Shown here: piece after piece, positions 1 to 58,588 of the stretch
Layout: each line of letters opens with the position of its first letter
How positions within the stretch are numbered: the first letter of the stretch is position 1
IMG/VR virus record: IMGVR_UViG_3300046167_000685
Coordinates: 1-58,588 of that record
Source: a virus
Lineage: Duplodnaviria > Caudoviricetes
DNA: 58,588 bases
Strand: one strand, 5' to 3'
Translations under genes and position numbers: made by a program
Notes under the pieces: generated by a model
Databases searched by the model: none
Seen by the model: the letters and a program-made list of their open reading frames with translations, nothing else
What the model was told of the DNA's origin: nothing

Positions 1-520
1 GCCCGGCCCCGGGCCTCGAGGACCGCGCCAAACGTACCGGACGCCGTGCAGCTCGATCGTAAAACCGGGCAAAACGGCCCGAAACCCCCGGAAACCGGGC
101 AATTCTCGAGCAGCTCGACGCACTAGGACACGGCGTACCGGCACGAGATCGACGAGAGACGGCCTTTCGTGCGGCGAAAATCGCTCAGCAGCGGGCCGAA
201 CCCCGGCCAGTGGCTTATAACTTTTTCGCTCTTTTTTGTGGTTTTTGCCAGAAATCGCCAAAAAACCGCAGAACCCGGTCCCGAAATCTGGAGCGAATTT
301 TCAGCAAAAAATCACGAATTGGCGGAAAACCGCCAGTTTTGCCAAAAAAAAACTAGGACCGGGTTGCACGATCCGCGCCCGCTGCTGAACAAAATCCGGC
401 GCACAGGTCGCCAGATCAGGCAGGGGCCCCGGCCTATCGGGTCAGATCGACCTGCCTCAATCATCGGGTCCCGCCCAACGTCGCGCCCGGCCCGCGGTGC
501 TGCCAGACGGGTGCTAGGGC
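1..520 (+). repeat. Left direct terminal repeat (520 bp)
   Basis: Sequence 1-520 (gcccggcccc...gtgctagggc) recurs at 58069-58588, the end of the window. Confidence 0.95.
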
Positions 521-559
521 CATGTTTCTGACAAATAATCCTGTGAAAAACGATATAGA

Positions 560-575
560 TGTTTCACGTGAAACA
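560..575. promoter_or_regulatory. parS: parS centromere-like site (ParB/Spo0J binding palindrome)
   Basis: TGTTTCACGTGAAACA, exact match to the bacterial chromosomal parS consensus; intergenic; extends to an 18-bp palindrome 559-576. Confidence 0.85.
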
Positions 576-668
576 TTGCCTAATTATTAGGCAAATGCTC
601 AAGGCTTGTTCACTGTCAAATAAAAGGGCATATTCTTGCATACTGTTTGTGCACTTTAGGGTCCCCCG

Positions 669-2115
669 ATGGATGTATCTGATCAGGAGTTAAAGCTCCA
701 ACTTCGACTTGCTCAGCTCGAGAAAAATGAAGCTTGTCAGGATGAGTTTCTGCCGTTTGTAAAATCTATGTGGCCGGAGTTCATTGCCGGTCGTCACCAC
801 AGGATCATTGCAGAAAAGTTAGAACGTGTTGCCCGCGGGGAGCTCAAGCGTTTGATCATCAACATGGCCCCGCGGCACACGAAGTCTGAGTTCGCATCCT
901 TCTTGTTCCCGGCGTGGATGATGGGCAAGAACCCGAAGATGAAGATCATTCAGGCTACCCACACGACGGAACTTGCGGTTAACTTTGGACGTAAGACGAA
1001 GAACTTGATTGACAGTGACGAGTACAAGGAGGTCTTTCCGAATGTCAAACTCGCTTCTGATAGTAAAGCTTCTGGTCGTTGGGACACTGCTTCTGGCGGG
1101 ATGTACTACGCCGTTGGTGTGGGATCGAACCTTGCCGGGCGTGGTGGCGACTTGGTAATTATCGATGACCCGCACTCAGAGCAGACAGCTATGTCAACAA
1201 ACGGATTTGATGATGCTTGGGATTGGTACACCGGGGGCCCCCGGCAGCGTCTCCAGCCGGGCGGAAGTATAGTTCTGGTTCAGACCCGGTGGTCCGAGAA
1301 GGACATGACGGGTCAGTTGCTCCGTGCAATGGCTAAAGATCCGCTAGCTGACCAATGGGAGGTTGTAGAGCTTCCGGCCATTTTTGACGACGACAAGCCC
1401 TGTTGGCCGGAGTTTTGGTCTCTTGAGGATCTGACCGCGGTCCGCGCATCTATTCCCCCGAGCAAGTGGAACGCGCAGTATCAGCAGAACCCGACGGGTG
1501 AAGAGAATGCGATCATTCCTCGTCAGTGGTGGAAGAAGTGGGAGAAGGGACAACATCCCGAATCTTGAATATGTGATTCAGAGCTATGACACGGCGTTCT
1601 CGAAACGCGAAACTGCTGACTACTCGGCGATCACGACTTGGGGTGTTTTCAGGCCGGAGGAGGTTGGGGGCCCTCCGGGACTCATACTTTTGGACAGTAC
1701 GAAGGGTCGATGGGATTTTCCGGAGTTGAAGCAGGCGGCTTTAGAGCAGTATAAGTATTGGGACCCCGACACCGTCATAGTAGAAGCCAAGGCTTCTGGG
1801 TTGCCTTTGACGCATGAATTACGGAATATGGGTATTCCTGTTGTTAACTTTACGCCTAGTAAGGGTAATGATAAGGTTACGCGAGTTCATTCTGTATCGC
1901 CGTTATTTGAGGCTGGCATGGTTTGGGCCCCCGACACCACCTTCGCTGACGAGATGATTGAGGAGGTGGCGGCGTTCCCTAACGGGGAGCATGACGACTT
2001 GGTAGATAGCATGACGCAGGCTTTGATGCGTTATCGGCAGGGCAACTTTGTACAGTTGCCGACTGACGATTGGGGCGAAGAGGATACGGGAATGCAAGTT
2101 AGGGCCTATTACTGA
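669..2115 (+). CDS. terL: Terminase large subunit (split by a probable +1 sequencing frameshift near 1547)
   Basis: ATPase motifs INMAPRHTKS, VIIDDPH, VQTRW; C-terminal nuclease SYDTAF...HDDLVDS in ORF 1498-2115; removing one G from gagaagggacaac joins the frames. Confidence 0.9.
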
Positions 2116-3522
2116 TGGCCGAAGTATACCGAGGCTATCTGCCGGGCGAGTCCCACTGTAGGTGATATACCTATTTTGGGGCCCGTGGTCAGTGCGCTAG
2201 CTCCTGTCGAGCGCGATGTCATCACACCGCCGGAAACCACTTACATCGAAGACATGGGTTGTTCGCTACCCGGTGACTACGGAGGGCGAGTATGGGGATC
2301 CTCGCGTTGGGACTCCTGCTGCGGTACAGGGGTATTCTCGACTTTGTTCAGTACCTAAGAGACGATCCCAAGGCCGCGGCTTCTGCTATTGGCGCGGGGA
2401 TTGCGTCAATACCAGAGCAGCAGTTTTACGGTGGTCTTGCTATGACGCAGGGCTTTGACGCTGCGTATAACCCGGAGACGGGAGAGACTTACACATATGA
2501 CTCGTTGCTTTTACCGGCGACCACGGCGGCGGGGACTATGGCTAGTATTGCGCGTACCGCGGACGACGGCTCTACGGTTCTCGGCATCATGGGCGGTCGC
2601 ATGGCAAAGTCGGGGCCCAGTAAGTTTAGCGAGGCCCGCGCGGCGCGGCGCACGAAGGACGAGCAGGAGCTTTTTGACGAGACGGGCGCGTACTTTGATG
2701 ACGAACTTTTCCCGGATGAGGGTGATGCGTTTCGCTTTGAGATACCCACGGTAAACTCGGAGCTAGTTGGTATTGAGAATGTTGTCCGTAAGTCGAATGA
2801 CAGTTCTGCGGGCCCGGGGCCCCGCAACTATTTTTACATGGACGACAAGACAGACGTTACTGCTTTGAAGCAGGACGTTGTGAGTGCCAACATCTTTGAT
2901 GATGGCACGGTTAGTTTTGAGTCGCAGTTTGTGAACGCGGCTGGTGAGCTTGAGCCTGCTAAGTACCCGCGTCTTTCAGAGATTCTGGATTTTCCGGAGC
3001 TGTATGAGCAGTATCCGCAGTTGAAAGATGTTTATGTTGCCCGGCTGAATGCTAATGCTCAAGCGGCTATGATAGAGGATGGGATTGGTGGCCGCCCGAC
3101 CATTGCTCTTAGCCCTGCTTTTAGCCCTCAGATGCTTCAATCGTATTTGTTGCACGAGGTTCAGCACGTAGTTCAGAAGATTGAGGGCTTTCCTCGGGGC
3201 GGTGACACGATGAAGATGTCGGACGCTGATTACAACCGTCTGGCTGGTGAGGTTGAGGCTCGGAACGTAGAGGACCGGTTTTTGGCTGCGCGGGGTTTTC
3301 AAAAGAGTGGGGCTAGGTCGGACACGATTCCTCCGATATATGATCCGTCAAAGGTTGTTCCGACACAGACGCGGGATACGAAACCCTAGCCAGATTCTGT
3401 TGAAAGCCCAAGGCGGCGTAGTCAGCATGGTCGATCTTGCGCGGAACGCGGGCCGCGGCCCTCGGGGCGTAGCTAGTCTAGCCCCTGTAGCTAGGAATAT
3501 GAACCGGTCTATGTTAGGTTGA
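2115..3522 (+). CDS. LPD23-like polyvalent-protein zincin metallopeptidase (reconstructed across ~4 single-base insertions)
   Basis: Core ORF 2292-3389 has FRFEI...PELYEQYPQL...LLHEVQHVVQKIEGFPRGG...AGEVEARNVE (HExxH); ORF pieces from 2115, 2176, 2216, 2292 and 3307 join if single extra bases are removed. Confidence 0.65.
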
Positions 3523-3539
3523 CGTAAAGGAGATTATAC

Positions 3540-5960
3540 ATGGCGCGTGAACCGATTGCCGGGATGGTGGAAAACCCTATTCCGACGCAGCTTGATCCGG
3601 AGGATTTGGCGGCAGAGGTAGAGCTGGAGCTTCCGGGTAGCCAAGAGACCGTAGCTTTTGAAGGTATGGCCGAGGGCATGGACATTGAGATTGTGCCCGA
3701 GGACGACGGCGGTGTTGTGATCGACTTTGATCCGCAAGACCAGCGTGGGCAAAATGATGATTTTTATGGGAACTTAGCAGAGGAAATGCCAGATCGCGAG
3801 CTCGGGCGTATTGCCAGTGAGCTGCTGGGCGAGTTCGATGCTAACAAAGCTAGTAGACAGGAGTGGGAAGATGCTTACGCCAACGGTTTGGAGCTTCTTG
3901 GTTTCTCCTACGAGGAGAGAACCCAGCCGTTCCGAGGAGCTACCGGTGTTACGCATCCCTTGCTTGCAGAGGCAGCTACACAGTTCCAAGCGCAAGCCTT
4001 TAACGAGTTGTTGCCAGCGTCTGGGCCAGTGCGTACTGCGATCATCGGAAACGAGACTAGGGAGAAGCAGCAGCAGTCTGACCGCGTAAGGCAGTTTATG
4101 AACTACTACATCACCAATGTGATGGAGGAATATACGCCTGAACTGGATCAGATGCTGTTTTATTTGCCGCTAGCGGGCAGCACGTTCAAGAAAGTTTATT
4201 ATGACGAGACCATGGGCCGCGCTGTAAGCAAGTTTGTGCCTGTTGAGCAGCTTGTGGTGCCGTATGAGACGGCAGATTTGGAGACTTCCCCGAATATTAC
4301 GCAAGTTTTGCGTATGTCTCTTAACGATTTGCGTAAAAAGCAGGTATCGGGCTTCTACTTAGACATCGATGTCATTCCGGCACAGGCTGAATTGAGCAGT
4401 GTGGGTAGTGAGATTGAGCGTATTGATGGTGTTTCGCCATCTCAGATTGATTATGACTGCACTTTGTTGGAGTGCCACGTTGATTTGGACCTCGAGGGGT
4501 ACGAGGACGCCGATGAAGACGGTGAACCGACCGGTATCAAGGTGCCGTATGTGGTTACGATCAGTCAGGACAACGGTCAGATCTTGTCAATCCGTCGAAA
4601 TTACCGCGAGGACGACGAAAACAAGAAGAAAATCCAGTATTTTGTGCACTATAAGTTCCTTCCGGGTTTCGGTTTCTACGGTTTGGGTCTTATTCACACG
4701 ATTGGCGGGCTGTCACGGACCGCCACGGCGGCTCTGAGGCAGTTGATCGACGCTGGTACGTTGTCCAACCTCCCAGCGGGCTTCAAGGCCCGCGGACTAC
4801 GGATCAGAGATGACGATGACCCGCTTCAGCCCGGTGAGTTTCGCGATGTGGACGCTCCCGGAGGGGCTATTCGTGACAGCCTGATGCCGCTGCCCTTCAA
4901 AGGCCCTGATCAGACGCTATTTAATCTTCTTGGATTCGTAGTAGACGCTGGTCGGCGCTTTGCAACCATCACGGACATGAAAGTTGGCGATGGGAACGAT
5001 CAGGCGGCGGTTGGAACGACGCTTGCGCTGATTGAGCAGGGCTCTCGGGTGATGAGTGCGGTGCACAAGCGGCTTCATTATGCCATGCGGATCGAGTTCA
5101 AGATTTTGTCTCGTGTGATGGCGGAGAGTTTGCCGCCGGAGTACCCGTATGCGGTTGAGGGGGCTGAGTCTGCGGTCAAGCAGACGGATTTTGATGACCG
5201 TGTGGATGTTTTGCCGATCTCTGACCCGAATGTGTTTAGTCAGGCGCAACGCATAACGCTTGCTCAGACCAAGTTGCAGTTGGCGGGGGCGGCTCCTGAG
5301 ATGCACAACATGCACGAGGTGTATCGTGACATGTATGATGCTTTGGGCGTTAAGGATGTTGACCGGATCATGCGTAGGATTCCGGACGATGAGCCGACTC
5401 CCAAGGATCCTGCACAGGAGAACATCGACACCATGGACATGATCCCGCTGAAGGCGTTTGAAGGTCAGGAGCATCAGGCTCACATCATGGCGCACATGGT
5501 CTTCGGCTCTACGCCCATGGTGGCTGGTATGCCCGCCATGGCGATGGCGCTTCAGAAGCACATCATGGAGCACGTGCAGATCGCAGCACAGGAGCAAGCC
5601 ATGCAGGCTATGGCTCAACAGATGCCTCAAGCGGCTCCAGAACAGATGGAGCTTGCCATGCAGGGATTGGTGGCTCAGTTTGTTGCCGAAGGTATGCAGC
5701 AGGTCAAGCAGCTCTCGCAGCAGGTATCTGGTCAGGGGCCCGATCCGTTGGTCCAGCTCAAGGAGCAGGAGCTTCAGATACGGGCACAGGCCGAGCAGGC
5801 GGATGCACAGGTGGATCAGGCCAAGCTCAATCTCGAGGCACAGGGTCAGCAGATGCGATCCGATCAATTCCAGCAGCGGTTGGCGAGTCAAGAGCGTCAG
5901 ACCGCGGCACGTATAGATGCTGCCATGCAGCGTGAGTTTATTAAAGGAAGGGGACAGTAA
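3540..5960 (+). CDS. Portal protein
   Basis: 806 aa, follows TerL; P22/podovirus portal-like motifs (HPLLAEA, GSTFKKVYYD, GFYGLGL, IDAGTLSNLP); Q-rich C-terminal barrel. Confidence 0.85.
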   Translation: MAREPIAGMVENPIPTQLDPEDLAAEVELELPGSQETVAFEGMAEGMDIEIVPEDDGGVVIDFDPQDQRGQNDDFYGNLAEEMPDRELGRIASELLGEFDANKASRQEWEDAYANGLELLGFSYEERTQPFRGATGVTHPLLAEAATQFQAQAFNELLPASGPVRTAIIGNETREKQQQSDRVRQFMNYYITNVMEEYTPELDQMLFYLPLAGSTFKKVYYDETMGRAVSKFVPVEQLVVPYETADLETSPNITQVLRMSLNDLRKKQVSGFYLDIDVIPAQAELSSVGSEIERIDGVSPSQIDYDCTLLECHVDLDLEGYEDADEDGEPTGIKVPYVVTISQDNGQILSIRRNYREDDENKKKIQYFVHYKFLPGFGFYGLGLIHTIGGLSRTATAALRQLIDAGTLSNLPAGFKARGLRIRDDDDPLQPGEFRDVDAPGGAIRDSLMPLPFKGPDQTLFNLLGFVVDAGRRFATITDMKVGDGNDQAAVGTTLALIEQGSRVMSAVHKRLHYAMRIEFKILSRVMAESLPPEYPYAVEGAESAVKQTDFDDRVDVLPISDPNVFSQAQRITLAQTKLQLAGAAPEMHNMHEVYRDMYDALGVKDVDRIMRRIPDDEPTPKDPAQENIDTMDMIPLKAFEGQEHQAHIMAHMVFGSTPMVAGMPAMAMALQKHIMEHVQIAAQEQAMQAMAQQMPQAAPEQMELAMQGLVAQFVAEGMQQVKQLSQQVSGQGPDPLVQLKEQELQIRAQAEQADAQVDQAKLNLEAQGQQMRSDQFQQRLASQERQTAARIDAAMQREFIKGRGQ

Positions 5961-6121
5961 TGTCAGTAGTTAAGATTGTGACGAATAAGCCGGGCCCTGC
6001 GCCCAAGCCGGAAGCAACCGGTAAGTTGAAAGAAGTTTCAATACCGCAGAATCTGACCAAGATGACTGCTCGTGGCATGGGCGCGGCAACAAAAGGCGGC
6101 AGTTACATGGGTTACAAGTAA
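5960..6121 (+). CDS. Small basic hypothetical protein (53 aa, not in ORF track)
   Basis: ATG overlaps the portal stop; MSVVKIVTNKPGPAPK...ARGMGAATKGGSYMGYK. Confidence 0.7.
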   Translation: MSVVKIVTNKPGPAPKPEATGKLKEVSIPQNLTKMTARGMGAATKGGSYMGYK

Positions 6122-6151
6122 CGCTGACTGTGGGGCTACGGGAACACGGCC

Positions 6152-6844
6152 ATGGATCCAGTAACTGCTATGGCGACCGCTTCGGCGGCGTTTGGGGCAC
6201 TTAAAAAAGGTTTTGCGATAGGGCGGGACATTGAGTCAATGGCTTCTGACTTGTCCCGGTGGATGGGTGCGCTTTCTGATCTAGATCAGATGGAAAAAGA
6301 AGCTAAGAATCCCCCCATTTTTAAAAAGCTTTTCTCTGGGCAGAGTGTTGAGCAGGAAGCGATCACCACATTCGCCAACAAGCAAAAGGCTCAACAGCAG
6401 CGATACGAGCTACAGCAGTGGATTTCCTTGACCATGGGCAAGTCCAAATGGGATGAGCTTGTTCGCATGGAAGGCCAGATACGAAAAAGACGCCAAGAAA
6501 CTTTGTACAAGCAAAGAGAGCGCAGGCGAAGGTTTGTGGAGGTTGTGGCGTGGGTTATTGTAGTTGGCGTTGGTTTTAGCGCTTTGACGGCGTTCATAAT
6601 GTTTTTAAAAGGTCAAACCGCTTACGCTGACCAGATGACAACTTGTCGTAAAGTTAAGTGCGAAAAAATGGACAATCGTCAGGTAGTTTGTGTTTTTCGA
6701 GGTCAGAACAATACGATTGAATCTCAGATATTTGAGTACATGGAGTTTATCCCCTCGGAGTATCAGTGCAAATACGATCCGAATGCTAAAAAAGAGATGA
6801 CCGTACAAGAGACACTTAGAGCCGTGCGGGACAGTCAGAAATGA
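6152..6844 (+). CDS. Membrane protein at the start of the lysis cluster
   Basis: MDPVTAMATASAAF N-terminus, one central TM segment, Cys-containing C-terminal domain. Confidence 0.65.
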   Translation: MDPVTAMATASAAFGALKKGFAIGRDIESMASDLSRWMGALSDLDQMEKEAKNPPIFKKLFSGQSVEQEAITTFANKQKAQQQRYELQQWISLTMGKSKWDELVRMEGQIRKRRQETLYKQRERRRRFVEVVAWVIVVGVGFSALTAFIMFLKGQTAYADQMTTCRKVKCEKMDNRQVVCVFRGQNNTIESQIFEYMEFIPSEYQCKYDPNAKKEMTVQETLRAVRDSQK

Positions 6845-7158
6845 GCAAGAAGTTCCAAGAGGATACAGAGTACGCTAAGTACGACCTCGATGGGGATGGG
6901 GAGATAACGGACGACGAATTAGAACACGCCAAGGAGATACGAGAAACAGAGCGGGATCTTCGGAAGAGTTTGGCTCAGCTACGAATGGCGAGGTTTACAT
7001 TGATTGGTATGGGGGTATTTACTGCCGCCATGTTTACCCCTTGGGTTTCAGTAGAAAGGATTGAAGCGCTGAGTGAAATCAGCAGCTTATTCTACATTTC
7101 GGGAGCGGGCATAGTTGGAGCGTATATGGGGACCACGGCTTGGATGGCACGAAAGTGA
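6841..7158 (+). CDS. EF-hand-like two-TM membrane protein (holin/antiholin-like)
   Basis: YDLDGDGEITDDEL EF-hand-like loop and two hydrophobic segments; upstream of holin and endolysin. Confidence 0.55.
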   Translation: MSKKFQEDTEYAKYDLDGDGEITDDELEHAKEIRETERDLRKSLAQLRMARFTLIGMGVFTAAMFTPWVSVERIEALSEISSLFYISGAGIVGAYMGTTAWMARK

Positions 7159-7386
7159 ATGATCGACGCTTTTTTGCTTATGGTTTATTTAGGCACGGGT
7201 GATTTTCGCAAATTAGAAAGCGGAAACATGTACTTTTACTCCATCACGGAATGCAACTACTTTGCTGAACAAATTTCAAAAAGGTATGGTAATTACGGGT
7301 TTTCTGAGTATATGGACCCTAAAGACCGCGTTACTGCGTACTGTATTCCGAAACAGGTGGACCCTGAGATAATAAAGGTTTATTAA
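7159..7386 (+). CDS. Hypothetical protein
   Basis: 75-aa ORF abutting neighbours; hydrophobic N-terminus, two Cys. Confidence 0.6.
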   Translation: MIDAFLLMVYLGTGDFRKLESGNMYFYSITECNYFAEQISKRYGNYGFSEYMDPKDRVTAYCIPKQVDPEIIKVY

Positions 7387-7450
7387 TGACAATGTGGGAC
7401 ATGCACAATAGAACCACGCCCGAACAGGCGGAGCGAAACAGGAGACAGCG

Positions 7451-7846
7451 ATGCTTCAAGCTCTCATAGGCCCAGTTACAGGGATTCTGGACAAGTTCAT
7501 AGAGGACAAGGACCAGAAGAACAAGTTGGCGCATGAAATAGCGACCATGGCCGAAAGGCAGATGCACGAAGCCAACATGGGTCAGATAGAGATCAACAAG
7601 GCAGAGGCGCAGCATAGGTCTGTGTTTGTTGCGGGCTGGCGGCCCTTCCTTGGTTGGGGACTAGCGGTTGCCATGATATGGCATTTTGTATTAGCGCCAG
7701 TCACTATGTTTGCATTTGCATATGCGGGCATGGAGCCGCCAGAACTTCCCACCTTTGACATGGACAGCTTGATGACTGTTCTCCTTGGGATGCTCGGTCT
7801 TGGCGGTCTTAGGACGGTAGAAAAGGTTAAGGGCTTAACAAAGTAA
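7451..7846 (+). CDS. Holin (GTA 3TM holin family-like)
   Basis: QIEINKAEA...FVAGWRPFLGW...LLGMLGLGGLRTVEKVKG; directly upstream of endolysin. Confidence 0.8.
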   Translation: MLQALIGPVTGILDKFIEDKDQKNKLAHEIATMAERQMHEANMGQIEINKAEAQHRSVFVAGWRPFLGWGLAVAMIWHFVLAPVTMFAFAYAGMEPPELPTFDMDSLMTVLLGMLGLGGLRTVEKVKGLTK

Positions 7847-8370
7847 TGGAAGCTAATTTTTTCAAAAGTCTAGAGATGGTTCTCAAGCATGAGGGCGGTT
7901 TTGTAGATCACCCGGAAGACCCGGGCGGCGCTACAAACAAGGGGATTACGCATAAAACATATTCTGATTTCCTTGGTCGGCCTCTTGAAGATGTGAATGA
8001 ACTCAAGAACATACCGGATGATCACGTAGAACTGATTTATAAGCAGGGCTATTGGGATCGTGTGAAGGGGGATCAGCTCCCTGCGGGCGTAGACTTTTGC
8101 ATTTTTGATTGGAGCGTGAACAGCGGTCCGGGGCGAGCGGCCAAGGCTTTGCAGAAATCTGTCATGGTTTCTCAGGACGGGGCGATTGGCCCTCGGACGA
8201 TGATTGCGGTTGAAGAAAAAGATCCAATGAAAATCATCGAAGAAGTAACAACAGAACGGGAACAATTTTATCGTTCTTTGCGGACGTTTGACACGTTTGG
8301 CAAGGGTTGGTTACGTCGAAACGATGAGACATGCGAGTATGCTTTGTTGCTCGCGGGAGGTATGACATAG
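7846..8370 (+). CDS. Endolysin, glycoside hydrolase family 108 with peptidoglycan-binding domain
   Basis: HEGGFVDHPEDPGGATNKGIT catalytic motif; DGAIGPRT and FGKGWLRR. Confidence 0.9.
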   Translation: MEANFFKSLEMVLKHEGGFVDHPEDPGGATNKGITHKTYSDFLGRPLEDVNELKNIPDDHVELIYKQGYWDRVKGDQLPAGVDFCIFDWSVNSGPGRAAKALQKSVMVSQDGAIGPRTMIAVEEKDPMKIIEEVTTEREQFYRSLRTFDTFGKGWLRRNDETCEYALLLAGGMT

Positions 8371-8568
8371 GTGGATGAAGTCTTTTTTGCTGACGCTGTT
8401 TTGCGGATTGTGCGGGACAGGCGGTTAGCAGTTCAAGACTTGTTGATTTACGACAACGTCAAGAACATGGAGCAGTATCGTGAGCTCATGGGTAATTTAA
8501 AATCCCTAGATCACGTGGAACAGGAACTCAAGAGCCTGCTAGATAAACAGGAGCGCAACGATGGTTGA
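8371..8568 (+). CDS. Hypothetical protein
   Basis: 65 aa, coupled to neighbours. Confidence 0.65.
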   Translation: MDEVFFADAVLRIVRDRRLAVQDLLIYDNVKNMEQYRELMGNLKSLDHVEQELKSLLDKQERNDG

Positions 8569-9001
8569 TCTTGCTGGTGCCGCACAGGGCGCTGAAAGCT
8601 TAGCATCTGCATATGTAGATGTACCTACTGATAAGAAGTTGGACCCCGAAGCCATCGGTGGTTCTCTTTTAGAAAGAATGCCGGAGCCGACAGGTTGGCG
8701 TCTTCTCATCCTGCCCTATCGAGGTAAAGGAAAGACAGACGGGGGTATTTATTTACCTGACAAGTTTGTTGAGGAGAACTCTGTCTCTACGCAGGTTGGT
8801 TATGTCCTGAAAGTGGGGTCATTGGCATATAAGGATTCCGAAAAATTTCCGGTTGGTCCGTGGTGTGAGCAAGGCGATTGGGTCATGTTTGCGCGGTACG
8901 CTGGCTCGCGTTTTCGGATTGACGGCGGGGAAGTCAGGATTCTTAACGATGATGAGATTCTGGCACGGATCAAAGAACCCGAAGACATTCTTCATTTCTA
9001 G
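8561..9001 (+). CDS. groES: Co-chaperonin GroES-like protein
   Basis: PTGWRLLI...KTDGGIYLP mobile loop; GDWVMFARYAG...RILNDDEILA. Confidence 0.85.
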   Translation: MVDLAGAAQGAESLASAYVDVPTDKKLDPEAIGGSLLERMPEPTGWRLLILPYRGKGKTDGGIYLPDKFVEENSVSTQVGYVLKVGSLAYKDSEKFPVGPWCEQGDWVMFARYAGSRFRIDGGEVRILNDDEILARIKEPEDILHF

Positions 9002-9010
9002 GAGTAAACG

Positions 9011-9886
9011 ATGGCTGACGAAAAGGCTCAAATTGAGCTAGATCTTGAAAAAGATGTAGAAGTAGAAGTTCTTGAGCAGGACGAACAGCAGGACAACGCG
9101 CCTGTTGAGGTCGCTCAAGAGGATGACAATTTTGATAAAGCAGAGAATGCTACGCAAAAGCGGATTGACCGCTTGACTAAAAAGATGCGTGAAGCAGAGC
9201 GTCAAAAGGAAGAGGCCCTAAAATATGCACAAAGTGTGCAGGTTGAGGCCCAACAGCTCAAACAACGCATGGACACTCTTGATACCAGCTATGTTCAAGA
9301 GTATAGCAGCCGCGTAGAAAGTCAGATGGCTTCTGCGGAGGGAGAGCTTGCTAGGGCCATGGAGATGGGGGATACTAATGCTGTTGTAGAAGCGCAGCGT
9401 AAAATCACTCGTTTGGCTATTGAGAATGATCGAGCAGAACAGGTCAAAGCTCAGCAAGAAAGAAACGCACAGTCGGCTCAAGCTCAACCGCAAGCGCAGG
9501 TTTCTCAAGCTAGCCCCCAAGCACAGCCTCGCCGACCGGATCCGAAGGCTGAGTCGTGGGCGCAAAAGAACGAGTGGTTTGGCTCCGACGAGGCCATGAC
9601 TTATGCCGCTTTTGGTATTCACAAAAAATTAGTCGAAGATGAAGGGTTTGACCCCAAGTCAGATGATTACTATACTGAATTGGACAGGCGTATGGGGGAC
9701 GAGTTCCCACATAAGCTTGGCAACTCCGGTGGAAGCAAACGGCCCGCTCAGACCGTAGCTTCTGTATCCCGCAACTCATCTGGGCGCAGCAGTGGGAAAA
9801 AGGTTAGACTCACCCCTAGCCAAGTCGCGATAGCGAAGAAATTGGGTGTGCCGCTTGAAGAATACGCAAAGCACGTGAAGGAGTAA
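9011..9886 (+). CDS. Capsid scaffolding protein
   Basis: Acidic coiled-coil (KRIDRLTKKMREAERQ); C-terminal VRLTPSQVAIAKKLGVPLEEYAK; upstream of capsid gene. Confidence 0.7.
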   Translation: MADEKAQIELDLEKDVEVEVLEQDEQQDNAPVEVAQEDDNFDKAENATQKRIDRLTKKMREAERQKEEALKYAQSVQVEAQQLKQRMDTLDTSYVQEYSSRVESQMASAEGELARAMEMGDTNAVVEAQRKITRLAIENDRAEQVKAQQERNAQSAQAQPQAQVSQASPQAQPRRPDPKAESWAQKNEWFGSDEAMTYAAFGIHKKLVEDEGFDPKSDDYYTELDRRMGDEFPHKLGNSGGSKRPAQTVASVSRNSSGRSSGKKVRLTPSQVAIAKKLGVPLEEYAKHVKE

Positions 9887-9889
9887 AAA

Positions 9890-10369
9890 ATGACTGAAGA
9901 AATGTTTGAAGGCTCGGTTACGAGAACTCCTCGCGCAAAAAACACTAGGGAGAAGGCGGCTAGGCGTAAGCCGTGGGCTCCCCCGTCTATGTTAGAGGCA
10001 CCGCCTGCACCGGATGGGTTCAAGCATCGTTGGATCCGGGCTGAAACCCGGGGTTTTGATGATACGAAGAACATCAGCGCAAAGTTGCGTGAGGGCTGGG
10101 AATTGGTTCGTAAGGACGAGTACCCGGACTTTGAGGCCCCGGTAGTTGAATCAGGTAAATACGAAGGTGTGTTTGGTGTAGGTGGGCTTGTTCTCGCTCG
10201 CATTCCATTGGAAACCGTTGAGGAACGGAGCGCCTACTTTGACCGTAGGACTCAAGACCAGATGGACGCAGTGGATCACGATATGATGCGCGAGAATGCA
10301 CATTCGACGATGACGATCAGTAATCCTGAACGTCAATCCCGTGTAACCTTTGGGGGTACAAGAAAGTAA
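9890..10369 (+). CDS. Head morphogenesis-associated protein
   Basis: PWAPPSML...GFKHRWIR...EGWELV; lies between scaffold and capsid. Confidence 0.6.
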   Translation: MTEEMFEGSVTRTPRAKNTREKAARRKPWAPPSMLEAPPAPDGFKHRWIRAETRGFDDTKNISAKLREGWELVRKDEYPDFEAPVVESGKYEGVFGVGGLVLARIPLETVEERSAYFDRRTQDQMDAVDHDMMRENAHSTMTISNPERQSRVTFGGTRK

Positions 10370-10393
10370 CCCCGCAATCTGGAGAAGAAGCAG

Positions 10394-11026
10394 ATGGCAA
10401 ATGAGCTAACTGGCGGCTATGGTCTTCGTCCGATTGGGATTACGGGTAGCGGCCCTAATTCTACTGGAACTACCCAGTATGAAATCGCATCCGACTACAC
10501 CACCGCCATTTACAAAGGTGGTATCGTAATCCCTCTCGCGGCAGGTACTATCGCCATTTCTGATCAAGCGGTTGCTCCGCTTGGTGTATTCAACGGCTGT
10601 GAATATGTGGACTCAAACACAGGTAAAACTGTGTTTAGCAACCACTGGCCCGGTTCAAACAATGCAAGCGTTGACACAAATCATCCTGTCAAAGCTTTCG
10701 TGTTTGATAACCCGATGCAGCTTTATGTTGTTGCCGCAGATGGCACCAACACCAATCGTGCTACCGCACTCGCAGATGTTTTTTCAAACTGCGATATGGC
10801 ATCCGTGAACGGCGGCAGCAACAACACAGGCCAAGCCAGCGACATGTTGGACATCAGCTCTGCGGCGACCACCGCTAACCTTGATGTTCGTATTGTTGGT
10901 TTGTTTGAGGATGCGGCAAATATTGATTACTCTGCTTTGGGTCATCAGTACATTGTACGCCTCAATGCGCCATTCAACTCGGGCTTCGCTGCTGCCGTTG
11001 GCACTGCCGCGAATACCGGTATTTAA
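10394..11026 (+). CDS. Minor capsid/decoration protein
   Basis: 210 aa, G/A/N/T-rich, directly upstream of the major capsid gene. Confidence 0.55.
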   Translation: MANELTGGYGLRPIGITGSGPNSTGTTQYEIASDYTTAIYKGGIVIPLAAGTIAISDQAVAPLGVFNGCEYVDSNTGKTVFSNHWPGSNNASVDTNHPVKAFVFDNPMQLYVVAADGTNTNRATALADVFSNCDMASVNGGSNNTGQASDMLDISSAATTANLDVRIVGLFEDAANIDYSALGHQYIVRLNAPFNSGFAAAVGTAANTGI

Positions 11027-11039
11027 GGAGGGCTTGTAA

Positions 11040-11948
11040 ATGGCTATTTCTCGCGCACAACTGGCGAAAGAGCTTGAGCCCGGCTTGAATGCTCTTTTCG
11101 GCCTTGAGTTTGATCGTTATGAAAACGAACATGCCGAAATCTTTGACGAAGAAACTTCTGATCGTGCCTTTGAAGAAGAGGTGATGCTCGGGGGTTTTGG
11201 AACTGCTCCGGTTAAGTCCGAAGGTGGAACCATTAGCTTTGATGACGCGCAGGAGACTTACACTGCACGTTACACACACGAGACCATTGCTCTGGCTTTC
11301 TCGATTTCCGAAGAAGCCATTGAAGACAATCTGTATGATCGTCTGGCCTCGCGTTACACTAAAGCTTTGGCTCGCTCTATGGCTCAGACCAAGCAGATCA
11401 AAGCTGCGGCAATCTTGAACAATGCGTTCAGCACCGGGGCAAGCGCCATCGGTGATGGCGCGGCACTGTGTTCGTCTTCTCACCCGTCTCTTTCTGGCAA
11501 CCAACGTAACTTGTTGTCTACTGCGGCGGATTTGAATGAAACCTCGCTTGAGCAAATGCTCATCGACATTGCTGGTTTCACTGACGAGCGCGGCCTAAAG
11601 GTTGCTGTACGTGGTATGAAGCTCATCATTCCAAAAGAACTGCAATTTATTGCGGAGCGGGTGATGAACTCAAACCTTCGTGTGGGCACCGCCGATAATG
11701 ATGCAAACGCCATGAAGAACATGGGAATGCTGCCGGAAGGTGCAGTGGTTAACCACTTCCTGACGGACACAGATGCTTTCTTCATCAAGACGGATGCACC
11801 TAACGGCTTCAAGATGTTCAATCGCTCACCAATCAAAACCGCTATGGAAGGCGATTTTGATACCGGTAACATGCGCTTCAAGGCGCGTGAGCGTTACAGC
11901 TTCGGTGTTTCCGATTGGCGCTGCGTTTTCGGTACACCCGGCGCATAA
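11040..11948 (+). CDS. Major capsid protein
   Basis: MAISRAQLAKELEPGLNALFG N-terminus; KARERYSFGVSDWR C-terminus; strong RBS; followed by terminator. Confidence 0.85.
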   Translation: MAISRAQLAKELEPGLNALFGLEFDRYENEHAEIFDEETSDRAFEEEVMLGGFGTAPVKSEGGTISFDDAQETYTARYTHETIALAFSISEEAIEDNLYDRLASRYTKALARSMAQTKQIKAAAILNNAFSTGASAIGDGAALCSSSHPSLSGNQRNLLSTAADLNETSLEQMLIDIAGFTDERGLKVAVRGMKLIIPKELQFIAERVMNSNLRVGTADNDANAMKNMGMLPEGAVVNHFLTDTDAFFIKTDAPNGFKMFNRSPIKTAMEGDFDTGNMRFKARERYSFGVSDWRCVFGTPGA

Positions 11949-11979
11949 TTCCCTAGTTCAGGGATACACATCAGCAGGG

Positions 11980-12010
11980 AGGGCGGCAGTATTGCCGCCC
12001 TTTCTTTTTT
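11980..12010 (+). terminator. Intrinsic terminator after capsid gene
   Basis: agggcggca-gtat-tgccgccct followed by a T-rich run. Confidence 0.85.
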
Positions 12011-12028
12011 AGTATATAGTTTTTACAT

Positions 12029-12071
12029 TCCTGACAGTCACATTGGGTGACTGACACTAGCCACGACAGGA
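12029..12071 (+). promoter_or_regulatory. Structured 5' leader that may sequester the Shine-Dalgarno
   Basis: Hairpin cagtcac/gtgactg (12035-12053) enclosed by tcctg/cagga, the latter overlapping the AGGAG SD. Confidence 0.4.
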
Positions 12072-12078
12072 GATGTAC

Positions 12079-12540
12079 ATGGCTACCACTACTTTTTCTG
12101 GCCCAATCAAAGCCGGACCTATTAAGAACACAACAGGAACTACCCTTGGCACCAACATTGCGAATGTTGGTCAAGTCGTTATGGCTCAAACCTTTTCAGT
12201 AGATCTTTCTGGAGGTGCTGTTGCAGCCGAAGTTACTAATGTTGTTATCCCTGCTAACTCTCAGATTATTGATTGTGTGATTGACGTAATCACTGCGGCG
12301 AGTGGCGCAACTAACCTTAGTGTTGGCGATACTGTTGGCGGTGCGGCCACAATTCTTAACACCTTCGCGATTGGGACGACGGCGGGCCGAAAGTATCCAA
12401 CAACTCAAGCTGGTGCAGCATTGGCGTGGCAAGATACTGGAACAGCCGATATTCGTCTGACCGTTACAGGTTCTGCTGCGACAAGTGCGGGCCTAGTTCG
12501 TGTTACAATCCTGTATCAGCAGAACAACAATCTTGCTTAA
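12079..12540 (+). CDS. Capsid decoration/structural protein
   Basis: MATTTFSGPIK start; beta-rich; after the capsid gene. Confidence 0.65.
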   Translation: MATTTFSGPIKAGPIKNTTGTTLGTNIANVGQVVMAQTFSVDLSGGAVAAEVTNVVIPANSQIIDCVIDVITAASGATNLSVGDTVGGAATILNTFAIGTTAGRKYPTTQAGAALAWQDTGTADIRLTVTGSAATSAGLVRVTILYQQNNNLA

Positions 12541-12552
12541 TAGGAGATTGGC

Positions 12553-12825
12553 ATGTCTGGATCTGATGTAAGATCGAAAAGAGTTACTGGCACAGGTTCA
12601 CTCGGTGTTGGCCCCGCTCGTATTAGACAGATACAGTTAACAACGGGTTCTGGAACTCCACGGCTCACTATTACAGATGGTTCTGGCGGTGCTACGGTCT
12701 TAGATTTGGACTTCAACGCTTCCACCACACACTCTGTGAACATTCCTGCTGAAGGTATTAGGGTGACTGACATTTTTGTTGGCACCTTAACTAACATAAC
12801 AGCAGTAACTTTCTTTTTTAGTTAG
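12553..12825 (+). CDS. Small structural/hypothetical protein
   Basis: 90 aa beta-rich; RBS AGGAG. Confidence 0.65.
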   Translation: MSGSDVRSKRVTGTGSLGVGPARIRQIQLTTGSGTPRLTITDGSGGATVLDLDFNASTTHSVNIPAEGIRVTDIFVGTLTNITAVTFFFS

Positions 12826-12832
12826 GTGAGTT

Positions 12833-13117
12833 ATGGCTTCGCGTGATGATAAAATGCCGAAGCGAAACAAAAAAAACTTCCGCCCCACAAAGTCTGGGGC
12901 GGGGATGACTAAGGCTGGGGTTGCGGCTTATAGAAAAGCAAACCCCGGCTCTAAGTTAAAAACAGCGGTTACTGGCAAGGTAAAAAAGGGTTCAAAAGAT
13001 GCGAAAAGGCGTAAGTCCTTTTGCGCTCGCTCTGCTGGACAAATGAAAAAATTTCCTAAAGCCGCAAAAAACCCAAACAGTCGTTTGAGACAGGCTCGCA
13101 AAAGGTGGAAATGTTAA
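12833..13117 (+). CDS. Very basic protein (DUF6321-like)
   Basis: GAGMTKAGVAAYRKANPGSKL...RRKSFCARS...RKRWKC. Confidence 0.65.
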   Translation: MASRDDKMPKRNKKNFRPTKSGAGMTKAGVAAYRKANPGSKLKTAVTGKVKKGSKDAKRRKSFCARSAGQMKKFPKAAKNPNSRLRQARKRWKC

Positions 13118-13275
13118 TGAAAGCCGATGATGTTTTAAAACTTTTGGAAAAACACGAAAAAGAGTGCGGTAGTCGGTATGCTCAGATACAGAAACAGTTG
13201 GATAAGTTAGATCAACGTCTCTGGGGTATAGCGGGCCTGATAATAGCTGCGGCAGTTGTGCAAAAGGTGTTCTAA
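13117..13275 (+). CDS. Small coiled-coil protein with C-terminal TM (52 aa, not in ORF track)
   Basis: MKADDVLKLLEKHEKECGSRYAQIQKQLDKLDQRLWGIAGLIIAAAVVQKVF; overlaps both neighbours by TAATG. Confidence 0.7.
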   Translation: MKADDVLKLLEKHEKECGSRYAQIQKQLDKLDQRLWGIAGLIIAAAVVQKVF

Positions 13276-13508
13276 TGGGAAGTGTAGTAAACATTGGCTC
13301 TGGGGCCTGCCCTGTTCGTAAAGCGGGGAAAAACGCTGTCGTCCGCATGAAAAAAGGCGGAAAGGTAAAAAGTGGTGGCAAGATTTGTCCGAAAGGAAAG
13401 GCATGGGCTAAACGGACGTTTGATACATACCCGTCAGCCTATGCAAACATGGCCGCGTCAAAATACTGTAAAGATCCCAACTACGCCAAAAAATCAAAGG
13501 GCAAGTAA
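13275..13508 (+). CDS. Small basic protein
   Basis: KGGKV/SGGKI motifs; AKRTFDTYPSAYAN. Confidence 0.7.
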   Translation: MGSVVNIGSGACPVRKAGKNAVVRMKKGGKVKSGGKICPKGKAWAKRTFDTYPSAYANMAASKYCKDPNYAKKSKGK

Positions 13509-13894
13509 TGGGCCAGCTTAAAGAATGGGTAAAACAAGATTGGGTAAGGATAGGCAGCGATGGTTCTATCAAAGGTAAGTGTGGTACTTCAAAAGATAAG
13601 AAAAACCCTGATCGTTGTCTTCCAAGAGCTAAAGCGAACAGTCTTTCAAAGGCTGAACGCGCTACGACAGCTCGTAAGAAAAAAAGAGCCGGATCCAAAG
13701 GTAAAACCGTCGTTGCAAACACCAAGAGAGCGAAAGTCACCAACCTCAAAAACGGCGGGGCGGTCGGCTACGAAACGAAAGCCAAAAGGCCCTTCAGGGG
13801 CAAAAAAGTAGCCGGGACAGCGGTCGCCCGGGGGTGTGGGGCAGTAATGCCTGACCGCAGGAAAAGAACTAAGGGTTCAGTAAGTCAAGCGTAG
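13508..13894 (+). CDS. Basic protein (DUF5872-like)
   Basis: LKEWVKQDWV...CG...CLP; K/R-rich; ARGCGAV motif. Confidence 0.65.
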   Translation: MGQLKEWVKQDWVRIGSDGSIKGKCGTSKDKKNPDRCLPRAKANSLSKAERATTARKKKRAGSKGKTVVANTKRAKVTNLKNGGAVGYETKAKRPFRGKKVAGTAVARGCGAVMPDRRKRTKGSVSQA

Positions 13895-13903
13895 GAGCGT
13901 GAA

Positions 13904-14170
13904 ATGGCTAAAGAATTTATGACAATGGACGAATATGCCGCCTCTCTCGTAGGCGGGGGCATGAAGTCTAAAGGCATGGCCCGAGGCGGCAAAGTCGGCA
14001 TGAAAAAGAAGGGTTATGCCAAGGGTGGAAAGGTCGCAAAAATGGCTGGTGGCGGCAAAGTCGGCATGATGAAGAAGAAAGGCTACGCGAAGGGCGGCAA
14101 GGTCGCAAAAATGGCTGGTGGCGGCATGATGAAGAAAAAGGGTTATGCCAAGGGCGGCAAGGTAAAGTAA
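13904..14170 (+). CDS. Histone/protamine-like repetitive basic protein
   Basis: Tandem MKKKGYAKGGKVAKMAGGG repeats visible in protein and DNA. Confidence 0.75.
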   Translation: MAKEFMTMDEYAASLVGGGMKSKGMARGGKVGMKKKGYAKGGKVAKMAGGGKVGMMKKKGYAKGGKVAKMAGGGMMKKKGYAKGGKVK

Positions 14171-14171
14171 C

Positions 14172-14849
14172 TTGCCCTATCTTCAAAGCAACATTCCGCA
14201 CTTTAAATGTTGGGTGCGGAAGGAATACACCTGTAATCATTTGAATTATCATGGTGAGTTTATTCACGCCATGGCTATCGCGGTGACGACTATGCCTAGC
14301 CGTTGCCTGAGTTTTCAAATGATATTTACAGGTTGTGAGGCCGATGGGGATGATCAACCAAATGTTCACGGAGGTGCGATGTGGGCAAGAATGCCCATAA
14401 CGGCTCTTGTTGGGGATACGCCGCTTGAAGAATGGCCAGAGCCTATGCCCGTTCATTTAGCGCAACCTTGGGATTGCATGTCCCACACTCACGCTGTCTA
14501 CCGTTTAGATCGGGCACACCCGTGTCCGTGGATTGCTAAGATAGGGCCCGATTTCTACCCGGCTAAATACTATTTTACTGTAGATTACACCGAAAGTGAA
14601 ATTGCCGACGACCCCGCACAGCACAAGCAAAGCCACGTTTTGGAGCTTTTAGACGCGGGGCCCTACACGGGAAATATCGTTGCTTTGCCTAACAATCGAG
14701 TGCGCGTAACGCATCCTGCGTGGTTTGAAACAGGTGAAGGTCCCCCGGACTTCTTGCCCTCACAACACATACACTATTCAAAATCGGATTTAGACTATAC
14801 CATGGATGTAAATCAGATTTTTGACAATCTGTATGCGGAGAAAAAGTGA
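14172..14849 (+). CDS. Hypothetical protein
   Basis: 225 aa, TTG start; His/Trp/Cys-rich (WARMPITAL, QPWDC, QHKQSHVL). Confidence 0.7.
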   Translation: MPYLQSNIPHFKCWVRKEYTCNHLNYHGEFIHAMAIAVTTMPSRCLSFQMIFTGCEADGDDQPNVHGGAMWARMPITALVGDTPLEEWPEPMPVHLAQPWDCMSHTHAVYRLDRAHPCPWIAKIGPDFYPAKYYFTVDYTESEIADDPAQHKQSHVLELLDAGPYTGNIVALPNNRVRVTHPAWFETGEGPPDFLPSQHIHYSKSDLDYTMDVNQIFDNLYAEKK

Positions 14850-15517
14850 TGGCCATTTCGGGTAGCACCAATTTTGAATTAGACGTATCGGATTACATAG
14901 AAGAAGCTTTTGAGCGTTGTGGCCTTGAGGTTCGTACCGGTTACGATCTTAAAACAGCGCGAAGGTCTTTGAACTTGATGTTAGCCGAGTGGGCTAATCG
15001 CGGCTTAAATCAATGGACTATTACGGAACGGTCTCAAGCCTTAACAGATGGCACCGCAGCGTATTCGTTGGGAACGGATGTAATTGACATTCTTTCTGTG
15101 GTGGTTCGTAGAAGCGGGACTGATTTTGCTTTAGAACGTATTAGCCGGGATGCCTATCAAAACATTCCAACAAAAAGCACCGAGGGCCGTCCTTCTCAGT
15201 TTTTCTTGGATCGTCAAATCACGCCTTCTTTGAAACTATGGCCTACACCGGAAAACAGCACGGATGTTGTGTATTACAATGCTTTGACTCGCATGGATGA
15301 TGCAGATCTAGCAACTAATACTTTAGAAGTACCGTTTCGGTTTTATCCTTGTTTAGCCGCTGGTTTAGCGTATTACATTGCAATCAAGCGAGCTCCAGAT
15401 CGAATACAGCTCTTAAAGGCTGTATATGAAGAGGAATTTGAACGAGCCATGACGGAAGATCGAGATCGAGCGTCTTTCAGCGTTGTTCCACAATACGAGT
15501 ATTTTAGGGTGGGGTGA
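14849..15517 (+). CDS. Head-tail adaptor/connector protein
   Basis: IEEAFERCG...ARRSLNL...EWANRGLN; GRPSQF; LWPTP. Confidence 0.6.
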   Translation: MAISGSTNFELDVSDYIEEAFERCGLEVRTGYDLKTARRSLNLMLAEWANRGLNQWTITERSQALTDGTAAYSLGTDVIDILSVVVRRSGTDFALERISRDAYQNIPTKSTEGRPSQFFLDRQITPSLKLWPTPENSTDVVYYNALTRMDDADLATNTLEVPFRFYPCLAAGLAYYIAIKRAPDRIQLLKAVYEEEFERAMTEDRDRASFSVVPQYEYFRVG

Positions 15518-16317
15518 TGTCTAAATTTGCTACGGGTAAATATTCTTATGCCATATCTGACCGATCCGGGTTTAGGTATCGGTACAAGGACATGCGCCGA
15601 GAATGGAACGGTTTGCTTGTAGGAAAAGATGAATACGAGACAAAACAACCACAATTAGGGCCTTTTCGAGTTCCGTCGGACCCGCAAGCTTTACGGAACC
15701 CAAGGCCAGACACCCAAAACCGTTTTTCGGTAAATGTCACATTTCCAACCTTTGATCTGACAACTGTTCAATACATACCCTTAAGGGCGATGTTAAGCTC
15801 TGTGGGTCAAGTAGTTGCCACCGGCAGTGCGACGGGAGAAGCTGTTTCTGTGGCAATAACCGGTATTTCTGCCGAAGGTTATGTTGGAAGCGTGGTTGCG
15901 TCTAACATAGCCTCTGCAACGGCGGCGGTAACTGGCGTAGCGGGAACAAGTGCCGTAGGTTCAGTTTCTGTAGTAGCGATAACAGTTTACACTGTAACGG
16001 TTTCAAGCGATGGATACGGTAATAAATACTATATTGCAGGTCTTTCAGGGGCTGCCCCAACCCTCACCCTCAACGAGGGAAGCACTTATCGATTTGATCA
16101 GTCTGATTCCAGTAATTCCGGGCACCCATTTAGGTTCTCTACCACATCTAATGGAACACATGCTGGCGGCAGTGAGTACACCACCGGTGTAACGCATAGC
16201 GGCACTCCGGGTAGTTCAGGGGCTTATACACAGATCACGGTAGCCTCTGGTGCTCCAACTCTGTATTATTATTGCACAAATCACAGTGGTATGGGCGGCA
16301 CTGCAAACACGCCATAG
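15517..16317 (+). CDS. Virion protein with C-terminal cupredoxin-like domain
   Basis: AISDRSGFRY N-domain, Ser/Thr/Val linker, then GHPFRF...YYYCTNHSGM. Confidence 0.6.
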   Translation: MSKFATGKYSYAISDRSGFRYRYKDMRREWNGLLVGKDEYETKQPQLGPFRVPSDPQALRNPRPDTQNRFSVNVTFPTFDLTTVQYIPLRAMLSSVGQVVATGSATGEAVSVAITGISAEGYVGSVVASNIASATAAVTGVAGTSAVGSVSVVAITVYTVTVSSDGYGNKYYIAGLSGAAPTLTLNEGSTYRFDQSDSSNSGHPFRFSTTSNGTHAGGSEYTTGVTHSGTPGSSGAYTQITVASGAPTLYYYCTNHSGMGGTANTP

Positions 16318-16326
16318 GAGTAGAAA

Positions 16327-16749
16327 ATGGCCTTTTCTGGAAATTTCTTGTGTACGTCTTTCAAGAGCGAACTGTTCAATGCAGTTCATAATTTTGGAAG
16401 TCATACTTTTAAGGTCGCATTGTTTACTAACAGCGCGACATTGAATGCAACCACAACCGCATACTCAAGCACCAACGAAGTTAGTGGTACGGGTTACAGT
16501 GCAGGTGGGGCAACTGTTGCAAATGTTAGTGTAAATACTAGCGGAACCACGGCGTTTATAGATTTTGATGACGTTGCCTTTTCAAGCTCTACGATAACTG
16601 CGAGAGGCGCACTTTTGTACAACAGCAGTGCTTCTAACAAAGCCGTAGCAGTGTTTGATTTTGGTGCGGATAAATCTTCGTCGTCCTCAACATTTACAAT
16701 CACAATCCCGACGGCGGATGCGAGCAATGCGATAGTTAGGATTGCCTGA
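16327..16749 (+). CDS. Virion structural protein
   Basis: CTSFKSEL...FKVALFT...GTGYSAGG...ITARGALLYN. Confidence 0.65.
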   Translation: MAFSGNFLCTSFKSELFNAVHNFGSHTFKVALFTNSATLNATTTAYSSTNEVSGTGYSAGGATVANVSVNTSGTTAFIDFDDVAFSSSTITARGALLYNSSASNKAVAVFDFGADKSSSSSTFTITIPTADASNAIVRIA

Positions 16750-17402
16750 TGAGCTTTACGTATGGCGAGTTAAAGACAGCAATTCAAAATTTTACAGACA
16801 ACGAAGAAACAACCTTCGTCACCAATCTGCCTGTCTTTATTCGTTCTGCCGAAGATCGAATATTTAAGTTAGTCGATCTTGAGGTGTTTCGTAGAAATGC
16901 CACAAGCACTTTAACTCAAAACGATCCTTACTTGTCTGTTCCTACAGACTATTTATCTTCTTTTTCAATGTCTGTAACAAACAGTTCTAGCAAAGAGTTT
17001 TTGCTTCAAAAAGACGTTAACTTTCTACAGACCTATAATCCCAATCCCGCTACTACGGGAACACCAAAGTATTATGCTTTTTTTGATGTAAATAACTTTA
17101 TATTATCGCCGACGCCCGACTCAAACTACGCGGTAGAGCTTCACTACTATTACCGGCCAGATAGCATTACAAAATCACCCGGAGCCGACAGTCAAACGAC
17201 TTGGCTCAGTGAAAACGCTCCAAATGCGTTGCTTTACGGTTCATTGATGGAAGCGTACATTTACATGAAGGGCGAACAAGACATGCTTCAGATGTACGAG
17301 AAACAGTTCGCCGAAGCTCTAAGTCGAATTAAGGATCTGGCGGAAGCTAGAGAAAACAGCGATGCGTATCGCAGAGGTCTGCCAGATCGGCCTCGTACAT
17401 AA
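16749..17402 (+). CDS. Adaptor/tail tubular-like protein
   Basis: TYGELKTAIQNF...GTPKYYA...PTPD...TWLSENAPNALLYGSL. Confidence 0.6.
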   Translation: MSFTYGELKTAIQNFTDNEETTFVTNLPVFIRSAEDRIFKLVDLEVFRRNATSTLTQNDPYLSVPTDYLSSFSMSVTNSSSKEFLLQKDVNFLQTYNPNPATTGTPKYYAFFDVNNFILSPTPDSNYAVELHYYYRPDSITKSPGADSQTTWLSENAPNALLYGSLMEAYIYMKGEQDMLQMYEKQFAEALSRIKDLAEARENSDAYRRGLPDRPRT

Positions 17403-17414
17403 GGAGTAGAAGAC

Positions 17415-17843
17415 ATGGCAACGTCAAACGCAGCAACCACCTACATGGAGCATGCACTATTGCAGTTCCTGTTTAAGAACAACGCGGAGAGTTTTGCAAC
17501 TCCGGGTAACAGCATATATGTTGGCCTTGCAACCGCCGTATCTAGTATTGAGACAGGCTCTCTAACAGAGGCCACGTTTGGGTCTTACGCTAGGCAGCAG
17601 GTTCAGGCTTCCGGCTGGACAGTTCCAGCAGTGGGAACAGATACTCAGACAGCAGTAAATGCTGCGAATATTGAGTTCCCGGCGTCTACCGGCACAAACA
17701 ACACGATCACACATGCCTTTGTTGTAGACGCTGCCAGCAGCGGAAACATCTTGTTTATAGGTGCCTTGGACGCAAGTAAGACAATCGCCACTGGCGACAT
17801 CTTCCGCATCAACGCAGGCAACCTGTCGATAGAGCTAAAGTAA
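17415..17843 (+). CDS. Tail structural protein
   Basis: IYVGLATA...SYARQ...IEFP...DAASSGNILF...KTIATGDIF. Confidence 0.6.
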   Translation: MATSNAATTYMEHALLQFLFKNNAESFATPGNSIYVGLATAVSSIETGSLTEATFGSYARQQVQASGWTVPAVGTDTQTAVNAANIEFPASTGTNNTITHAFVVDAASSGNILFIGALDASKTIATGDIFRINAGNLSIELK

Positions 17844-17844
17844 C

Positions 17845-18621
17845 ATGGCACTTGTTCTCAGAGATCGCGTAAAAGAAACGACCACTACCACCGGCACTGC
17901 AACGTACACGCTTGCAGGCGCTGTTTCTGGTTTTGAGACTTTCGGCAGCGTGGGCGACGGGAACACGACATATTACGCTTGTTCTGACGGCACCGACTTT
18001 GAGGTCGGCATTGGAACCTACACTGCGTCAGGCACCACACTAGCCAGAACTACGGTGCTTCAGTCGAGCAATAGCGATGCTGCTGTGAACTGGAGTTCCG
18101 GCACAAGGACGATTTTCTGCACGTTGCCAGCGGAGAAGATGTCTTTCCTTGATGCCTCTGGAAATGTGGTGGCGGCTAACGGTAGCAATTTGACAGCGCT
18201 CAATGCCAGCAACCTTGCTTCTGGCACGGTTCCAGACGCTAGGTTCCCTGCAACTCTGCCAGCGGCCAGTGGTGTAAACCTCACCGCACTGAACGCCAGC
18301 AATCTTGGCTCTGGTACAGTCCCAGATGCGCGGTTCCCAGCTACACTACCGGCGGCGAATGGTAGTAATCTGACGGCACTGAACGCCAGCAATCTTGCTA
18401 GCGGGACGGTAGCCAACGCCAGATTAGACGCACAGTTACAGGACGTAGCGGGTCTAGCTACAACAGATGGCGGGTTTATCGTGGGGGATGGATCTAACTT
18501 TGTACTTGAGAGCGGCGCAACGGCGAGAACGTCCCTTGGATTGGGTAGCGCAGCCACATCTAACACAACCGACTTTGATGCCGCAGGAGAAGCCGTGGCA
18601 CTGGCGATAGCACTGGGGTAG
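17845..18621 (+). CDS. Tail fibre-like protein with 30-aa tandem repeats
   Basis: DRVKETTTTTGT N-terminus; ~3 copies of NLTALNASNLASGTVPDARFPATLPAA; ALAIALG end. Confidence 0.7.
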   Translation: MALVLRDRVKETTTTTGTATYTLAGAVSGFETFGSVGDGNTTYYACSDGTDFEVGIGTYTASGTTLARTTVLQSSNSDAAVNWSSGTRTIFCTLPAEKMSFLDASGNVVAANGSNLTALNASNLASGTVPDARFPATLPAASGVNLTALNASNLGSGTVPDARFPATLPAANGSNLTALNASNLASGTVANARLDAQLQDVAGLATTDGGFIVGDGSNFVLESGATARTSLGLGSAATSNTTDFDAAGEAVALAIALG

Positions 18622-18628
18622 TAGAGCA

Positions 18629-18976
18629 ATGGCTAATAATTTTAAGACCTTCACCGCTCAGAACATAGATACTAGCAGTAGCAAGGCTACGCTCTATACC
18701 TGCCCCTCTTCCACAGAAACCACGATAATCGGTCTGAACATTGCGAATATTCTGACCGTTTCTATAACGGTTACGGTTGAGCTTCACGATGGCGGTGAAA
18801 GTGGCACAACTAATCTAAGACACATTGTGAAAAACGCAATCGTGCCGGTAGGCTCGTCGCTGGTTGTTGTCGGCGGCGACCAAAAGATCGTGATGAACTC
18901 TACAGATGTTTTAAAAGTCTACGGGTCAGAAGCAAACTGCTGTGACGCGGTTCTTAGTGTGTTGGAGATTACCTGA
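18629..18976 (+). CDS. Tail fibre-associated protein
   Basis: MANNFK...LYTCP...TTIIGLNIAN...LSVLEIT. Confidence 0.6.
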   Translation: MANNFKTFTAQNIDTSSSKATLYTCPSSTETTIIGLNIANILTVSITVTVELHDGGESGTTNLRHIVKNAIVPVGSSLVVVGGDQKIVMNSTDVLKVYGSEANCCDAVLSVLEIT

Positions 18977-20106
18977 TGGCACTTAGTAAGATTGGCACTA
19001 ATCAGCTTGATTCTACGGCAACGCCAACCTTTGCTGAGTTGGATGTTGATAACGTCAAGGTAAACGGCAACACAATCAGCAGCACAGATACGAATGGCAA
19101 CATCACGCTCGACCCTGATGGCACGGGCGATACGGTTATTGCGTCGGGCAACGTGGGCATCGGCACATCTTCGCCAAACAACCTCCTGACCTTGCAAAGT
19201 AGCGGTTCGACAAAACTAAATCTACGACACACTGCTAGCGGCGATGATTACGGCTATATATTCCGCACTACTGGTGCAACCACCAATGACTTGATTGTGG
19301 AAAGCGAAGTCAATGGCACGGCAACAGAACGTATGCGTATCGACAGCAGCGGCCAAGTAATGATTGGCACAACCACGGCTGGTGGACAGTTTACAGTTAC
19401 GGAAGGCGATGCGACTACAATAATTGACCGTGTTGGCACGAATGTCGCTGGCATCAAGACAGGCAGTGGCGATGATTTCTGCGTCGGTACTGCTGACTAC
19501 ACACAAGCAATCAGGATTAAAAATTCTACTGGTCATGTGGGGATTGGTACAACAGACCCCAGTAGTGGTCACCTCTCTGTCGAGACAGCGCAAAATGAAA
19601 ATGCGGTGTTTGTTCATAACAATGCGTCTAGTATGACCACAAGTTCAGTTCAAGTCTCATCATCAAGAAATACAACGAACGGCACATACCGACATATTCA
19701 AGCCTCTATTCATGGCGTTGCTGACAAGTTTAGGGTTTACGATAGCGGCAACGTAGAAAATTCAAACAACAGCTACGCTGGTATTTCTGACCAACGCATG
19801 AAAGAAAACATTGTAGATGCTGCATCTCAGTGGGATGACATCAAGGCACTACAAGTTCGCAAGTTTAATTTTATAGGTAGTGAATTAACTCAGATTGGTG
19901 TGGTAGCCCAAGAATTAGAAGCTGTTGGTATGGACGGGTTAATTACTGAAACCGAATGGCTTGATGTTGCGGCTAATCCTGACAACGAAGTTCGTAAGTC
20001 AGTCAAATACAGTGTGTTGTACATGAAAGCTATCAAAGCCTTGCAGGAAGCAATGACCCGCATTGAAACCCTCGAAACCAAAGTCGCAGCGCTGGAGGCT
20101 GGCTAA
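18976..20106 (+). CDS. Tail fibre with intramolecular chaperone (peptidase S74) domain
   Basis: GNVGIGT repeats; SDQRMKENI autocleavage motif; GVVAQELE; C-terminal coiled coil. Confidence 0.8.
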   Translation: MALSKIGTNQLDSTATPTFAELDVDNVKVNGNTISSTDTNGNITLDPDGTGDTVIASGNVGIGTSSPNNLLTLQSSGSTKLNLRHTASGDDYGYIFRTTGATTNDLIVESEVNGTATERMRIDSSGQVMIGTTTAGGQFTVTEGDATTIIDRVGTNVAGIKTGSGDDFCVGTADYTQAIRIKNSTGHVGIGTTDPSSGHLSVETAQNENAVFVHNNASSMTTSSVQVSSSRNTTNGTYRHIQASIHGVADKFRVYDSGNVENSNNSYAGISDQRMKENIVDAASQWDDIKALQVRKFNFIGSELTQIGVVAQELEAVGMDGLITETEWLDVAANPDNEVRKSVKYSVLYMKAIKALQEAMTRIETLETKVAALEAG

Positions 20107-21281
20107 TGGCATATATTGGCAAAGCGCCCAACACAGCGATAGTAAACCAGACAACGAGCCAGTCGTTTAACGGCACTGGTTCTGCGACTGCGTTTACGCT
20201 GAACAGGTCCGTCAATGTAGGCGAAGACCTAGAGGTGTTTGTCAACAACGTTCAGCAGGAACCCGGTTCAGGCAAGGCGTACACCGCATCCGGTACGACA
20301 CTGACGTTCAGTGCAGCCCCAGCTTCAGGCACCGGCAACATCTATGTCATCTACCGTGGTGAGGCGACCATTAACCCGCGCCTTGAGCATGATGCTAACG
20401 CTGCGCTGGCAGCGACGACGGGTACGTTTAGTGGCGCGTTTACATCACCCGGCATCGACGACAACGCTGATGCAACCGCCATCACGATTGATAGCAGTGA
20501 AAATGTGCTGATAGATAAAACGTCTTCAAATTATCAGACTGTTGGTCACGAGTTGCGAAATGGCGGGAGAGCATTTCACACAGCAGATGGCAGCAAAACT
20601 CTAAGTTTAAATAGATTGAGCAGCGACGGCGGGATTTTAGATTTTTACAAAGACAACAGTGAGGTGGGCACCATTGGCACTTCTGGAAGTCAATCGTACA
20701 TTCACGGTGCTGGAACAGACACTGGCCTGTATTGGGGTTCAAATAATATATACCCGTATCGGTCAACAGGGCTTAACGATAACACTATTGATTTAGGACA
20801 ATCTAGCAAACGCTTCAAAGACCTATATCTTGGCGGCAACCTGTATCTTGGCGGCACCGGCAGTGCCAATGCGCTGGATGATTACGAAGAAGGCACGTTT
20901 ACGCCACATTTTCAGATGGGGCTTACATCACCCGGATATTCCGTCCAACAAGGCACCTATGTAAAAATTGGGTCATTAGTTGTTTGTTCTATTTATTTAC
21001 GAGCCAACAGCGGCACTGAGAACGGTGACCACATCTATGTAGGGGGGTTGCCATTCACAGTTATCACTGGCGGTAGCATTGACCACCAATACGGAGCCTT
21101 TTTTACCTACAATGGTGGGTTCTGGACTTCTGATGCTAATACGCAATGGTTGGCTCTTAAAAATCAAACAAATCTTGCATTTTACAAACAAGCTGATGGT
21201 GGAGCCATTCAAGGTACCACTTCAGGCGTGGCAACTAATCTCAACGCAGATTTGAGGCTCGTTGCTGTTTACAGGTCATAA
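20106..21281 (+). CDS. Tail fibre protein
   Basis: MAYIG N-domain; GIDDNADATAITIDS; ANALDDYEEGTFTP tip domain. Confidence 0.7.
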   Translation: MAYIGKAPNTAIVNQTTSQSFNGTGSATAFTLNRSVNVGEDLEVFVNNVQQEPGSGKAYTASGTTLTFSAAPASGTGNIYVIYRGEATINPRLEHDANAALAATTGTFSGAFTSPGIDDNADATAITIDSSENVLIDKTSSNYQTVGHELRNGGRAFHTADGSKTLSLNRLSSDGGILDFYKDNSEVGTIGTSGSQSYIHGAGTDTGLYWGSNNIYPYRSTGLNDNTIDLGQSSKRFKDLYLGGNLYLGGTGSANALDDYEEGTFTPHFQMGLTSPGYSVQQGTYVKIGSLVVCSIYLRANSGTENGDHIYVGGLPFTVITGGSIDHQYGAFFTYNGGFWTSDANTQWLALKNQTNLAFYKQADGGAIQGTTSGVATNLNADLRLVAVYRS

Positions 21282-21333
21282 TAATAACCCCACCGGAGGT
21301 GTGGGTCGGACAGTCCAAGCATAGGAGATAAAA

Positions 21334-21612
21334 ATGGCACTGACAGAAGAAACATTAGAAGACAAGATTGAAGTGGTAGGCGATTACAAAGCCGTGCAAG
21401 TACGCACTGCAACCGTTATCAAGAAAGATGGCGTTGAGATTAGTCGCAGCTTTCATCGACATGTGTTGCATCCCAGCACAAAGGCAAGCGGCTCGTGGGC
21501 CGACACAGACATCAGCGGCGAGAGTACTGAGGTGCAAGCTATCTGCAACGCCGTGTGGTCAGACGCTGTGAAGACAGCGTATCAGGCTGCTATGGACGCA
21601 CAAGAAGTATAA
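21334..21612 (+). CDS. Tail fibre-associated small protein
   Basis: DKIEVVG...VQVRTATVIKKDGVEISRSFHRHVL. Confidence 0.65.
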   Translation: MALTEETLEDKIEVVGDYKAVQVRTATVIKKDGVEISRSFHRHVLHPSTKASGSWADTDISGESTEVQAICNAVWSDAVKTAYQAAMDAQEV

Positions 21613-21622
21613 GGATTAGGCA

Positions 21623-22381
21623 ATGGGACTGAGTAAAATCGTAAGAGACAGTTTAAACACTGGCATTGATGATAACTCAGATGCCACCGCCATCACGATT
21701 GATTCGTCAGAAAATGTTCTTATTGGAGACGCTTCACCACAAGTTACAAGCAAGTTAACTGTTAGCGGAAATGGCAGCGCCGATACCGCAACATTTATGT
21801 ACGATGGAAGTGCTGGAACATATCTCGATATCAATACAAACACTGCCAATGGTATTATTTCTTTAGAAGCTAATGCCCGTAGCGGAAACTACCCACCTCT
21901 GACTTTCATTACAAGCGGCTCAGAACGACTACGCATCCAAGCTGGTGGCGGCATCTCCTTCAACGGCGACACGGCGGCTGCAAATGCGCTGGATGACTAT
22001 GAGGAGGGCGCGTTTACAGTAACTGTTGCTTCTGGTATTTCGGTTTCAAGCTATGACCATCAGATTGGGCATTATGTAAAAGTAGGAAGAATGGTCACTG
22101 CTTGGGTCTTTATGGAATACAACGGCAGCAGCCGCACTAGCAGTCATTTTATTATTAGCGGGTTGCCGTTTACATCATCTAATGACACCAGCAATGAAGC
22201 AACTATGGGGGGCTTTATTACATATCAGAATGGATTTTCTAACGCCTATAACATCATTCACGTTGCCAGAAATAACACCAAAGCCTTTTTCTATGAATTA
22301 GACGGCAGCGACTTAATAGGTAGTGAATTAAGTGGTGCATCTGGCGAAGTCAGATTTGTTGTTCAGTATACAGTAGCTTAA
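21623..22381 (+). CDS. Tail fibre protein (paralogue of 20106-21281 C-half)
   Basis: Shares GIDDNSDATAITIDSSENVLI and ANALDDYEEG. Confidence 0.7.
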   Translation: MGLSKIVRDSLNTGIDDNSDATAITIDSSENVLIGDASPQVTSKLTVSGNGSADTATFMYDGSAGTYLDINTNTANGIISLEANARSGNYPPLTFITSGSERLRIQAGGGISFNGDTAAANALDDYEEGAFTVTVASGISVSSYDHQIGHYVKVGRMVTAWVFMEYNGSSRTSSHFIISGLPFTSSNDTSNEATMGGFITYQNGFSNAYNIIHVARNNTKAFFYELDGSDLIGSELSGASGEVRFVVQYTVA

Positions 22382-22402
22382 CCCCACCAGAGGAGGGGCA
22401 TA

Positions 22403-23137
22403 ATGGCCTACATAGGCGTAGACCCAAATATAGGTGATATCACCTTTCAGACCTTTACCGGGACAGGTAGTGCGACGGCTTTCACGTTGGCGCAAAGCGT
22501 CGTGTCTGGTGAGGCTCTGCTTGTCACCATTGGTAACGTCGTGCAAGAGCCGGGAACCAGCAAGGCGTATACGGCGCAAGGCAACACCCTGACATTCTCT
22601 GCTGCCCCTGCTAACGGCGACGTAATCACTGTGCGCTTCTTTGGCCGCGCTGTAGACCAGCCGACCAGCTACGCGATGCAGCTATTTAAGTATGTGGCTA
22701 CGAACAACCAGACGGCATTTACGGGGGCAGATGCAAATGGTGCGATACTGGCTTTTAGTGGTGACGACGTTGATGTTTACCTTAACGGGGTGCATCTGGA
22801 CAGTTCAGACTTCACAGCAAGCAACGGCAACACAATCACACTTGGCACCGGGGCCGCGACTAATGATGAGTTGGTAATACGCGCCTATCGTGCTTTCACT
22901 GTTACTGATACAGTATCCAAAGCGTCTGGCGGCACGTTCAGCGGTGAGATTACCGCACCGTCCTTTCAGACAACGAACACCTTAGTGGACACGGCGGCGT
23001 TCCGCACCAACGACAAGACGGTCAGCGAGAACACCACCATAGCCGCCACCAAGAATGCCCTTGGCATCGGTCCTCTGACGATTGCTGATGGCGTAACAAT
23101 AACGGTTGCCAGCGGTGGCAGTCTGACAATCCTGTGA
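22403..23137 (+). CDS. Tail fibre/baseplate-like protein
   Basis: MAYIG N-domain paralogous to 20106; VDVYLNGV repeat. Confidence 0.65.
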   Translation: MAYIGVDPNIGDITFQTFTGTGSATAFTLAQSVVSGEALLVTIGNVVQEPGTSKAYTAQGNTLTFSAAPANGDVITVRFFGRAVDQPTSYAMQLFKYVATNNQTAFTGADANGAILAFSGDDVDVYLNGVHLDSSDFTASNGNTITLGTGAATNDELVIRAYRAFTVTDTVSKASGGTFSGEITAPSFQTTNTLVDTAAFRTNDKTVSENTTIAATKNALGIGPLTIADGVTITVASGGSLTIL

Positions 23138-23144
23138 GGCGCGT

Positions 23145-23651
23145 ATGGCTTCGATAATAAATGTAGACAAGGTACGGGCAACCGGCAGCACGACGGATGG
23201 GCTGGTTGTTGATTCTACAGGTCGTGTGACGCAACCTGCGTTACCTGCATGGAGTGCATATAATTCTACCGGGGCTTACATCAACACCAGTCCTATTGTT
23301 TTAAACTCAACGGAAGTCAATAGAGGTTCAATATACAATACCAGCACAGGTGTTGTGACCATTCCGGTAGCAGGCGTCTACTGTATCAACTGTTATCTTT
23401 ACGTAAGAGTTAACAATAGTGAAGACGGCACCCTTCGCTTACAAAAAAGCACAGATGGTGGTTCAAACTTCAGCAACGTGACATATGCGTATTGTTACAC
23501 AACAGGTGTGACGGAAATTCATGTGACAGTGACCTTGAGCCATCTTCTTGATTTGTCCGCCAACGACCAACTCCGTATAACTTTTGGCGGCTCTGGAGAT
23601 TATTACAGCGGTTCTCAAGAGAGCCGTTTCAGTGGATTTTTGTTGGGGTAA
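23145..23651 (+). CDS. C1q-like tail fibre tip protein
   Basis: YNTSTGVVTIPVAGVY...LSANDQL...FSGFLLG. Confidence 0.65.
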   Translation: MASIINVDKVRATGSTTDGLVVDSTGRVTQPALPAWSAYNSTGAYINTSPIVLNSTEVNRGSIYNTSTGVVTIPVAGVYCINCYLYVRVNNSEDGTLRLQKSTDGGSNFSNVTYAYCYTTGVTEIHVTVTLSHLLDLSANDQLRITFGGSGDYYSGSQESRFSGFLLG

Positions 23652-23654
23652 GCC

Positions 23655-24143
23655 ATGAGCACACTATTCGTAGACACCATCAACGAGAAGACCAGCGGCA
23701 ACGGAGTGGCTATTCCGGGTCATGTGATTCAAGTGAAATATCGTACAATACAAAACGCGGGCATTAGCACCACTAGTACATCTTTCACAGACTGCACGAA
23801 TATTTATGTGGATATCACGCCGAAATCATCTTCAAATCTTATAGTGTGGCAATGTACGCAAACCTTTAATTTGAACGATGAAAACGGATATGCCCGATTC
23901 CGTATCGTAGATTCCAATAACAGTGACGCTACTTGGAGTAGCAACACTTACATGGCTTCAGTCGCATACTACCAACCTACAACCACTTATATAGACTACC
24001 CGATGTTCCATATTAATACCGCAGGGTCTACTAGTGGAATGCGGCTACAGTTGCAGGTTTTAATTGAAAGCGGAGGCACTTTAACCAACAACTGGTCCAC
24101 TCTAGATGCCAGATCAATTATGGCGATGGAGATTGCCCAATGA
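23655..24143 (+). CDS. Tail fibre-like protein
   Basis: GHVIQV...ITPKSSS...MAMEIAQ. Confidence 0.6.
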   Translation: MSTLFVDTINEKTSGNGVAIPGHVIQVKYRTIQNAGISTTSTSFTDCTNIYVDITPKSSSNLIVWQCTQTFNLNDENGYARFRIVDSNNSDATWSSNTYMASVAYYQPTTTYIDYPMFHINTAGSTSGMRLQLQVLIESGGTLTNNWSTLDARSIMAMEIAQ

Positions 24144-24628
24144 GCAGCATACTGAAAGTCTCCGAAATCCAAGACCCGACAGGCAAGAAAATCTTGCAAA
24201 ACACTGGCAGCATCTTACAGGTTGTTAATCACAGCTATACAACAAATACTAGTACGACGGGTGGGTATGTAGATGCTGGGGGCAGTAGCTTCACTATCAC
24301 TCCCACGAGCGCCACTAATAAAATATTAATTATAGCCGATACATCTCTACAGTTTACAGGCGGTGGAGGTGAGCGGCCAAGTGGTGCCGCCGCTATAAAT
24401 TATAACGGTAGTATCGTCGACCCATACTCAAGCGACATAGACTTTTTACACTCAGTCGTTGACCAAACTTTTTACATTCGTCAATCAAGGCAAGTCTACG
24501 TTACGGCGGGTTCAACGTCAGCAGTTACAGTCAAAATGCAAATCAAGAAGTACAATGGAACTAACGCACAGGTAAACGGCGCTTCGGGCGCGACAAGCTA
24601 TGTGACCGCGATGGAAATTTCGGCTTAA
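24140..24628 (+). CDS. Tail fibre-like protein (paralogue of previous)
   Basis: GSILQVV...ITPTSATNKILI...TAMEISA. Confidence 0.6.
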   Translation: MSSILKVSEIQDPTGKKILQNTGSILQVVNHSYTTNTSTTGGYVDAGGSSFTITPTSATNKILIIADTSLQFTGGGGERPSGAAAINYNGSIVDPYSSDIDFLHSVVDQTFYIRQSRQVYVTAGSTSAVTVKMQIKKYNGTNAQVNGASGATSYVTAMEISA

Positions 24629-24639
24629 AGGAGCAACAG

Positions 24640-25029
24640 ATGGCAACAATAGCAGACGCAATCACAGCCCTCATCCCTGACGAACAGTGGGTGCTTCGTG
24701 GTGAGCCGACCACAGAGAACGAGTTCAACGCCATGTTCCGCCGGATAATCGGCGAGGACGACAATGGCAGCGCAGTCGAGTCCGACAACCCGCACAACTG
24801 GGGCGTATCGTGGACCACGGTATCTGCAAAGAAGGCCGAGCTTGATGCCGCCGAGCCTATGAAGCTGCTGCGCGAGGAGCGGAACCGCCGTATCGCCGAG
24901 ACAGACTGGTGGGCCTCTTCGGATCTGACCATGAGTGCGGAGCGCACGGCGTATCGTCAGACGCTGCGTGACATTACCGACAGCGCGACCAGCCTTGACG
25001 ATGTAACGTGGCCGACAAAACCGGAGTAA
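24640..25029 (+). CDS. Tail fibre assembly chaperone
   Basis: LREERNRRIAETDW...YRQTLRDIT...WPTKP. Confidence 0.75.
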   Translation: MATIADAITALIPDEQWVLRGEPTTENEFNAMFRRIIGEDDNGSAVESDNPHNWGVSWTTVSAKKAELDAAEPMKLLREERNRRIAETDWWASSDLTMSAERTAYRQTLRDITDSATSLDDVTWPTKPE

Positions 25030-25032
25030 GTG

Positions 25033-26130
25033 ATGAGTAGAGCGCGTGAATTTGCAGACCTTGCTGGTTCGGCTGATGCCGGTGGTATCACGGGCAAGAA
25101 TCTTGTCATCAACGGTTCGTTTGCTGTCTCGCAGAGGGCCACCTCAGTGACTGGTGTAACAGGAGATGGGTATCAGGCTGTTGACCGCTGGCGTACAAAC
25201 TCTGGCTCGTTAGGCACATTTACTTTATCCCAATCGACTGATGCCCCAGATGGATTTGCTACATCACATAAATATGACTGCACGACAGCAGATGCTTCCC
25301 CTGCTGCCGGTGACTTTCTGATATTTGAACAGCGTGTTGAAGCGCAAGACTTACAGCAACTTAAATATGGAACATCATCGCCGAATAAAGTTACCCTGTC
25401 TTTTTACGTTAAGTCTAACAAGACAGGTACCTACATTGCTGAATTAGCACTGCCTGATGCAAGCAACAATTCAAATAACCAGCAGTCCTACACAATCAAC
25501 TCTGCAAACACTTGGGAGCGTAAAACGCTTACATACGTTGGGAATACAACTGATGCCATAAACAATGACACTGGCGTAGGGATGAATGTTTTCTTTTGGC
25601 TGGGAGCCGGAAGCACATATTCTGGCGGAACTTTGACACAAAATACTTGGGCTAATACATCCGCAGCAAACCGTGCGGTGGGTCAGGTAAACATCGCAGA
25701 TAGCACCAGCAATGAATGGCTCATCACCGGAGTCCAGCTTGAGGTTGGCGAACAGGCCACGCCGTTTGATTACTCAGAAAGCTATGGCGAGACTTTGGCT
25801 AAATGTCAGAGGTATTATTTCAGAACGACAGGCAGCAGCACTGGATACGGAAATCTTGCTACCGTTAGCCGTATTGGCAACACCCTTTACAGGGGAGTTG
25901 TTGAGTTCCCTGTAACTATGCGGTCACGCCCCTCTTTCTCAAGTAGTGGCAGCTTTCAAACGCTAGATAGTGGATTTACTTTTTCGTCCATGAGTGGGGG
26001 TGATGGAGCAAGTTTTGATAGTCACGGCGTTCAAGTAACCATGACTTCAAATGGCTCTGCGGGTCAGTCTACGCTTTTGAGACAAGCTGCTGATGGTCAA
26101 GCTGCACTTATTTATGATGCGGAGTTGTAG
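25033..26130 (+). CDS. Tail fibre protein with carbohydrate-binding-like domain
   Basis: KNLVINGSFAVSQR...VTLSFYVKS...GVQLEVGEQATPF...CQRYY. Confidence 0.7.
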   Translation: MSRAREFADLAGSADAGGITGKNLVINGSFAVSQRATSVTGVTGDGYQAVDRWRTNSGSLGTFTLSQSTDAPDGFATSHKYDCTTADASPAAGDFLIFEQRVEAQDLQQLKYGTSSPNKVTLSFYVKSNKTGTYIAELALPDASNNSNNQQSYTINSANTWERKTLTYVGNTTDAINNDTGVGMNVFFWLGAGSTYSGGTLTQNTWANTSAANRAVGQVNIADSTSNEWLITGVQLEVGEQATPFDYSESYGETLAKCQRYYFRTTGSSTGYGNLATVSRIGNTLYRGVVEFPVTMRSRPSFSSSGSFQTLDSGFTFSSMSGGDGASFDSHGVQVTMTSNGSAGQSTLLRQAADGQAALIYDAEL

Positions 26131-26307
26131 ATGAATATTACATCAGCACAATATGTAACAGTTTTCGGCGGCAGTGATAACGCCTGCATCAAGGCGACTA
26201 TTGACGGCGTTGAAATGTGGGTTCCTATTGAGGCTGACAACCGCCACTACGACGAAATCATGCGACAGGTCGAGGCCGGTGACTTGACCATTGCGGACGC
26301 TGACTGA
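26131..26307 (+). CDS. Small tail-associated protein (58 aa, not in ORF track)
   Basis: MNITSAQY...VPIEADNRHYDEIMRQVEAGDLTIADAD; abuts both neighbours. Confidence 0.65.
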   Translation: MNITSAQYVTVFGGSDNACIKATIDGVEMWVPIEADNRHYDEIMRQVEAGDLTIADAD

Positions 26308-27020
26308 TGTTCGGCGAACTGGCACTATCTGAAAGGGCGATAGCCGCACAGGGCATTCTGTCTTTCGGCAGTTCCAGTATGATTGGCACCTTTAGCAAGG
26401 TGAGTGCCGCCGCCGGTCTGTTGACTGGCATCATGGAAGCATCTGCTAACTTTACCCAAGACACTGACGCGGTAATGATTGCCAGCGCAGATGTTGTGAA
26501 GTCATTCAACTTTACACAGACCACAACAGGGATACGGGTGCAGACCGGAGCAGCAAGCTCCATTTTTGACTTTACGCAAAGCGCCGCCGGGATATTCATT
26601 GGCTCTGGCGTGTCTACGCTTGATGCAAACTTTACGCAAAGTAGCGCGGGCATAACAGTTGTCAGCGGTATATCAGAGCAATCGTTTAACTTTACACAGG
26701 TCAGCACAGCAAGCCTGATCGCTCACGGCCTTATAAACATCAACACACAGTTTGATCAGACGACTGTCGGCATCAGAATTAGAACCGACAGCGCCACAAT
26801 GGACTTTGCGTTTGATCAGACGACGGCGGCTAACCTTATTCTTAGCGGCGCGGCGGAAATTATCGCTGTTTTTGTAATGACCACGGACGGCGGTCTGTTG
26901 TGGGAGCGTATAGATCCCGGCGGTTCGCCGAATTGGGCAGCAATCACACACAGCGGCGACTCGTGGACAGAAATCTCTACAGGTGGTACAACAGATACAT
27001 GGACAGAAACGGTGGTTTAA
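26307..27020 (+). CDS. Repetitive structural protein
   Basis: ~21-aa repeats containing F(N/D)FTQ/FDQ; Trp-spaced C-terminus. Confidence 0.6.
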   Translation: MFGELALSERAIAAQGILSFGSSSMIGTFSKVSAAAGLLTGIMEASANFTQDTDAVMIASADVVKSFNFTQTTTGIRVQTGAASSIFDFTQSAAGIFIGSGVSTLDANFTQSSAGITVVSGISEQSFNFTQVSTASLIAHGLININTQFDQTTVGIRIRTDSATMDFAFDQTTAANLILSGAAEIIAVFVMTTDGGLLWERIDPGGSPNWAAITHSGDSWTEISTGGTTDTWTETVV

Positions 27021-28271
27021 ATGGCTTCCACATATACAGTAAACAGTGGCATTGAAAAACCCGGCACCGGAGAACAGTCCGGTACTTGGGGTGCGACCAC
27101 AAATACAAACTTTGACATTATTGACCGTGTCCTTAACGGCGTCGGCACACTTACGCTGACAGGCACAACCACCACATTAAGCACGTCAGATGGTTCTTTG
27201 TCTGATGGGCATTATAGAGTTTTGGTTCTGGGGGGATCTCCTTCTGGCACCAACACAATAACCATTAGCCCGAATGATCAGAGTAAATTTTTTGCGGTGT
27301 ACAATGGCTCCGGGCAAAGTGCTGTGTTTACTCAAGGCAGTGGGGGTAACGCTACCATTGCAAACGGTGATTTTGGTTTAATTTATGCAAACGGCGCTGG
27401 CGCAGGTTCGGCAGTGACGTTGATGGCATTCCCAGTTACGTCAGGTCAGATTGCTGCGGACGCTGTAGCAACGGCCAAAATTGCAGATAGCGCAGTAACT
27501 TCCGCCAAGATAGCGGACGGCACAATAGTTGCCGGAGATATGGCAGATGATGCGGTAACCGCAGCAAAACTTGCTAGTGACGCAGTGGTGAACGCAAGTG
27601 TTGCTTCTGGAGCAGCAATCGCATTTAGCAAAATGGCAAATCTCACTACATCTCGTGCTTTGGTTTCAGACGGCAATGGAGATGTATCTGTAAGCGCTGT
27701 CACAAGCACAGAGATTGGTTACTTGGACGGCGTAACCAGCAACGTACAAACACAGATAAATAACATTGCTGGATATCCTCAAGTCATCACAGTCTTAACA
27801 TCCGGCTCCAGTTATTCAATTCCGTCTGGAGCGCAAGCGGTGTTAATCAGAGCGTCTGGTGGAGGTGGCTCTGGCGGTTCTTCTCAGTTTAGTGGAAATT
27901 ATACAACCAATGGTAATGTGGGCGGCGATACTACAGTAAGTAATAGCACCCTTAGTATTTCAATCACTGCAAAAGGCGGCGCATCGGGTAGAGGCTCTAC
28001 TGGTGGGACCGCCTCAGTCCAGACAGGCGATTCTGGAGGGGATGTCCAATCCGCCGCTGGCGCAGCGGGTGGCGCACCGGGGATGAACAACTTTGATATT
28101 TCATGTTCCTTCGGCGGCAACGGAAACCTAGTAACAAAATATGTAACAGGATCAAATGTAGGTGGAGAAACTTTAACACTTTCTATCGGCGGGGGCGGTT
28201 CTGGCGCAACGGCAGGAAGTACAACTAGTGCGCCGGGTCAAACAGGTTTCGTTGAAATTTGGGTGTGGTAA
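27021..28271 (+). CDS. Tail fibre protein with glycine-rich C-terminus
   Basis: GEQSGTWGATTNTN; AVTxAK(I/L)A repeats; GGGGSGG domain. Confidence 0.7.
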   Translation: MASTYTVNSGIEKPGTGEQSGTWGATTNTNFDIIDRVLNGVGTLTLTGTTTTLSTSDGSLSDGHYRVLVLGGSPSGTNTITISPNDQSKFFAVYNGSGQSAVFTQGSGGNATIANGDFGLIYANGAGAGSAVTLMAFPVTSGQIAADAVATAKIADSAVTSAKIADGTIVAGDMADDAVTAAKLASDAVVNASVASGAAIAFSKMANLTTSRALVSDGNGDVSVSAVTSTEIGYLDGVTSNVQTQINNIAGYPQVITVLTSGSSYSIPSGAQAVLIRASGGGGSGGSSQFSGNYTTNGNVGGDTTVSNSTLSISITAKGGASGRGSTGGTASVQTGDSGGDVQSAAGAAGGAPGMNNFDISCSFGGNGNLVTKYVTGSNVGGETLTLSIGGGGSGATAGSTTSAPGQTGFVEIWVW

Positions 28272-30149
28272 ATGCCGCTTAGAAAGCTACAATTCAAACC
28301 CGGTGTAAACCAAGAGATCACCTCGTACTCTAACGAAGGTGGCTGGCGCGATTGTGATAAAATCCGATTTCGCTTTGGCTACCCTGAAAAGATAGGCGGG
28401 TGGGAAAAATATAGCTCTGCCACATATCTTGGTTCTGCTCGTGCGCTGCACAACTGGATCGCGCTTGACGGTTCTAACTACTTGGGCGTCGGCACTCACC
28501 TTAAATATTACATTGAAGAAGGTCAGGCGTTTTCGGACATCACCCCTATTCGCTCTACTACAGGTGCGGGGGACGCGACGTTTGCTGCGACCAACGGCAG
28601 TGCCGTCATCACTGTAACTGATAGCTCTCATGGTGCAGTCGAGAATGACTTTGTTACTTTTTCAAGCGCAGCCTCTCTAGGGGGCAACATCACCGCTGCG
28701 GTTCTTAATGTTGAGCATCAGATCACGCAAATCGTAGATGCAAACAGCTATAAAATTACGGCAAGTGCCACTGCAAGTGGATCAGATTCTGGTAACGGCG
28801 GCAGCAACACCGTTGCAGCGTATCAGATAAATGTGGGTCTTGATTCTGTCGTCGGCGGCACCGGTTGGGGTGCAGGGACGTGGGGTCGAGGCGCGTGGGG
28901 TTCTGCGGAGCCTAACGGTTTGACAACGACTACTGAAATCAGGCTTTGGTCGCATGACAACTTTGGTGAAGACCTGTTAATCAACGCCAGAGACAGTAAT
29001 ATCTTTTACTGGGACAGAACAAACAACCTCTCTACACGAGCGATTGAACTGTCCACTATTTCTGGAACAAAACGAAGTGTGCCTACGATTGCAAAACAGA
29101 TCTTGGTGTCTGATCAAGATCGTCATGTGATTGCCTTTGGTTGTGACGGGCTGAACTCAAGCAATACCGCAGCGCAAGGTAACGGCACACAAGACCCACT
29201 GTTGATTAGGTTTTCTTCTCAAGAAGACCCAATAGATTGGTATCCTACGGCCACAAACACCGCTGGTGACATACGTCTTGGTGCCGGTTCTACCTTTGTA
29301 CAGGCCGTCGAAACAAAGCGAGAGATACTTGTCTGGACAGATACCGCTCTAAATTCTATGCGATTTATTGGACCGCCGTTTACTTTTGGCCTGCAACAGC
29401 TTGCATCCAACATTACGATCATGGGTCCAAATGCAGCGGTAGCCACTGAAGACGTTGTCTTCTGGATGGGCATCGACAATTTCTATGTGTATGCCGGTCA
29501 GACGCAACAGTTGCCATGCACCGTAAAAAACAAGGTGTTCCTAGACTTTAACTTTAGTCAGACAACTAAAGTCATTGCAGGCGTCAACTCTGAGTTTTCT
29601 GAGGTATTTTGGTTCTACCCATCGGCGGCAAGCAATGATAATGACCGGTATGTTGTGTATAATTACGGTGAAAAAGTCTGGTATTTTGGCACTATGTCTA
29701 GAAGTGCTTGGCTGGACCGTGGGGTGCGGCAATACCCAATCGCTGCGGAATCATCTTATTTGTATAACCATGAGCTAGGGTATGACGACGATGGCTCAGC
29801 GATGAACTCGTTCATCGAGTCTGCCGCTCTTGATATCGAAGACGGGGACCGCTTTGTTTACATAAACAAGGTGATACCTGACCTGACATTTACAGGGTCA
29901 ACAAATTTGAGCAGTCCGCAAGCCACGTTTACTGTCAAGGCCAGAAACTTCCCCGGAGCTAGTTTTGATAACACGGCGGCATCTGCGGCTATACGAACAT
30001 CTGAATCTCCGGTAGAAAAGTTTACAGAGCAGCTATATTTGAGGGCGCGGGGCAGATCTTTTGCGATGCGTATCGAATCAGAGGCACTAGGTGCCAAGTG
30101 GAAACTGGGTAGCCCGCGTGTTGATATGCGGCCTGATGGGAGACGATAA
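28272..30149 (+). CDS. Tail nozzle / DNA stabilisation protein (P22 gp10 or tail tubular B-like)
   Basis: 625 aa; FKPGVN...KIRFRFGYPEKIGGW; IRFSSQED; precedes the ejection-protein block. Confidence 0.6.
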   Translation: MPLRKLQFKPGVNQEITSYSNEGGWRDCDKIRFRFGYPEKIGGWEKYSSATYLGSARALHNWIALDGSNYLGVGTHLKYYIEEGQAFSDITPIRSTTGAGDATFAATNGSAVITVTDSSHGAVENDFVTFSSAASLGGNITAAVLNVEHQITQIVDANSYKITASATASGSDSGNGGSNTVAAYQINVGLDSVVGGTGWGAGTWGRGAWGSAEPNGLTTTTEIRLWSHDNFGEDLLINARDSNIFYWDRTNNLSTRAIELSTISGTKRSVPTIAKQILVSDQDRHVIAFGCDGLNSSNTAAQGNGTQDPLLIRFSSQEDPIDWYPTATNTAGDIRLGAGSTFVQAVETKREILVWTDTALNSMRFIGPPFTFGLQQLASNITIMGPNAAVATEDVVFWMGIDNFYVYAGQTQQLPCTVKNKVFLDFNFSQTTKVIAGVNSEFSEVFWFYPSAASNDNDRYVVYNYGEKVWYFGTMSRSAWLDRGVRQYPIAAESSYLYNHELGYDDDGSAMNSFIESAALDIEDGDRFVYINKVIPDLTFTGSTNLSSPQATFTVKARNFPGASFDNTAASAAIRTSESPVEKFTEQLYLRARGRSFAMRIESEALGAKWKLGSPRVDMRPDGRR

Positions 30150-30379
30150 TGTCATCAAATCAGATTGCACCACCACGATTACCCGAAGCTCCTGCGGAAT
30201 ACACCCCGCAGTACATGTCGGATTTACTAAGGGCTTTAGAATTGTTTATCGCGCAAGAGAGAAATCCGGGCGAGCTTCGCGGAACACGGATCACGCTCAC
30301 TGAGTTGCCCACCAGCGCAACGGGTTTAGAGACAGGTGCACTGTTTAATGATAGTGGAACTGTGAAGATTGTTACTTAA
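30149..30379 (+). CDS. Small tail protein
   Basis: PRLPEAPAEY...LPTSATGLETGALFNDSGTVKIV. Confidence 0.6.
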   Translation: MSSNQIAPPRLPEAPAEYTPQYMSDLLRALELFIAQERNPGELRGTRITLTELPTSATGLETGALFNDSGTVKIVT

Positions 30380-30403
30380 TAAAAAGTAAGGTAAGATTCA
30401 GCC

Positions 30404-31879
30404 ATGGGACAATCTGTTCAAAAAGAGGACATGCTCAGCGTACCGTCAGGCGGTATCGCTGATTTTTACATGTCGGACGACGACATTGCTGTAATTGAAC
30501 AGGAAGAGGCGCAAAAAGCCTTTGGTTCTGAAGGGGTTGCAGCCTTTGACACCGTCGCCAAGAAGATGGCCTCTTACGGTCGTTTTGGCGATGATCGGAT
30601 TGTTCACGTAGAAAGCGGCGAGATTGTTGTGCCGCGAGCCCTGATTGAGCAAAGTCCTGAACTGAAGGATTCCATCTTCTCACACTTGCGGGAGCAAGGT
30701 GTAGAGGATCCCGAGCGGTATGTTGTGGGCTCTTCGGCTAACAGCCTGAACCCTGAGACCGGTCTTCCTGAGTTCTTTTTAGGCAAGATTGTAAAGGGCG
30801 TTAAGAAAGCCTTTAAGGGCGTGGGCAAGGTTCTAAAGAAAGTAGCCCCCGTAATTCTGCCGATTGCACTGTCGATGACGCCACTTGGCCCTATATATGG
30901 CGCTGCCGTAGGTTCTGGTATCGGCACACTGATGCAGGGCGGCAGCATTGAGGATGCGTTGAAGAGCGCGGTCATTGCAGGCGGCACAGGTGCTGTGTTT
31001 AAAGGGTTTACGGGCCCGGGAACTTTTGGAGAAAACGTCAGCGCGGGCTTCGCGAACCCCGGCGCTCGGTTCTCGCAACTGGGTCAGGGCATGACGGGCT
31101 CGGAGTCCTTCTTCCGTCCGTTTGATGCTTCTACGGTAGCGTCAGCGCCGCCAGCGGGCAGCGCAGAGGTCGTTCAAACAACCATGAATCCTTTAGATAG
31201 TCCTCAAGATTTTGCAATGACTCCTCAAACAGGGCCCAATGTTCCAGCGGGTTCTACGACCACCGACCCGTCGTTCCTTGACCGCACTGGCGATTACATG
31301 TTCCGCGGTGGGCAAAGCAAGGCTGATTTGTTGATAAAAGGGGAACAGGCGGGCGCAGAGTACCTTGCTAAAATGAAAGATCTCGGAATACCTGCAACTG
31401 AGGCGGGGTATAACGCTGCGGTAGCCACGGCACAACCCGGGATGCTAACGAAATTTGGCCCTAGCGTAGCTCTCGCAGGTCTTGGCGCATCAGCCGCGGG
31501 CTTCTTTGACACCCCCGAGGAGGACGAGCCTGAGTTCTTGACTGGCGCGGACTTGCTAGAACAAGATCCAGACAAGTACAAGCTGCCTGACGAAGAAATT
31601 CAGTACGTAGCGCCGTATGACCCGTTTGTTCCGCAGCGCCCCGTATTCACCGCCGCTGATGGCGGTGTAGCCGAAATTTTCCCACGCCGCACGGGCGGTA
31701 TCATGCCTGACGAGGGCATTGCTGGCGAGGACAGTGTAAGGGCGATGCTGATGCCGGGCGAGTTTGTGATGACAACAGACGCTGTCAAGGGCCTTGGCAA
31801 CGGTAATAATGATCAAGGTATCCGCAAGATGTATGATATGATGCGGGGCCTTGAGGCTAAAGGAAGGGCTATGGCGTAA
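30404..31879 (+). CDS. Internal virion / ejection protein
   Basis: GRFGDDRIVHV...NPETGLPEF; Gly/Ala-rich hydrophobic segments; DSVRAMLMPGEFVM. Confidence 0.6.
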   Translation: MGQSVQKEDMLSVPSGGIADFYMSDDDIAVIEQEEAQKAFGSEGVAAFDTVAKKMASYGRFGDDRIVHVESGEIVVPRALIEQSPELKDSIFSHLREQGVEDPERYVVGSSANSLNPETGLPEFFLGKIVKGVKKAFKGVGKVLKKVAPVILPIALSMTPLGPIYGAAVGSGIGTLMQGGSIEDALKSAVIAGGTGAVFKGFTGPGTFGENVSAGFANPGARFSQLGQGMTGSESFFRPFDASTVASAPPAGSAEVVQTTMNPLDSPQDFAMTPQTGPNVPAGSTTTDPSFLDRTGDYMFRGGQSKADLLIKGEQAGAEYLAKMKDLGIPATEAGYNAAVATAQPGMLTKFGPSVALAGLGASAAGFFDTPEEDEPEFLTGADLLEQDPDKYKLPDEEIQYVAPYDPFVPQRPVFTAADGGVAEIFPRRTGGIMPDEGIAGEDSVRAMLMPGEFVMTTDAVKGLGNGNNDQGIRKMYDMMRGLEAKGRAMA

Positions 31880-32796
31880 TGGCTACCGAAACCAGTGTAC
31901 AGATAGTCCGAGAAGCTCCTGAAATTGAAGCCTATAAATTAGGTCTTTTAGAACAGGCTAAAAAGCTCGCTGAAAAGGGAATAACCCTGCCAAAGTATCA
32001 AGTTGCAGGTTTTGGCGAACTTCAAGACGACGCTTTTGATCTCGCAAAGGCGGGAATCGGTGGGTATCAGCCGTTTTTAGATGCTGGTCAAAGCGCCATA
32101 ACTGGCGGCCTTGGGCGCGTTACAGGTGCGGAACCCATGCTTCAGGGCGCGGCCCGCCGGGTAACTGGAGACGAAGTCTCTCAGTATATGAATCCGTTCC
32201 AAGACGCGATTCAAGCTGAAATCAACCGCGCTTTTGACAAAAGCCAAGCGGAACAAGGATTACAGGCCGTTCAGCAGGGCGGAGGGGCCGCGGCCTTCGG
32301 ATCTCGCGGCGATTTGCTTCGCGCAGAAACTGAGCGGGGCCGAGCAGATGCCTTGGCTCGCGCTGCTGCCGACAACTATATGAACGCAACGGGATTGGCA
32401 GAACGGCAGTTGGAGCGCGAGCGCGGTATTGCCGATCAGATGGGTATTATGGGCCTTCGTCAGGCGCAGTTGGGTCAAAACCTCGCTGGTCTTGGCCAAC
32501 TGGGTAATGCTTTGGGCCGGGAAGAGGCTGGGTTCTTGTTTGATCTCGGTGAGCGGGACCGTGCACAACGACAGTCGGGTATTGATGCCGTGCGTCAAAC
32601 ACAGCTACAACAGGCTTATGAGCCATATCAGCGGTATGGATTCTTGTCAGATATTTTCAAGGGCGCTCCGTCTTCGCAACAGACGCTACTGCAAGCAGCA
32701 TCACCGGCTGTTTCGCCCTTTCAACAGTTCGCCGGTCTAGGCATTGCGGGCTTGTCCGCAGCAGCGGGTGCACAAAAAGCGGGGCTTTTCGGATGA
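31879..32796 (+). CDS. DNA transfer/ejection protein
   Basis: Q/G/A-rich; YMNPF, AFGSRG motifs; hydrophobic C-terminus. Confidence 0.6.
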   Translation: MATETSVQIVREAPEIEAYKLGLLEQAKKLAEKGITLPKYQVAGFGELQDDAFDLAKAGIGGYQPFLDAGQSAITGGLGRVTGAEPMLQGAARRVTGDEVSQYMNPFQDAIQAEINRAFDKSQAEQGLQAVQQGGGAAAFGSRGDLLRAETERGRADALARAAADNYMNATGLAERQLERERGIADQMGIMGLRQAQLGQNLAGLGQLGNALGREEAGFLFDLGERDRAQRQSGIDAVRQTQLQQAYEPYQRYGFLSDIFKGAPSSQQTLLQAASPAVSPFQQFAGLGIAGLSAAAGAQKAGLFG

Positions 32797-35279
32797 TGAA
32801 CAGAAGCGTAATGCAAAGACAGATGTTCGCTAAAGGCGGAGCGGCGTTTCCGGACATGAACAACGACGGCGACATTACTCAGGCCGACATCCTGATGGGT
32901 CGTGGTGTAGAGTTTAAGCAAGAGGGCGGAATTGCAGGTATGATGCAGCCGCCTGCCGCAGAGCAGCTTGACCCGCAGGCTGTTGAGCAGATGATGATGA
33001 CGGCTAGTCAGAGCACCGGGGACCTCGAGGGGGCTCAGGACTTTGAGCAGATGATGAACATGGTCCGCGGCGATGACGCTTCAATGGGCGAGCGCCGTGA
33101 AGAACTTGCGGGAGTAGTTGGCCCAGAGGACGCCATGCAGACGCCTGAGTCGGTTCTGGCACTCGTGCAGCCGGTTATGCAGATAGCTTCTGTAGATCAG
33201 GGTATTGGTGAATTGGCGCAGCAGGAAATGCAGCAGCCGATGGAAGGCCCAATGGCTGGCGGCATCATGTCTACCATGGCACCTCCACCGCCGCCCGCGG
33301 CACCTCCGACGGCACCTCCTATGATGGGAGGACCCCCTCCCGCAAATTTTAAGGATGGCGGGCTGGTCCGCCGCGGAGACAACCAGCCGGTTCAAATGTA
33401 CGCCCCCGGCGGCGAAGTTGAAGAACCCAGCGCGTTGCAGAGCGTTTATGAGAAGCGCCTGCCGACATATATGCAGATTCTTGGCGATCCCAGCGCACAA
33501 CTTGCCGACCAAAAGCGTCTGACACAGGCGCAAATGTTGTTTGACCTTGCCAATACCGGTCTGGCTTTCGCTGCTCCGATGCAGGGCGAACGCCCGGGGC
33601 TGTCCGCGGCGGAGCGTCTGGCTATGGCCGCACAACAAAGCCAGCTATTTGACAAGATCGGAGCCCGTGCTCAGGCCCAGCAGGACCGCGTTGCTGCGGC
33701 AGAGCAGGCCAAGCAGGGTATTCGGTCCGCGGCCCTGACATCTTCTGAAGCTGAGCTGACCGCAGAGCGCAAGGCAGAAGCTGCTGCTGCACTACAAAGC
33801 CAAAAGGATGCTGCCGCGCTTGCACAGATAGACCGCAAAGACGCGCTTTCCAGTGCTTCGGCACAGGCGCTTGAACTGCTCAAGCAGGCGGGTAGGATTC
33901 AGATTAAAGATATCGAGGGCGCTCAGTCGATGACGCTTGAAGAGCTTAGGCAGGCAGGCGCTATCTCTCTTGAGGATGCTAGACAGGTCAATCGTGTGTC
34001 TCTGGAAGGGGTTCTTCAGCAGAACCGCGAAGCGATTGAAACATTGCGTCAGTCTGGAACTCAGGCAAACACCATTCTTGCTGACAAGCTGGAGAAGGAA
34101 AACATCCTCCTGCGCGGCGATATCGATCTTGCCAAGATGGGTGTGGCAAATACCTATGAGCTTGAGAAGATGGAAATCGGTCAGGGCTATGCCACCGAGC
34201 TTCAAAACTCGCGGCTCGCGGTTCAACAGAATATTGCGGATAACGAGCTTGAACTTAAAACACTAAACTCTGCCCTTAATCAGGCACGTGCCGACAAGCA
34301 GATTGCTCTTGATCAGGAGAAGTTTGCTCTGGCTCAGCAAACCGAAGCGCGTATTAAAAGCATGGAGGAGCAGAAGCTTGCTCTTGAGACCCGCAAGGTG
34401 GATCTGGACGAACTTACCCAGCGCCTCGAGGTCTTTGGCTCTAGCGGCAAGAATAAGGCGCAGTCCATTCTGGCTAACCAAGCCCTCATGGACAAGTATG
34501 CCAACGGCGAGCTTGACGCAACACAAACCACCATGGTTAACAACGCCATCGACATGTTGTCTACTCGTGAGACGATTGTGGACAGCGAGGGCAACACCAG
34601 AAAGACCGGCGGCGCGATCCCGGAGAATGCTCGTAGAGCGGTTATCGCCCGTAATCAGCTCCTTACGGGCGAAGAAGGTGCTCCAGATCTGGCTATGCCT
34701 CGTGATACCTCACGCATTACAGCAGGCCCGGCAGACTTTGGTGAAGCCGTCTCTCTGATCATGGAAGGTGTTCCTGACGTTACGAAGGCGTTTGGTTCGG
34801 ATGCTTTTGGCAGAAATGTTATAAATGTGGTGGTAGAAGCAGCGTCCTTTGGGATGTTTGATGCTCCGTTTGCAGATACGGACAAGGCTATCAGCTCGGT
34901 AAACCAGCTTAATCTTGATACACTGACACACTTCCAGCAGATCAAGGAGCTGCGGGACAGCGTGGCTTTGATGAACAAGCTGGAGAAGCAGACAGCTAAC
35001 CCGGGTGAGTTCCTGACCGGCGACACCAAAGCTAAAAACAAGACTAACACGATACTCAACACCATCGACGAGCTGATTTCGGTTATCGACTTGAAGATCG
35101 GCAACATGTCTGACGTTGAGGAGGTCAATGCCGCGAAGCTGAACAAGCAGAAGGCGCTTCAACTCCGTGCTGGCTTTGAGGTCATCGACCGAGCATACTC
35201 GACCATGTACCCGGGCGGCGACACGATGACTCCTAATCGTCAGCAAGCGGGTGCGGACATCTTGTTTGGAGCTAACTAA
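32793..35279 (+). CDS. Large coiled-coil internal virion protein
   Basis: 828 aa; multiple GG motifs and an EF-hand-like DMNNDGDIT at the N-terminus. Confidence 0.6.
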   Translation: MMNRSVMQRQMFAKGGAAFPDMNNDGDITQADILMGRGVEFKQEGGIAGMMQPPAAEQLDPQAVEQMMMTASQSTGDLEGAQDFEQMMNMVRGDDASMGERREELAGVVGPEDAMQTPESVLALVQPVMQIASVDQGIGELAQQEMQQPMEGPMAGGIMSTMAPPPPPAAPPTAPPMMGGPPPANFKDGGLVRRGDNQPVQMYAPGGEVEEPSALQSVYEKRLPTYMQILGDPSAQLADQKRLTQAQMLFDLANTGLAFAAPMQGERPGLSAAERLAMAAQQSQLFDKIGARAQAQQDRVAAAEQAKQGIRSAALTSSEAELTAERKAEAAAALQSQKDAAALAQIDRKDALSSASAQALELLKQAGRIQIKDIEGAQSMTLEELRQAGAISLEDARQVNRVSLEGVLQQNREAIETLRQSGTQANTILADKLEKENILLRGDIDLAKMGVANTYELEKMEIGQGYATELQNSRLAVQQNIADNELELKTLNSALNQARADKQIALDQEKFALAQQTEARIKSMEEQKLALETRKVDLDELTQRLEVFGSSGKNKAQSILANQALMDKYANGELDATQTTMVNNAIDMLSTRETIVDSEGNTRKTGGAIPENARRAVIARNQLLTGEEGAPDLAMPRDTSRITAGPADFGEAVSLIMEGVPDVTKAFGSDAFGRNVINVVVEAASFGMFDAPFADTDKAISSVNQLNLDTLTHFQQIKELRDSVALMNKLEKQTANPGEFLTGDTKAKNKTNTILNTIDELISVIDLKIGNMSDVEEVNAAKLNKQKALQLRAGFEVIDRAYSTMYPGGDTMTPNRQQAGADILFGAN

Positions 35280-38200
35280 TGGGCGTAGTATCGGGCGAAC
35301 CAGTACGGCTTTCCAAGCCTCAGATCGACAAGTTCTATGAGACCTTTTCGGACACCAAAATCCTTGGTTCTGACGGCGAGACTGTAATTGGTGACGGCGC
35401 GGACTCTGCGCTGGCACAGCAGCTTGTAGGCCGTTTCGCTAGTGAAAACCCAGAGCTGTTTCCCGGTGGTTACATCGGTTTTCGAGAATCACAGATATCT
35501 GGCGATTTTGAAAACCACCCGTTGTACAAGGCGCTCAGCGCGTCCGACCTGTACAAGGGCAAGCCGGTCTCAGATGTAGATATCATCAATCTGTTCGCTC
35601 GCGACGAAGAGGGCAACCCGTTTCAAGAGGGAACTTTCTTTGGTGGCATGAAACGAGAGCTGTTTCCGTCAGTATTCTCACTAGCAGGCGCTACTGCTGG
35701 AGCCAAGGCAGGCTCGGCGCTCACCGCGGCGGTTCCTCCGGTAACCATGCCAACTGCTGCCATTAAATTTGGAGTTCCGGTTTTCGGCGCAATCAGCGGC
35801 GGTCTTTTCGGCTATAACCTCGGTGAAAAGACCGCGGATCTTGCCTTCGGGGCAGAGATGCCGGTCAGCCCGGGTAGCCGAGTTACTTACGAAATGGGCA
35901 AAACTGCTATGTCCGGCACCGGCTGGGCTTCGATGCCCTATCTCTTGGGGCCCAAGATAAGTCTCGGTGGAGCAGAGTATCTTGCTAATTATGCCAGAGC
36001 ACAGGCCACCAACCCTTTGAAAACCGGTCAAGCAATCATTGTCAGCGGTAAAACCGGTGCGGCAGAAGTTGGTAAGCTGAAGGGCCTTGGGGACTTTGGC
36101 ACAGAGTTTCGGTTTGACCCAAGAGCTGGGGGCACCTTTTTTACTCCTACTTTCCGAGGTTCTCGTGCGGTCAAAGACCCCGGGCCAAGGTCCGCGAGAG
36201 CTGTAAAATTCCTTGAGGACATGCTTGGCGAAACAGGGGCCGCGGCTCGCCGCTCTCCTTTGACCGTAGGCTTGGGCGAGCTTGGGTTTACGGGCGGAGC
36301 CACGCTTGGAGCTGGTGCCGCTGAAAGCACCGCGCCCGGCGAAGCGTTGCCAAGACTAGCCTATGAGATGCTCTTTGGGATGCCCGGCGGATACGCGGGC
36401 GTTCTCGGTGAGAAGGGATCTCAGCTCTACACTGCGGCACGTGAGGGTATGCAGCAGCAGGGCGGCATCAAAGGTGTTCTCAAAGCTTTTCAGGCGGCAC
36501 GTCGCAGTGAGGGTGTGGATCGCATCGTTGCTATTCTTGAGTCTCAAGGCTACGAGCCTAGTGATATTGACGCGATTGCCAAGGCACTTTCTGATGAGAG
36601 CATTTCTGCACAGCTAATTGATGAAGCCACCGGTAAGCCGATTGAAATGACCGCAGGTCTCAAAAGTGGCGATCCGGTTATGATGATGATTGAGGCTGCG
36701 ATTGCCCAAAACAGCACCGCCCTTGGTCAGCAGCGGGACACGGCAACAGAGCAGGCAGGCAGCTTGATTCGTAACCAGATCAACGCGCTTATTCTTGCCT
36801 CAAAGGGTGAGGCCGGGGTTAACGAGCAGGCCCTGCAACAGGTGTCTCAAATCACTTACAACACCTTCACCTCGGGTATGACGGCTCGCCTCGGCAGAGC
36901 TACAGACGAGGTGCTACGAGCATACGATCAAGTTGTTAGCAGAGTTGATGCCGACGGTAATCCCATAGATTTTGACCAGACTCAACTTGGGGAACGCTTG
37001 TTTAACGTAGTTGAAAGCCAAATTGCATTCGCTCGTCGGCAGGAAAAAGCCCTTTGGCAAGATGTTCCTGATATTGACATCACCACCTTCCGTAATGCTG
37101 ACGGCGATGAAATAGACACCCCTAACTTCCTGACTGCTTGGGACACCTCTATGCCCAAGACACAAGAGGCCGCGGAAGATGTTGAAAGTATGCTTCGGCC
37201 CTTAGCTAAATTTGTAGACCGAAAGCGGACTGAATTAGGGTTTACCGCTCCTCGCCCTTCTGGCCCAACTAAAGTTGACAAAGCTTTAGAAAAAATCACC
37301 GGGACTAGCTTTGAGAACAGCTACACTAAGCTGCTGACAGACATCGGTGAGCTGTCCACAGAGGATCAGGTAAAGAGGCTTCGTGAGGTAGCTAGCCAAA
37401 ATCGTGGCCGGTTTGGAAACAAGCGTACTCGAGATTACGCTGCGCTTCTTGACGCAAAAGCAGAGGATTTGGCAACCCCGCCGCCACCTCCGGGCGCAAC
37501 TCCTAGTGCGCCGCTGACCCTAACTGAAGTTCAGGACATGCGGCAGAAAGCTTTGTCTCTTGCGAAAAGCCTCACTGCAAGTGGCAATCTAAACGAAGCA
37601 CGAATTGCATATGGATTTGCTGATGGGCTTTTGAACGACCTCAACGGGCTCGACGACTATGCCGACGCTTCATACCAAGCCGCAAGGGCTTACTCCCGGG
37701 CTCTAAATGATACGTTCACTCGCACCTTTGCCGCAGACGTTCTTGGAACCGCTAAATCCGGAGCTCCGCGTATTGCCCCAGAACTGTTGGCCGAGCGCGT
37801 CTTAAGGGGTAGTCAAGATGCCGTTCTCCTGCGGGTAGACCAGCTTTTATCAATACCAGATTTCCAACGTCGGTTTGAAGTTCCCGGGGCGGGGGAAACC
37901 CCCGAGCAAGGGGCAGAAACAGTGCGAACAATTACCGGCGTAGTTGACAGTATGCTTCGTAACGTCCGGGCAGATGCCTACCGCATTGTTACCGACTCAG
38001 ATGGGCGTGAGGTAAAGCGTATTAATCCAGATGCTCTTAAAACATACCTGTCTAAAAATGAAAGACTTTTTGGAGAAGACTACTTTGCATCTCTTGGCCG
38101 CGACCTTCAGGACTCTGCCAAGGCCGAGGTCCTTCTGGATGAAACCAGTGCTTTAAACAAGCGCATCCAAGCAAAGCTCAAGGATCAAGGTATCTTCCAA

Positions 38201-39199
38201 AACTTGCTGCCGGAGTCGTCTGAAAGCCCGATACACGCGGTCCACGAAGCTATTCGCGGAAACCGCGGAAAGCAAGCGTTCAAACGCTTAAACACACTCG
38301 TGGGCCTGACTAACAACAAGAACCTGTCTGCCTCTCAAAGAGACGCCGCCAAGCGGGGCCTGCAATCTGTGATGTTGGAGTGGGCAAAGACCGGATCGGG
38401 CCTGACCGGGGGCAGCTTTGATGCTCGCACCATGTACAAGAACCTGTTTGAGCCGATGGTAAAAGGCTCTGACCAGACCCTGATGGGCTACATGGAGTTC
38501 AGGGGCCTGATAGACGAAGCTCAAGTGAAACGCACAAAGACGCTTCTGACCGATCTGGCTCGCATCGAAACCGCCTCAGTCAATGGCAACCTCGTAGACA
38601 TTGCCAAAGAGCTGGGCCCGATGGTTGACTTTTACGTTTCTATCGCCGGTTCTGCCGCCGGTACACGAGCCTACAATCTGCTAGTGGGCGGCTCGGGCCC
38701 GGGCGCGATTACCGCTGCTGGACGCGGTCAGCAGTTCCTGCGCGATGTCTTCTCCAAGGTTCCAGAAAGCATGAAGATGGATGTTATGGGCGAGCTCATG
38801 GCTAACCCACGCCTGCTTGGAGACTTGCTGTCCAAGCCCAAGACAGAGCGCGAGAAGCTTGCCACCTTGGCTAGTATCAAATCTCAGTTTATCGAGCTCG
38901 GCTTCATTCGCCCCGTCCGCCGCGAAGCTGGCTCTGTCATTCGCGAGACCGACGAGGAGGTCGAACAGCAGACCTTCACAGTGCCGGAGCAGCCGCCTGT
39001 GCCCGTTACACAGGCACCTCCTGCCGTCGCTCCCGCTCCACAGGTGCCGACACAGGCTTCAGTCGTTCCCACCATGAATCTTGTGTCGGCTTCGCCGTCC
39101 GCCGCCCCACCACAAGGGACCACCGTCAACCGCTCGCGGTTCGCGGCCCTGTTCCCTGAAGATCGTGCGCTTATCGAAGGCATAGGGAGTCTTGGCTAA
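35279..39199 (+). CDS. Large internal virion (ejectosome) protein
   Basis: 1306 aa helical protein at the end of the structural block. Confidence 0.6.
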   Translation: MGVVSGEPVRLSKPQIDKFYETFSDTKILGSDGETVIGDGADSALAQQLVGRFASENPELFPGGYIGFRESQISGDFENHPLYKALSASDLYKGKPVSDVDIINLFARDEEGNPFQEGTFFGGMKRELFPSVFSLAGATAGAKAGSALTAAVPPVTMPTAAIKFGVPVFGAISGGLFGYNLGEKTADLAFGAEMPVSPGSRVTYEMGKTAMSGTGWASMPYLLGPKISLGGAEYLANYARAQATNPLKTGQAIIVSGKTGAAEVGKLKGLGDFGTEFRFDPRAGGTFFTPTFRGSRAVKDPGPRSARAVKFLEDMLGETGAAARRSPLTVGLGELGFTGGATLGAGAAESTAPGEALPRLAYEMLFGMPGGYAGVLGEKGSQLYTAAREGMQQQGGIKGVLKAFQAARRSEGVDRIVAILESQGYEPSDIDAIAKALSDESISAQLIDEATGKPIEMTAGLKSGDPVMMMIEAAIAQNSTALGQQRDTATEQAGSLIRNQINALILASKGEAGVNEQALQQVSQITYNTFTSGMTARLGRATDEVLRAYDQVVSRVDADGNPIDFDQTQLGERLFNVVESQIAFARRQEKALWQDVPDIDITTFRNADGDEIDTPNFLTAWDTSMPKTQEAAEDVESMLRPLAKFVDRKRTELGFTAPRPSGPTKVDKALEKITGTSFENSYTKLLTDIGELSTEDQVKRLREVASQNRGRFGNKRTRDYAALLDAKAEDLATPPPPPGATPSAPLTLTEVQDMRQKALSLAKSLTASGNLNEARIAYGFADGLLNDLNGLDDYADASYQAARAYSRALNDTFTRTFAADVLGTAKSGAPRIAPELLAERVLRGSQDAVLLRVDQLLSIPDFQRRFEVPGAGETPEQGAETVRTITGVVDSMLRNVRADAYRIVTDSDGREVKRINPDALKTYLSKNERLFGEDYFASLGRDLQDSAKAEVLLDETSALNKRIQAKLKDQGIFQNLLPESSESPIHAVHEAIRGNRGKQAFKRLNTLVGLTNNKNLSASQRDAAKRGLQSVMLEWAKTGSGLTGGSFDARTMYKNLFEPMVKGSDQTLMGYMEFRGLIDEAQVKRTKTLLTDLARIETASVNGNLVDIAKELGPMVDFYVSIAGSAAGTRAYNLLVGGSGPGAITAAGRGQQFLRDVFSKVPESMKMDVMGELMANPRLLGDLLSKPKTEREKLATLASIKSQFIELGFIRPVRREAGSVIRETDEEVEQQTFTVPEQPPVPVTQAPPAVAPAPQVPTQASVVPTMNLVSASPSAAPPQGTTVNRSRFAALFPEDRALIEGIGSLG

Positions 39200-40431
39200 T
39201 GAATTTTTTTGCAGATCGAATGAAAGATTTTGCTCAGGCCGTGCAGCCTACTCAGGTTAGCCAAGTAACACCCTCTGGTAATACGAGGTCTGGGCAAGGC
39301 CGCGGCGAAGACTCCCCGAGCGCGGCCAGAGATGACCGAATAGCTTTTGAAGAGTTTAAAAAAACGACGGGCCGCTCTGATAGAAACCCTTATGGTGATG
39401 CGGGTCTTTTTGGATCAAGTGCTGACTATAGCAACAACATGAGTCAGGGCCAGATCGATAGAGTAAACAGACAAGCATACAACCAGTATTTGGGGCTTGT
39501 ATCTGGTCGGGGCACCCAAAGGGGCGGGCAAGGTGATTTAATCCCCGGTTATGCCCCGGCTCTAAAACTTGGTTCAGAAACCCCTAGCGGAACAGTGGTC
39601 GCGGCACCTAACCAACCGGAACCGGCAATGGGCGGTATCCTTAACTTTCTGCCGGGTGTTGGTATGCTTCAACGCTTGTTTCAAGGGTCTAACACCCCTC
39701 GGGTGTTGGACGATGGCGGTGTAAATTACAGTACGGAGGGCATTGAAACCTTGATGTCCCCCTCCGCAGCTCCGGTGGAGACAAGCAACATTGCAAGGTC
39801 TCCAACTTTAGTCAGCGCACAGCCCAGAAAGAACAATAAGTTTACGATCCCGTTTAACTTAGACCAAGTTCTTAGGGATGTTCCTAAAAGCGGTATTGGT
39901 AGATTTATTGAACAAGGCCAAGAGGGATTTCAACTCGGTCCGGGACGTCTCCAACCTAACATAAATGATGGCCGCTTTGGGTTTACTTACAAGATACCTA
40001 TTGCTCAGAAAGTTGCGATGTCCAATCCAAACATACAATCTCCCGAATCCGTACAAGATATGTCCGACGAAGATTTTATGAATCGTCAAGAAAAGTTCGG
40101 AGAAGCATATGATTTTCGTAGAGATAGAATGATGAGACAGGCTCTTAGGGATAAATATTTTGAAGGTCAGTCGGATGTAGGGGTGTTCACCCCGCCTCCC
40201 TCCCCTCGACCTTCTTACAAGTCTCAAACTCTTTTAAGCGATAGAAGAGAAACTATGCCGGAACAGTACGGAGGTTTTGCTGACCCGTTAGTCGGAGGTA
40301 CTCTTTCTGAGCAGTTAAACCGACAAGCACAAAGTCAAGCATTACAAAATCAGCCTCTGCCCGACACCTATTCACCCCGTCGAGTAGCACGAGAGTCGCT
40401 TCTGTCTGGAAGACCTTTTCAAGGAATTTAA
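39199..40431 (+). CDS. Hypothetical low-complexity protein, probably virion-associated
   Basis: 410 aa, coupled to the previous gene by TAATG. Confidence 0.55.
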   Translation: MNFFADRMKDFAQAVQPTQVSQVTPSGNTRSGQGRGEDSPSAARDDRIAFEEFKKTTGRSDRNPYGDAGLFGSSADYSNNMSQGQIDRVNRQAYNQYLGLVSGRGTQRGGQGDLIPGYAPALKLGSETPSGTVVAAPNQPEPAMGGILNFLPGVGMLQRLFQGSNTPRVLDDGGVNYSTEGIETLMSPSAAPVETSNIARSPTLVSAQPRKNNKFTIPFNLDQVLRDVPKSGIGRFIEQGQEGFQLGPGRLQPNINDGRFGFTYKIPIAQKVAMSNPNIQSPESVQDMSDEDFMNRQEKFGEAYDFRRDRMMRQALRDKYFEGQSDVGVFTPPPSPRPSYKSQTLLSDRRETMPEQYGGFADPLVGGTLSEQLNRQAQSQALQNQPLPDTYSPRRVARESLLSGRPFQGI

Positions 40432-41876
40432 ACTAACCAAGCCCTAGCCTTCTCGCCCAGCACCTGACCGGCGAGATTGATCTTGCCGCGTAGGGCTTTT
40501 AGGATCTTCTCGTCTATCGTGCCCGGCGATACCAGATCGATATATGTCACCTTGTTAGTCTGACTGATGCGGTGCGCCCGGTCCTCGGACTGTAAGCGCG
40601 TAGCAAGGTCATAGCTGTTGTTGTAGTAGATGACCGTATTAGCAGCAGTCAGCGTGATGCCCATACCGCCGGTCAACGGCTGGCCTACAAAGAAGCGCAG
40701 CTCGCTGTCCGGCTCTTGGAACCTGTCCACGATGGCCTGCCGCTCATCTTGTGGTGTGTCACCATAATAGGTTGCGACCGCTTCGGGCCCAAAGCGGTCG
40801 CGCAGGGCCGAAGCTATCTGTTGAATGCCGTGTGTATACGACGCCCAAATGATAGCTTTTCCCTGTAGCTCTTCTGTAATCTCCAGCAGCTCTTTCAGAC
40901 GATTGTTCTCGACGGGCTGTATCTCGCCCTCGTCCGGTTGCAAAAAACCACAGCATATCTGTTGTAGACGCATGATTTGCGTCAGGACGCTGGCAGTTGT
41001 AGCCAGCTCACCGTTTTCCAGCTTCGCCAGTGCCAGCTTCTTCATCTGACCGTACAGGCGCTTTTGTTCATCTGTTAGAGGCACGTCTCGCCGCGTGTAC
41101 AGCTTGTCTGGCAGGTCAAGGCAGTCCTCTTTCAGGACGCGGTTGCTAAACCGGTCCAGCCGCTCGTTGAGTTCATCAAGCCTGCGGTAGCCTACAATCT
41201 CTTGAAACGCCCGGTTGCCCATCTTACGGTTCTGAACAACGGCGTATCGGTTTTGGAAAGCAAAGTAACTCTTGAAGTTAAGCGCATCTTTAGACAGGAA
41301 GGCGCACTGGCTAAACAGGTCCATTGGGCTCTTAGTAATCGGCGAGCCGGTCAGGATGCGTTTGTACTTAGCGTAGTTTGACAACGTAAGAATATTCTTA
41401 GAGCGCGTTGCTTTACGATTTTTTATAGTCGTGCTCTCGTCTACAATCATCATGTTGTCCGGAAACTTTTGAAGAAAAGCAACCGCAGCTTTAGTTCCTC
41501 GCGACGTAGACAATGCCTCAACATTCATAACGAATATTCTCATCCCGCGGAACTCGCCAAACAGGAACTCCCACATCTCATCTTGGTATCTTTTTGTGAT
41601 GGCGGGCGTCCAACGCATGATCTGCCGGTCGATATGGTCTGGGAGATGTGTAGGTATTTCTCCTTTTACCCAGTTGTCATAGACGCCCTTCGGTGCCACT
41701 ATGAAGGCAGCATTGATCTTCTCCATCATGTGCAAGATGCCGATGGTATCAATAGCCACCTTGGACTTGCCTGTTCCCATCTCCATGAACAGCGCATAAT
41801 ACTCCGCGGCCCACGAATCTGTGAGTGCCTGCCTCTGGTGGTCAAACGGTTCAGTCTTGAACTTGTACTTTTTCAC
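40428..41876 (-). CDS. SNF2-family helicase
   Basis: MEMGTGKS, VDES, LTGSP, GGMGITLT, QSEDRAHR motifs; likely start is GTG at 41876 after a GGAGG RBS. Confidence 0.9.
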   Translation of the reverse strand: MKKYKFKTEPFDHQRQALTDSWAAEYYALFMEMGTGKSKVAIDTIGILHMMEKINAAFIVAPKGVYDNWVKGEIPTHLPDHIDRQIMRWTPAITKRYQDEMWEFLFGEFRGMRIFVMNVEALSTSRGTKAAVAFLQKFPDNMMIVDESTTIKNRKATRSKNILTLSNYAKYKRILTGSPITKSPMDLFSQCAFLSKDALNFKSYFAFQNRYAVVQNRKMGNRAFQEIVGYRRLDELNERLDRFSNRVLKEDCLDLPDKLYTRRDVPLTDEQKRLYGQMKKLALAKLENGELATTASVLTQIMRLQQICCGFLQPDEGEIQPVENNRLKELLEITEELQGKAIIWASYTHGIQQIASALRDRFGPEAVATYYGDTPQDERQAIVDRFQEPDSELRFFVGQPLTGGMGITLTAANTVIYYNNSYDLATRLQSEDRAHRISQTNKVTYIDLVSPGTIDEKILKALRGKINLAGQVLGEKARAWLV

Positions 41877-41886
41877 GATTTCCTCC

Positions 41887-41927
41887 TTGACTATGCGAAA
41901 ATATAGGCATATATACAGGTCTGTCAA
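41887..41927. promoter_or_regulatory. Overlapping divergent sigma70-type promoters
   Basis: Plus: TTGACT(41887)-17 nt-TATATA; minus: TTGACA(41927-41922)-16 nt-TATATT(41905-41900). Confidence 0.65.
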
Positions 41928-41966
41928 GACCCGATAGGCGTCTTTAATCACGAAAGAGGAATCACG

Positions 41967-42563
41967 ATGAGCGATATCTTTGAAGCTATGGAGGAGGACT
42001 TCGAAAAGAAGTTGAACACCTCCGTCGAGAAGCTCGATCAGAGCGACTTGAGTAGCGTAGCCGGTCTGGCTAAAGCAATCCGTGAACAAGAGGACTTTGT
42101 TGCAAGTCTTGAGGGCGACCTCAAAGCTGCGAAAAAGAAGCTCCTTAAGATGACGGATGAAGAGCTCCCAACTATGTTGGCCGAGATTGGTCTATCCAGC
42201 TTCAAACTGGATGACGGTTCCGAGGTCACAGTCAAGCAAACATATGGTGCATCTATTACTAATGGCACTAACGGCACTGTGGACAACCGTCCGCAGGCTT
42301 ACGCATGGCTGCGTGACAACGGTCACGGCGATCTGGTCAAGAATGTCATCTCCTGTCAATTCGGTATGGGGGAAGACGAAAAAGCCGAGAAGTTCCGCAG
42401 AATTGCAGAACAGAGCGGTTACACGGCTGAGCAGAATACATCTGTTCACTCGTCAACTCTACGCGCCTTTGTTAAGGAGCGTTGTGAAGCTGGCGACGAG
42501 TTCCCTATGGAATTGTTTGGGGCCTACGTCGGACAGAAAGCCATAATCAAGAGGAGCAATTAA
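41967..42563 (+). CDS. Replication-module hypothetical protein
   Basis: AYAWLRDNGHGDLVKN...VHSSTLRAFVKE; directly upstream of SSB. Confidence 0.75.
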   Translation: MSDIFEAMEEDFEKKLNTSVEKLDQSDLSSVAGLAKAIREQEDFVASLEGDLKAAKKKLLKMTDEELPTMLAEIGLSSFKLDDGSEVTVKQTYGASITNGTNGTVDNRPQAYAWLRDNGHGDLVKNVISCQFGMGEDEKAEKFRRIAEQSGYTAEQNTSVHSSTLRAFVKERCEAGDEFPMELFGAYVGQKAIIKRSN

Positions 42564-42566
42564 GCC

Positions 42567-43358
42567 ATGGCTGGTAAAAAAAATGAGGTTGCAGAGACCA
42601 AATCTGCGGAAGTAGTGCAATTCGATCCGACCATGTTCGAGGCAGATGCCGGAATGGGTCTGGAAAACATGGGCGCTGAAGATCTTGCGCTGCCGTTTCT
42701 GAAAATTCTGGGCGGTATGAGCAAGGAACTGGATGTATTGGAAGACGCTCGCAAAGGTGACATTTACAATACCGTCACTGGAGCCGTTTTAAAGGGCAAG
42801 GAGGGCGTTAGAGTCGTCCCGTGTGCCTACCAGCGTCGGTTCATCCGTTGGGCCCCTCTGGGCGAAGGGACGGGCGCTCCTGTGGCCGTCTACGCACCGG
42901 GCGAGGCCATGCCGAAGACGAAGCGGTCTACCGAGGACAATAAAGACTATGTCGAAGACGGTTCCGGTGACTACATAGAAGAGACGCACCAGCACTATGT
43001 GCTCGTGCTGCATGAGAACGGTCAGATAGAGACCGCGCTGGTTGCCATGAAGTCTACGCAGCTCAAGAAGTCGCGTAAGTGGAACAGCATGATCTCTTCC
43101 CTGACTGTGCAGGGCAAGAACGGCCCGTTCACCCCGCCACGCTTCAGCCACGTATACCTGCTGAAAACGCAACTCGAGGAGAACTCTAAGGGTAGCTGGC
43201 ACGGCTGGGAAATGAGCCGCGTCGGCCCAATCGAAGACATGGCAACTTACCAGCGTGGTAAGGACTTTGCCGCCAGCATTGCTGCCGGAGATGTCGTCGT
43301 GAAGCATCAGGACGAGTCCGCGAGCGGGGATATTAACCCCGACGACGTACCGTTCTAA
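42567..43358 (+). CDS. Single-stranded DNA-binding protein
   Basis: DLALPFLKIL, MKSTQLKKSRKWNSMI; acidic DDVPF C-terminal tail. Confidence 0.7.
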   Translation: MAGKKNEVAETKSAEVVQFDPTMFEADAGMGLENMGAEDLALPFLKILGGMSKELDVLEDARKGDIYNTVTGAVLKGKEGVRVVPCAYQRRFIRWAPLGEGTGAPVAVYAPGEAMPKTKRSTEDNKDYVEDGSGDYIEETHQHYVLVLHENGQIETALVAMKSTQLKKSRKWNSMISSLTVQGKNGPFTPPRFSHVYLLKTQLEENSKGSWHGWEMSRVGPIEDMATYQRGKDFAASIAAGDVVVKHQDESASGDINPDDVPF

Positions 43359-43363
43359 TCAGT

Positions 43364-43403
43364 TGGGGCGGCAGGCGTTTGCACGGTTTCACCTGTCGCC
43401 CCA
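43364..43403 (+). promoter_or_regulatory. 12-bp intergenic stem-loop without U-tract
   Basis: tggggcggcagg / cctgtcgcccca between SSB and primase. Confidence 0.5.
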
Positions 43404-43421
43404 TCCTTCACGGGGGCACAC

Positions 43422-44960
43422 ATGTCAGTTGATACTTTTTCAGCTATATTTGACGGGCTAAAGCTCGCCTATGGCACATATAAAATCGAAAAACAGCAGG
43501 CTAACGGTAAGAATACTGGTAGAGCTGCCATCATCCGCGAACCGCGGAACACGGCTCTTTGGGAGGGCCATCTGTCTGGTAAGGGCCGCGGCATTGGCAT
43601 CATCCCCATCAACGAGGACAACAAGTCTGTTTGGGGCTGCGTAGACGTTGACCAGTATCCGCTCGACCATAAGGTTCTAGTCGAGAAAATTCGTAAGCTG
43701 AAGCTGCCGCTTGTCGTCTGCCGGTCAAAGTCCGGCGGGGCGCATTGCTTCCTGTTCACCACCGAATGGGTGGATGCCAAGGACATGCAGGCCACGCTGC
43801 AACAAATCTCCGCTGCGCTGGGCTACGGCGGCAGCGAAATATTTCCAAAACAGATCAAGCTCAACCTTGACCGCGACGATGTCGGCAACTTTTTGAACCT
43901 GCCGTACTACGACGCCGAGGACGGGCTGCGCTACGCTATTAAAGACGACGGCACCTCTGCCACCCTCGAGGAGTTCTTTGCGCTCTACGAGAACTACAAG
44001 CAGACGCCCGAGCAACTGACGGCGCTACAGGTGGGCGATCCTGAAGAGGTATTACCCATGAAGGACGGCCCGCCGTGCCTTCAGTTCCTGCTCAAGAACA
44101 AGATATCCGAGGGTGGCCGCAACAACGGGCTGTTCAACATCGGCGTCTATCTGCGTAAGGCATACCCGGATAGCTGGGAATCGGAGATATTGACATACAA
44201 CATGCAGTATCTGGAGCCGCCGCTGCCGCTCAGCGAGGTCAACATCGTTGCCAAGCAGCTTGAGAAAAAAGACTACGCCTACCGGTGTAGCGACTCTCCA
44301 ATCAACGCGCACTGTAACAAGGACCTGTGTCAGACCCGCAAACATGGCATCGGTGCAGCCATCCAAGGCGCGGCAATCGCGAACCTTCGCAAGTATAACT
44401 CAAACCCGCCGGTCTGGTTTCTGGATGTAAATGGCGAGCCCGTCGAGCTGGATACAGAGGCTCTGATGAGCCAACCCGCGTTTCAAAAGTGCTGCATGGA
44501 GCAGCTTAACTTCATGCCCCGGTCTGTTAGCAAGCAGGTTTGGGAAGGCCGTATTGGCGGGCTAATGAACGAAATGCGGGACAATGAAAGCGCTATCATA
44601 GATGTTGCCGAAGACGCCAGCATCAACGGCCAGTTTTACAGCTATCTAGAAGAGTTCTGCGCCCATATGCAAAAGGCCAATGATAAGGAAGAAATATTGC
44701 TCAAGCGTCCATGGACGGATGAGGAGACCAATACGACACTCTTCCGTTTGAAGGATTTTGAGGCGTATCTCAAGCGCAACAAATTCTTTGAGTACAAACT
44801 GCACAAAATCGCCCAACGCCTACGCGACATGGGAGGTCAAAGCCGGGCTCTCCGTATTAAGGGGCGACTTGTTAAAGTTTGGGAAGTGCCTGCTTTCGAC
44901 GAAGCAGACGTAGACATTAAAACGCCATCCTTTGGCAGTGGTGAAGGAGCACCCTTCTGA
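43422..44960 (+). CDS. Primase (AEP-like with PriCT domain)
   Basis: WGCVDVD, RSKSGGAH, LNLPY; PPCL...EGGRNNGLF; Cys cluster. Confidence 0.75.
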   Translation: MSVDTFSAIFDGLKLAYGTYKIEKQQANGKNTGRAAIIREPRNTALWEGHLSGKGRGIGIIPINEDNKSVWGCVDVDQYPLDHKVLVEKIRKLKLPLVVCRSKSGGAHCFLFTTEWVDAKDMQATLQQISAALGYGGSEIFPKQIKLNLDRDDVGNFLNLPYYDAEDGLRYAIKDDGTSATLEEFFALYENYKQTPEQLTALQVGDPEEVLPMKDGPPCLQFLLKNKISEGGRNNGLFNIGVYLRKAYPDSWESEILTYNMQYLEPPLPLSEVNIVAKQLEKKDYAYRCSDSPINAHCNKDLCQTRKHGIGAAIQGAAIANLRKYNSNPPVWFLDVNGEPVELDTEALMSQPAFQKCCMEQLNFMPRSVSKQVWEGRIGGLMNEMRDNESAIIDVAEDASINGQFYSYLEEFCAHMQKANDKEEILLKRPWTDEETNTTLFRLKDFEAYLKRNKFFEYKLHKIAQRLRDMGGQSRALRIKGRLVKVWEVPAFDEADVDIKTPSFGSGEGAPF

Positions 44961-45535
44961 TGAAAGACCGTAACGACTACATTTACGAGCAGCGCGTAGT
45001 GCAGCTCCGCACCTATCAATCCATCGCAGATGAGGTGGGCCTGTGCCGCGAGCGTGTGCGCCAAATCGTAGTTGCCGTGTCTCAGCGCATTCGCTGGGAG
45101 CAAGAGATTGAAGCCCTGCCGGACAAGCCGGACAAGATGTGCCACCTCGTCCTGCCCCGCAGGGTCCGTAACTGCCTCAAGAACGAGTTCCTGTTCGACC
45201 TGACATTTGAGGAGTTTATCGAATACGCCGAGAATAAGAAGCTCGACAACATACCCAACCTCGGCAAGGGCAGTATCACGTTACTTGAAACGCGGCTCGC
45301 GGAGCAAGGTTATGTCCTGCCCAATCGACTACGTAACAAAGCCAGCCTGCTTCGTGATGCAGTCCAAACCAAGCGCGAAGTTCGGTACGCAAAGTATCGG
45401 CAGATTATGAAATGGCGAGAAGAGCGGCGCAGCATCAAATGGATCGCTTATGAAGTGGACATGAGCTACGGCGGTGTTGTTCAAATCATTCAACGCTTCC
45501 TTGCCAACCCCGAGGCCCTCGATGGAACAAAATAA
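44960..45535 (+). CDS. Transcription regulator: sigma70 region 4 HTH + RNAP alpha-CTD-like + HTH
   Basis: TYQSIADEVGLCRERVRQI; LPRRVRNCLKNE...IPNLGKGS; SIKWIAYEVDMSYGGVVQI. Confidence 0.65.
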   Translation: MKDRNDYIYEQRVVQLRTYQSIADEVGLCRERVRQIVVAVSQRIRWEQEIEALPDKPDKMCHLVLPRRVRNCLKNEFLFDLTFEEFIEYAENKKLDNIPNLGKGSITLLETRLAEQGYVLPNRLRNKASLLRDAVQTKREVRYAKYRQIMKWREERRSIKWIAYEVDMSYGGVVQIIQRFLANPEALDGTK

Positions 45536-47090
45536 AATATTCCGAATCTACGGCCCGCCCGGCACCGGTAAGACCACCGCGCTGCTCAACAAAGTGGACG
45601 AAGCTCTCAGTAACGGCGTAGATCCCGCGCATATCGGATACTTCGCTTTTACTCGTCAAGCCGCTAACGAGGCGATTGAACGTGCCTGTAAACGCTTTCA
45701 CCTCGAGCCCACGCAACTGCCATGGTTTCGTACACTGCACAGCTTTGCTCTGCGCCTGTCAGGCATACGCCAAGAACAAGTTATGCAGACAGAGCACTAC
45801 AAGGAGCTGGGCCACGCTATCGGGTTTGATCTGACTGCTGGCGGTCAAGGTATAAGTGAAGACGATGCTTTTGACCTGACCAAAAATGACAACCCTGTCA
45901 TCAGCCTAATCAATTTAGCTCGCCTTCGTAAAGTTCCGTTGCGTGAACAATACGACGAGAGCGGTATGGATATGGATTGGAACCGGGTGAAGTACATTTC
46001 CGACAGCCTGACAGAATACAAAAACAGGTTTCAGCTATATGACTTCACAGACATGCTAGAGGTGTTTGTGCGAGAAGGCGCAGATTTCTGCCCTCGTCTT
46101 GCCATCACCTTTATCGACGAGGCGCAGGATTTATCGCCATTGCAGTGGGACGTAGCTCATATACTCGAGAAACATTCCGAGCGCATCTACTGCGCCGGAG
46201 ATGACGACCAAGCGATTTACCGCTGGGCCGGTGCAGATGTAGAACACTTCATCAACCTCAACGGTGGATACGAGGTGCTCGAACAATCGCACCGCGTACC
46301 TGCTGCCGTCCACCCGCTGGCCGAGCGCATAGCCAAACGCATCCACCGCCGCGTCCCTAAAACCTACCTTCCCCGTAAGGACCCGGGGCTCGTGGAGCGC
46401 GTACCTGATGTAAACTATTTGGATTTTAATGATGGATCGTGGCTCGTGCTGGCACAGGCCGGTTACTTTTTAGCACCCGTGACCCAAGAACTCAAAAGCC
46501 GGGGCATCCTCTACAGCTATCGCGGACGAAGGTCCATTTCCGAAAAACTGAGTGAAGCCATCAACGGCTGGGAGCAAATGAGGAAGGGTCACCGAATAAC
46601 AGGCGTGGCCGCACGAGCCGTGTATAGTTATATGTCTGTCGGCGAGCGGGTCAAGCGCGGATTCAAAAAACTACCCGGACTTGATGACGATGAGCCAGTG
46701 TCACTGGATGAGCTGATCGCGCATCACGGCCTTATGGAACTGGTGCACATCATGGGCACCCCACGCATCGAGGAAAACATTCGGGACTGCATATGGCACG
46801 AAGCCATGGACAAGCTGCCCAGTGCCGACCGTGCGTACATCACGGCACTACTGCGCCGGGGCGAAAAGTTTAATGCCACGCCCCGCATTGAGCTGTCCAC
46901 GATTCACGGTTCCAAAGGCGGGGAAGCCGACAACGTCGTCCTGTTTACCGATCTATCCCCCGCAGCAGCAAAAGCCGCTGAGCAGTCCCCTGACGACCTG
47001 CACCGGGTGTTCTACGTAGGCGTCACGCGCACCAAGGAAAACCTGTATTTGGTGGACCCCGAAGATGACAACAGGAGCTACTTGATATGA
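45522..47090 (+). CDS. UvrD/Rep-like SF1 helicase
   Basis: GPPGTGKT, TLHS, IDEAQD, GDDDQAIY, STIHGSKGGE, YVGVTR. Confidence 0.9.
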   Translation: MEQNKIFRIYGPPGTGKTTALLNKVDEALSNGVDPAHIGYFAFTRQAANEAIERACKRFHLEPTQLPWFRTLHSFALRLSGIRQEQVMQTEHYKELGHAIGFDLTAGGQGISEDDAFDLTKNDNPVISLINLARLRKVPLREQYDESGMDMDWNRVKYISDSLTEYKNRFQLYDFTDMLEVFVREGADFCPRLAITFIDEAQDLSPLQWDVAHILEKHSERIYCAGDDDQAIYRWAGADVEHFINLNGGYEVLEQSHRVPAAVHPLAERIAKRIHRRVPKTYLPRKDPGLVERVPDVNYLDFNDGSWLVLAQAGYFLAPVTQELKSRGILYSYRGRRSISEKLSEAINGWEQMRKGHRITGVAARAVYSYMSVGERVKRGFKKLPGLDDDEPVSLDELIAHHGLMELVHIMGTPRIEENIRDCIWHEAMDKLPSADRAYITALLRRGEKFNATPRIELSTIHGSKGGEADNVVLFTDLSPAAAKAAEQSPDDLHRVFYVGVTRTKENLYLVDPEDDNRSYLI

Positions 47091-47377
47091 ACCGCAAAGA
47101 GGTCCTCGAGAAGGCAGAGAGCTTGGTCAACGGCCCAAGGGCCCAAGACTACGGCGATGCCTACGACAACCATGAGCGCATAGCCAACATGTGGTCCGTG
47201 TTGCTCGGGACAAACGTAAGTGTCTCACAAGTCTACCAATGTATGGTTGCGGTCAAGCTAGCAAGGCTTATAGTGACGCCAGACCACGAAGATAGCTGGG
47301 TAGATATTTGCGGCTACGGCGCACTAGGAGGAGAAGGCAATGGCCTTACAGATGGCGATGTTCGCACCAAAAAGTGA
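47087..47377 (+). CDS. DUF6378-like protein
   Basis: LVNGPRAQDYG...KLARL...DSWVDICGYGA. Confidence 0.7.
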   Translation: MNRKEVLEKAESLVNGPRAQDYGDAYDNHERIANMWSVLLGTNVSVSQVYQCMVAVKLARLIVTPDHEDSWVDICGYGALGGEGNGLTDGDVRTKK

Positions 47378-49232
47378 GTGGGTGCCGCCCGCGGAACTGC
47401 CAGACATCTTCGACGCCAAGCAGATTGCTATCGACGTTGAGACCAGAGACCCCAACATCAAGTCCAACGGTCCCGGCTGGCCGACCGGGGACGGGGAGGT
47501 GGTCGGCTATGCTATAGCAGTGGACGGCTGGTCCGGTTACATACCCACTCGCCATGAGCATGGCGGCAACCTAGACGAGCGCATCGTCAGCAAGTGGCTC
47601 AAGAAAGTGTTTGAGTCCCCTGCCGACAAGATCATGCACAACGCACAGTATGATGCGGGGTGGATACGGCGCATGGGCTTTACCATCAACGGGCGCATCA
47701 TCGACACGATGCTGGTAGCTGCCCTGCTAGATGAGAACCGGTTCAGCTACAGCCTCAACGCCCTGTCCTACGATCTGCTCAAGAAAGTAAAACAGGAAAA
47801 GACACTACAAGAAGCAGCTCGTGAGTTTGGTCTAGACCCAAAAGCAGAGATGTGGAAGATGCCCGCCATGTATGTCGGGCCATATGCAGAGGCCGACGCG
47901 GAACTAACGCTAGAGCTTTGGGGCTATCTTTCGGCTCAGCTAACAAAAGAAGAGCTCTGGCCGATAGCTGATCTGGAGCTCAAGCTTCTACCGTGTCTGG
48001 TGGACATGACATGGCGCGGCGTCCGCGTGGACCAAGACCGTGTAGAGCGCACCCGCAACCACTTGATCAAGGAAGAAAAGGCCACGCTTGCCAAGATTAA
48101 AAACGTAGCCGGTCAGGATGTAGAGCTTTGGGCCGCAGCATCAATAGCGAAAGCCTTCGACAAGCTTAGCATCTCATACCCACGCACTGAGAAGAACGCA
48201 CCGTCCTTCACCAAGTCGTTTCTAGCGGACCACCCGCACGAGCTCGCACAGCTAATCGTCCGGGCCCGCAACCTAAATAAAACAAGCGGCACATTCATTA
48301 ACACCATTATGAAGCACTGCCGCGCAGACGGACGCATCCACGGGCACATCAACCAGATCAGATCGGATGACGGCGGCACCGTATCGGGCCGCATATCTAT
48401 GTCCAACCCCAACCTGCAACAAATCCCGGCCCGCGACCCTGAGCTCGGCCCTATGATCCGCAGTCTGTTTCTACCGGAAGAGGGCGAGCAATGGGCGGCG
48501 ATTGACTTCTCGCAACAGGAACCGCGGATCTTGGTCCACTACGCCTATGTGTATGGCCGGTCCCGCGGCGCACAGATGGCAGGAGTCGAGGAGTTCGTCA
48601 CCGCTTACCGAGAAGACCCGGACATGGATTTTCACACCATGGTGGCAGAGATGGCTAACATCCCGCGTAAGCAGGCCAAAACAATAAATCTGGGAATGAT
48701 GTACGGCATGGGCGTCAACAAGCTATCCGACCAGCTCGACATCGAGGTAGATGAAGCCAAAGCGCTAGTCAGCCAGTACCACGACCGCGTCCCCTTCGTT
48801 AAAGGATTAATGAACGGCGTGATGAACAGCCTCAATAGCAGGAGCTCAAGCGGCTCTGTGCGCTCTATCTTAGGCCGCAAATGTCGGTTTGAGCTCTGGG
48901 AACCAGCTACTTTTGCCATGCACAAAGCCCTACCATACAAAGATGCGCTCAAAGAGTATGGAGAAACTACTCGGCTAAAAAGAGCATATACCTACAAAGC
49001 CCTTAACAGGCTCATACAAGCGTCAGCAGCAGACATGACTAAACAGGCCATGGTGAATATTTATGAACAAGGACGCCTGCCTCTGGTGCAAATCCACGAT
49101 GAAATCGCCATGTCTGTGAAAAATCGTGAAGATGCAAATACTGTTGCTGAAATAATGGAAAATGCTGTACCGTTGGAGGTGCCAAGCAAATGCGATGTTG
49201 AGATCGGCCCAAGCTGGGGCGAAGCAAGCTGA
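47340..49232 (+). CDS. polA: DNA polymerase family A with 3'-5' exonuclease
   Basis: DVET, HNAQYD exonuclease motifs; GRISMSNPNLQQIP, DFSQQEPR, KTINLGMMYG, IHDE. Confidence 0.95.
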   Translation: MALQMAMFAPKSEWVPPAELPDIFDAKQIAIDVETRDPNIKSNGPGWPTGDGEVVGYAIAVDGWSGYIPTRHEHGGNLDERIVSKWLKKVFESPADKIMHNAQYDAGWIRRMGFTINGRIIDTMLVAALLDENRFSYSLNALSYDLLKKVKQEKTLQEAAREFGLDPKAEMWKMPAMYVGPYAEADAELTLELWGYLSAQLTKEELWPIADLELKLLPCLVDMTWRGVRVDQDRVERTRNHLIKEEKATLAKIKNVAGQDVELWAAASIAKAFDKLSISYPRTEKNAPSFTKSFLADHPHELAQLIVRARNLNKTSGTFINTIMKHCRADGRIHGHINQIRSDDGGTVSGRISMSNPNLQQIPARDPELGPMIRSLFLPEEGEQWAAIDFSQQEPRILVHYAYVYGRSRGAQMAGVEEFVTAYREDPDMDFHTMVAEMANIPRKQAKTINLGMMYGMGVNKLSDQLDIEVDEAKALVSQYHDRVPFVKGLMNGVMNSLNSRSSSGSVRSILGRKCRFELWEPATFAMHKALPYKDALKEYGETTRLKRAYTYKALNRLIQASAADMTKQAMVNIYEQGRLPLVQIHDEIAMSVKNREDANTVAEIMENAVPLEVPSKCDVEIGPSWGEAS

Positions 49233-49290
49233 GCTTTTTCATGGTTTTCCTCCCTAAACTGGCCCTGAGCTCCGCTTGGGGCCCTTTTTC
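49233..49290 (+). ncRNA. polA 3' UTR with terminator; candidate antisense RNA to the SNF2 helicase start
   Basis: ctttttcatggttttcctcc (49234-49253) mirrors 41868-41886, followed by hairpin 49261-49283 and a T-run. Confidence 0.45.
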
Positions 49291-49339
49291 TCTTGTATCT
49301 CTGCCACTTGTCCTATATATTCCCTTACAGGAGGTGTAA

Positions 49340-49480
49340 ATGGATACATCTAAATGGAAATCTGTGCTTGTACCGATTGAGGTATACGAACAGATTCGCA
49401 AGATAGCTCGCCAAGAAGGACGGACCATTAGTGGTCAGCTCCGGATCATGTGGGATATCTACAGAAAACACCAATCCTGA
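49340..49480 (+). CDS. Ribbon-helix-helix-like regulator (46 aa, not in ORF track)
   Basis: MDTSKWKSVLVPIEVYEQIRKIARQEGRTISGQLRIMWDIYRKHQS; RBS AGGAGG; promoter-like TTGTAT...TATATT upstream. Confidence 0.7.
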   Translation: MDTSKWKSVLVPIEVYEQIRKIARQEGRTISGQLRIMWDIYRKHQS

Positions 49481-49571
49481 CGGCTGAATAACGAGTGTCA
49501 ATTCAGTTGACATCTTTTTTTAGCTATAGTATGGGATAAGTTCTATTTAATCGTATAGCGAGGGTTTACTA

Positions 49572-49811
49572 ATGCTAAGAAATCTACTCAAAATATTGTT
49601 TCCGAGCTTCTTTGAGGAGCCGGAAAGAGCGCGAGACAAGAAAGGCCGGTTGATGGGCGACGATGCGTCCACACCAACTTTCAACGAAGCATGGGTCGGG
49701 GGCAAAGCCCCGGTACAACAGAAAGCCCCACCGAAAAAGCGGGGCAGGCCGGTAGGAAGCAAGAATAAACCGGCAGCTAAAAAGAGAGGGCGTCCGAAAA
49801 AAAATGCTTGA
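49572..49811 (+). CDS. Small protein with two AT-hook-like motifs
   Basis: RARDKKGRLMGDDASTPTFNEAW; KKRGRP twice. Confidence 0.7.
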   Translation: MLRNLLKILFPSFFEEPERARDKKGRLMGDDASTPTFNEAWVGGKAPVQQKAPPKKRGRPVGSKNKPAAKKRGRPKKNA

Positions 49812-50232
49812 TGCTACTTTAGTGTGTTTGGCTACAGCTATTTATTTTGAGTCCAGAGGCGAACCATTCGTCGGACAGTCCGCTGTAGCCCACGTTGTGC
49901 TAAACCGGGTCGAAGATACCCGGTTCCCCAACGACATCTGTTCTGTAGTGAAGCAGGGCCCCACATATGCGTGGAAACCCGACTTCCCTGTCCGCAACAT
50001 GTGCCAGTTTAGCTACTACTGCGATGGCAAGTCTGACCAGCCAACCGATGAACAGGCATGGCAGACCGCGGTCCTCGCGGCTTTTGGAGCTGTGTCTGGC
50101 CGTACATATGATCCCACTGAAGGCGCAACTCACTACCATGCCGATTATGTCAATCCCGCATGGGCTGAAGTTAAATACAAAACCGTCCGGATCAATGACC
50201 ACATATTTTATAAATGGGAAGGAGACAGATGA
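49804..50232 (+). CDS. Cell wall hydrolase (SleB/Hydrolase_2 family)
   Basis: CLATAIYFESRGE...AVAHVVLNRV...CQFSY...GATHYHA. Confidence 0.9.
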   Translation: MLDATLVCLATAIYFESRGEPFVGQSAVAHVVLNRVEDTRFPNDICSVVKQGPTYAWKPDFPVRNMCQFSYYCDGKSDQPTDEQAWQTAVLAAFGAVSGRTYDPTEGATHYHADYVNPAWAEVKYKTVRINDHIFYKWEGDR

Positions 50233-50390
50233 AACCTTGTCCAGAATGTGGCGGTAAGGGAGAATGTGAATATGAAGTCGCCGTATCTGCACCAATGGCG
50301 TGGAGCGGCGGCTGGCTCGAAGGACGCATTATGGAATGCCAACTGTGTGAAGGAACAGGAGAAGTAGATGAGGATGAGGCCGAAGAATAG
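50229..50390 (+). CDS. Stand-alone DnaJ-type zinc finger (53 aa, not in ORF track)
   Basis: CPECGGKG ... CQLCEGTG. Confidence 0.7.
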   Translation: MKPCPECGGKGECEYEVAVSAPMAWSGGWLEGRIMECQLCEGTGEVDEDEAEE

Positions 50391-50559
50391 AGAGCTTCAG
50401 TACCCTACCATCGGGGATCCGGGCGTGATCCAAAAACGGCTGGACGCAGGCCGCTGCCCAAAGTGCGATACCCAGCTCAAAGAGCCCACGCGCTGCGGCT
50501 CTTGTAAACTGCAACTTCCCGAAAACTTAGCTCCTAAAAAGTCCTTGTCTTTCCCATAA
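50368..50559 (+). CDS. Small zinc-ribbon protein
   Basis: CPKC...CGSC. Confidence 0.6.
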   Translation: MRMRPKNRELQYPTIGDPGVIQKRLDAGRCPKCDTQLKEPTRCGSCKLQLPENLAPKKSLSFP

Positions 50560-50576
50560 GATCGCGTATGTTGGGA

Positions 50577-50626
50577 TCGTTCCCGTAGTTGGGCCCCGGA
50601 GAGAAATCTCCGGGGCTTTTCTTTTT
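50577..50626 (+). ncRNA. Candidate trans-acting sRNA (anti-RBS seed plus terminator)
   Basis: Promoter-like TTGTCT-16 nt-TATGTT upstream; seed TCGTTCCCGTAGTTG; 10-bp stem with GAAA loop (50593-50616); T-run. Confidence 0.55.
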
Positions 50627-50629
50627 GTG

Positions 50630-50658
50630 TTGACTATGTATGCGATAAGTCTTATATA
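50630..50658 (+). promoter_or_regulatory. Sigma70-type promoter with operator-like palindrome
   Basis: TTGACT-17 nt-TATATA-CAGG, same hexamers as the 41887 promoter; TATGCGATAAGTCTTATA at 50639-50656. Confidence 0.7.
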
Positions 50659-50686
50659 CAGGTTACACCAACTAGGGAGAACTTAA

Positions 50687-51541
50687 ATGCCGACACTCCG
50701 GGAAATGTCAGACGCCGCGGAAGCGCGGGGGCATAAAACATTCAACACCGGCAAGCCGTGCGTCAGGGGCCATACTTGTGACAGATATGTCGGGGTGCCG
50801 TTTGGTTGCAAAGAGTGCGTCAGGGAAAACAAGTACGAGCGAATAAACCCGGACAGCCCAAGAGGCATTGCTAAGGCCAAAGGTTTAAAGCGATACCGCG
50901 ACGGCAAGCCCTGTAAAAAGAAAGGGCATATCGCGGAGCGCTTCACCATGAGCGCACGATGCTGCGAGTGCGAAGCAGAACGTCAGCGCAGCCCAGAGGC
51001 AAAAGCCTACCGTGAAAAGTGGCGGCAGGAAAACAAAGAGCACTCTCAGAAATGGGCGAGAGACAGGTATCAAAACCCGGATTCCCCGCACCGGGAGGAA
51101 TACCTGCGGCGCAAAAGGCAGCATAGCCGGGACAACATCGAATACTACAAGCGGAAAGACAAGGAACGCCGCGACAGCTTTACGGAACAAGACAAGGAAA
51201 GAAACAAGCGCAACGCTCGGAGGTGGGCTAATCAAAACAAGGAACGTGTGTCTGCTTATGGGCGCTTGAGCCATAACAAACGTAAACGGGCAAAGCTCAA
51301 AGGGGCAAGCTGGGATTCTTTTGTGCCAATTTACGAGAAGCGTGAGCGCCTAACGAGAGAAACCGGCGTTAAGCACCACGTTGATCATTATTACCCGCTA
51401 ACTCACGACAGAGTGTGCGGGCTGCACGTGCCTTGGAACCTGCAAGTAATTACCGCTGCGGAAAACTTGGCTAAAGGCAACAAGATGCCCGAAGAGTTTT
51501 ACGGGCCTGACCACCAACTAGGGAGAGACCACAATGCGTAA
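50687..51541 (+). CDS. HNH endonuclease
   Basis: HHVDHYYPL...[23 protein letters not shown]; two GKPC..GH..R..C.EC repeats; flanked by a 15-bp direct repeat. Confidence 0.85.
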
Positions 51542-51719
51542 GAAAGAAGAGCTGTTCGATATCGTCCGCGGCATGGAGTATACTGATGCCGTGGCCGCAG
51601 TCTCCAGCGCAATCAACGCGCAAACGTCCACCATTGCAGCCAAGGGTGATTATAGCCGTGAGGCCGTCGAAACAGCAGAAAACCTGCTTGCGGCGTGGTT
51701 AAGGGTACAACGCGGATGA
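51534..51719 (+). CDS. Hypothetical protein
   Basis: 61 aa; CAACTAGGGAG leader. Confidence 0.65.
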
Positions 51720-51961
51720 GCGACGATCTCGAAAAGCAGTTCGACTATGCAGGCGACGAAATGAACGCCCTGCTCGATCAACTAGAAACCGACGGGTTTG
51801 ATACCGGCGCGGTACTGGGCGGAGCTCTTACAGCTCTTCTGTTCCGGCTCGTAGTCGCAAGCCCCAACGGCAGCACCGCAATCGGTATGCTGTCTTCAGC
51901 CATGCACCAAGCAGCAACCATTGCCCGTGCATATGACGAGGAAGAGGAGACCAAACATTGA
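51716..51961 (+). CDS. Hypothetical protein
   Basis: ATG overlaps the previous stop (ATGA). Confidence 0.6.
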   Translation: MSDDLEKQFDYAGDEMNALLDQLETDGFDTGAVLGGALTALLFRLVVASPNGSTAIGMLSSAMHQAATIARAYDEEEETKH

Positions 51962-52227
51962 CTAATTTTACTTTGAGCGAAGAGGCGCGGCGCGAGTTGT
52001 TGCAGTCTTACAACGAACTGCGTACGGCTATGTCAAACATTTGGGAATGCCAAGACCTGTGGATGTCTGACATTACCAACCTCGAAAAGTTGGTGAACCG
52101 GATGCAAAGGCACTTGGACTTTGCTCAACCAACAGAAGGCCACGCATATATGAATTATGTGCTGGCAGAAGATAACAAGCCCGCACCCAAAAAACGTGGA
52201 CGGCCCGCAAAGGGAGCAAAAAAATGA
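51958..52227 (+). CDS. Hypothetical protein with AT-hook-like tail
   Basis: TTG start with GAGGAG RBS; PKKRGRP. Confidence 0.6.
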   Translation: MTNFTLSEEARRELLQSYNELRTAMSNIWECQDLWMSDITNLEKLVNRMQRHLDFAQPTEGHAYMNYVLAEDNKPAPKKRGRPAKGAKK

Positions 52228-52409
52228 CAAAGCTTAATGAACATCAAGCAGCAGCCGCGCTGCTGAACCAAGCTATCCACGCCGTCAACGATTTGTGGCT
52301 GGAAGCAGATGGCGACGATAAGCCCTTCTTAGATCAAGCAATCAGCAAGCTGCACGAAGCGCAGTCCCTAATGCTGAAAGCGCGGTTGCGAGTTGACAGC
52401 CCAAAATAA
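52224..52409 (+). CDS. Hypothetical protein
   Basis: 61 aa; GGGAG RBS. Confidence 0.6.
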   Translation: MTKLNEHQAAAALLNQAIHAVNDLWLEADGDDKPFLDQAISKLHEAQSLMLKARLRVDSPK

Positions 52410-52454
52410 AGGTCTTAGTTTTTCCCATATCAACTACATAAAGGGAGAAAGCTG

Positions 52455-52682
52455 ATGGCTAAATTTTACCACTGGCAGGGAGAAGGGTCCGACGGCAACG
52501 TCTACGAAGGCGAATATAAGTTCACTGCAAAAGAAGCAAAGAACGATGCAATCAAACACGGGATGCCTCAACCAGACGGGTTCACCATCTTTGAGACAAA
52601 GGTTACCGACACGGCAACCACGCTCCGTAATCTCTTAAACCAAGAGATGAAAATAATCGGAGAAGTAAAGCCGGTGGGATAA
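52455..52682 (+). CDS. Hypothetical protein (own promoter and terminator)
   Basis: TTGACA-17 nt-TAGTTT upstream; GGGAG RBS. Confidence 0.65.
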   Translation: MAKFYHWQGEGSDGNVYEGEYKFTAKEAKNDAIKHGMPQPDGFTIFETKVTDTATTLRNLLNQEMKIIGEVKPVG

Positions 52683-52712
52683 CTCCCATCCTGGACCTAA
52701 CTTTTGAAAACG

Positions 52713-52747
52713 TAAGGGGTGCGGCACGATGTCGCACCCCTTATTTT
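52713..52747 (+). terminator. Intrinsic terminator
   Basis: taaggggtgcggca-cga-tgtcgcacccctta followed by tttt. Confidence 0.75.
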
Positions 52748-52876
52748 GTCGTGTATAGTATAAGATAAGTCGCATATGGGACATCTCTTTTAACTCATTG
52801 ATTTATAATATAAAGATAAGAAGAGCGCAAAAGCGCCCACGCTATTTGAAACCGTCAACAACTACGGGAGGTCAGT

Positions 52877-53185
52877 ATGACTGACACCAACGCCGCATCT
52901 GTCTGGGTCGTCGAGAGCAAGCTGCTCGAAACCGCCGATAAGGAATACGAGTGGGGGGACTGCATGTCCTTTACCTCGATCCTTATCGACGAGTGTAACG
53001 GCCATCGGTTAGACGAGGTCGAAGACAACACCTTCGATCTAGGTTACGTACGCGCCGTGGAATACGCTTCCCGAATGGGTAGGATGTATGCCGCAACTCA
53101 ATACTTTAGGGTTACCCTTAAAGACAGCCGTTTCGATAACGTCGGAAAAGAGTTCGTCTTCAAGGGGACAAGCCAAAGGACCTGA
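52877..53185 (+). CDS. Hypothetical protein
   Basis: 102 aa; CAACTACGGGAGG leader. Confidence 0.65.
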   Translation: MTDTNAASVWVVESKLLETADKEYEWGDCMSFTSILIDECNGHRLDEVEDNTFDLGYVRAVEYASRMGRMYAATQYFRVTLKDSRFDNVGKEFVFKGTSQRT

Positions 53186-53211
53186 GAAGCATAAACCGCG
53201 GCTCACGGATC

Positions 53212-53239
53212 AGGGCTCCGCTTCGGCGGGGCCCTTTTT
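53212..53239 (+). terminator. Intrinsic terminator
   Basis: agggctccgc-TTCG-gcggggccct followed by a T-run. Confidence 0.85.
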
Positions 53240-53478
53240 GTTACTGTTACCTATATAGGGAGAAAATTAAAAAAAATAAAAAACACAAAAAATATGCGGT
53301 AACATCGGTAACAAAAGTAACAGTACTCTGTAATCGTTACTCACTAAGGATTACAGAAGTATAGGAGTGTTACTTTTTGTGTTACTTATTTGAAACCAAA
53401 AAAGTAACAGAGGAAATGACCTTAAAGGGGGGTTCGCGGGATTTTTTTTAAAAATATTTTTTGCTCTATATAAGTAAC
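53240..53478. repeat. AT-rich region with GTAAC/GTTAC iterons (candidate replication origin or packaging site)
   Basis: 10 GTAAC/GTTAC copies, three at 9-bp spacing (53299, 53308, 53317); long A-tracts; non-coding. Confidence 0.55.
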
Positions 53479-53522
53479 CTCTGTAAAAAGGATGGGAGTT
53501 GACCTTTTTAACTGAGGAAACG

Positions 53523-54155
53523 ATGGCGGCAAGAAAGAGAGCGTCGAAGCTTACTGGCAAACCCATGGAGACCCGGGGCCGTCCCCCGGTGACAGCACAA
53601 TCGGCTTTGACCCGAAAGCAGGAGCTTTTTGTCAAAGAGCTGGTCAGTAAGGACGGTCAGATAACTTTGAGAGAAGCAGCGGTCAACGCGGGTTACTCTG
53701 TTGGTTCCGCGCACACCCGAGCCTATGAGCTCACCAATCCACACATCTCGCCGCATGTTGTCGCTGCTATACAGGCTTATCGCAGAGAGCTAGATGAAAA
53801 GTATGGTGTGACCTACCAACGTCATCTACGGGACCTTCAACAGATACGGGACACTGCTTTGCAAAACGGGGCTTACTCTGCTGCCGTTCAGGCGGAATAT
53901 CGGCGAGGTCAGGCACAAGGGGACATTTATGTTAGCAAATCCGAGATTCGTCACGGCTCGATAGACAGCATGAGCAAGGACGAGGTTTTGAAAGCCCTCG
54001 AGGAGATTAAGAATAGTTATGCCCCGGTCACCATCAACATCACCCCAGAAGATGAAAATGCCTCCAATCGCGACAAAGCGAGAGGCAGGCTTTTACAAGC
54101 AAGTGAAGGAAGCAGCGCAGAGGTCGAGACGGAAGCTGCTTTTGACGAGGATTGA
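53523..54155 (+). CDS. terS: Terminase small subunit
   Basis: LTRKQELFVKEL...EAAVNAGYS...AYEL; GAYSAAVQAE; RBS GAGG before ATG 53523. Confidence 0.75.
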   Translation: MAARKRASKLTGKPMETRGRPPVTAQSALTRKQELFVKELVSKDGQITLREAAVNAGYSVGSAHTRAYELTNPHISPHVVAAIQAYRRELDEKYGVTYQRHLRDLQQIRDTALQNGAYSAAVQAEYRRGQAQGDIYVSKSEIRHGSIDSMSKDEVLKALEEIKNSYAPVTINITPEDENASNRDKARGRLLQASEGSSAEVETEAAFDED

Positions 54156-54480
54156 AAATTACATTGGGGCCGGGATTCCTGACCTGATGATATGTGATGA
54201 GGTCGGTGACTTTCATCTGGTCGAGCTCAAGTACATTACCGGCAACGCGGTAACACTCCGTCCGTCACAAGTGGCGTGGCTATCTCGTCACCAGCACTCT
54301 AGCTGCTGGGTTCTGATTAAGCGACAGACCAAGGCTACTGAACCGTCTGAATGCCTCTTGTATCCGGCAGCGGCCGCGGTCGATCTGAAGATGGACGGCA
54401 TCGAGAAGGTTGAGCCCTTGTTACGTTGTCAACAGCCTTTTCACTGGGACACAATATTTGACTTGATTTGTCCGCAATAA
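54058..54480 (+). CDS. PD-(D/E)XK nuclease (VRR-NUC/Holliday junction resolvase-like)
   Basis: RIEN...GIPDL...VELK...LRPSQVAW. Confidence 0.75.
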   Translation: MPPIATKREAGFYKQVKEAAQRSRRKLLLTRIENYIGAGIPDLMICDEVGDFHLVELKYITGNAVTLRPSQVAWLSRHQHSSCWVLIKRQTKATEPSECLLYPAAAAVDLKMDGIEKVEPLLRCQQPFHWDTIFDLICPQ

Positions 54481-54521
54481 TCCCATATATCAGGGAGACA
54501 ACTTCAACACGGGAGATTGCG

Positions 54522-54818
54522 ATGAAAAAACAAGTTTTATATGCCGGTGATCAGATGAGACTTGGCAACACCATTAAAGCGCTGGCGGATATGATTCATA
54601 TGTTTGAAGTGTTCGATCAGAACGTCCAAGGTAAAGGGGAGTTTTCTGGTGTGGGTGTTTTGGCTCCGATGAAAATTCATAATCACCCGGATAACCCCGA
54701 GTATAACCCGAATGCCGCCACCCACATGAACGAAGAAAGCGACTTTGACAAAATCGAGCGGATGCAAAAAATAGTCCGGGTTATTGGTGACATTCGTGAA
54801 AAGTGGGTGACTACCTGA
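54522..54818 (+). CDS. Hypothetical protein
   Basis: Promoter TTGATT-17 nt-TATATC (54463-54491) and CAACACGGGAG leader place the start at 54522. Confidence 0.65.
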   Translation: MKKQVLYAGDQMRLGNTIKALADMIHMFEVFDQNVQGKGEFSGVGVLAPMKIHNHPDNPEYNPNAATHMNEESDFDKIERMQKIVRVIGDIREKWVTT

Positions 54819-54946
54819 TGTTTTTGTTCCGCTTGATCGGCAAGCTTCTTTATGGTGACGACTTCGACAAATATTCGGGGAACCAGACAAGTCAGAAATA
54901 CATTTCAAAAGATCGTCGCATGAAACCCCGACGACGCCGCAAATAA
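54818..54946 (+). CDS. Small basic protein (42 aa, not in ORF track)
   Basis: TGATG coupling; MFLFRLIGKLLYGDDF...KPRRRRK. Confidence 0.55.
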   Translation: MFLFRLIGKLLYGDDFDKYSGNQTSQKYISKDRRMKPRRRRK

Positions 54947-54951
54947 AAAAG

Positions 54952-54979
54952 AAGGCCCGCCATATTGACGGGCCTTTTT
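54952..54979 (+). terminator. Intrinsic terminator overlapping the next -35 element
   Basis: aaggcccg...cgggcctt plus T-run; contains TTGACG. Confidence 0.7.
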
Positions 54980-55030
54980 GTTTTCTATATATGTGGGATA
55001 AATCGCATATAACTACGGGAGCAATTAACC

Positions 55031-55801
55031 ATGTTGAAAACTACAGCAATAAGCAGCGCAAAGAAAACCGCCGGGTGCGCTGTCACATACCGGGCCGGGA
55101 GCTCGGAAAAATTTGGAACTTGCCCGGCATCTTGTGAGCTAAACCCGAGCGGGCGCGGTTGCGGCGAAGGACAAATTGATTTTGATTATCTCGACGCCGT
55201 ACTGGACGCAAAACCCCGGCGCGGCTTTTCGTTTACTTATTCGCACTTTCACCCGCTTTTCTGGTCTCACAAATTGAGCCCTAAAAAAACCGTGATTAAC
55301 TACAGCGCGGCCGACCCGGACGCTGCATTGCTGGCACAACAGGCAAGCCCTGCCCCTGTTGTCACCGTCGTAAAGCCTGAATATTGGATATCTGCCCCGG
55401 TCTATGAATACGAGCTCGGTGTTGCCGGTTTGCATAAATATCGGCGCGTCGGTGGCATCCGGGTTGTACGTTGCCCGGCAGAATATAACGACTCGGTAAC
55501 TTGCCGGAATTGCGGCGGGAAGGACGGCCCGTTATGTGCCCGCTTGAACCGCGATTTTATCATCGGGTTTACAGCGCACGGGGCCAGCAAGAAAAAAGCC
55601 GCCACCGATGATCCGGGCGGGTGCTATGCGGCGGGCGGCAATGTTGCCTTGCACTGGACCGCCACCGCGAACCAACAGCAGCCGGAGACCGACGGCGACC
55701 GCCTGCGGGCATTTGTTAAAACCCTGCCCCCGGGCTCGGTTATTCGTCACCATGTGGCCGGTGATATCGGTCTTGATAAAGGAGCAGAAAACAATGGTTA
55801 A
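55031..55801 (+). CDS. Cys-rich putative Fe-S protein (gp88/DUF7227-like)
   Basis: TCPASC, CPA...C..C...LC, IIGFTAHG, CYA, RHHVAGD. Confidence 0.55.
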   Translation: MLKTTAISSAKKTAGCAVTYRAGSSEKFGTCPASCELNPSGRGCGEGQIDFDYLDAVLDAKPRRGFSFTYSHFHPLFWSHKLSPKKTVINYSAADPDAALLAQQASPAPVVTVVKPEYWISAPVYEYELGVAGLHKYRRVGGIRVVRCPAEYNDSVTCRNCGGKDGPLCARLNRDFIIGFTAHGASKKKAATDDPGGCYAAGGNVALHWTATANQQQPETDGDRLRAFVKTLPPGSVIRHHVAGDIGLDKGAENNG

Positions 55802-55997
55802 ATATTCTGAAAAACTAATCGAACAGGGCTTAGCCGACACCCGGGCCGAGTCACTGGCCCGGGCAATGGATAGCTTGCACGGGTCGGTCGCGAGAATGGA
55901 CCAGCGCAACCTAGATCTGTTGCGAGAGCTCGAGCCCGGATTGATCGAGTCATTGAACCGATACGCCAGAACCGAGGACATATTGCGGGAGTTTTGA
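55794..55997 (+). CDS. Hypothetical protein
   Basis: ATG at 55794 with AGGAG RBS. Confidence 0.6.
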   Translation: MVKYSEKLIEQGLADTRAESLARAMDSLHGSVARMDQRNLDLLRELEPGLIESLNRYARTEDILREF

Positions 55998-56020
55998 ACC
56001 CGCAGCCGACCCCCCCTTTA

Positions 56021-56050
56021 TAAGCCCGCCACCCGGCGGGCTTATTTTTT
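56021..56050 (+). terminator. Intrinsic terminator
   Basis: taagcccgcc-accc-ggcgggctta followed by a T-run. Confidence 0.85.
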
Positions 56051-56136
56051 GGGAAATTAACTTGCGTATGGTGGGATAATGTGAGACAACACCCAGACGG
56101 CCCAAGCCGGGCCGCATTTTAACGGGAGCATAACCA

Positions 56137-57417
56137 ATGCAAAATAACGATCTAATCACCATTGACGGCCAGCCGCAGAACGGAATCATTCACGGCGAGC
56201 TTCAGCACCGACACAACGCCCCAGTAACGGGCGCATATCAAACCGACGCAATCCGCCACGGGATCGGCAACAGCGCGGTATCGTCTAATTGGTGGAACCG
56301 CCCGGACGATGAGCGGTTTTTGTCCCTTGCCGATATGCTGGCCTTTAAGAGAGACGACGCCCAGCAGATGCACAGCCAAATTGTGAACACTCACAAGATG
56401 CAGGTTATAGGCGAGCTTGACGAAGAAAACCCCACCCGGGGCAATGTGCTTATTGAATACACCGACGAAGACGGGCGCGAACATTTAAACAAGCCTACCA
56501 ACTGGTCCTTCAATCAGCTTGCAAACCTTGCCGGTGCACCTGCCGGATATCTGCGCGACTTGCCCGCACCCATTGCCGCCGACGCTATGCAATGGGGCTT
56601 GCGGTATAACCGCAGCCGGGACCTTGTGAAGGCATACGGGCACGGCACCGAGGGCGGCGAGCTCAGAGCCACCACCGGCCCAGATTATGGCCGGATTTTT
56701 GACTGGGAGATGCTGCAAACAATCAACCGCTTTGCGGGCGAGGGCAGCGGCTGGAAAATCCCCGGCATGATGACCGGCAGCGCAAACGGGCGGGCGATTT
56801 ATGACCCCTTTGTGCCAGTGACAAAGGACACGACCACCCTTTACGCCAGTGACCGGGACGTGTTTGTTTTTCTGGTAGACGACACCCGGCCCATTGAGAT
56901 TGGCAAGCTCGAGAACGGCGACCCGGATTTAGTTTTCCGGGGCTTTTACGCATGGAACAGCGAAACCGGCAGCAAAACCGCAGGGGTTGCGGCAATGTAT
57001 CTGCGGGGCGTTTGTATGAACCGCAACTTGTGGGGCGTCGAAAATTTCCAAGAAATCAAGATTCGTCACACAAAATTCGCGCCGGATCGTTTTGCTATGG
57101 AAGCAGCCCCGGCGCTGCAATCATTCGCGCATGGTTCAACCTTTGATTTTATGGAGGGCGTAAAGGCCGCGCAGGCGGCAAAGATTGCCGACGATGAAGC
57201 CGAAGCCCTCGAGTTTTTGCACAGGCGGGCCGGGCTCAGTAAGAGCCGCAGCCGCGCCGCAGCAGCCCGGCACGTGAAAGAAGAGGGCAGGCCCATTGCC
57301 AGCGTATGGGATGCCGCGCAGGGCATCACCGCACTGGCTCGGGATATTCCGCACCAAGACGACCGCATCGAGCTTGAGAAAAAGGCGGGCGCGATCCTCG
57401 ACAAGGTAACGGCCTAA
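56137..57417 (+). CDS. DUF932-family protein
   Basis: RPDDERFLSL, PTNWSFNQL, LYASDRDVFVFL, WNSETGS, VCMNRNLWG. Confidence 0.75.
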   Translation: MQNNDLITIDGQPQNGIIHGELQHRHNAPVTGAYQTDAIRHGIGNSAVSSNWWNRPDDERFLSLADMLAFKRDDAQQMHSQIVNTHKMQVIGELDEENPTRGNVLIEYTDEDGREHLNKPTNWSFNQLANLAGAPAGYLRDLPAPIAADAMQWGLRYNRSRDLVKAYGHGTEGGELRATTGPDYGRIFDWEMLQTINRFAGEGSGWKIPGMMTGSANGRAIYDPFVPVTKDTTTLYASDRDVFVFLVDDTRPIEIGKLENGDPDLVFRGFYAWNSETGSKTAGVAAMYLRGVCMNRNLWGVENFQEIKIRHTKFAPDRFAMEAAPALQSFAHGSTFDFMEGVKAAQAAKIADDEAEALEFLHRRAGLSKSRSRAAAARHVKEEGRPIASVWDAAQGITALARDIPHQDDRIELEKKAGAILDKVTA

Positions 57418-57441
57418 ACACCGGCCCGCAGCCGACCCACT

Positions 57442-57468
57442 GGCCCGCCACTCGGCGGGCCTTTTTTT
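57442..57468 (+). terminator. Intrinsic terminator
   Basis: ggcccgcc-actc-ggcgggcc followed by T7. Confidence 0.85.
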
Positions 57469-57555
57469 ATGCTTTTAATACTGGCAAAAATCCCATATAA
57501 AAAATTATGTGAAAAAGTATCAAATGATACTTTGCAAGTATGGGAACGAAAACCA

Positions 57556-57987
57556 ATGACAAATACAGCAGAAAATTTGATCCTCGACCGTTTTTCTGAC
57601 GAAGCACTGACGCAGGCCGACCCGACCGCATTGCTGGCACTGGCGAAGGAATTGCGCGAGCAGCGCGACATTAACGACCGCGCCCGGGGTTCAGCTTGCG
57701 CTAATCTTAACGATATGCAGCGCAACCAAGATCGGCTAGCCGAGGCCCTGATGATCGTTTTGGGCGATCCTATCGAGGCTTTGATAGAGTCGAAGATAGA
57801 AACCAGTGACCGGGATATGTTCGACGGGTTCGACATCGAAGACTATCGGTCTGACGTTGAATATTGGGTCACTGACATGATTGACGAGCGGGTCGGAGAA
57901 ACCGAGAGCGAGGACGACCGGCAACAGGCGGTTGAGGAAATTGTCAAAGACGTTATTTCCGGCGCGTCAATTTCAATCGACATTTAA
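57556..57987 (+). CDS. Acidic hypothetical protein
   Basis: Start at 57556 after a GGGA leader; D/E-rich C-terminal half. Confidence 0.65.
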   Translation: MTNTAENLILDRFSDEALTQADPTALLALAKELREQRDINDRARGSACANLNDMQRNQDRLAEALMIVLGDPIEALIESKIETSDRDMFDGFDIEDYRSDVEYWVTDMIDERVGETESEDDRQQAVEEIVKDVISGASISIDI

Positions 57988-58011
57988 CCGGCCAGCAGCC
58001 GAACCCATCCG

Positions 58012-58047
58012 AGCCCGTCCGGAGCGATCCGGGCGGGTTTTTTCTTT
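58012..58047 (+). terminator. Intrinsic terminator before the right terminal repeat
   Basis: gcccgtccgga-gcga-tccgggcgggt followed by a T-run. Confidence 0.8.
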
Positions 58048-58068
58048 ACCATTAAACCAGTGAATCAT

Positions 58069-58588
58069 GCCCGGCCCCGGGCCTCGAGGACCGCGCCAAA
58101 CGTACCGGACGCCGTGCAGCTCGATCGTAAAACCGGGCAAAACGGCCCGAAACCCCCGGAAACCGGGCAATTCTCGAGCAGCTCGACGCACTAGGACACG
58201 GCGTACCGGCACGAGATCGACGAGAGACGGCCTTTCGTGCGGCGAAAATCGCTCAGCAGCGGGCCGAACCCCGGCCAGTGGCTTATAACTTTTTCGCTCT
58301 TTTTTGTGGTTTTTGCCAGAAATCGCCAAAAAACCGCAGAACCCGGTCCCGAAATCTGGAGCGAATTTTCAGCAAAAAATCACGAATTGGCGGAAAACCG
58401 CCAGTTTTGCCAAAAAAAAACTAGGACCGGGTTGCACGATCCGCGCCCGCTGCTGAACAAAATCCGGCGCACAGGTCGCCAGATCAGGCAGGGGCCCCGG
58501 CCTATCGGGTCAGATCGACCTGCCTCAATCATCGGGTCCCGCCCAACGTCGCGCCCGGCCCGCGGTGCTGCCAGACGGGTGCTAGGGC
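58069..58588 (+). repeat. Right direct terminal repeat (520 bp)
   Basis: Matches 1-520. Confidence 0.95.

Follow-up and report, generated by a model that had tools for sequence, protein, structure and literature searches.

Phage-plasmids of the P1 and N15 type carry a centromere, encode their own ParA and ParB, and use parS sequences of their own, and at the cos site of phage lambda the host protein IHF serves as an architectural factor. For phage phi29, two papers describe five parS sites on the genome and a host protein, Spo0J, that helps to move the phage genome into the prespore (PMC2731898; PMC9437464). Our literature search found host-type parS on a virulent phage only for phi29 and Nf and no report of it in marine or Gram-negative lytic phages, and the main text of the papers examined on the HTVC023P/CRP-901 group contains neither the word parS nor ParB. 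The genome described here carries one such site close to its end. The window, i.e. the whole stretch of DNA that was analysed, is an entire IMG/VR virus record of 58,588 bp, which is rated 100% complete and placed in the class 'direct terminal repeats' (DTR). The features on which the following discussion turns are:

1..520, no strand assigned: left copy of the terminal repeat (right copy at 58069-58588), an exact 520-nt prefix that equals the suffix of the record

521..556, + strand: conserved 36-nt boundary element CATGTTTCTGACAAATAATCCTGTGAAAAACGATAT, directly after the repeat boundary, in a register kept in nearly all relatives

559..576, no strand assigned: host-type parS, an 18-bp palindrome ATGTTTCACGTGAAACAT with its 16-bp core at 560-575, recognised by pattern match and conservation

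577..595, no strand assigned: second palindrome TTGCCTAATTATTAGGCAA, abutting parS, read from the sequence

606..634, + strand: candidate sigma70-like promoter of the packaging operon (TTGTTC, 17 nt, CATATT), a regex match

669..2115, + strand: terL, in two overlapping frames (669-1568 and 1498-2115), with a Terminase_6C match in the C-terminal part

53499..54155, + strand: terS, the small terminase subunit (Terminase_2, Pfam E = 5.6e-6), 4.5 kb before the right repeat

The core at 560-575 fits the pattern TGTTTCACGTGAAACA without a mismatch, and likewise the 16-bp palindrome TGTTNCACGTGNAACA, which we take to be the chromosomal parS consensus; the same word was found beside parB in a bacterial genome. 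An earlier note, made from the letters of the sequence, had read the palindrome at 559-576 as a consensus parS, about 40 bp from the left repeat and upstream of terL. The identification holds, and the distance was right to within 2: the 18-mer begins 38 nt and the 16-mer 39 nt past the repeat, and the terL ATG at 669 follows 93 nt after the end of the 16-mer. The record contains one perfect match, the next best, at 23725, having 3 mismatches. The half-site TGTTTCAC occurs only within the parS site, compared with a chance expectation of 2.24 matches in the genome, and a search for half-site enrichment across the genome found none. Perfect sites are expected at 0.8-2.1e-5 per window under Markov models of orders 0-3. 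A single perfect match is not decisive, because a scan of about 250,000 windows of such size would meet a few perfect 16-mers by chance; that the site is more than a chance occurrence follows from its conservation among relatives. A 22-codon ORF that runs from the 521-556 element through parS (MFL...VSRET...) was considered as a gene and rejected, being cut short or changed in relatives, with a stop at codon 8 in L194.

All large ORFs but one lie on the + strand. The left part of the genome holds terL, the portal gene, lysis genes, and capsid and tail genes to about 40 kb, beyond which follow an SNF2 helicase (on the - strand), an AEP primase, a UvrD-type helicase, PolA, small genes, and terS at 53.5 kb. 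The terL frame is split by one extra base near 1547, within a G run (window 1540-1550). In relatives terL is a single frame, and the extra base is absent from contigs of two public runs; the split probably represents an assembly or sequencing error of the record and not a broken gene. The sole Rfam match in the window, a Mu-gpT-DE RNA motif at 12029-12081 (+; 71.8 bits, gathering score 49), lies close 3' of the major capsid gene (11040-11948) and is unrelated to the parS question. A recurrent motif of the type TATGGGATAA..TCGCATAT is found in intergenic positions ahead of genes in the right third (49540-49570, 52750-52790, 54990-55020, 56080-56110 and 57530-57545), and in some relatives it also precedes terL; possibly it represents a class of promoter used by this phage group.

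The 520-bp terminal repeat has a G+C content of 0.61, compared with 0.51 for the genome, and contains short direct and inverted repeats. A relative (G004; 57,546 bp, class DTR) has a shorter repeat of 301 bp, both boundaries of which fall at most 1 nt from the spots homologous to those in the window, and its parS lies 38 nt inside from the repeat boundary. That two independent assemblies combine differing repeat lengths with identical boundaries argues for a genuine repeat whose ends are defined. In both records the repeat starts right after ...AATCATG and ends between ...GGGCC and ATG (ATGTTT in G004). Both boundaries thus stand in a CATG context (window 58057-58069 and 511-524, and the ends of G004), and these contexts may be terminase cutting sites. 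In one 13.9-kb contig from a public run, upstream DNA continues into positions 1-1559, which is expected of a concatemer and of a circle alike. The public runs consist of contigs, in which molecule ends are not visible, and a unitig break at ~511-521 in one of them carries no weight.

In the clade of the window, the neighbourhood of the site has a constant layout, with the boundary element, 3 nt, parS, ~28 nt, and then TTGTTAAC, 17 nt and CATATT. The boundary element is also kept in relatives without parS, and its core TGTGAAAAANNAT has one further copy at 57508; the element could serve in packaging or cleavage, or be promoter-like. Parallel to this, parS-plus and parS-minus relatives alike retain the TTGTTAAC/CATATT pair, and the 606-634 candidate was not listed by a stricter promoter scan of the window. 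The palindrome at 577-595 is only partly conserved, with variants such as TTGCCTATTTTTTGTGCAA in relatives, and is gone together with parS in the parS-minus clade, where a ~45-nt deletion spans both. An initial reading of TTGTTAAC in these relatives as a decayed parS (a 'GTTAAC remnant') was discarded. TTGTTAAC is a conserved -35-like element in its own right, found downstream of parS as well, so that the parS-minus form represents a ~45-nt deletion. Other lineages differ in the details. In L119, L212, L039 and L178, parS follows shortly after a promoter-like TTGTT... element, with 35-60 nt between the site and the terL ATG, and by eye it appears to overlap a -10 box. In a sub-clade that has terS and a VRR-NUC-like gene ahead of terL, the site is still found at the boundary and promoter, 1040-1042 nt from terL.

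A query with the N-terminal part of TerL retrieved at least 600 IMG/VR contigs, of which the best 80 (87-98% identity) were examined. Upstream of terL, 62 of these contain the perfect 16-mer, 2 contain it with one mismatch, and 16 have none; four of the 16 (L144, L154, L169 and L185) include too little upstream DNA, which leaves 76 informative relatives. The presence of parS at the equivalent place in related genomes had been set beforehand as a check on the reading of the earlier note, and it was found, with at most 1 mismatch, in 64 of the 76 (62 perfect and 2). When 63 sequences (52 unique) are aligned on the site, the mean non-consensus fraction is 0.002 in the 16-mer. It is 0.34 over the preceding 60 nt as well as over the following 45 nt, and no other 16-nt window in the alignment falls below 0.25. 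The conserved unit is exactly the 16-mer, because the bases directly on either side vary, and the 18-bp form of the palindrome is specific to the window genome. Some copies in relatives with 1-2 mismatches differ only at positions 5/12 (TGTTCCACGTGAAACA, TGTTCCACGTGGAACA), which are presumably the degenerate positions of natural chromosomal parS. On a terL DNA tree with branch paths of 0.1-0.5 changes per site, the presence and absence of parS require at least 5 changes of state. Seven relatives with the clean ~45-nt deletion form a parS-minus clade (support 98) nested among parS-plus lineages, and 5 other informative relatives also lack the site. The comparison with the flanks indicates that purifying selection keeps the 16-mer. 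Thus, parS seems to be under selection, since it is conserved relative to its flanks, yet dispensable, since it was lost in some lineages.

Beyond these relatives, the 16-mer occurs in at least 119 IMG/VR contigs, and among the matches listed 29 encode a relative of TerL or of the portal protein. Whole relatives carry 1 site, some 2 or 3. Among 80 wider TerL relatives on MAG and SAG contigs (51-86% identity), only 4 have a perfect site within 6 kb, and the reversed pattern, used as a control, gave 0 matches in 619 kb of these wider relatives. One of five cultured relatives, the Pelagibacter phage HTVC027P, contains the site with 15 of 16 positions matching, the outermost base being different; it is located at 16412-16427 of the record (1501-1516 of locus L205), in a VRR-NUC-like gene adjoining terS, ~4 kb upstream of terL. 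HTVC023P, CRP-902, DSL-LC04 and 023Pt_psg01 have no site at up to 2 mismatches. Long ORFs of some relatives, in the neighbourhood of terL and the portal gene, also contain parS, at distances from terL of up to several kb (L209 at 1997, 3035 and 3716; L076 at 4730; L120 at 7121; L099 at 1849; L012 at 5103; L211 at 1827). There it always reads VSRET (VPRET or VSRGT in the one-mismatch forms), within linker-like stretches rich in Gly, Pro and Ser. One protein contains three parS copies, two of them in a duplicated GGDVSRETASP segment. Selection for the peptide was considered and ruled out: when 1.41 Mb of related loci are translated in all six frames, VSRET occurs 132 times, each time encoded by the exact parS word and 0 times by other codons. 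It is therefore the DNA word itself that appears to be selected and not its context, because the copies within ORFs are all the exact word and none uses other codons. A second clade (L294-L373), whose TerL is ~27% identical to that of the window, has sites with at most 1 mismatch, mostly perfect, in 38 of 80 loci. All of them lie 0.06-3.8 kb upstream of terL, and 32 of the 38 loci have 2-5 sites, in arrays that stretch over 1-2 kb (examples are L358, at 2532-3320, and L320); the reversed-pattern control found 0 matches in 574 kb of this clade. These arrays look like centromeres.

A binding partner encoded by the phage itself was sought in several ways. Six-frame searches of the window with profiles for ParB_N, HTH_ParB and parB_part (PF02195, PF17762 and TIGR00180), for the ParA families PF13614 and PF01656, and for the tyrosine integrase PF00589 retrieved none, and control genomes gave matches in the same searches. 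Pfam scans of 70 ORFs of the window likewise contained no ParB, ParA or integrase family, so that the statement of the earlier note that parA, parB and integrase genes are missing is confirmed. The window thus has no self-contained ParABS cassette with its own parA and parB beside the centromere, and no repressor, integrase or replication-control module was recognised in the genome. Among 45 related records, including 9 with a completeness of at least 90%, none had ParB_N above the cut-off; one weak match (15.6 bits) was seen in a distant record of 122 kb. In the second clade, 12 records, one of them complete (61 kb), contained no ParB_N. The gene content beside the site is identical in the parS-minus relatives and their parS-plus sister, with terS in both, and so no partner gene was lost together with parS. 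About half of the ORFs have no Pfam match. Among the annotated ORFs, DNA binding is suggested only for TerS and for a 191-aa protein encoded at 44960-45535 (+). The latter weakly matches sigma-70 region 4 (at residues 15-45) and the RNAP alpha-CTD (at residues 62-126), and it may act as a transcription factor, by mimicking RNAP or by contacting it.

Several features hint at the host. Cultured relatives of the phage infect SAR11 and a Roseobacter. The lysis genes code for a GTA-type 3TM holin, a GH108 endolysin and a SleB-like hydrolase, families that we take to go with alphaproteobacterial phages and gene transfer agents. The genome has a G+C content of ~0.51, and for the Roseobacter host of CRP-901 a value of 48% is given (PMC10149686). 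Together, these hints point to a marine alphaproteobacterium of medium G+C; a tRNA gene, which might have served as a further clue, was not found in the genome. An assignment from metagenomic bins was tried and abandoned: the 80 TerL relatives in GTDB genomes are filed under bins of many phyla, including archaea, and bin labels are for this reason not host evidence. One 'Maricaulis' MAG holds at least 5 different contigs of the phage family (among L212-L291), a case of viral contamination of bins. Single-cell genomes, in which relatives of 57-61% identity occur under Pelagibacteraceae, carry some weight as host evidence. In one Pelagibacteraceae single-cell genome, which also contains a relative of the phage family, a perfect parS lies 1.5 kb from ParB. 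A Rhodobacteraceae MAG also encodes ParB, and has two perfect sites on a separate 4-kb contig of three consecutive ORFs that, judged by eye from gene order and a short peptide, appear to be the origin-region genes mnmE-gidA-gidB. The host assemblies examined contain only 1-2 perfect sites each.

The 16-bp site would, on these comparisons, be a working copy of the chromosomal centromere of the host. After DNA entry, host ParB probably nucleates on parS, and would then close into CTP-bound clamps and spread over the adjoining DNA near the genome end. Under delayed lysis, for instance when marine hosts grow slowly or starve, the ParABS/SMC machinery of the host might treat the phage genome like an origin region. 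With neither integration nor partition genes of its own, the phage could then have its genome retained, positioned and inherited by daughter cells. The parts of this model differ in strength. That host ParB binds the phage site is likely; that holding or segregation is the payoff, once binding is granted, has a chance that at best approaches even. Borrowing of the host parS for holding and segregation during delayed lytic development, in the manner of phi29 and Spo0J, is accordingly put forward here as a tentative reading of the whole, somewhat short of an even bet. The proposal of the earlier note that this orphan site loads host ParB has gained comparative rather than direct support, through the conservation of the site, the lack of ParB in the phage and in 9 near-complete relatives, the identity with the host word, and phi29. 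For a use like that in phi29 speak the published precedent, the centromere-like arrays of the second clade and the variable placement of the sites. Against it, parS is dispensable (the 7-member deletion clade and 5 further siteless relatives) and rare in the wider family (4/80 MAG and SAG relatives; 1/5 cultured phages), and no feature of the genome points to a non-lytic state. Any essential role is disfavoured by the existence of natural parS-minus lineages. One site 560 bp from a free DNA end is moreover a poor platform for clamps, unless the genome circularises or forms concatemers, and a role in segregation alone would not predict that the site always stays near terL and the repeat boundary.

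This nearness speaks for a rather unlikely alternative, in which ParB binds with a local effect and the parS-ParB complex controls the packaging operon or the terminase cut, either by repressing late genes until replication titrates ParB (a copy-number timer) or as an architectural factor at the concatemer junction. Such control would fit the fixed place of parS in the clade of the window, 3 nt after the boundary element and ~28 nt before the promoter candidate, its position just past a TTGTT... element and 35-60 nt before the terL ATG in other sub-lineages, and its persistence at boundary and promoter where terS and the VRR-NUC-like gene moved ahead of terL. The right boundary of the repeat, i.e. 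the right-end cut, is 38-39 nt from parS in two independent records, and in P. aeruginosa ParB reportedly represses the promoters adjoining parS3 and parS4 (PMC5521831). However, the promoter geometry varies by lineage, from upstream of the -35 element to close to -10/+1, the same promoter and boundary element persist where parS is missing, and neither sites within ORFs up to several kb from terL nor arrays of 2-5 sites over 1-2 kb would be needed by a single operator. The earlier note had also suggested that spreading ParB silences an adjacent late promoter. The promoter is plausible, with a sigma70-like candidate ~30 nt downstream, but the occurrence of parS inside ORFs and in multi-site arrays in relatives argues against the silencing of one promoter as the general purpose of the site. 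We regard it as decidedly doubtful that ParB acts instead on the incoming or newly cut DNA end, where its clamps would hold the first DNA and ratchet the genome in, and possibly shield it from exonuclease and mark the concatemer junction for the terminase. If this were the case, phages would have converged on orphan parS sites beside their packaging genes and genome ends as a general device, and not as an aid to segregation.

The site might also serve as a sink. Tens or hundreds of replicated phage copies would draw ParB away from the host origin and derail segregation and division, in some Alphaproteobacteria via MipZ-type systems, in favour of phage production. Withdrawal of ParB is said to affect cell division in Caulobacter. 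A perfect high-affinity consensus site and the presence of only 1-2 perfect sites per examined host assembly would suit such competition, the arrays of the second clade would strengthen it, and dispensability fits an accessory of host takeover; but a sink has no need for a position at terL or the genome end, where the sites nevertheless cluster, and we consider this role quite improbable. There is little likelihood that the binder is a phage protein without a recognisable ParB fold, such as TerS, the HTH-like product of 44960-45535 or another ORF, with a convergent or incidental identity to parS. About half of the ORFs lack a Pfam match and could hide such a protein, TerS is an HTH protein whose target is expected near the repeat boundary, and the 44960 product has its weak sigma-region-4 and alpha-CTD-like matches. 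Co-evolving pairs of phage proteins and sites, however, would not be expected to leave a host word unchanged at 16/16 positions across clades with TerL ~27% identical, and the parS-minus relatives lost no adjoining partner gene and kept terS. A site with no function at all, either a palindrome that arose by chance or a neutral fragment of host DNA spread by descent, is extremely improbable. A few perfect 16-mers are expected in a scan of such size, many of the 62 carriers share ancestry, and the tree needs only 5 state changes; yet the site is invariant between flanks that are 34% non-consensus, the exact word recurs in at least 3 different local contexts and inside ORFs, and the arrays of the second clade contrast with 0 control matches.

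The borrowing of host parS for holding and segregation, tentative as it is, would have wider consequences. The phage group is common in metagenomes of marine, estuarine and riverine origin, with at least 600 IMG/VR contigs encoding this TerL type, and sequence words of the window are shared with 24 public runs from 20 studies, only the top three of which contain at least half of the words. If host ParB loads onto these genomes, centromere borrowing would be a widespread strategy of 'strictly lytic' ocean phages, beyond the spore-forming Bacillus, with a bearing on persistence in slow-growing hosts and on the lytic/temperate dichotomy of ecology. The cultured HTVC027P, with its 15/16 site, offers a ready experimental system, and the parS-minus lineages provide a natural comparison that is close to isogenic.

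Among known systems, the virulent Bacillus podophages phi29 and Nf are most similar in that a host chromosomal parS word is present on phage DNA without a ParB of the phage's own, and the partition protein of the host, Spo0J, binds there and acts on that DNA (PMC2731898, PMC9437464). The phage of the window agrees with this type in its virulent appearance, without integrase or repressor, in its host-type parS and in the lack of ParB. Unlike phi29, which has five sites and an entrapment in the spore that involves Spo0A boxes, it has one site, at the repeat boundary beside terL. The two phages are unrelated: the window phage is SU10/HTVC023P-like and has DTRs, whereas phi29 uses a terminal protein. 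To our knowledge, SAR11 and Roseobacter form no spores, and since these are the hosts of the cultured relatives, the payoff must differ from that in phi29. With the chromosomal ParABS system, in which ParB acts as a CTP-dependent clamp, the phage shares the identical 16-bp palindrome of Pelagibacteraceae and Rhodobacteraceae genomes. In contrast to chromosomal parS, which is found in an origin-proximal position near parAB, the copy in the window is a single site on a virus that is devoid of parA and parB, and is not beside oriC. It also differs from the cassettes of the P1/N15 type, as parA and parB were sought in the window phage and not found. As with IHF at lambda cos, a host protein would by this prediction bind close to the terminase cut, at a distance of 38-39 nt from the right boundary of the repeat; unlike that case, relatives without parS keep the same boundary element.

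What the first reader, a model, noticed from the sequence alone, without database searches (positions are those of the whole stretch)
49233..49290. polA 3' tail is antisense to the start of the divergently transcribed SNF2 helicase, with G:U-compatible differences
Seen: directly after the polA stop, CTTTTTCATGGTTTTCCTCC (49234-49253) precedes a terminator. It nearly equals plus-strand 41868-41886 CTTTTTCACGATTTCCTCC, the complement of the helicase RBS, GTG and first codons. The two substitutions (C>T, A>G) would both become G:U pairs in an RNA duplex, plus one bulged U, giving about 19 bp. Inference: completing the replication-operon transcript, or a processed 3' UTR sRNA, shuts off the helicase driven by the overlapping divergent promoter. 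The element also reads as a generic anti-(AGGGAGGAAAACCAUGAAAAA) and could hit host mRNAs that start MKK, such as solute-binding proteins.
Basis: partly seen in the sequence, partly recalled or inferred. Interest (0 to 1): 0.8.

Follow-up and report, generated by a model that had tools for sequence, protein, structure and literature searches.

The report
Phage polA tail mimics host sRNA
The short stretch after this marine phage's DNA polymerase gene looks like a cut-down copy of a small regulatory RNA that alphaproteobacteria use to block ribosome-binding sites; many related phages keep it, while its match to the phage's own helicase start is real here but absent in most relatives.

Summary
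CTTTTTCATGGTTTTCCTCC (49234-49253) follows the polA stop and precedes a strong terminator. It can form about 19 pairs (2 G:U, 1 bulge) with the SNF2 helicase start. That start is the best duplex partner in the whole genome (-27 kcal/mol).

The helicase reading does not generalise. Among 15 genomes holding both sites, only the window and its 2 closest relatives pair strongly, and cognate and non-cognate pairs do not differ.

The element scores as a sub-threshold, full-length match to Rfam RF00519, the alpha-r8 family (suhB/MmgR/SisA): 35.5 bits against a cut-off of 41, E 4e-4. The family's anti-Shine-Dalgarno core is present, unpaired, and directly followed by the terminator. The family's short 5' helix and an own promoter are missing.

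CCTCCC sits just before the terminator in 51 of 77 related phage loci, although synonymous sites are saturated.

Best reading: a host-type anti-SD seed plus terminator built into the polA 3' UTR. It probably acts in trans on ribosome-binding sites, and the helicase is a lineage-specific candidate target. Expression is untested.

This scan has noted phage-borne suhB/MmgR-like RNAs before on other DNA. I found no paper on them.

The parts
47340..49232 (+). polA (family A DNA polymerase with 3'-5' exonuclease), last gene of the replication operon; the element is its 3' UTR
   Evidence: ORF list; Pfam DNA_pol_A 214 bits and DNA_pol_A_exo1 48 bits
49227..49298 (+). Full extent of the match to Rfam RF00519 (suhB/MmgR, alpha-r8 family), model positions 1-77 of 77
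   Evidence: 35.5 bits, cut-off 41, E 3.9e-4 in an 18.6-kb search; alignment; other terminators of this genome score 10-18 bits
49234..49244 (+). U-rich 5' flank (CTTTTTCATGG). It occupies the place of the family's short 5' helix but cannot form one. Its complement supplies the ATG and AAAAAG of the start-codon look.
   Evidence: Non-standard pairs flagged; MFE 0 for this stretch; CAT or CAC 4-8 nt from CCTCC in 22 of 42 distinct relatives' sequences
49245..49260 (+). Anti-Shine-Dalgarno core TTTTCCTCCCTAAACT, an exact match to the 16-letter alpha-r8 core pattern; CCTCCC lies at 49249-49254
   Evidence: Predicted unpaired or in a loop.
49261..49289 (+). Intrinsic terminator: 10-pair hairpin 49261-49283 and T-run 49285-49289
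   Evidence: A hairpin plus T-run is found in 64 of 77 relatives. Stems differ between relatives with both arms changed (by eye).
49293..49321 (+). Promoter-like TTGTAT-17-TATATT for the next gene; marks the 3' boundary of the module
   Evidence: Read by eye. CTTG...TATATA recurs at this place in relatives. The consensus scan did not call it.
49340..49480 (+). Small ribbon-helix-helix gene downstream; a separate transcription unit
   Evidence: Pfam RHH_5 25.0 bits (cut-off 26) and Arc 17.5 bits
41868..41886 (-). SD, GTG start and first codons of the SNF2 helicase; best predicted pairing partner of the tail in this genome
   Evidence: This start sequence is shared only with L002 and L005.
40428..41876 (-). 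SNF2-family helicase gene; in my crude greedy ORF picture it is the largest of 11 minus-strand ORFs (83 in all), and most of the others are short
   Evidence: Pfam SNF2-rel_dom 82.6 bits and Helicase_C 55.2 bits; ORF map
41900..41927 (-). Promoter-like TTGACA-16-TATATT for the helicase, interleaved with a plus-strand TTGACT...TATATA promoter
   Evidence: 11 of 12 matches. TTGAC...TGTCAAG is kept in 25 of the 26 start regions printed (the window and 25 relatives; L025 reads GTCAAG).

Best explanation
The polA tail is a cut-down alpha-r8 (suhB/MmgR/SisA-type) riboregulator module. It consists of the family's unpaired anti-Shine-Dalgarno core followed at once by an intrinsic terminator, and it is built into the 3' UTR of the phage replication operon instead of being a separate gene.

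Shown: the sequence and layout match; the lack of the 5' helix; purifying selection on the core across a large family of marine phages; and an unpaired core in predicted folds.

Inferred: every polA-operon transcript ends in this module. The module, either as part of the mRNA or as a roughly 55-nt fragment released by cleavage in the U-rich stretch after the stop codon, binds Hfq through the hairpin and U-tail. It then pairs with GGGAGG-type ribosome-binding sites and blocks translation. The likely targets are host mRNAs normally controlled by the host's own alpha-r8 RNAs. In the window's lineage the phage's own SNF2 helicase mRNA may be an added target. The module most likely came from an alphaproteobacterial host.
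For: 1. Family match. Rfam RF00519 matches full length at 49227-49298 with 35.5 bits and E 3.9e-4. The aligned core is UUUUCCUCCCUAAACU against the consensus GUUUcCUCCCUAgACU, and the terminator follows at the same distance.

2. In-genome control. Six other terminator-like places score only 10-18.4 bits, so the core, not the hairpin, carries the match.

3. Chance estimate. The 16-letter core pattern is expected about 1e-4 times in 58.6 kb on both strands (my arithmetic).

4. Taxonomic specificity. In GTDB genomes 70 of the 80 listed record titles name an alphaproteobacterial taxon, 6 say only Proteobacteria and 4 name other groups (assigning genera to the class is my own knowledge). Of 122 evaluable bacterial instances, 115 have a terminator right after the core and 93 have helix plus terminator.

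5. Relatives hit the same family at the same place: L003 37.0, L020 34.0, L001 33.1, L007 28.3 and L293 34.3 bits.

6. Selection. Of 77 relatives with at least 150 nt after polA, 51 have CCTCCC, and in all 51 it lies 21-33 nt before the terminator's T-run. Four-fold-site identity of polA to the window is only 0.28-0.49 in 45 of those 51. The stretch between CAT and CCTCC varies freely.

7. The module stays next to the terminator even where a small extra ORF separates it from polA.

8. The core is unpaired or in a loop in MFE folds of 59-nt and 112-nt contexts, as in a bacterial family member.

9. Literature, passages read. MmgR is Hfq-dependent with an aSD motif (PMC7143759). SuhB binds the SD region of thnR (bioRxiv 10.64898/2025.12.09.693200). 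SisA-D pair through a conserved 10-mer with an anti-SD signature, and the family spread partly by lateral transfer (PMC12559287). The suhB module is described as reusable, with variable or missing 5' stem-loops (PMC3346310).
Against: 1. The score is below Rfam's gathering threshold (35.5 against 41). True bacterial members scored 50-68 bits.

2. The family's only conserved non-terminator helix is absent.

3. No promoter-like site lies upstream on the plus strand. Yet the family was described as independent genes, each with a promoter and terminator (PMC1273637).

4. Eight of 12 relatives scanned gave no RF00519 hit at E <= 0.1. Only 7 of 77 relatives keep the strict 16-letter core.

5. Twenty-six of 77 lack CCTCCC, including 13 that still have a terminator.

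6. An anti-SD sequence could arise by convergence.

7. The host is unknown.

8. There is no evidence of expression, processing, Hfq binding or any target.
Confidence: 0.55

Rival explanations
1. One reading: the polA 3' tail, as operon mRNA end or processed fragment, is a dedicated antisense repressor of the divergently transcribed SNF2 helicase. Accumulating replication-operon transcripts would then shut the helicase off.
For: The duplex has 19 pairs and -27.0 kcal/mol and covers the SD and GTG. It is the best of 80 start regions and the best non-self site genome-wide. The helicase leader is short (promoter at 41927..41900), so a duplex there would block initiation. The pairing is kept in the two closest relatives, L002 (-27.0) and L005 (-24.2).
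Against: Twelve of 15 genomes with both sites pair weakly (-5.6 to -13.9). Cognate and non-cognate means are equal (-13.25 and -13.21), so there is no co-variation. The strong pairing belongs to the window-clade helicase start, because tails of most other loci also pair with it at -17 to -30. The tail is conserved where the helicase start is unlike it. The genome-wide margin is only 2 kcal/mol.
Confidence: 0.2
2. It is only the operon terminator. The C-rich stretch came along with a captured host terminator, or helps termination or mRNA stability in cis, and has no trans-acting role.
For: The terminator is strong and present in 64 of 77 relatives. No own promoter was found. The score is below threshold and the 5' helix is missing. 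Thirteen relatives have a terminator without CCTCCC.
Against: A passive passenger should have decayed. CCTCCC is kept in 45 loci whose polA four-fold sites are 0.28-0.49 identical to the window, while neighbouring bases vary. I recall no role of a C-rich single-stranded tract in intrinsic termination (from memory, not searched). The core is unpaired, not part of the hairpin.
Confidence: 0.15
3. The minus strand is what matters: a real ribosome-binding site and ATG (49242) start a small antisense ORF (67 aa here, MKKLSLL...) or a mini-ORF.
For: On the minus strand the SD is among the strongest in the genome (-11.8 against a median of -6.6), with 6-nt spacing, ATG and AAA AAG. CAT or CAC sits 4-8 nt from CCTCC in 22 of 42 distinct sequences, with a variable spacer between, and CAT is replaced by CAC in L047 and L053.
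Against: ORFs from this start run 5-85 aa, use all three frames relative to polA, and are simply antisense translations of whatever lies upstream. Twenty of 42 distinct sequences have no start codon at a usable distance. The scan called no minus-strand promoter to the right of the site. The T-run is on the plus strand. An anti-SD core reads as an SD on the other strand by definition.
Confidence: 0.04
4. The function is the same (anti-SD RNA) but the origin is convergent: the phage evolved its own anti-SD 3' UTR, and the likeness to alpha-r8 is analogy, not descent.
For: UUUCCUCCC is close to the complement of the strong SDs this phage uses (GGGAG and GGAGG in many start regions). The match is sub-threshold and lacks the family helix. 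Most relatives depart from the strict core (7 of 77 keep it).
Against: The match extends beyond the anti-SD into UAAACU and into the spacing to the terminator. The canonical 16-letter core occurs in two separate clades of the phage family, the window clade and the L020 clade. Full-length family members above the cut-off exist in other viral contigs: L209 60.3, L304 45.9 and L216 41.4 bits. Capture by phages is therefore plausible.
Confidence: 0.15

Closest known systems
alpha-r8 sRNA family (Rfam RF00519 suhB/mmgR): MmgR of Sinorhizobium meliloti, SuhB of Sphingopyxis granuli, SisA-D of Caulobacter crescentus
   Same: Same conserved unpaired core (16-letter pattern, exact), same position directly before an intrinsic terminator with a U-tail, and same orientation. 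Family members act by pairing at or near ribosome-binding sites. MmgR and SisA are Hfq-associated (PMC7143759; PMC12559287), and SuhB binds the SD region of thnR (bioRxiv 10.64898/2025.12.09.693200).
   Different: The phage module lacks the short 5' helix and any further 5' stem-loop. It scores below the gathering threshold (35.5 against 41, while 50-68 for bacterial members). It has no promoter of its own and sits in the 3' UTR of a protein-coding operon. It lies on a virus record.
alpha-r15 / AbcR1-AbcR2 and the 'suhB module' as a reusable building block (del Val et al. 2012, PMC3346310)
   Same: That paper (passages) describes the suhB second hairpin plus terminator as a module shared between families, with variable or missing 5' domains. 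The phage element is such a minimal module.
   Different: In AbcR the functional seed is in the 5' hairpin loop. In the phage no 5' domain exists, and the module is fused to an mRNA.
3' UTR-derived sRNAs released from mRNAs (SroC from gltIJ; CpxQ; SorX of Rhodobacter sphaeroides)
   Same: Seed plus parental terminator at the end of a coding transcript, with no own promoter needed. SroC's processing from gltIJ mRNA is mentioned in PMC12559287. CpxQ and SorX biogenesis are recalled from memory. Weak SorX hits (RF02784, 25-27 bits, cut-off 46.6) fell on the same place in L053 and L070.
   Different: Processing of the phage tail is not shown. The U-rich stretch after the stop codon fits an RNase E-type site only by my recollection of its consensus.
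Phage-encoded regulatory RNAs such as AsxR and AgvB of EHEC prophages
   Same: Phage-borne RNAs that intervene in host sRNA networks (mentioned in PMC12559287).
   Different: Those are sponges that antagonise host sRNAs. The polA tail has the polarity of the host sRNA itself, so it is a mimic, not a sponge.
icaR mRNA of Staphylococcus aureus (3' UTR anti-SD motif pairing with its own 5' SD)
   Same: A C-rich anti-SD motif in a 3' UTR just before the terminator (recalled from memory, no call).
   Different: That motif acts in cis on its own mRNA. No conserved partner SD was found within the polA operon here; the polA start region was not among the 12 best partners.

Membership tests
alpha-r8 / suhB / MmgR (Rfam RF00519) | Conserved single-stranded core with anti-SD signature (the '10-mer'; Rfam consensus GUUUcCUCCCUAgACU) | tested here: met
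   Window 49245-49260 matches the 16-letter pattern exactly. The pattern is largely alphaproteobacterial in GTDB: 70 of 80 listed titles. The core is unpaired in folds.
alpha-r8 / suhB / MmgR (Rfam RF00519) | Intrinsic terminator directly after the core | tested here: met
   Hairpin 49261-49283 and T-run 49285-49289, 0 nt after the core. 115 of 122 bacterial instances have the same layout.
alpha-r8 / suhB / MmgR (Rfam RF00519) | Short conserved helix 5' of the core (the only conserved structure besides the terminator; PMC1273637) | tested here: not met
   cmscan flags non-standard pairs. The 16 nt upstream fold with MFE 0. The helix is present in 97 of 122 bacterial instances.
alpha-r8 / suhB / MmgR (Rfam RF00519) | Score at or above Rfam's gathering threshold (41 bits) | tested here: not met
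   35.5 bits. Relatives score 28.3-37.0. Bacterial members score 50.3-67.9.
alpha-r8 / suhB / MmgR (Rfam RF00519) | Independent gene with its own promoter (PMC1273637) | tested here: not met
   No plus-strand promoter-like site within polA's 3' end in the consensus scan, nor by eye. A sigma-70 scan cannot exclude other promoter types.
alpha-r8 / suhB / MmgR (Rfam RF00519) | Hfq-associated, trans-acting on ribosome-binding regions | not testable with these tools
   Only predicted duplexes are available. The metatranscriptome contigs were uninformative.
alpha-r8 / suhB / MmgR (Rfam RF00519) | Occurs in Alphaproteobacteria (here: the host should be one) | not tested
   The host of this virus record is unknown. 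The nearest cultured relatives by PolA are phage DSL-LC04 (57%, host given as Gammaproteobacteria) and Pelagibacter phages (49-51%).
   3 of 15 genomes pair strongly. The cognate mean equals the non-cognate mean.
Protein-coding start on the minus strand | Conserved start codon and conserved open frame or product | tested here: not met
   A start is present in 22 of 42 distinct sequences. ORFs run 5-85 aa in three frames.

The most novel reading that the evidence does not exclude
A whole family of abundant marine phages has hard-wired the seed of a host sRNA family into the 3' end of its replication-operon mRNA. Every polA transcript would then double as an alpha-r8 mimic. Replication-gene transcription would itself reprogram translation of the host's alpha-r8 regulon (nutrient uptake and carbon storage in the studied bacteria) through Hfq, with no sRNA gene or promoter needed. 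In the window's lineage the same seed would have been co-opted a second time, to tie the SNF2 helicase to operon output after the helicase start drifted into complementarity.
Probability: 0.3. Interest if true: 0.75.

Novelty: new variant of a known kind. Interest (0 to 1): 0.58.

Why it matters
Alpha-r8 RNAs (MmgR, SuhB, SisA-D) are among the most widespread riboregulators of Alphaproteobacteria. In the species studied they control carbon storage, catabolite repression and many other mRNAs.

A phage module carrying the same seed would be a simple way for a virus to take over that regulon. It would also be a natural minimal version of the sRNA, with only a seed and a terminator.

The polA family offers dozens of natural variants for testing what the seed needs: strict core, one-base insertions, and losses.

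The finding also serves as a caution.

Three library searches (listings only) found no paper on phage-borne alpha-r8 RNAs. Lagares et al. 2016, on the family's phylogeny, is not held and was not seen.

Tried and rejected
Minus-strand gene: rejected because there is no conserved start or frame.

Other copies in the window: none. CCTCC occurs 19 times on the plus strand. The two other sites that I read (around 1672 and 54061) lie in coding sequence; the helicase start and the polA tail lie between genes, and the other sites were not read. Other strong terminators carry no such core.

Replication-origin or skew idea for the polypyrimidine tract: the GC-skew profile shows no switch near 49.2 kb. 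Dropped.

Cis pairing of the core with the terminator's right arm or with the downstream RHH gene's SD: at most 4-5 weak pairs by hand. The RHH start is not among the 12 best partners, and the MFE fold pairs that SD elsewhere. Dropped.

Cultured phages: blastn of the 72-nt module against 50,697 phage records gave only chance-level hits of 17-26 nt (E 0.6-7), mostly in Bacillus phages. The polA search found no close cultured relative. HTVC023P and 023Pt_psg01 have another gene abutting polA. DSL-LC04 has CTCCTC and a terminator after polA, which is too weak to call.

Expression: one run search gave 2 marine metatranscriptomes holding small shares (0.07 and 0.04) as contigs. Laid on 48700-49700, they showed contigs of relatives about 90% alike. 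One contig spans polA's end, the module and the next gene. Contigs cannot show ends, strands or levels, and the libraries may hold DNA, so nothing follows for or against an sRNA.

Donor search: blastn-short of the module against the 238 fetched bacterial and viral loci found no closer source than the phage family itself.

Literature: the search for 'alpha r8' plus sRNA returned nothing. PMC5370414 (MmgR, J Bacteriol 2017) is not held. The supplementary alignments of PMC1273637 were not opened.

Full report
WHAT IS THERE.

The window is a complete virus record of 58,588 bases with direct terminal repeats. In a crude greedy ORF picture 72 of 83 ORFs lie on the plus strand.

The replication operon runs from about 41967 to 49232. 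It holds Pam3 gp33- and gp34-like genes, an AEP primase, a sigma-region-4/HTH protein, a UvrD helicase, a DUF6378 gene and PolA. One SNF2-family helicase (40428-41876) is transcribed the other way, from a promoter-like site at 41927..41900 that interleaves with a plus-strand promoter.

The polA stop is at 49230-49232. A 10-pair hairpin lies at 49261-49283 and a T-run at 49285-49289. After that come a promoter-like TTGTAT-17-TATATT, read by eye, and a 46-aa ribbon-helix-helix gene.

THE OBSERVATION.

The match to 41868-41886 is as described. As RNA, the tail can form 19 pairs with the helicase start, with two G:U pairs and one bulged U. RNAduplex gives -27.0 kcal/mol.

This is the best of 80 start regions in the genome (next -22.1, median -13.0). 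It is also the best site on either strand apart from the tail's own complement (next -25.0, inside a coding region).

Both sites are also unusually 'ideal' start regions on the minus strand. Their SD energies are -11.8 and -11.4, against a median of -6.6. None of 70 plus-strand genes starts M-K-K.

RELATIVES.

A PolA search of IMG/VR found 599 confirmed relatives. The best 80 were kept, at 79-95% identity.

Of the 77 with at least 150 nt after polA:
- 64 have a hairpin plus T-run within 200 nt.
- 51 have CCTCCC, always 21-33 nt before the T-run.
- 46 have TCCTCCC.
- 7 keep the strict 16-letter core.

In many relatives a small hydrophobic ORF sits between polA and the element, and the element stays with the terminator.

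PolA four-fold degenerate sites are only 0.28-0.49 identical to the window in 45 of the 51 CCTCCC-bearing loci. Neutral sites are therefore saturated while the hexamer is untouched. The bases between CAT and CCTCC vary freely. The element is under selection.

Twenty-five relatives include the helicase start, and 14 of them also have a tail with CCTCC. Cognate duplex energies are -27.3 (window), -27.0 (L002) and -24.2 (L005). They are -5.6 to -13.9 in the other 12. The cognate mean is -13.25 and the non-cognate mean is -13.21.

In the weakly pairing genomes the helicase has a GGAGA- or GAGG-type SD and other first codons, while 9 of the 12 tails keep CCTCCC in a T-rich context (3 have a purine-rich stretch there instead). 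Tails from most other loci also pair well with the window-clade helicase start (-17 to -30). The strong pairing is therefore a property of that one helicase start, not of co-evolution.

THE MINUS-STRAND GENE MODEL ALSO FAILS.

ORFs starting at the complement of CAT run 5-85 aa. They use all three frames relative to polA and simply mirror whatever lies upstream. Twenty of 42 distinct sequences have no start codon at a usable distance.

WHAT IT RESEMBLES.

An Rfam scan of 40000-58588 gave one clear hit: RF00519, suhB/MmgR. It spans 49227-49298 on the plus strand, full model length, with 35.5 bits (cut-off 41) and E 3.9e-4.

The alignment puts UUUUCCUCCCUAAACU against the family core GUUUcCUCCCUAgACU, with the terminator following at the family's distance. 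The family's short 5' helix is not formed.

Controls:
- Six other terminator-like places in this genome score 10-18.4 bits.
- Bacterial members score 50.3-67.9 bits.
- Full-length copies on other viral contigs score 41.4-60.3 bits.
- polA-tail-type modules score 28.3-37.0 bits.
- Eight of the 12 relatives scanned gave no hit at E <= 0.1.

Of the 80 listed titles, 70 name an alphaproteobacterial taxon, 6 say only Proteobacteria and 4 name other groups (the class assignment of genera is my own knowledge).

Of 122 evaluable bacterial instances, 97 have the short helix, 115 have a terminator and 93 have both. The window has the terminator only.

The core is predicted unpaired or in a loop in 59-nt and 112-nt folds, as in a Puniceispirillaceae family member.

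WHAT THE FAMILY DOES (passages read).

The suhB element was described as a small non-coding RNA with its own promoter and terminator. It has one short helix near the 5' end, and its conserved sequence lies in unstructured regions (PMC1273637).

MmgR is a 77-nt Hfq-dependent RNA with an anti-SD motif (PMC7143759). SuhB of Sphingopyxis binds the SD region of thnR (bioRxiv 10.64898/2025.12.09.693200).

Caulobacter SisA-D pair through a conserved 10-mer with an anti-SD signature and are countered by the sponge CrfA. The family is said to have spread partly by lateral transfer (PMC12559287).

The suhB module has been called a reusable building block with variable or missing 5' domains (PMC3346310).

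BEST READING.

The polA tail is a minimal alpha-r8-type module, a seed plus a terminator, placed in the 3' UTR of the replication operon.

Shown: the likeness, the missing helix, the lack of an own promoter in a sigma-70 scan, the conservation, and the unpaired seed.

Inferred: the module is made with every operon transcript. It may be released by cleavage in the U-rich stretch after the stop codon; the fit to an RNase E-type site rests on my memory only. It binds Hfq and blocks GGGAGG-type ribosome-binding sites of host mRNAs. In this lineage it may also block the helicase.

This reading explains why the complement looks like a perfect ribosome-binding site: an anti-SD seed must. It does not explain why CAT is kept in about half of the relatives, nor why the U-rich flank is conserved. 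A processing or Hfq site, or pairing across a target's start codon, are guesses.

LIMITS.

The host is unknown. No data bear on expression; two marine metatranscriptomes gave only contigs of relatives. Descent from a host gene as against convergence is not settled, and no closer donor was found in the sample I fetched.

CONTEXT.

Of 118 instances read, 68 have the short helix and 80 have a terminator. Some of these may be host flanks of predicted prophages.

This scan's earlier notes list phage-borne suhB/MmgR-like RNAs in at least 13 other genomes. These are unchecked AI notes and I do not count them as evidence.

Three library searches found no paper on the subject (listings only).

VERDICT.

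The element is a new variant of a known kind: a truncated, 3' UTR-embedded alpha-r8-like anti-SD module conserved in a marine phage family, with the helicase as a lineage-specific candidate target.

Noticed in passing
window 41887-41927, both strands: Two interleaved promoters. The plus strand has TTGACT (41887-41892) and TATATA (41910-41915). The minus strand has TTGACA (41927..41922) and TATATT (41905..41900). Each -35 box lies beyond the other's start site, so only one polymerase could sit there at a time. TTGAC...TGTCAAG is kept in 25 of the 26 start regions printed (the window and 25 relatives; L025 reads GTCAAG).
   Followed up: partly
window 55998-56045, 57417-57461, 57990-58040 (+): Three strong plus-strand terminators share a C-rich motif just upstream of the hairpin (GCAGCCGACCC, GCAGCCGACCC and GCAGCCGAACCC). 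This is a second kind of conserved pre-terminator sequence in the right arm. It has no Rfam match above 11 bits to suhB.
   Followed up: no
L007-L017, L020, L022, L024, L025 (between polA and the module): Many relatives carry an extra small ORF for a hydrophobic peptide of about 26-30 aa (starting MTTGFGVPW... or similar) directly after polA. The window and its closest relatives lack it.
   Followed up: no
L225, L242, L287, L289, L290, L316, L318 (IMG/VR): Another phage group has the same alpha-r8 core plus terminator without the 5' helix. In L225 it is followed about 50 nt later by a Mu-gpT-DE RNA (RF03012, 62.6 bits), so it probably lies in the 3' region of a Mu-like major head gene.
   Followed up: partly
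L209, L216, L304 and many of L201-L318 (IMG/VR): Full-length alpha-r8 copies scoring above Rfam's cut-off (41.4-60.3 bits) occur on viral contigs unrelated to the polA family. Some may be host flanks of predicted prophages.
   Followed up: partly
L326 2457-2540 (phage DSL-LC04, after polA): This distant cultured relative (57% PolA identity) has a T-run, CTCCTC and then a strong terminator after polA. It may be a decayed or independent version of the same arrangement.
   Followed up: no
window 50591-50680: A terminator at 50591-50618 is followed by a promoter-like TTGACTATG...TATATACAGG that is nearly the same as the plus-strand promoter at 41887-41919. The starts of the genes at 50687 and 51534 share the leader CCAACTAGGGAGA.
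   Followed up: no
window 669-2100: The large-terminase region appears as several shorter ORFs in my crude ORF picture (669-1568, then 1814-1957), which suggests a frameshift, an intron or poor ORF picking on my part.
   Followed up: no
L092 6595-6680 (Rhodobacterales MAG): The bacterial alpha-r8 copy also gives a weak SorY hit (RF02651, 42.8 bits, cut-off 111), and L304's copy a weak SorX hit. The Rhodobacter Sor RNAs may therefore share this module.
   Followed up: no

What the first reader, a model, noticed from the sequence alone, without database searches (positions are those of the whole stretch)
50545..50626. Candidate phage sRNA whose seed matches a motif at the ribosome-binding sites of about 8 phage genes
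Seen: a non-coding unit with a promoter-like TTGTCT-16-TATGTT, then TCGTTCCCGTAGTTG (50577-50591), then a perfect 10-bp GAAA hairpin and T-run. Its reverse complement CAACTACGGGAACGA recurs 6-13 nt before start codons: 52859 CAACTACGGGA (11/11), 55011 AACTACGGGA (10/10), 57535 CAAGTATGGGAACGA (15 nt, 1 mismatch, 1 G:U), 6136 CTACGGGAAC (10/10, first lysis-cluster gene), 50668 and 51514 CCAACTA-GGGA, 54505 CAAC-ACGGGA, 56122 ACGGGAGC. A bulged variant lies at 52431. Established: AbcR sRNAs of Rhizobiales repress mRNAs through anti-SD motifs such as GUUCCC, which is in this seed. Inference: one ~50-nt RNA translationally switches off the early cassettes, and perhaps a lysis gene, as a regulon.
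Basis: partly seen in the sequence, partly recalled or inferred. Interest (0 to 1): 0.9.

Follow-up and report, generated by a model that had tools for sequence, protein, structure and literature searches.

The report
Phage small RNA mirroring ribosome-site leaders
An uncultured marine phage and its relatives carry a tiny non-coding RNA gene whose exposed bases are the mirror image of a private tag at the ribosome-binding sites of several of the phage's own genes, and RNA and tag have changed together in related phages, so one RNA probably throttles translation of a whole set of phage genes.

Summary
At 50545-50626 a promoter-like TTGTCT-16-TATGTT is followed by GUUCCCGUAGUUG, a 10-bp GAAA hairpin and a U-run. 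Its complement marks ribosome-binding sites: all 4 plus-strand AACTAC?GGGA copies in the 58.6-kb genome are at RBSs.

Comparison with relatives decides the reading.
- The unit is conserved: 0 of 40 seed and hairpin columns vary in 11 relatives, against 61 of 177 in the neighbouring ORF.
- Longer forms exist, with a 5' hairpin, a single-stranded UUCCCGUAG and different terminators that keep their pairing.
- In two forms the gene upstream lies on the opposite strand.
- Seed and leaders co-vary. A GUAGUAG seed goes with UACUACGGGAG leaders. A distant clade has the seed ACAUUCUCCAAU and UUGGAGAAUG leaders at 4-7 RBSs per locus.
- Two complete relatives without the RNA lack the leader set.

It is most likely a trans-acting anti-Shine-Dalgarno sRNA that represses a regulon of the phage's own cassette genes. 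No transcript data could be obtained. The temporal class of the targets is unknown, so "early" and "lysis" are not shown.

It matches no Rfam family. The nearest analogues are the P1/P7 c4 RNA and the AbcR M2 motif. This scan has noted analogous anti-leader RNAs on other phage DNA, none of them checked here.

The parts
50545..50572 (+). Promoter-like element of the small RNA: -35 TTGTCT (50545-50550), 16-nt spacer holding TCCCATAAGATCGC, -10 TATGTT (50567-50572). It overlaps the stop codon of the upstream 63-aa ORF.
   Evidence: Sequence. The homologous arrangement is kept at the same distance from the seed in all forms: TTGCAA-16-TATATT, TTGACT-17-TATATA, TTGCAA-16-TATAAG, TTGACA-17-TATAAA. 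The scan tool lists it only in L282. It does not list it in the window, L306 or L286.
50579..50592 (+). Seed: GUUCCCGUAGUUGG, predicted to be the single-stranded 5' end of the RNA. The core UUCCCGUAG is invariant in clade 1.
   Evidence: Unpaired in the MFE fold. 0 of 40 columns vary over 50579-50618 in 11 relatives. Complementary to the RBS leaders.
50591..50626 (+). Rho-independent terminator: a 10-12 bp stem, a GAAA loop and a U-run. The predicted RNA is about 48 nt (50579 to about 50626).
   Evidence: -25.1 kcal/mol, z -3.7. Relatives carry different loops and compensatory stem changes.
50667..50683 (+). Target leader of the HNH/endonuclease VII-like gene (start 50687): ACCAACTAGGGAGAACT.
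   Evidence: -19.2 kcal/mol, 13 bp with one bulge. The promoter-leader module is kept in front of different genes in relatives.
51513..51526 (+). Target leader of the 61-aa gene (start 51534). It is a duplicate of the 50667 leader, lies inside an operon, and has no promoter next to it.
   Evidence: -16.5 kcal/mol. The 14-15 nt repeat is seen.
52858..52871 (+). Target leader of the 102-aa gene (start 52877): ACAACTACGGGAGG.
   Evidence: -20.6 kcal/mol, 12 bp. The matching leaders read CAACUAC in UUG-seed genomes and CUACUAC in UAG-seed genomes.
54504..54516 (+). Target leader of the 98-aa gene (start 54522): TCAACACGGGAGA. A weaker site.
   Evidence: -15.4 kcal/mol, 11 bp.
55009..55023 (+). Target leader of the DUF7227 gene (start 55031): ATAACTACGGGAGCA.
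   Evidence: -21.9 kcal/mol, 13 bp. The ortholog in the sRNA-less genome G001 has AAAGAGGG instead. The clade 2 orthologs have AUUGGAGAAUG.
56121..56130 (+). Possible weak target: leader of the DUF932 gene (start 56137), AACGGGAGCA.
   Evidence: -14.8 kcal/mol, 8 bp only. AACGGGAGCAT is kept in relatives.
57534..57548 (+). Target leader of the 143-aa gene (start 57556): GCAAGTATGGGAACG.
   Evidence: -18.9 kcal/mol, 12 bp with one mismatch and one G:U.
6133..6146 (+). Target leader of the 230-aa gene (start 6152), which lies outside the cassette block: GGGCTACGGGAACA.
   Evidence: -21.0 kcal/mol, 12 bp. Orthologs in L292 and L318, which lie on records holding the RNA, keep (A)CUACGGGAA. Orthologs in G001 and L022, which have no RNA, carry no such motif.
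50368..50559 (+). Upstream 63-aa ORF, last gene of the lysis-side cluster. It is context, not part of the RNA.
   Evidence: ORF list, with only a faint zinc-ribbon-type hit. Zn-ribbon NrdR/Ogr-Delta-like ORFs lie in this neighbourhood in L286 and L282; I did not compare them with the window's ORF.

Best explanation
50579-50626 is a real small-RNA gene of about 48 nt, with a promoter-like element at 50545-50572. Its single-stranded 5' seed GUUCCCGUAGUUG pairs in trans with a private leader, (CA)ACUA(C)GGGAR, that overlaps the Shine-Dalgarno sequence of about 6-8 of the phage's own genes. Most of these are separately transcribed cassette genes at 50.7-57.6 kb; one more is the gene at 6152. Because pairing covers the SD, it should block 30S binding and so reduce translation, and probably mRNA stability, of the whole set. 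I think the likeliest purpose is a dosage or temporal brake that grows as the RNA accumulates.

Shown in silico:
- the unit, its conservation and its structure;
- its complementarity to RBS leaders beyond what anti-SD content explains;
- co-occurrence and co-variation of seed and leaders across relatives.

Inferred:
- transcription and the 5' end;
- pairing in vivo;
- the sign of the effect (repression);
- use of a host chaperone; the phage encodes neither Hfq nor ProQ;
- timing.
For: Conservation
- 0 of 40 columns vary in seed plus hairpin, against 61 of 177 in the adjacent ORF, over 11 sequences.

Gene-like architecture kept across diverged forms
- Each form has -35/-10-like hexamers 16-17 nt apart, a 5' hairpin, a single-stranded UUCCCGUAG, and a terminator whose loop differs.
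- 98.2% of cells are paired, against 24-55% for slid controls. Two pairs carry double changes.

Context
- In forms D and E the next gene upstream is a conserved minus-strand PD-(D/E)XK gene with 65% aa identity between the two loci. The hairpin is therefore not simply the terminator of a co-directional gene.

Targets
- 4 of 4 plus-strand AACTAC?GGGA copies are at RBSs.
- 5 of the 6 strongest duplex sites are at start regions.
- 7 of 16 start regions in 50.6-58.6 kb reach <= -14 kcal/mol, against 2 of 66 in 6-49 kb.

Co-variation
- Seed GUAGUUG goes with CAACUAC leaders and seed GUAGUAG with UACUAC leaders. Distinct leaders count [24, 1] against [2, 5], Fisher p = 6e-4, not corrected for relatedness.
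- The covariance model finds the homologous unit in a distant clade with the seed ACAUUCUCCAA(U): L306 at E 2e-4 and L297 at E 4.5e-3.
- Leaders in that clade read UUGGAGAAUG at 4-7 RBSs per locus.
- In the 56-kb genome G013 the 9-mer TGGAGAATG occurs 4 times in sense, all at RBSs, plus once in antisense, which is the seed. It occurs 0 times in four other genomes.
- Cognate seeds reach <= -14 kcal/mol on 4-7 start regions. Seeds from the other clade reach it on 0-1.

Co-occurrence
- Complete relatives G001 and G002 have no RNA. G001 has a single leader copy and its DUF7227 ortholog lacks the leader; the 6152-gene orthologs of both G001 and L022 (G002) lack it too.

Negative control
- An unbiased scan looked for a recurrent RBS 8-mer whose complement sits before a terminator. 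Among 180 loci of 6 kb or more, it reported only these two systems and nothing in the 77 unrelated loci.
Against: - No expression data. The only RNA run is an oligo-dT library kept as contigs.
- The window's promoter is weak, at 8 of 12 consensus positions. In three of the forms the -10 lacks the usual final T, and the scan tool lists the promoter in only 1 of the 4 loci scanned.
- In the window and in form C the unit sits right after a co-directional ORF, so it could arise as a 3'UTR end.
- Structural covariation is thin: 2 double changes, and 17 of 500 shuffles do as well.
- With the anti-SD part GUUCCC held fixed, the rest of the seed is only moderately better than shuffles: 7 of 300 at -18 kcal/mol and 26 of 300 at -14.
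- The co-variation rests on few evolutionary events: one single-base switch and one clade-level switch. Forms D and E, with seed extension UGA, show no matching leader change: 1 of 11 leaders has C at that position.
- Some leaders, such as 55031 and 52455, abut -10-like hexamers. Depending on the true start site, part of the motif may not be transcribed.
- One strong site, 17046, lies inside a gene.
- The host is unknown.
Confidence: 0.74

Rival explanations
1. The RNA is real and pairs with the leaders, but its main role is phage-against-phage. On this reading the seed and leader pair is an immunity-type code: a resident or co-infecting phage silences cassette genes of relatives that use the same leader. 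Clades would escape by switching code, as the c4 RNAs of P1 and P7 define heteroimmunity.
For: Two mutually orthogonal seed and leader pairs exist in related phages. Promoter-leader modules sit in front of different genes in close relatives. P1/P7 c4 is described as the basis of heteroimmunity, acting at the ant ribosome-binding site (passages of PMC12197685).
Against: No integrase or lysogeny module turned up among the proteins I scanned, which were not all ORFs. Subtypes within clade 1 cross-react fully. Nothing shows that the RNA is made in a carrier state.
Confidence: 0.2
2. The hairpin is an ordinary terminator of the upstream operon. The complementary 9-14 nt is a relic, such as an inverted copy of a leader module, with no function in trans.
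For: In the window and in form C the unit follows a co-directional ORF. The window's promoter is weak. A similar anti-RBS-like stretch precedes the polA terminator at 49234-49253. A chance minus-strand copy of the motif exists at 11958.
Against: The stretch is invariant while its flanks vary. It is kept with different upstream genes, including minus-strand ones. It changes together with the leaders. It is absent where the leaders are absent.
Confidence: 0.06
3. The shared motif is a DNA site for a phage regulator, for example the RHH protein at 49340-49480, bound in either orientation. The 'seed' would then be one more operator, overlapping GTTGGGA-TCGT-TCCCGTA.
For: TATGGGA and TCCCATA half-sites recur in the right-arm promoters and in the spacer of the sRNA promoter. 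An RHH_5 hit at E 1.6e-5 exists for 49340-49480.
Against: The palindrome partner GTTGGGA-TCGT is not conserved: forms B-E have a hairpin there. No TATGGGA-N4-TCCCATA pair exists in the window. The leaders always lie on the sense strand, 3-7 nt from start codons, including operon-internal genes with no promoter. In clade 2 the motif is SD plus spacer. A DNA operator may well control the promoters, but that is a different motif.
Confidence: 0.05
4. The RNA pairs with the leaders but does not simply repress. It might guide RNase III or RNase E processing, stabilise or activate the mRNAs, or act mainly on host mRNAs through its anti-SD GUUCCC, as AbcR motif M2 does.
For: GUUCCC between two hairpins is the layout of AbcR M2 (passages of PMC5461406). 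Duplexes of 12-13 bp could be RNase III substrates; this is inference only.
Against: Pairing covers the SD itself, which makes occlusion the default outcome. The co-variation is with phage leaders. Forms D and E have AUUCCC and clade 2 has CAUUCUCC, so no host-directed motif is conserved. Host targets could not be examined because the host is unknown.
Confidence: 0.1

Closest known systems
c4 antisense RNA of phages P1 and P7 (immI region)
   Same: A small phage-encoded RNA pairs through short complementary stretches with the ribosome-binding region of the phage's own mRNA and blocks translation. Matching differences between the RNA and its targets distinguish related phages (passages of the review PMC12197685).
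   Different: By my recollection, c4 is cut out of the same transcript that it controls and governs one operon (icd-ant). The RNA here has its own promoter-like element and matches 6-8 separately transcribed genes. There is no sequence or Rfam relation: no hit on the whole window at gathering scores or on 48900-52200 at E <= 1.
AbcR1/AbcR2 sRNAs of Rhizobiales (motif M2 GUUCCC)
   Same: A single-stranded GUUCCC sits between a first hairpin and the next one and pairs with the translation-initiation regions of many mRNAs (passages of PMC5461406). The longer phage forms have the same layout.
   Different: AbcR is a host RNA with a regulon of host ABC-transporter mRNAs. The phage RNA gives no Rfam match, its seed extends to CGUAGUUG, and its matching partners are phage leaders. 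Forms D and E and clade 2 lack GUUCCC.
Phage-encoded Hfq-dependent sRNAs: PreS/LPR1 of lambda and VpdS of Vibrio phage VP882
   Same: These are trans-acting, base-pairing sRNAs encoded by phages (abstract, outline and discussion section of bioRxiv 10.1101/2024.10.31.621285; passages of PMC12197685).
   Different: They are reported to act chiefly on host mRNAs or host sRNAs. Neither source, as far as I read it, describes a private leader shared by many phage genes.
T4 RegA translational repressor and RegB endoribonuclease (protein analogues)
   Same: Post-transcriptional shut-down of a set of phage mRNAs at their ribosome-binding sites. This is from my own recollection; the review PMC3014915 was seen only in search listings.
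   Different: Those are proteins. Here the specificity factor would be an RNA, and specificity is written into an added leader tag.

Membership tests
Trans-acting base-pairing sRNA (Hfq-type architecture) | A transcription unit of its own: promoter and Rho-independent terminator with a U-tail | tested here: inconclusive
   The terminator is clear in the window, L306, L286 and L282. The promoter-like hexamers keep their position in all forms, but the tool scores them above threshold in only 1 of 4 loci. In forms D and E the upstream gene is on the minus strand. No RNA data.
Trans-acting base-pairing sRNA (Hfq-type architecture) | A conserved single-stranded seed | tested here: met
   The seed is unpaired in the folds. 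UUCCCGUAG is invariant in the 10 aligned B-E sequences and in the 22 distinct unit sequences, which were collected by that 9-mer; 0 of 40 columns vary among 11 type-A units.
Trans-acting base-pairing sRNA (Hfq-type architecture) | Several unlinked targets paired at their translation-initiation regions, with seed and targets co-varying | tested here: met
Trans-acting base-pairing sRNA (Hfq-type architecture) | Binding to Hfq, ProQ or another chaperone | not testable with these tools
   The phage encodes no Hfq or ProQ domain. The host is unknown.
P1/P7 c4 antisense RNA family (Rfam C4) | Match to the family covariance model | tested here: not met
   cmscan of the whole window at gathering scores finds only Mu-gpT-DE. 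At E <= 1 on 48900-52200 and on three relatives' loci, no hit falls on the unit.
P1/P7 c4 antisense RNA family (Rfam C4) | Processed from, and acting on, its own operon transcript | tested here: not met
   The targets lie in at least five separate promoter-terminator cassettes and at 6152. How c4 is made is my recollection.
AbcR sRNA family | Match to the family covariance model | tested here: not met
   No Rfam hit on the unit. Only the 6-nt M2 motif is shared.
Plain intrinsic terminator of the upstream operon | Needs only a co-directional upstream gene, with no constraint on the bases 5' of the stem | tested here: not met
   The bases 5' of the stem are invariant, co-vary with leaders and are kept behind minus-strand genes.

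The most novel reading that the evidence does not exclude
The leader is an address label and the RNA is its reader. On this reading the phage family runs a plug-and-play RNA regulon: any gene captured behind the 10-12 nt leader falls under one small RNA. Lineages re-code the seed and all leaders together into orthogonal pairs. These pairs would then act as translation-level immunity or incompatibility groups among co-circulating marine phages. The longer forms may carry a second seed in the first hairpin loop.
Probability: 0.3. Interest if true: 0.92.

Novelty: new variant of a known kind. Interest (0 to 1): 0.8.

Why it matters
Phage gene timing is usually explained by promoters, sigma factors, anti-terminators and a few RNA-binding proteins. 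The known phage antisense RNAs each control one operon. The trans-acting phage sRNAs described so far are reported mainly against host genes.

Here comparative evidence points to one small RNA reading a private tag built into the ribosome-binding sites of many independently transcribed phage genes. The tag and the RNA have been re-coded together in sister clades. If confirmed, three things follow.
- It adds an RNA-level regulon to phage developmental control.
- It explains why unrelated cassette genes share a leader.
- It offers a natural pair of orthogonal seed and leader codes that can be tested with simple reporters.

My six literature searches found no description of this in the HTVC023P-like marine phage group or elsewhere.

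Tried and rejected
RNA evidence
- Laying it on 49000-58588 gave no RNA contig over 50280-50919. The only heavy cover was the A-rich stretch 53160-53479.
- This says nothing either way about expression.

Similar sequences and host
- blastn of 50300-53300 against the phage collection gave no match.
- PolA places the phage nearest DSL-LC04 and the Pelagibacter phages HTVC023P and HTVC027P, at 49-57% identity. These were not examined for the RNA.
- The genome-contig scan found one 21-kb contig of a MAG labelled Verrucomicrobiales, identical in length and range to L294. I reject this as host evidence, because binning of phage contigs is unreliable.

Exact 14-mer scan of viral contigs
Most are chance matches inside unrelated sequence.
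- About 20 rows carry the hairpin, and several of those are contigs I had already fetched.

Weak covariance-model hits, inspected and dropped
- L280, L284, L279 and L283 on the minus strand (13-19 bits) are the antisense of a leader next to a two-way terminator.
- L028/L029, L270, L287-L289 and L289:12541 are other terminators.

Other ideas tested
- A second seed in the first hairpin loop. Only one RBS match was found, L286:19078-19089, at 12 of 12. No set of such leaders exists, so I list it under things noticed.
- A third seed type in the L309-L313 relatives. None was found.
- The consensus promoter scan does not discriminate.
- An extended 16S rRNA match as the reason for the leader. I reject this by reasoning only: the two clades use unrelated leader extensions.

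Method limits
- My start-site lists come from a crude ORF tiler. Minus-strand ORFs and ORFs under 45 aa were dropped, and 54522 was added by hand.
- The leader counts are distinct sequences, not independent events.
- The scan used crude hairpin and T-run filters. It missed known units in L282 and L286.
Full report
**What the window is**

The 58,588-bp window is a complete IMG/VR virus record with direct terminal repeats. Nearly all genes are on the plus strand. The recognisable ones are:
- large terminase, 669-2115, and portal, 3540;
- head and tail genes;
- a minus-strand helicase, then primase, a second helicase and PolA at 40-49 kb;
- a 46-aa RHH ORF at 49340-49480;
- a SleB-type cell-wall hydrolase at 49804-50232;
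- a 63-aa ORF ending at 50559.

After that come short promoter-terminator cassettes up to 58 kb. They include an HNH/endonuclease VII-like gene, a small-terminase gene, a DUF7227 gene and a DUF932 gene. By PolA the nearest cultured phages are DSL-LC04 and the Pelagibacter phages HTVC023P and HTVC027P, at 49-57% identity. The host is not known.

**The observation**

The match is more than chance.
- The 15-mer with up to 3 mismatches has 5 matches against 1.23 expected, and 0 of 100 shuffles reach 5.
- The core AACTAC?GGGA occurs 4 times on the plus strand, and all 4 are at ribosome-binding sites. It occurs twice on the minus strand: the seed itself and 11958.
- I ran RNAduplex with GUUCCCGUAGUUGG against 71 start regions from a crude ORF tiling. 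This gives 12, 7 and 5 regions at <= -14, -16 and -18 kcal/mol.
- Full shuffles of the seed reach those counts in 2, 1 and 0 of 300. Shuffles that keep the anti-SD GUUCCC reach them in 26, 9 and 7 of 300. GUUCCC plus a random 8-mer reaches them in 19, 9 and 1 of 300.
- So the part outside the anti-SD contributes, but only moderately by this test.
- Scanning the whole plus strand, 5 of the 6 sites at <= -18.9 kcal/mol are at start regions, which make up about 4.8% of the sequence. The sixth, 17046, is inside a gene.
- In the cassette block, 7 of 16 start regions reach <= -14 kcal/mol, against 2 of 66 in 6-49 kb.

**Is it a gene or just a terminator?**

Close relatives, found through the hydrolase and the HNH-type gene, keep the whole block although different genes follow it.
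- Among 11 such sequences, 0 of 40 columns vary in 50579-50618.
- The whole unit 50545-50626 has 13 of 83 variable columns.
- The upstream ORF has 61 of 177.
- The next promoter and leader have 32 of 60.

Relatives found through the DUF7227 gene, with 10-kb flanks, show longer forms of the same unit. Each has a -35-like hexamer, 16-17 nt, a -10-like hexamer, about 7 nt, an 8-bp hairpin with a CCCCAA loop, a single-stranded (G)UUCCCGUAG plus 3-6 nt, and then a terminator whose loop differs between forms (GAAA, UUCGCACGA, GAUGCCG, UUCGG).

- On 10 sequences, 98.2% of cells in the two helices are paired, against 24-55% when the partners are slid. Two pairs show changes on both sides, and 17 of 500 shuffles do as well. 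The structure is supported but the covariation is thin.
- The window's form has lost the 5' hairpin, so the seed would sit at the very 5' end.
- In forms D (L282) and E (L107) the gene just upstream is a conserved minus-strand PD-(D/E)XK gene, 65% identical in protein between the two. There the hairpin cannot simply be the terminator of a co-directional gene.
- The promoter remains the weakest part. The scan tool lists it in L282 only (9 of 12). It does not list it in the window (8 of 12), nor in L306 and L286, whose -10 ends in A.

**Do seed and leaders change together?**

1. Within clade 1, 37 loci carry the seed extension UUG, 5 carry UAG and 4 carry UGA.
- The leader base that would pair with the middle letter of the extension is A in 24, T in 1 and G in 4 distinct leaders of UUG genomes.
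- It is T in 5 and A in 2 distinct leaders of UAG genomes. Fisher's test of A against T gives p = 6e-4, not corrected for relatedness.
- The T leaders fall into three groups by sequence. For two of them a look-alike leader in UUG genomes carries CAACUAC or CAACUAU; I did not test homology of the genes behind them.
- The UGA forms show no such match: A in 9, T in 1 and C in 1.

2. A covariance model built from 8 long forms recovers the window's short form at E 3e-9. It also finds a homologous unit in the most distant DUF7227 group, about 55% protein identity: L306:2631-2707 at E 2e-4 and L297:2330-2416 at E 4.5e-3.
- These units have TTGACA-17-TATAAA, a spacer with the same TCCCATAAAGTCGC, and a terminator. 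Their seed is ACAUUCUCCAAU or ACAUUCUCCAAAAUG.
- In that clade the leaders read (U)UUGGAGAAUG(U) at 4-7 ribosome-binding sites per locus.
- In the 56-kb genome G013 the 9-mer TGGAGAATG occurs 4 times in sense, all at RBSs, and once in antisense, which is the seed. It occurs 0 times in G001, G002, G011 and G012.
- CTACGGGAR shows the converse pattern.
- Cognate seeds reach <= -14 kcal/mol on 4-7 start regions. Seeds from the other clade reach it on 0-1.

3. Two complete relatives have no such unit by BLAST or by the model. They are G001 (59.5 kb, syntenic at 65-80% nucleotide identity) and G002.
- G001 has one leader copy, in front of the HNH-type gene.
- Its DUF7227 ortholog has AAAGAGGG in place of AACUACGGGAG.
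- Its cassette genes share no recurrent leader.
- The orthologs of the 6152 gene in G001 and in L022 lack the motif, while those in L292 and L318, on records that hold the RNA, keep (A)CUACGGGAA.

4. An unbiased scan looked for any RBS 8-mer used by 3 or more genes whose complement sits before a terminator. Over 180 loci of 6 kb or more, it reported only these two systems and nothing in the 77 unrelated loci. Its filters are crude and it missed some known units.

**How it most likely works**

The RNA would be made from its own weak or regulated promoter. Its seed pairs over the SD and the 5-7 nt before it (in clade 2, the SD and the spacer after it). The duplexes are 11-13 bp for the six or seven better sites, at -15 to -22 kcal/mol. 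That should keep 30S subunits off the mRNA and lower translation, and probably stability, of the tagged genes.

- The long U-tail fits a host chaperone. The phage has no Hfq or ProQ domain.
- The promoter spacer carries the TCCCATA half-site that recurs, inverted, in the cassette promoters. A DNA-binding regulator may therefore coordinate the two, but that is speculation.
- Whether the purpose is a temporal brake or exclusion of related phages cannot be told from sequence. I put the brake first.

Caveats: at 55031 and 52455 the motif abuts -10-like hexamers, so the true start sites matter. 56122 (8 bp) and 52431 (5-nt bulge) are weak. 50668 and 51514 are one duplicated leader around the HNH-type gene.

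**Comparison with what is known**

- No Rfam family matches the unit.
- It works most like the c4 RNA of P1 and P7 (passages of PMC12197685), but with many unlinked targets.
- Its layout recalls AbcR motif M2, GUUCCC between two hairpins (passages of PMC5461406). It is not a member of that family.
- PreS of lambda and VpdS of VP882 are phage sRNAs reported mainly against host genes.
- T4 RegA and RegB are the protein analogue; this is my recollection.
- Six searches of the held library found no description of such a leader-and-RNA pair.
- Earlier notes of this scan describe analogous anti-leader RNAs on other phage DNA. I did not test them, and a look-up by sequence found none like this one.

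**Verdict**

The sRNA-regulon reading is supported by conservation, co-occurrence and co-variation. Transcription, the sign of the effect and its timing remain to be shown.

Noticed in passing
L286:19078-19089 (a type C relative): The first-hairpin loop region of the long sRNA form (AGCCCCCAAGCU) is complementary at 12 of 12 positions to the ribosome-binding site of a gene whose first codons look like those of the window's 6152 gene (homology not tested). The window's own 6152 leader matches the main seed instead. This may be a second seed in the loop, as with AbcR M1. Only this one site was found.
   Followed up: partly
window 49227-49298: The polA 3' tail (UUUUCCUCCCUAAAC) plus the terminator gives a sub-threshold Rfam hit to suhB/mmgR: 35.5 bits against a gathering score of 41, E 0.001. 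It reads like an anti-SD stretch before a terminator, a second candidate of the same theme. It may also be a relic of a minus-strand gene start.
   Followed up: partly
window 12029-12081: A clear Rfam match to the Mu-gpT-DE RNA motif (71.8 bits, gathering score 49), just after the major head gene.
   Followed up: no
window 50666-50680 and 51512-51526: The HNH/endonuclease VII-like gene is bracketed by the same 15-nt leader. Close relatives have other genes behind the same promoter-leader. The sRNA-less genome G001 keeps this gene with its leader. The gene looks like a mobile cassette that travels with the leader.
   Followed up: partly
L296:2100 and L297:5697 (clade 2): A second copy of the clade 2 seed core (ACATTCTCC) sits at the end of a gene, followed by a hairpin and a T-run and directly by the next gene's UUUGGAGAAUGU leader. 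It may be a second, 3'UTR-type anti-leader RNA.
   Followed up: no
window 49340-49480 and promoters at 49530, 50639, 52759, 54992, 56072: A 46-aa ORF hits RHH_5 at E 1.6e-5. The recurring TATG(N)GGGATAA(A/G)TC motif in the cassette promoters, with inverted TCCCATA half-sites, looks like an operator set. The sRNA promoter spacer carries the half-site too.
   Followed up: partly
window 57491-57545: The leader of the 143-aa gene holds TCCCATA ... TATGGGA, the second copy overlapping the SD, around a perfect 9-bp palindrome AAAGTATCA-AA-TGATACTTT. It could be a cis anti-SD fold or an operator.
   Followed up: no
window 669-2115: The large terminase is read as two overlapping ORFs, 669-1568 and 1498-2115. 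They match successive parts of the same PHROG. This may be a frameshift, an assembly error or a programmed shift.
   Followed up: no
L286:3169-3543 and L282:335-652: ORFs shortly upstream of the sRNA unit in these relatives are Zn-ribbon NrdR/Ogr-Delta-like proteins. The window's 63-aa ORF 50368-50559 gave only a faint zinc-ribbon-type hit and I did not compare it with them. They are candidate transcription regulators next to the RNA gene.
   Followed up: no
window 53160-53479: An A-rich low-complexity intergenic stretch attracts very deep, low-identity contig matches in all four runs laid, including the oligo-dT RNA run. This is an artefact of composition, not expression.
   Followed up: no
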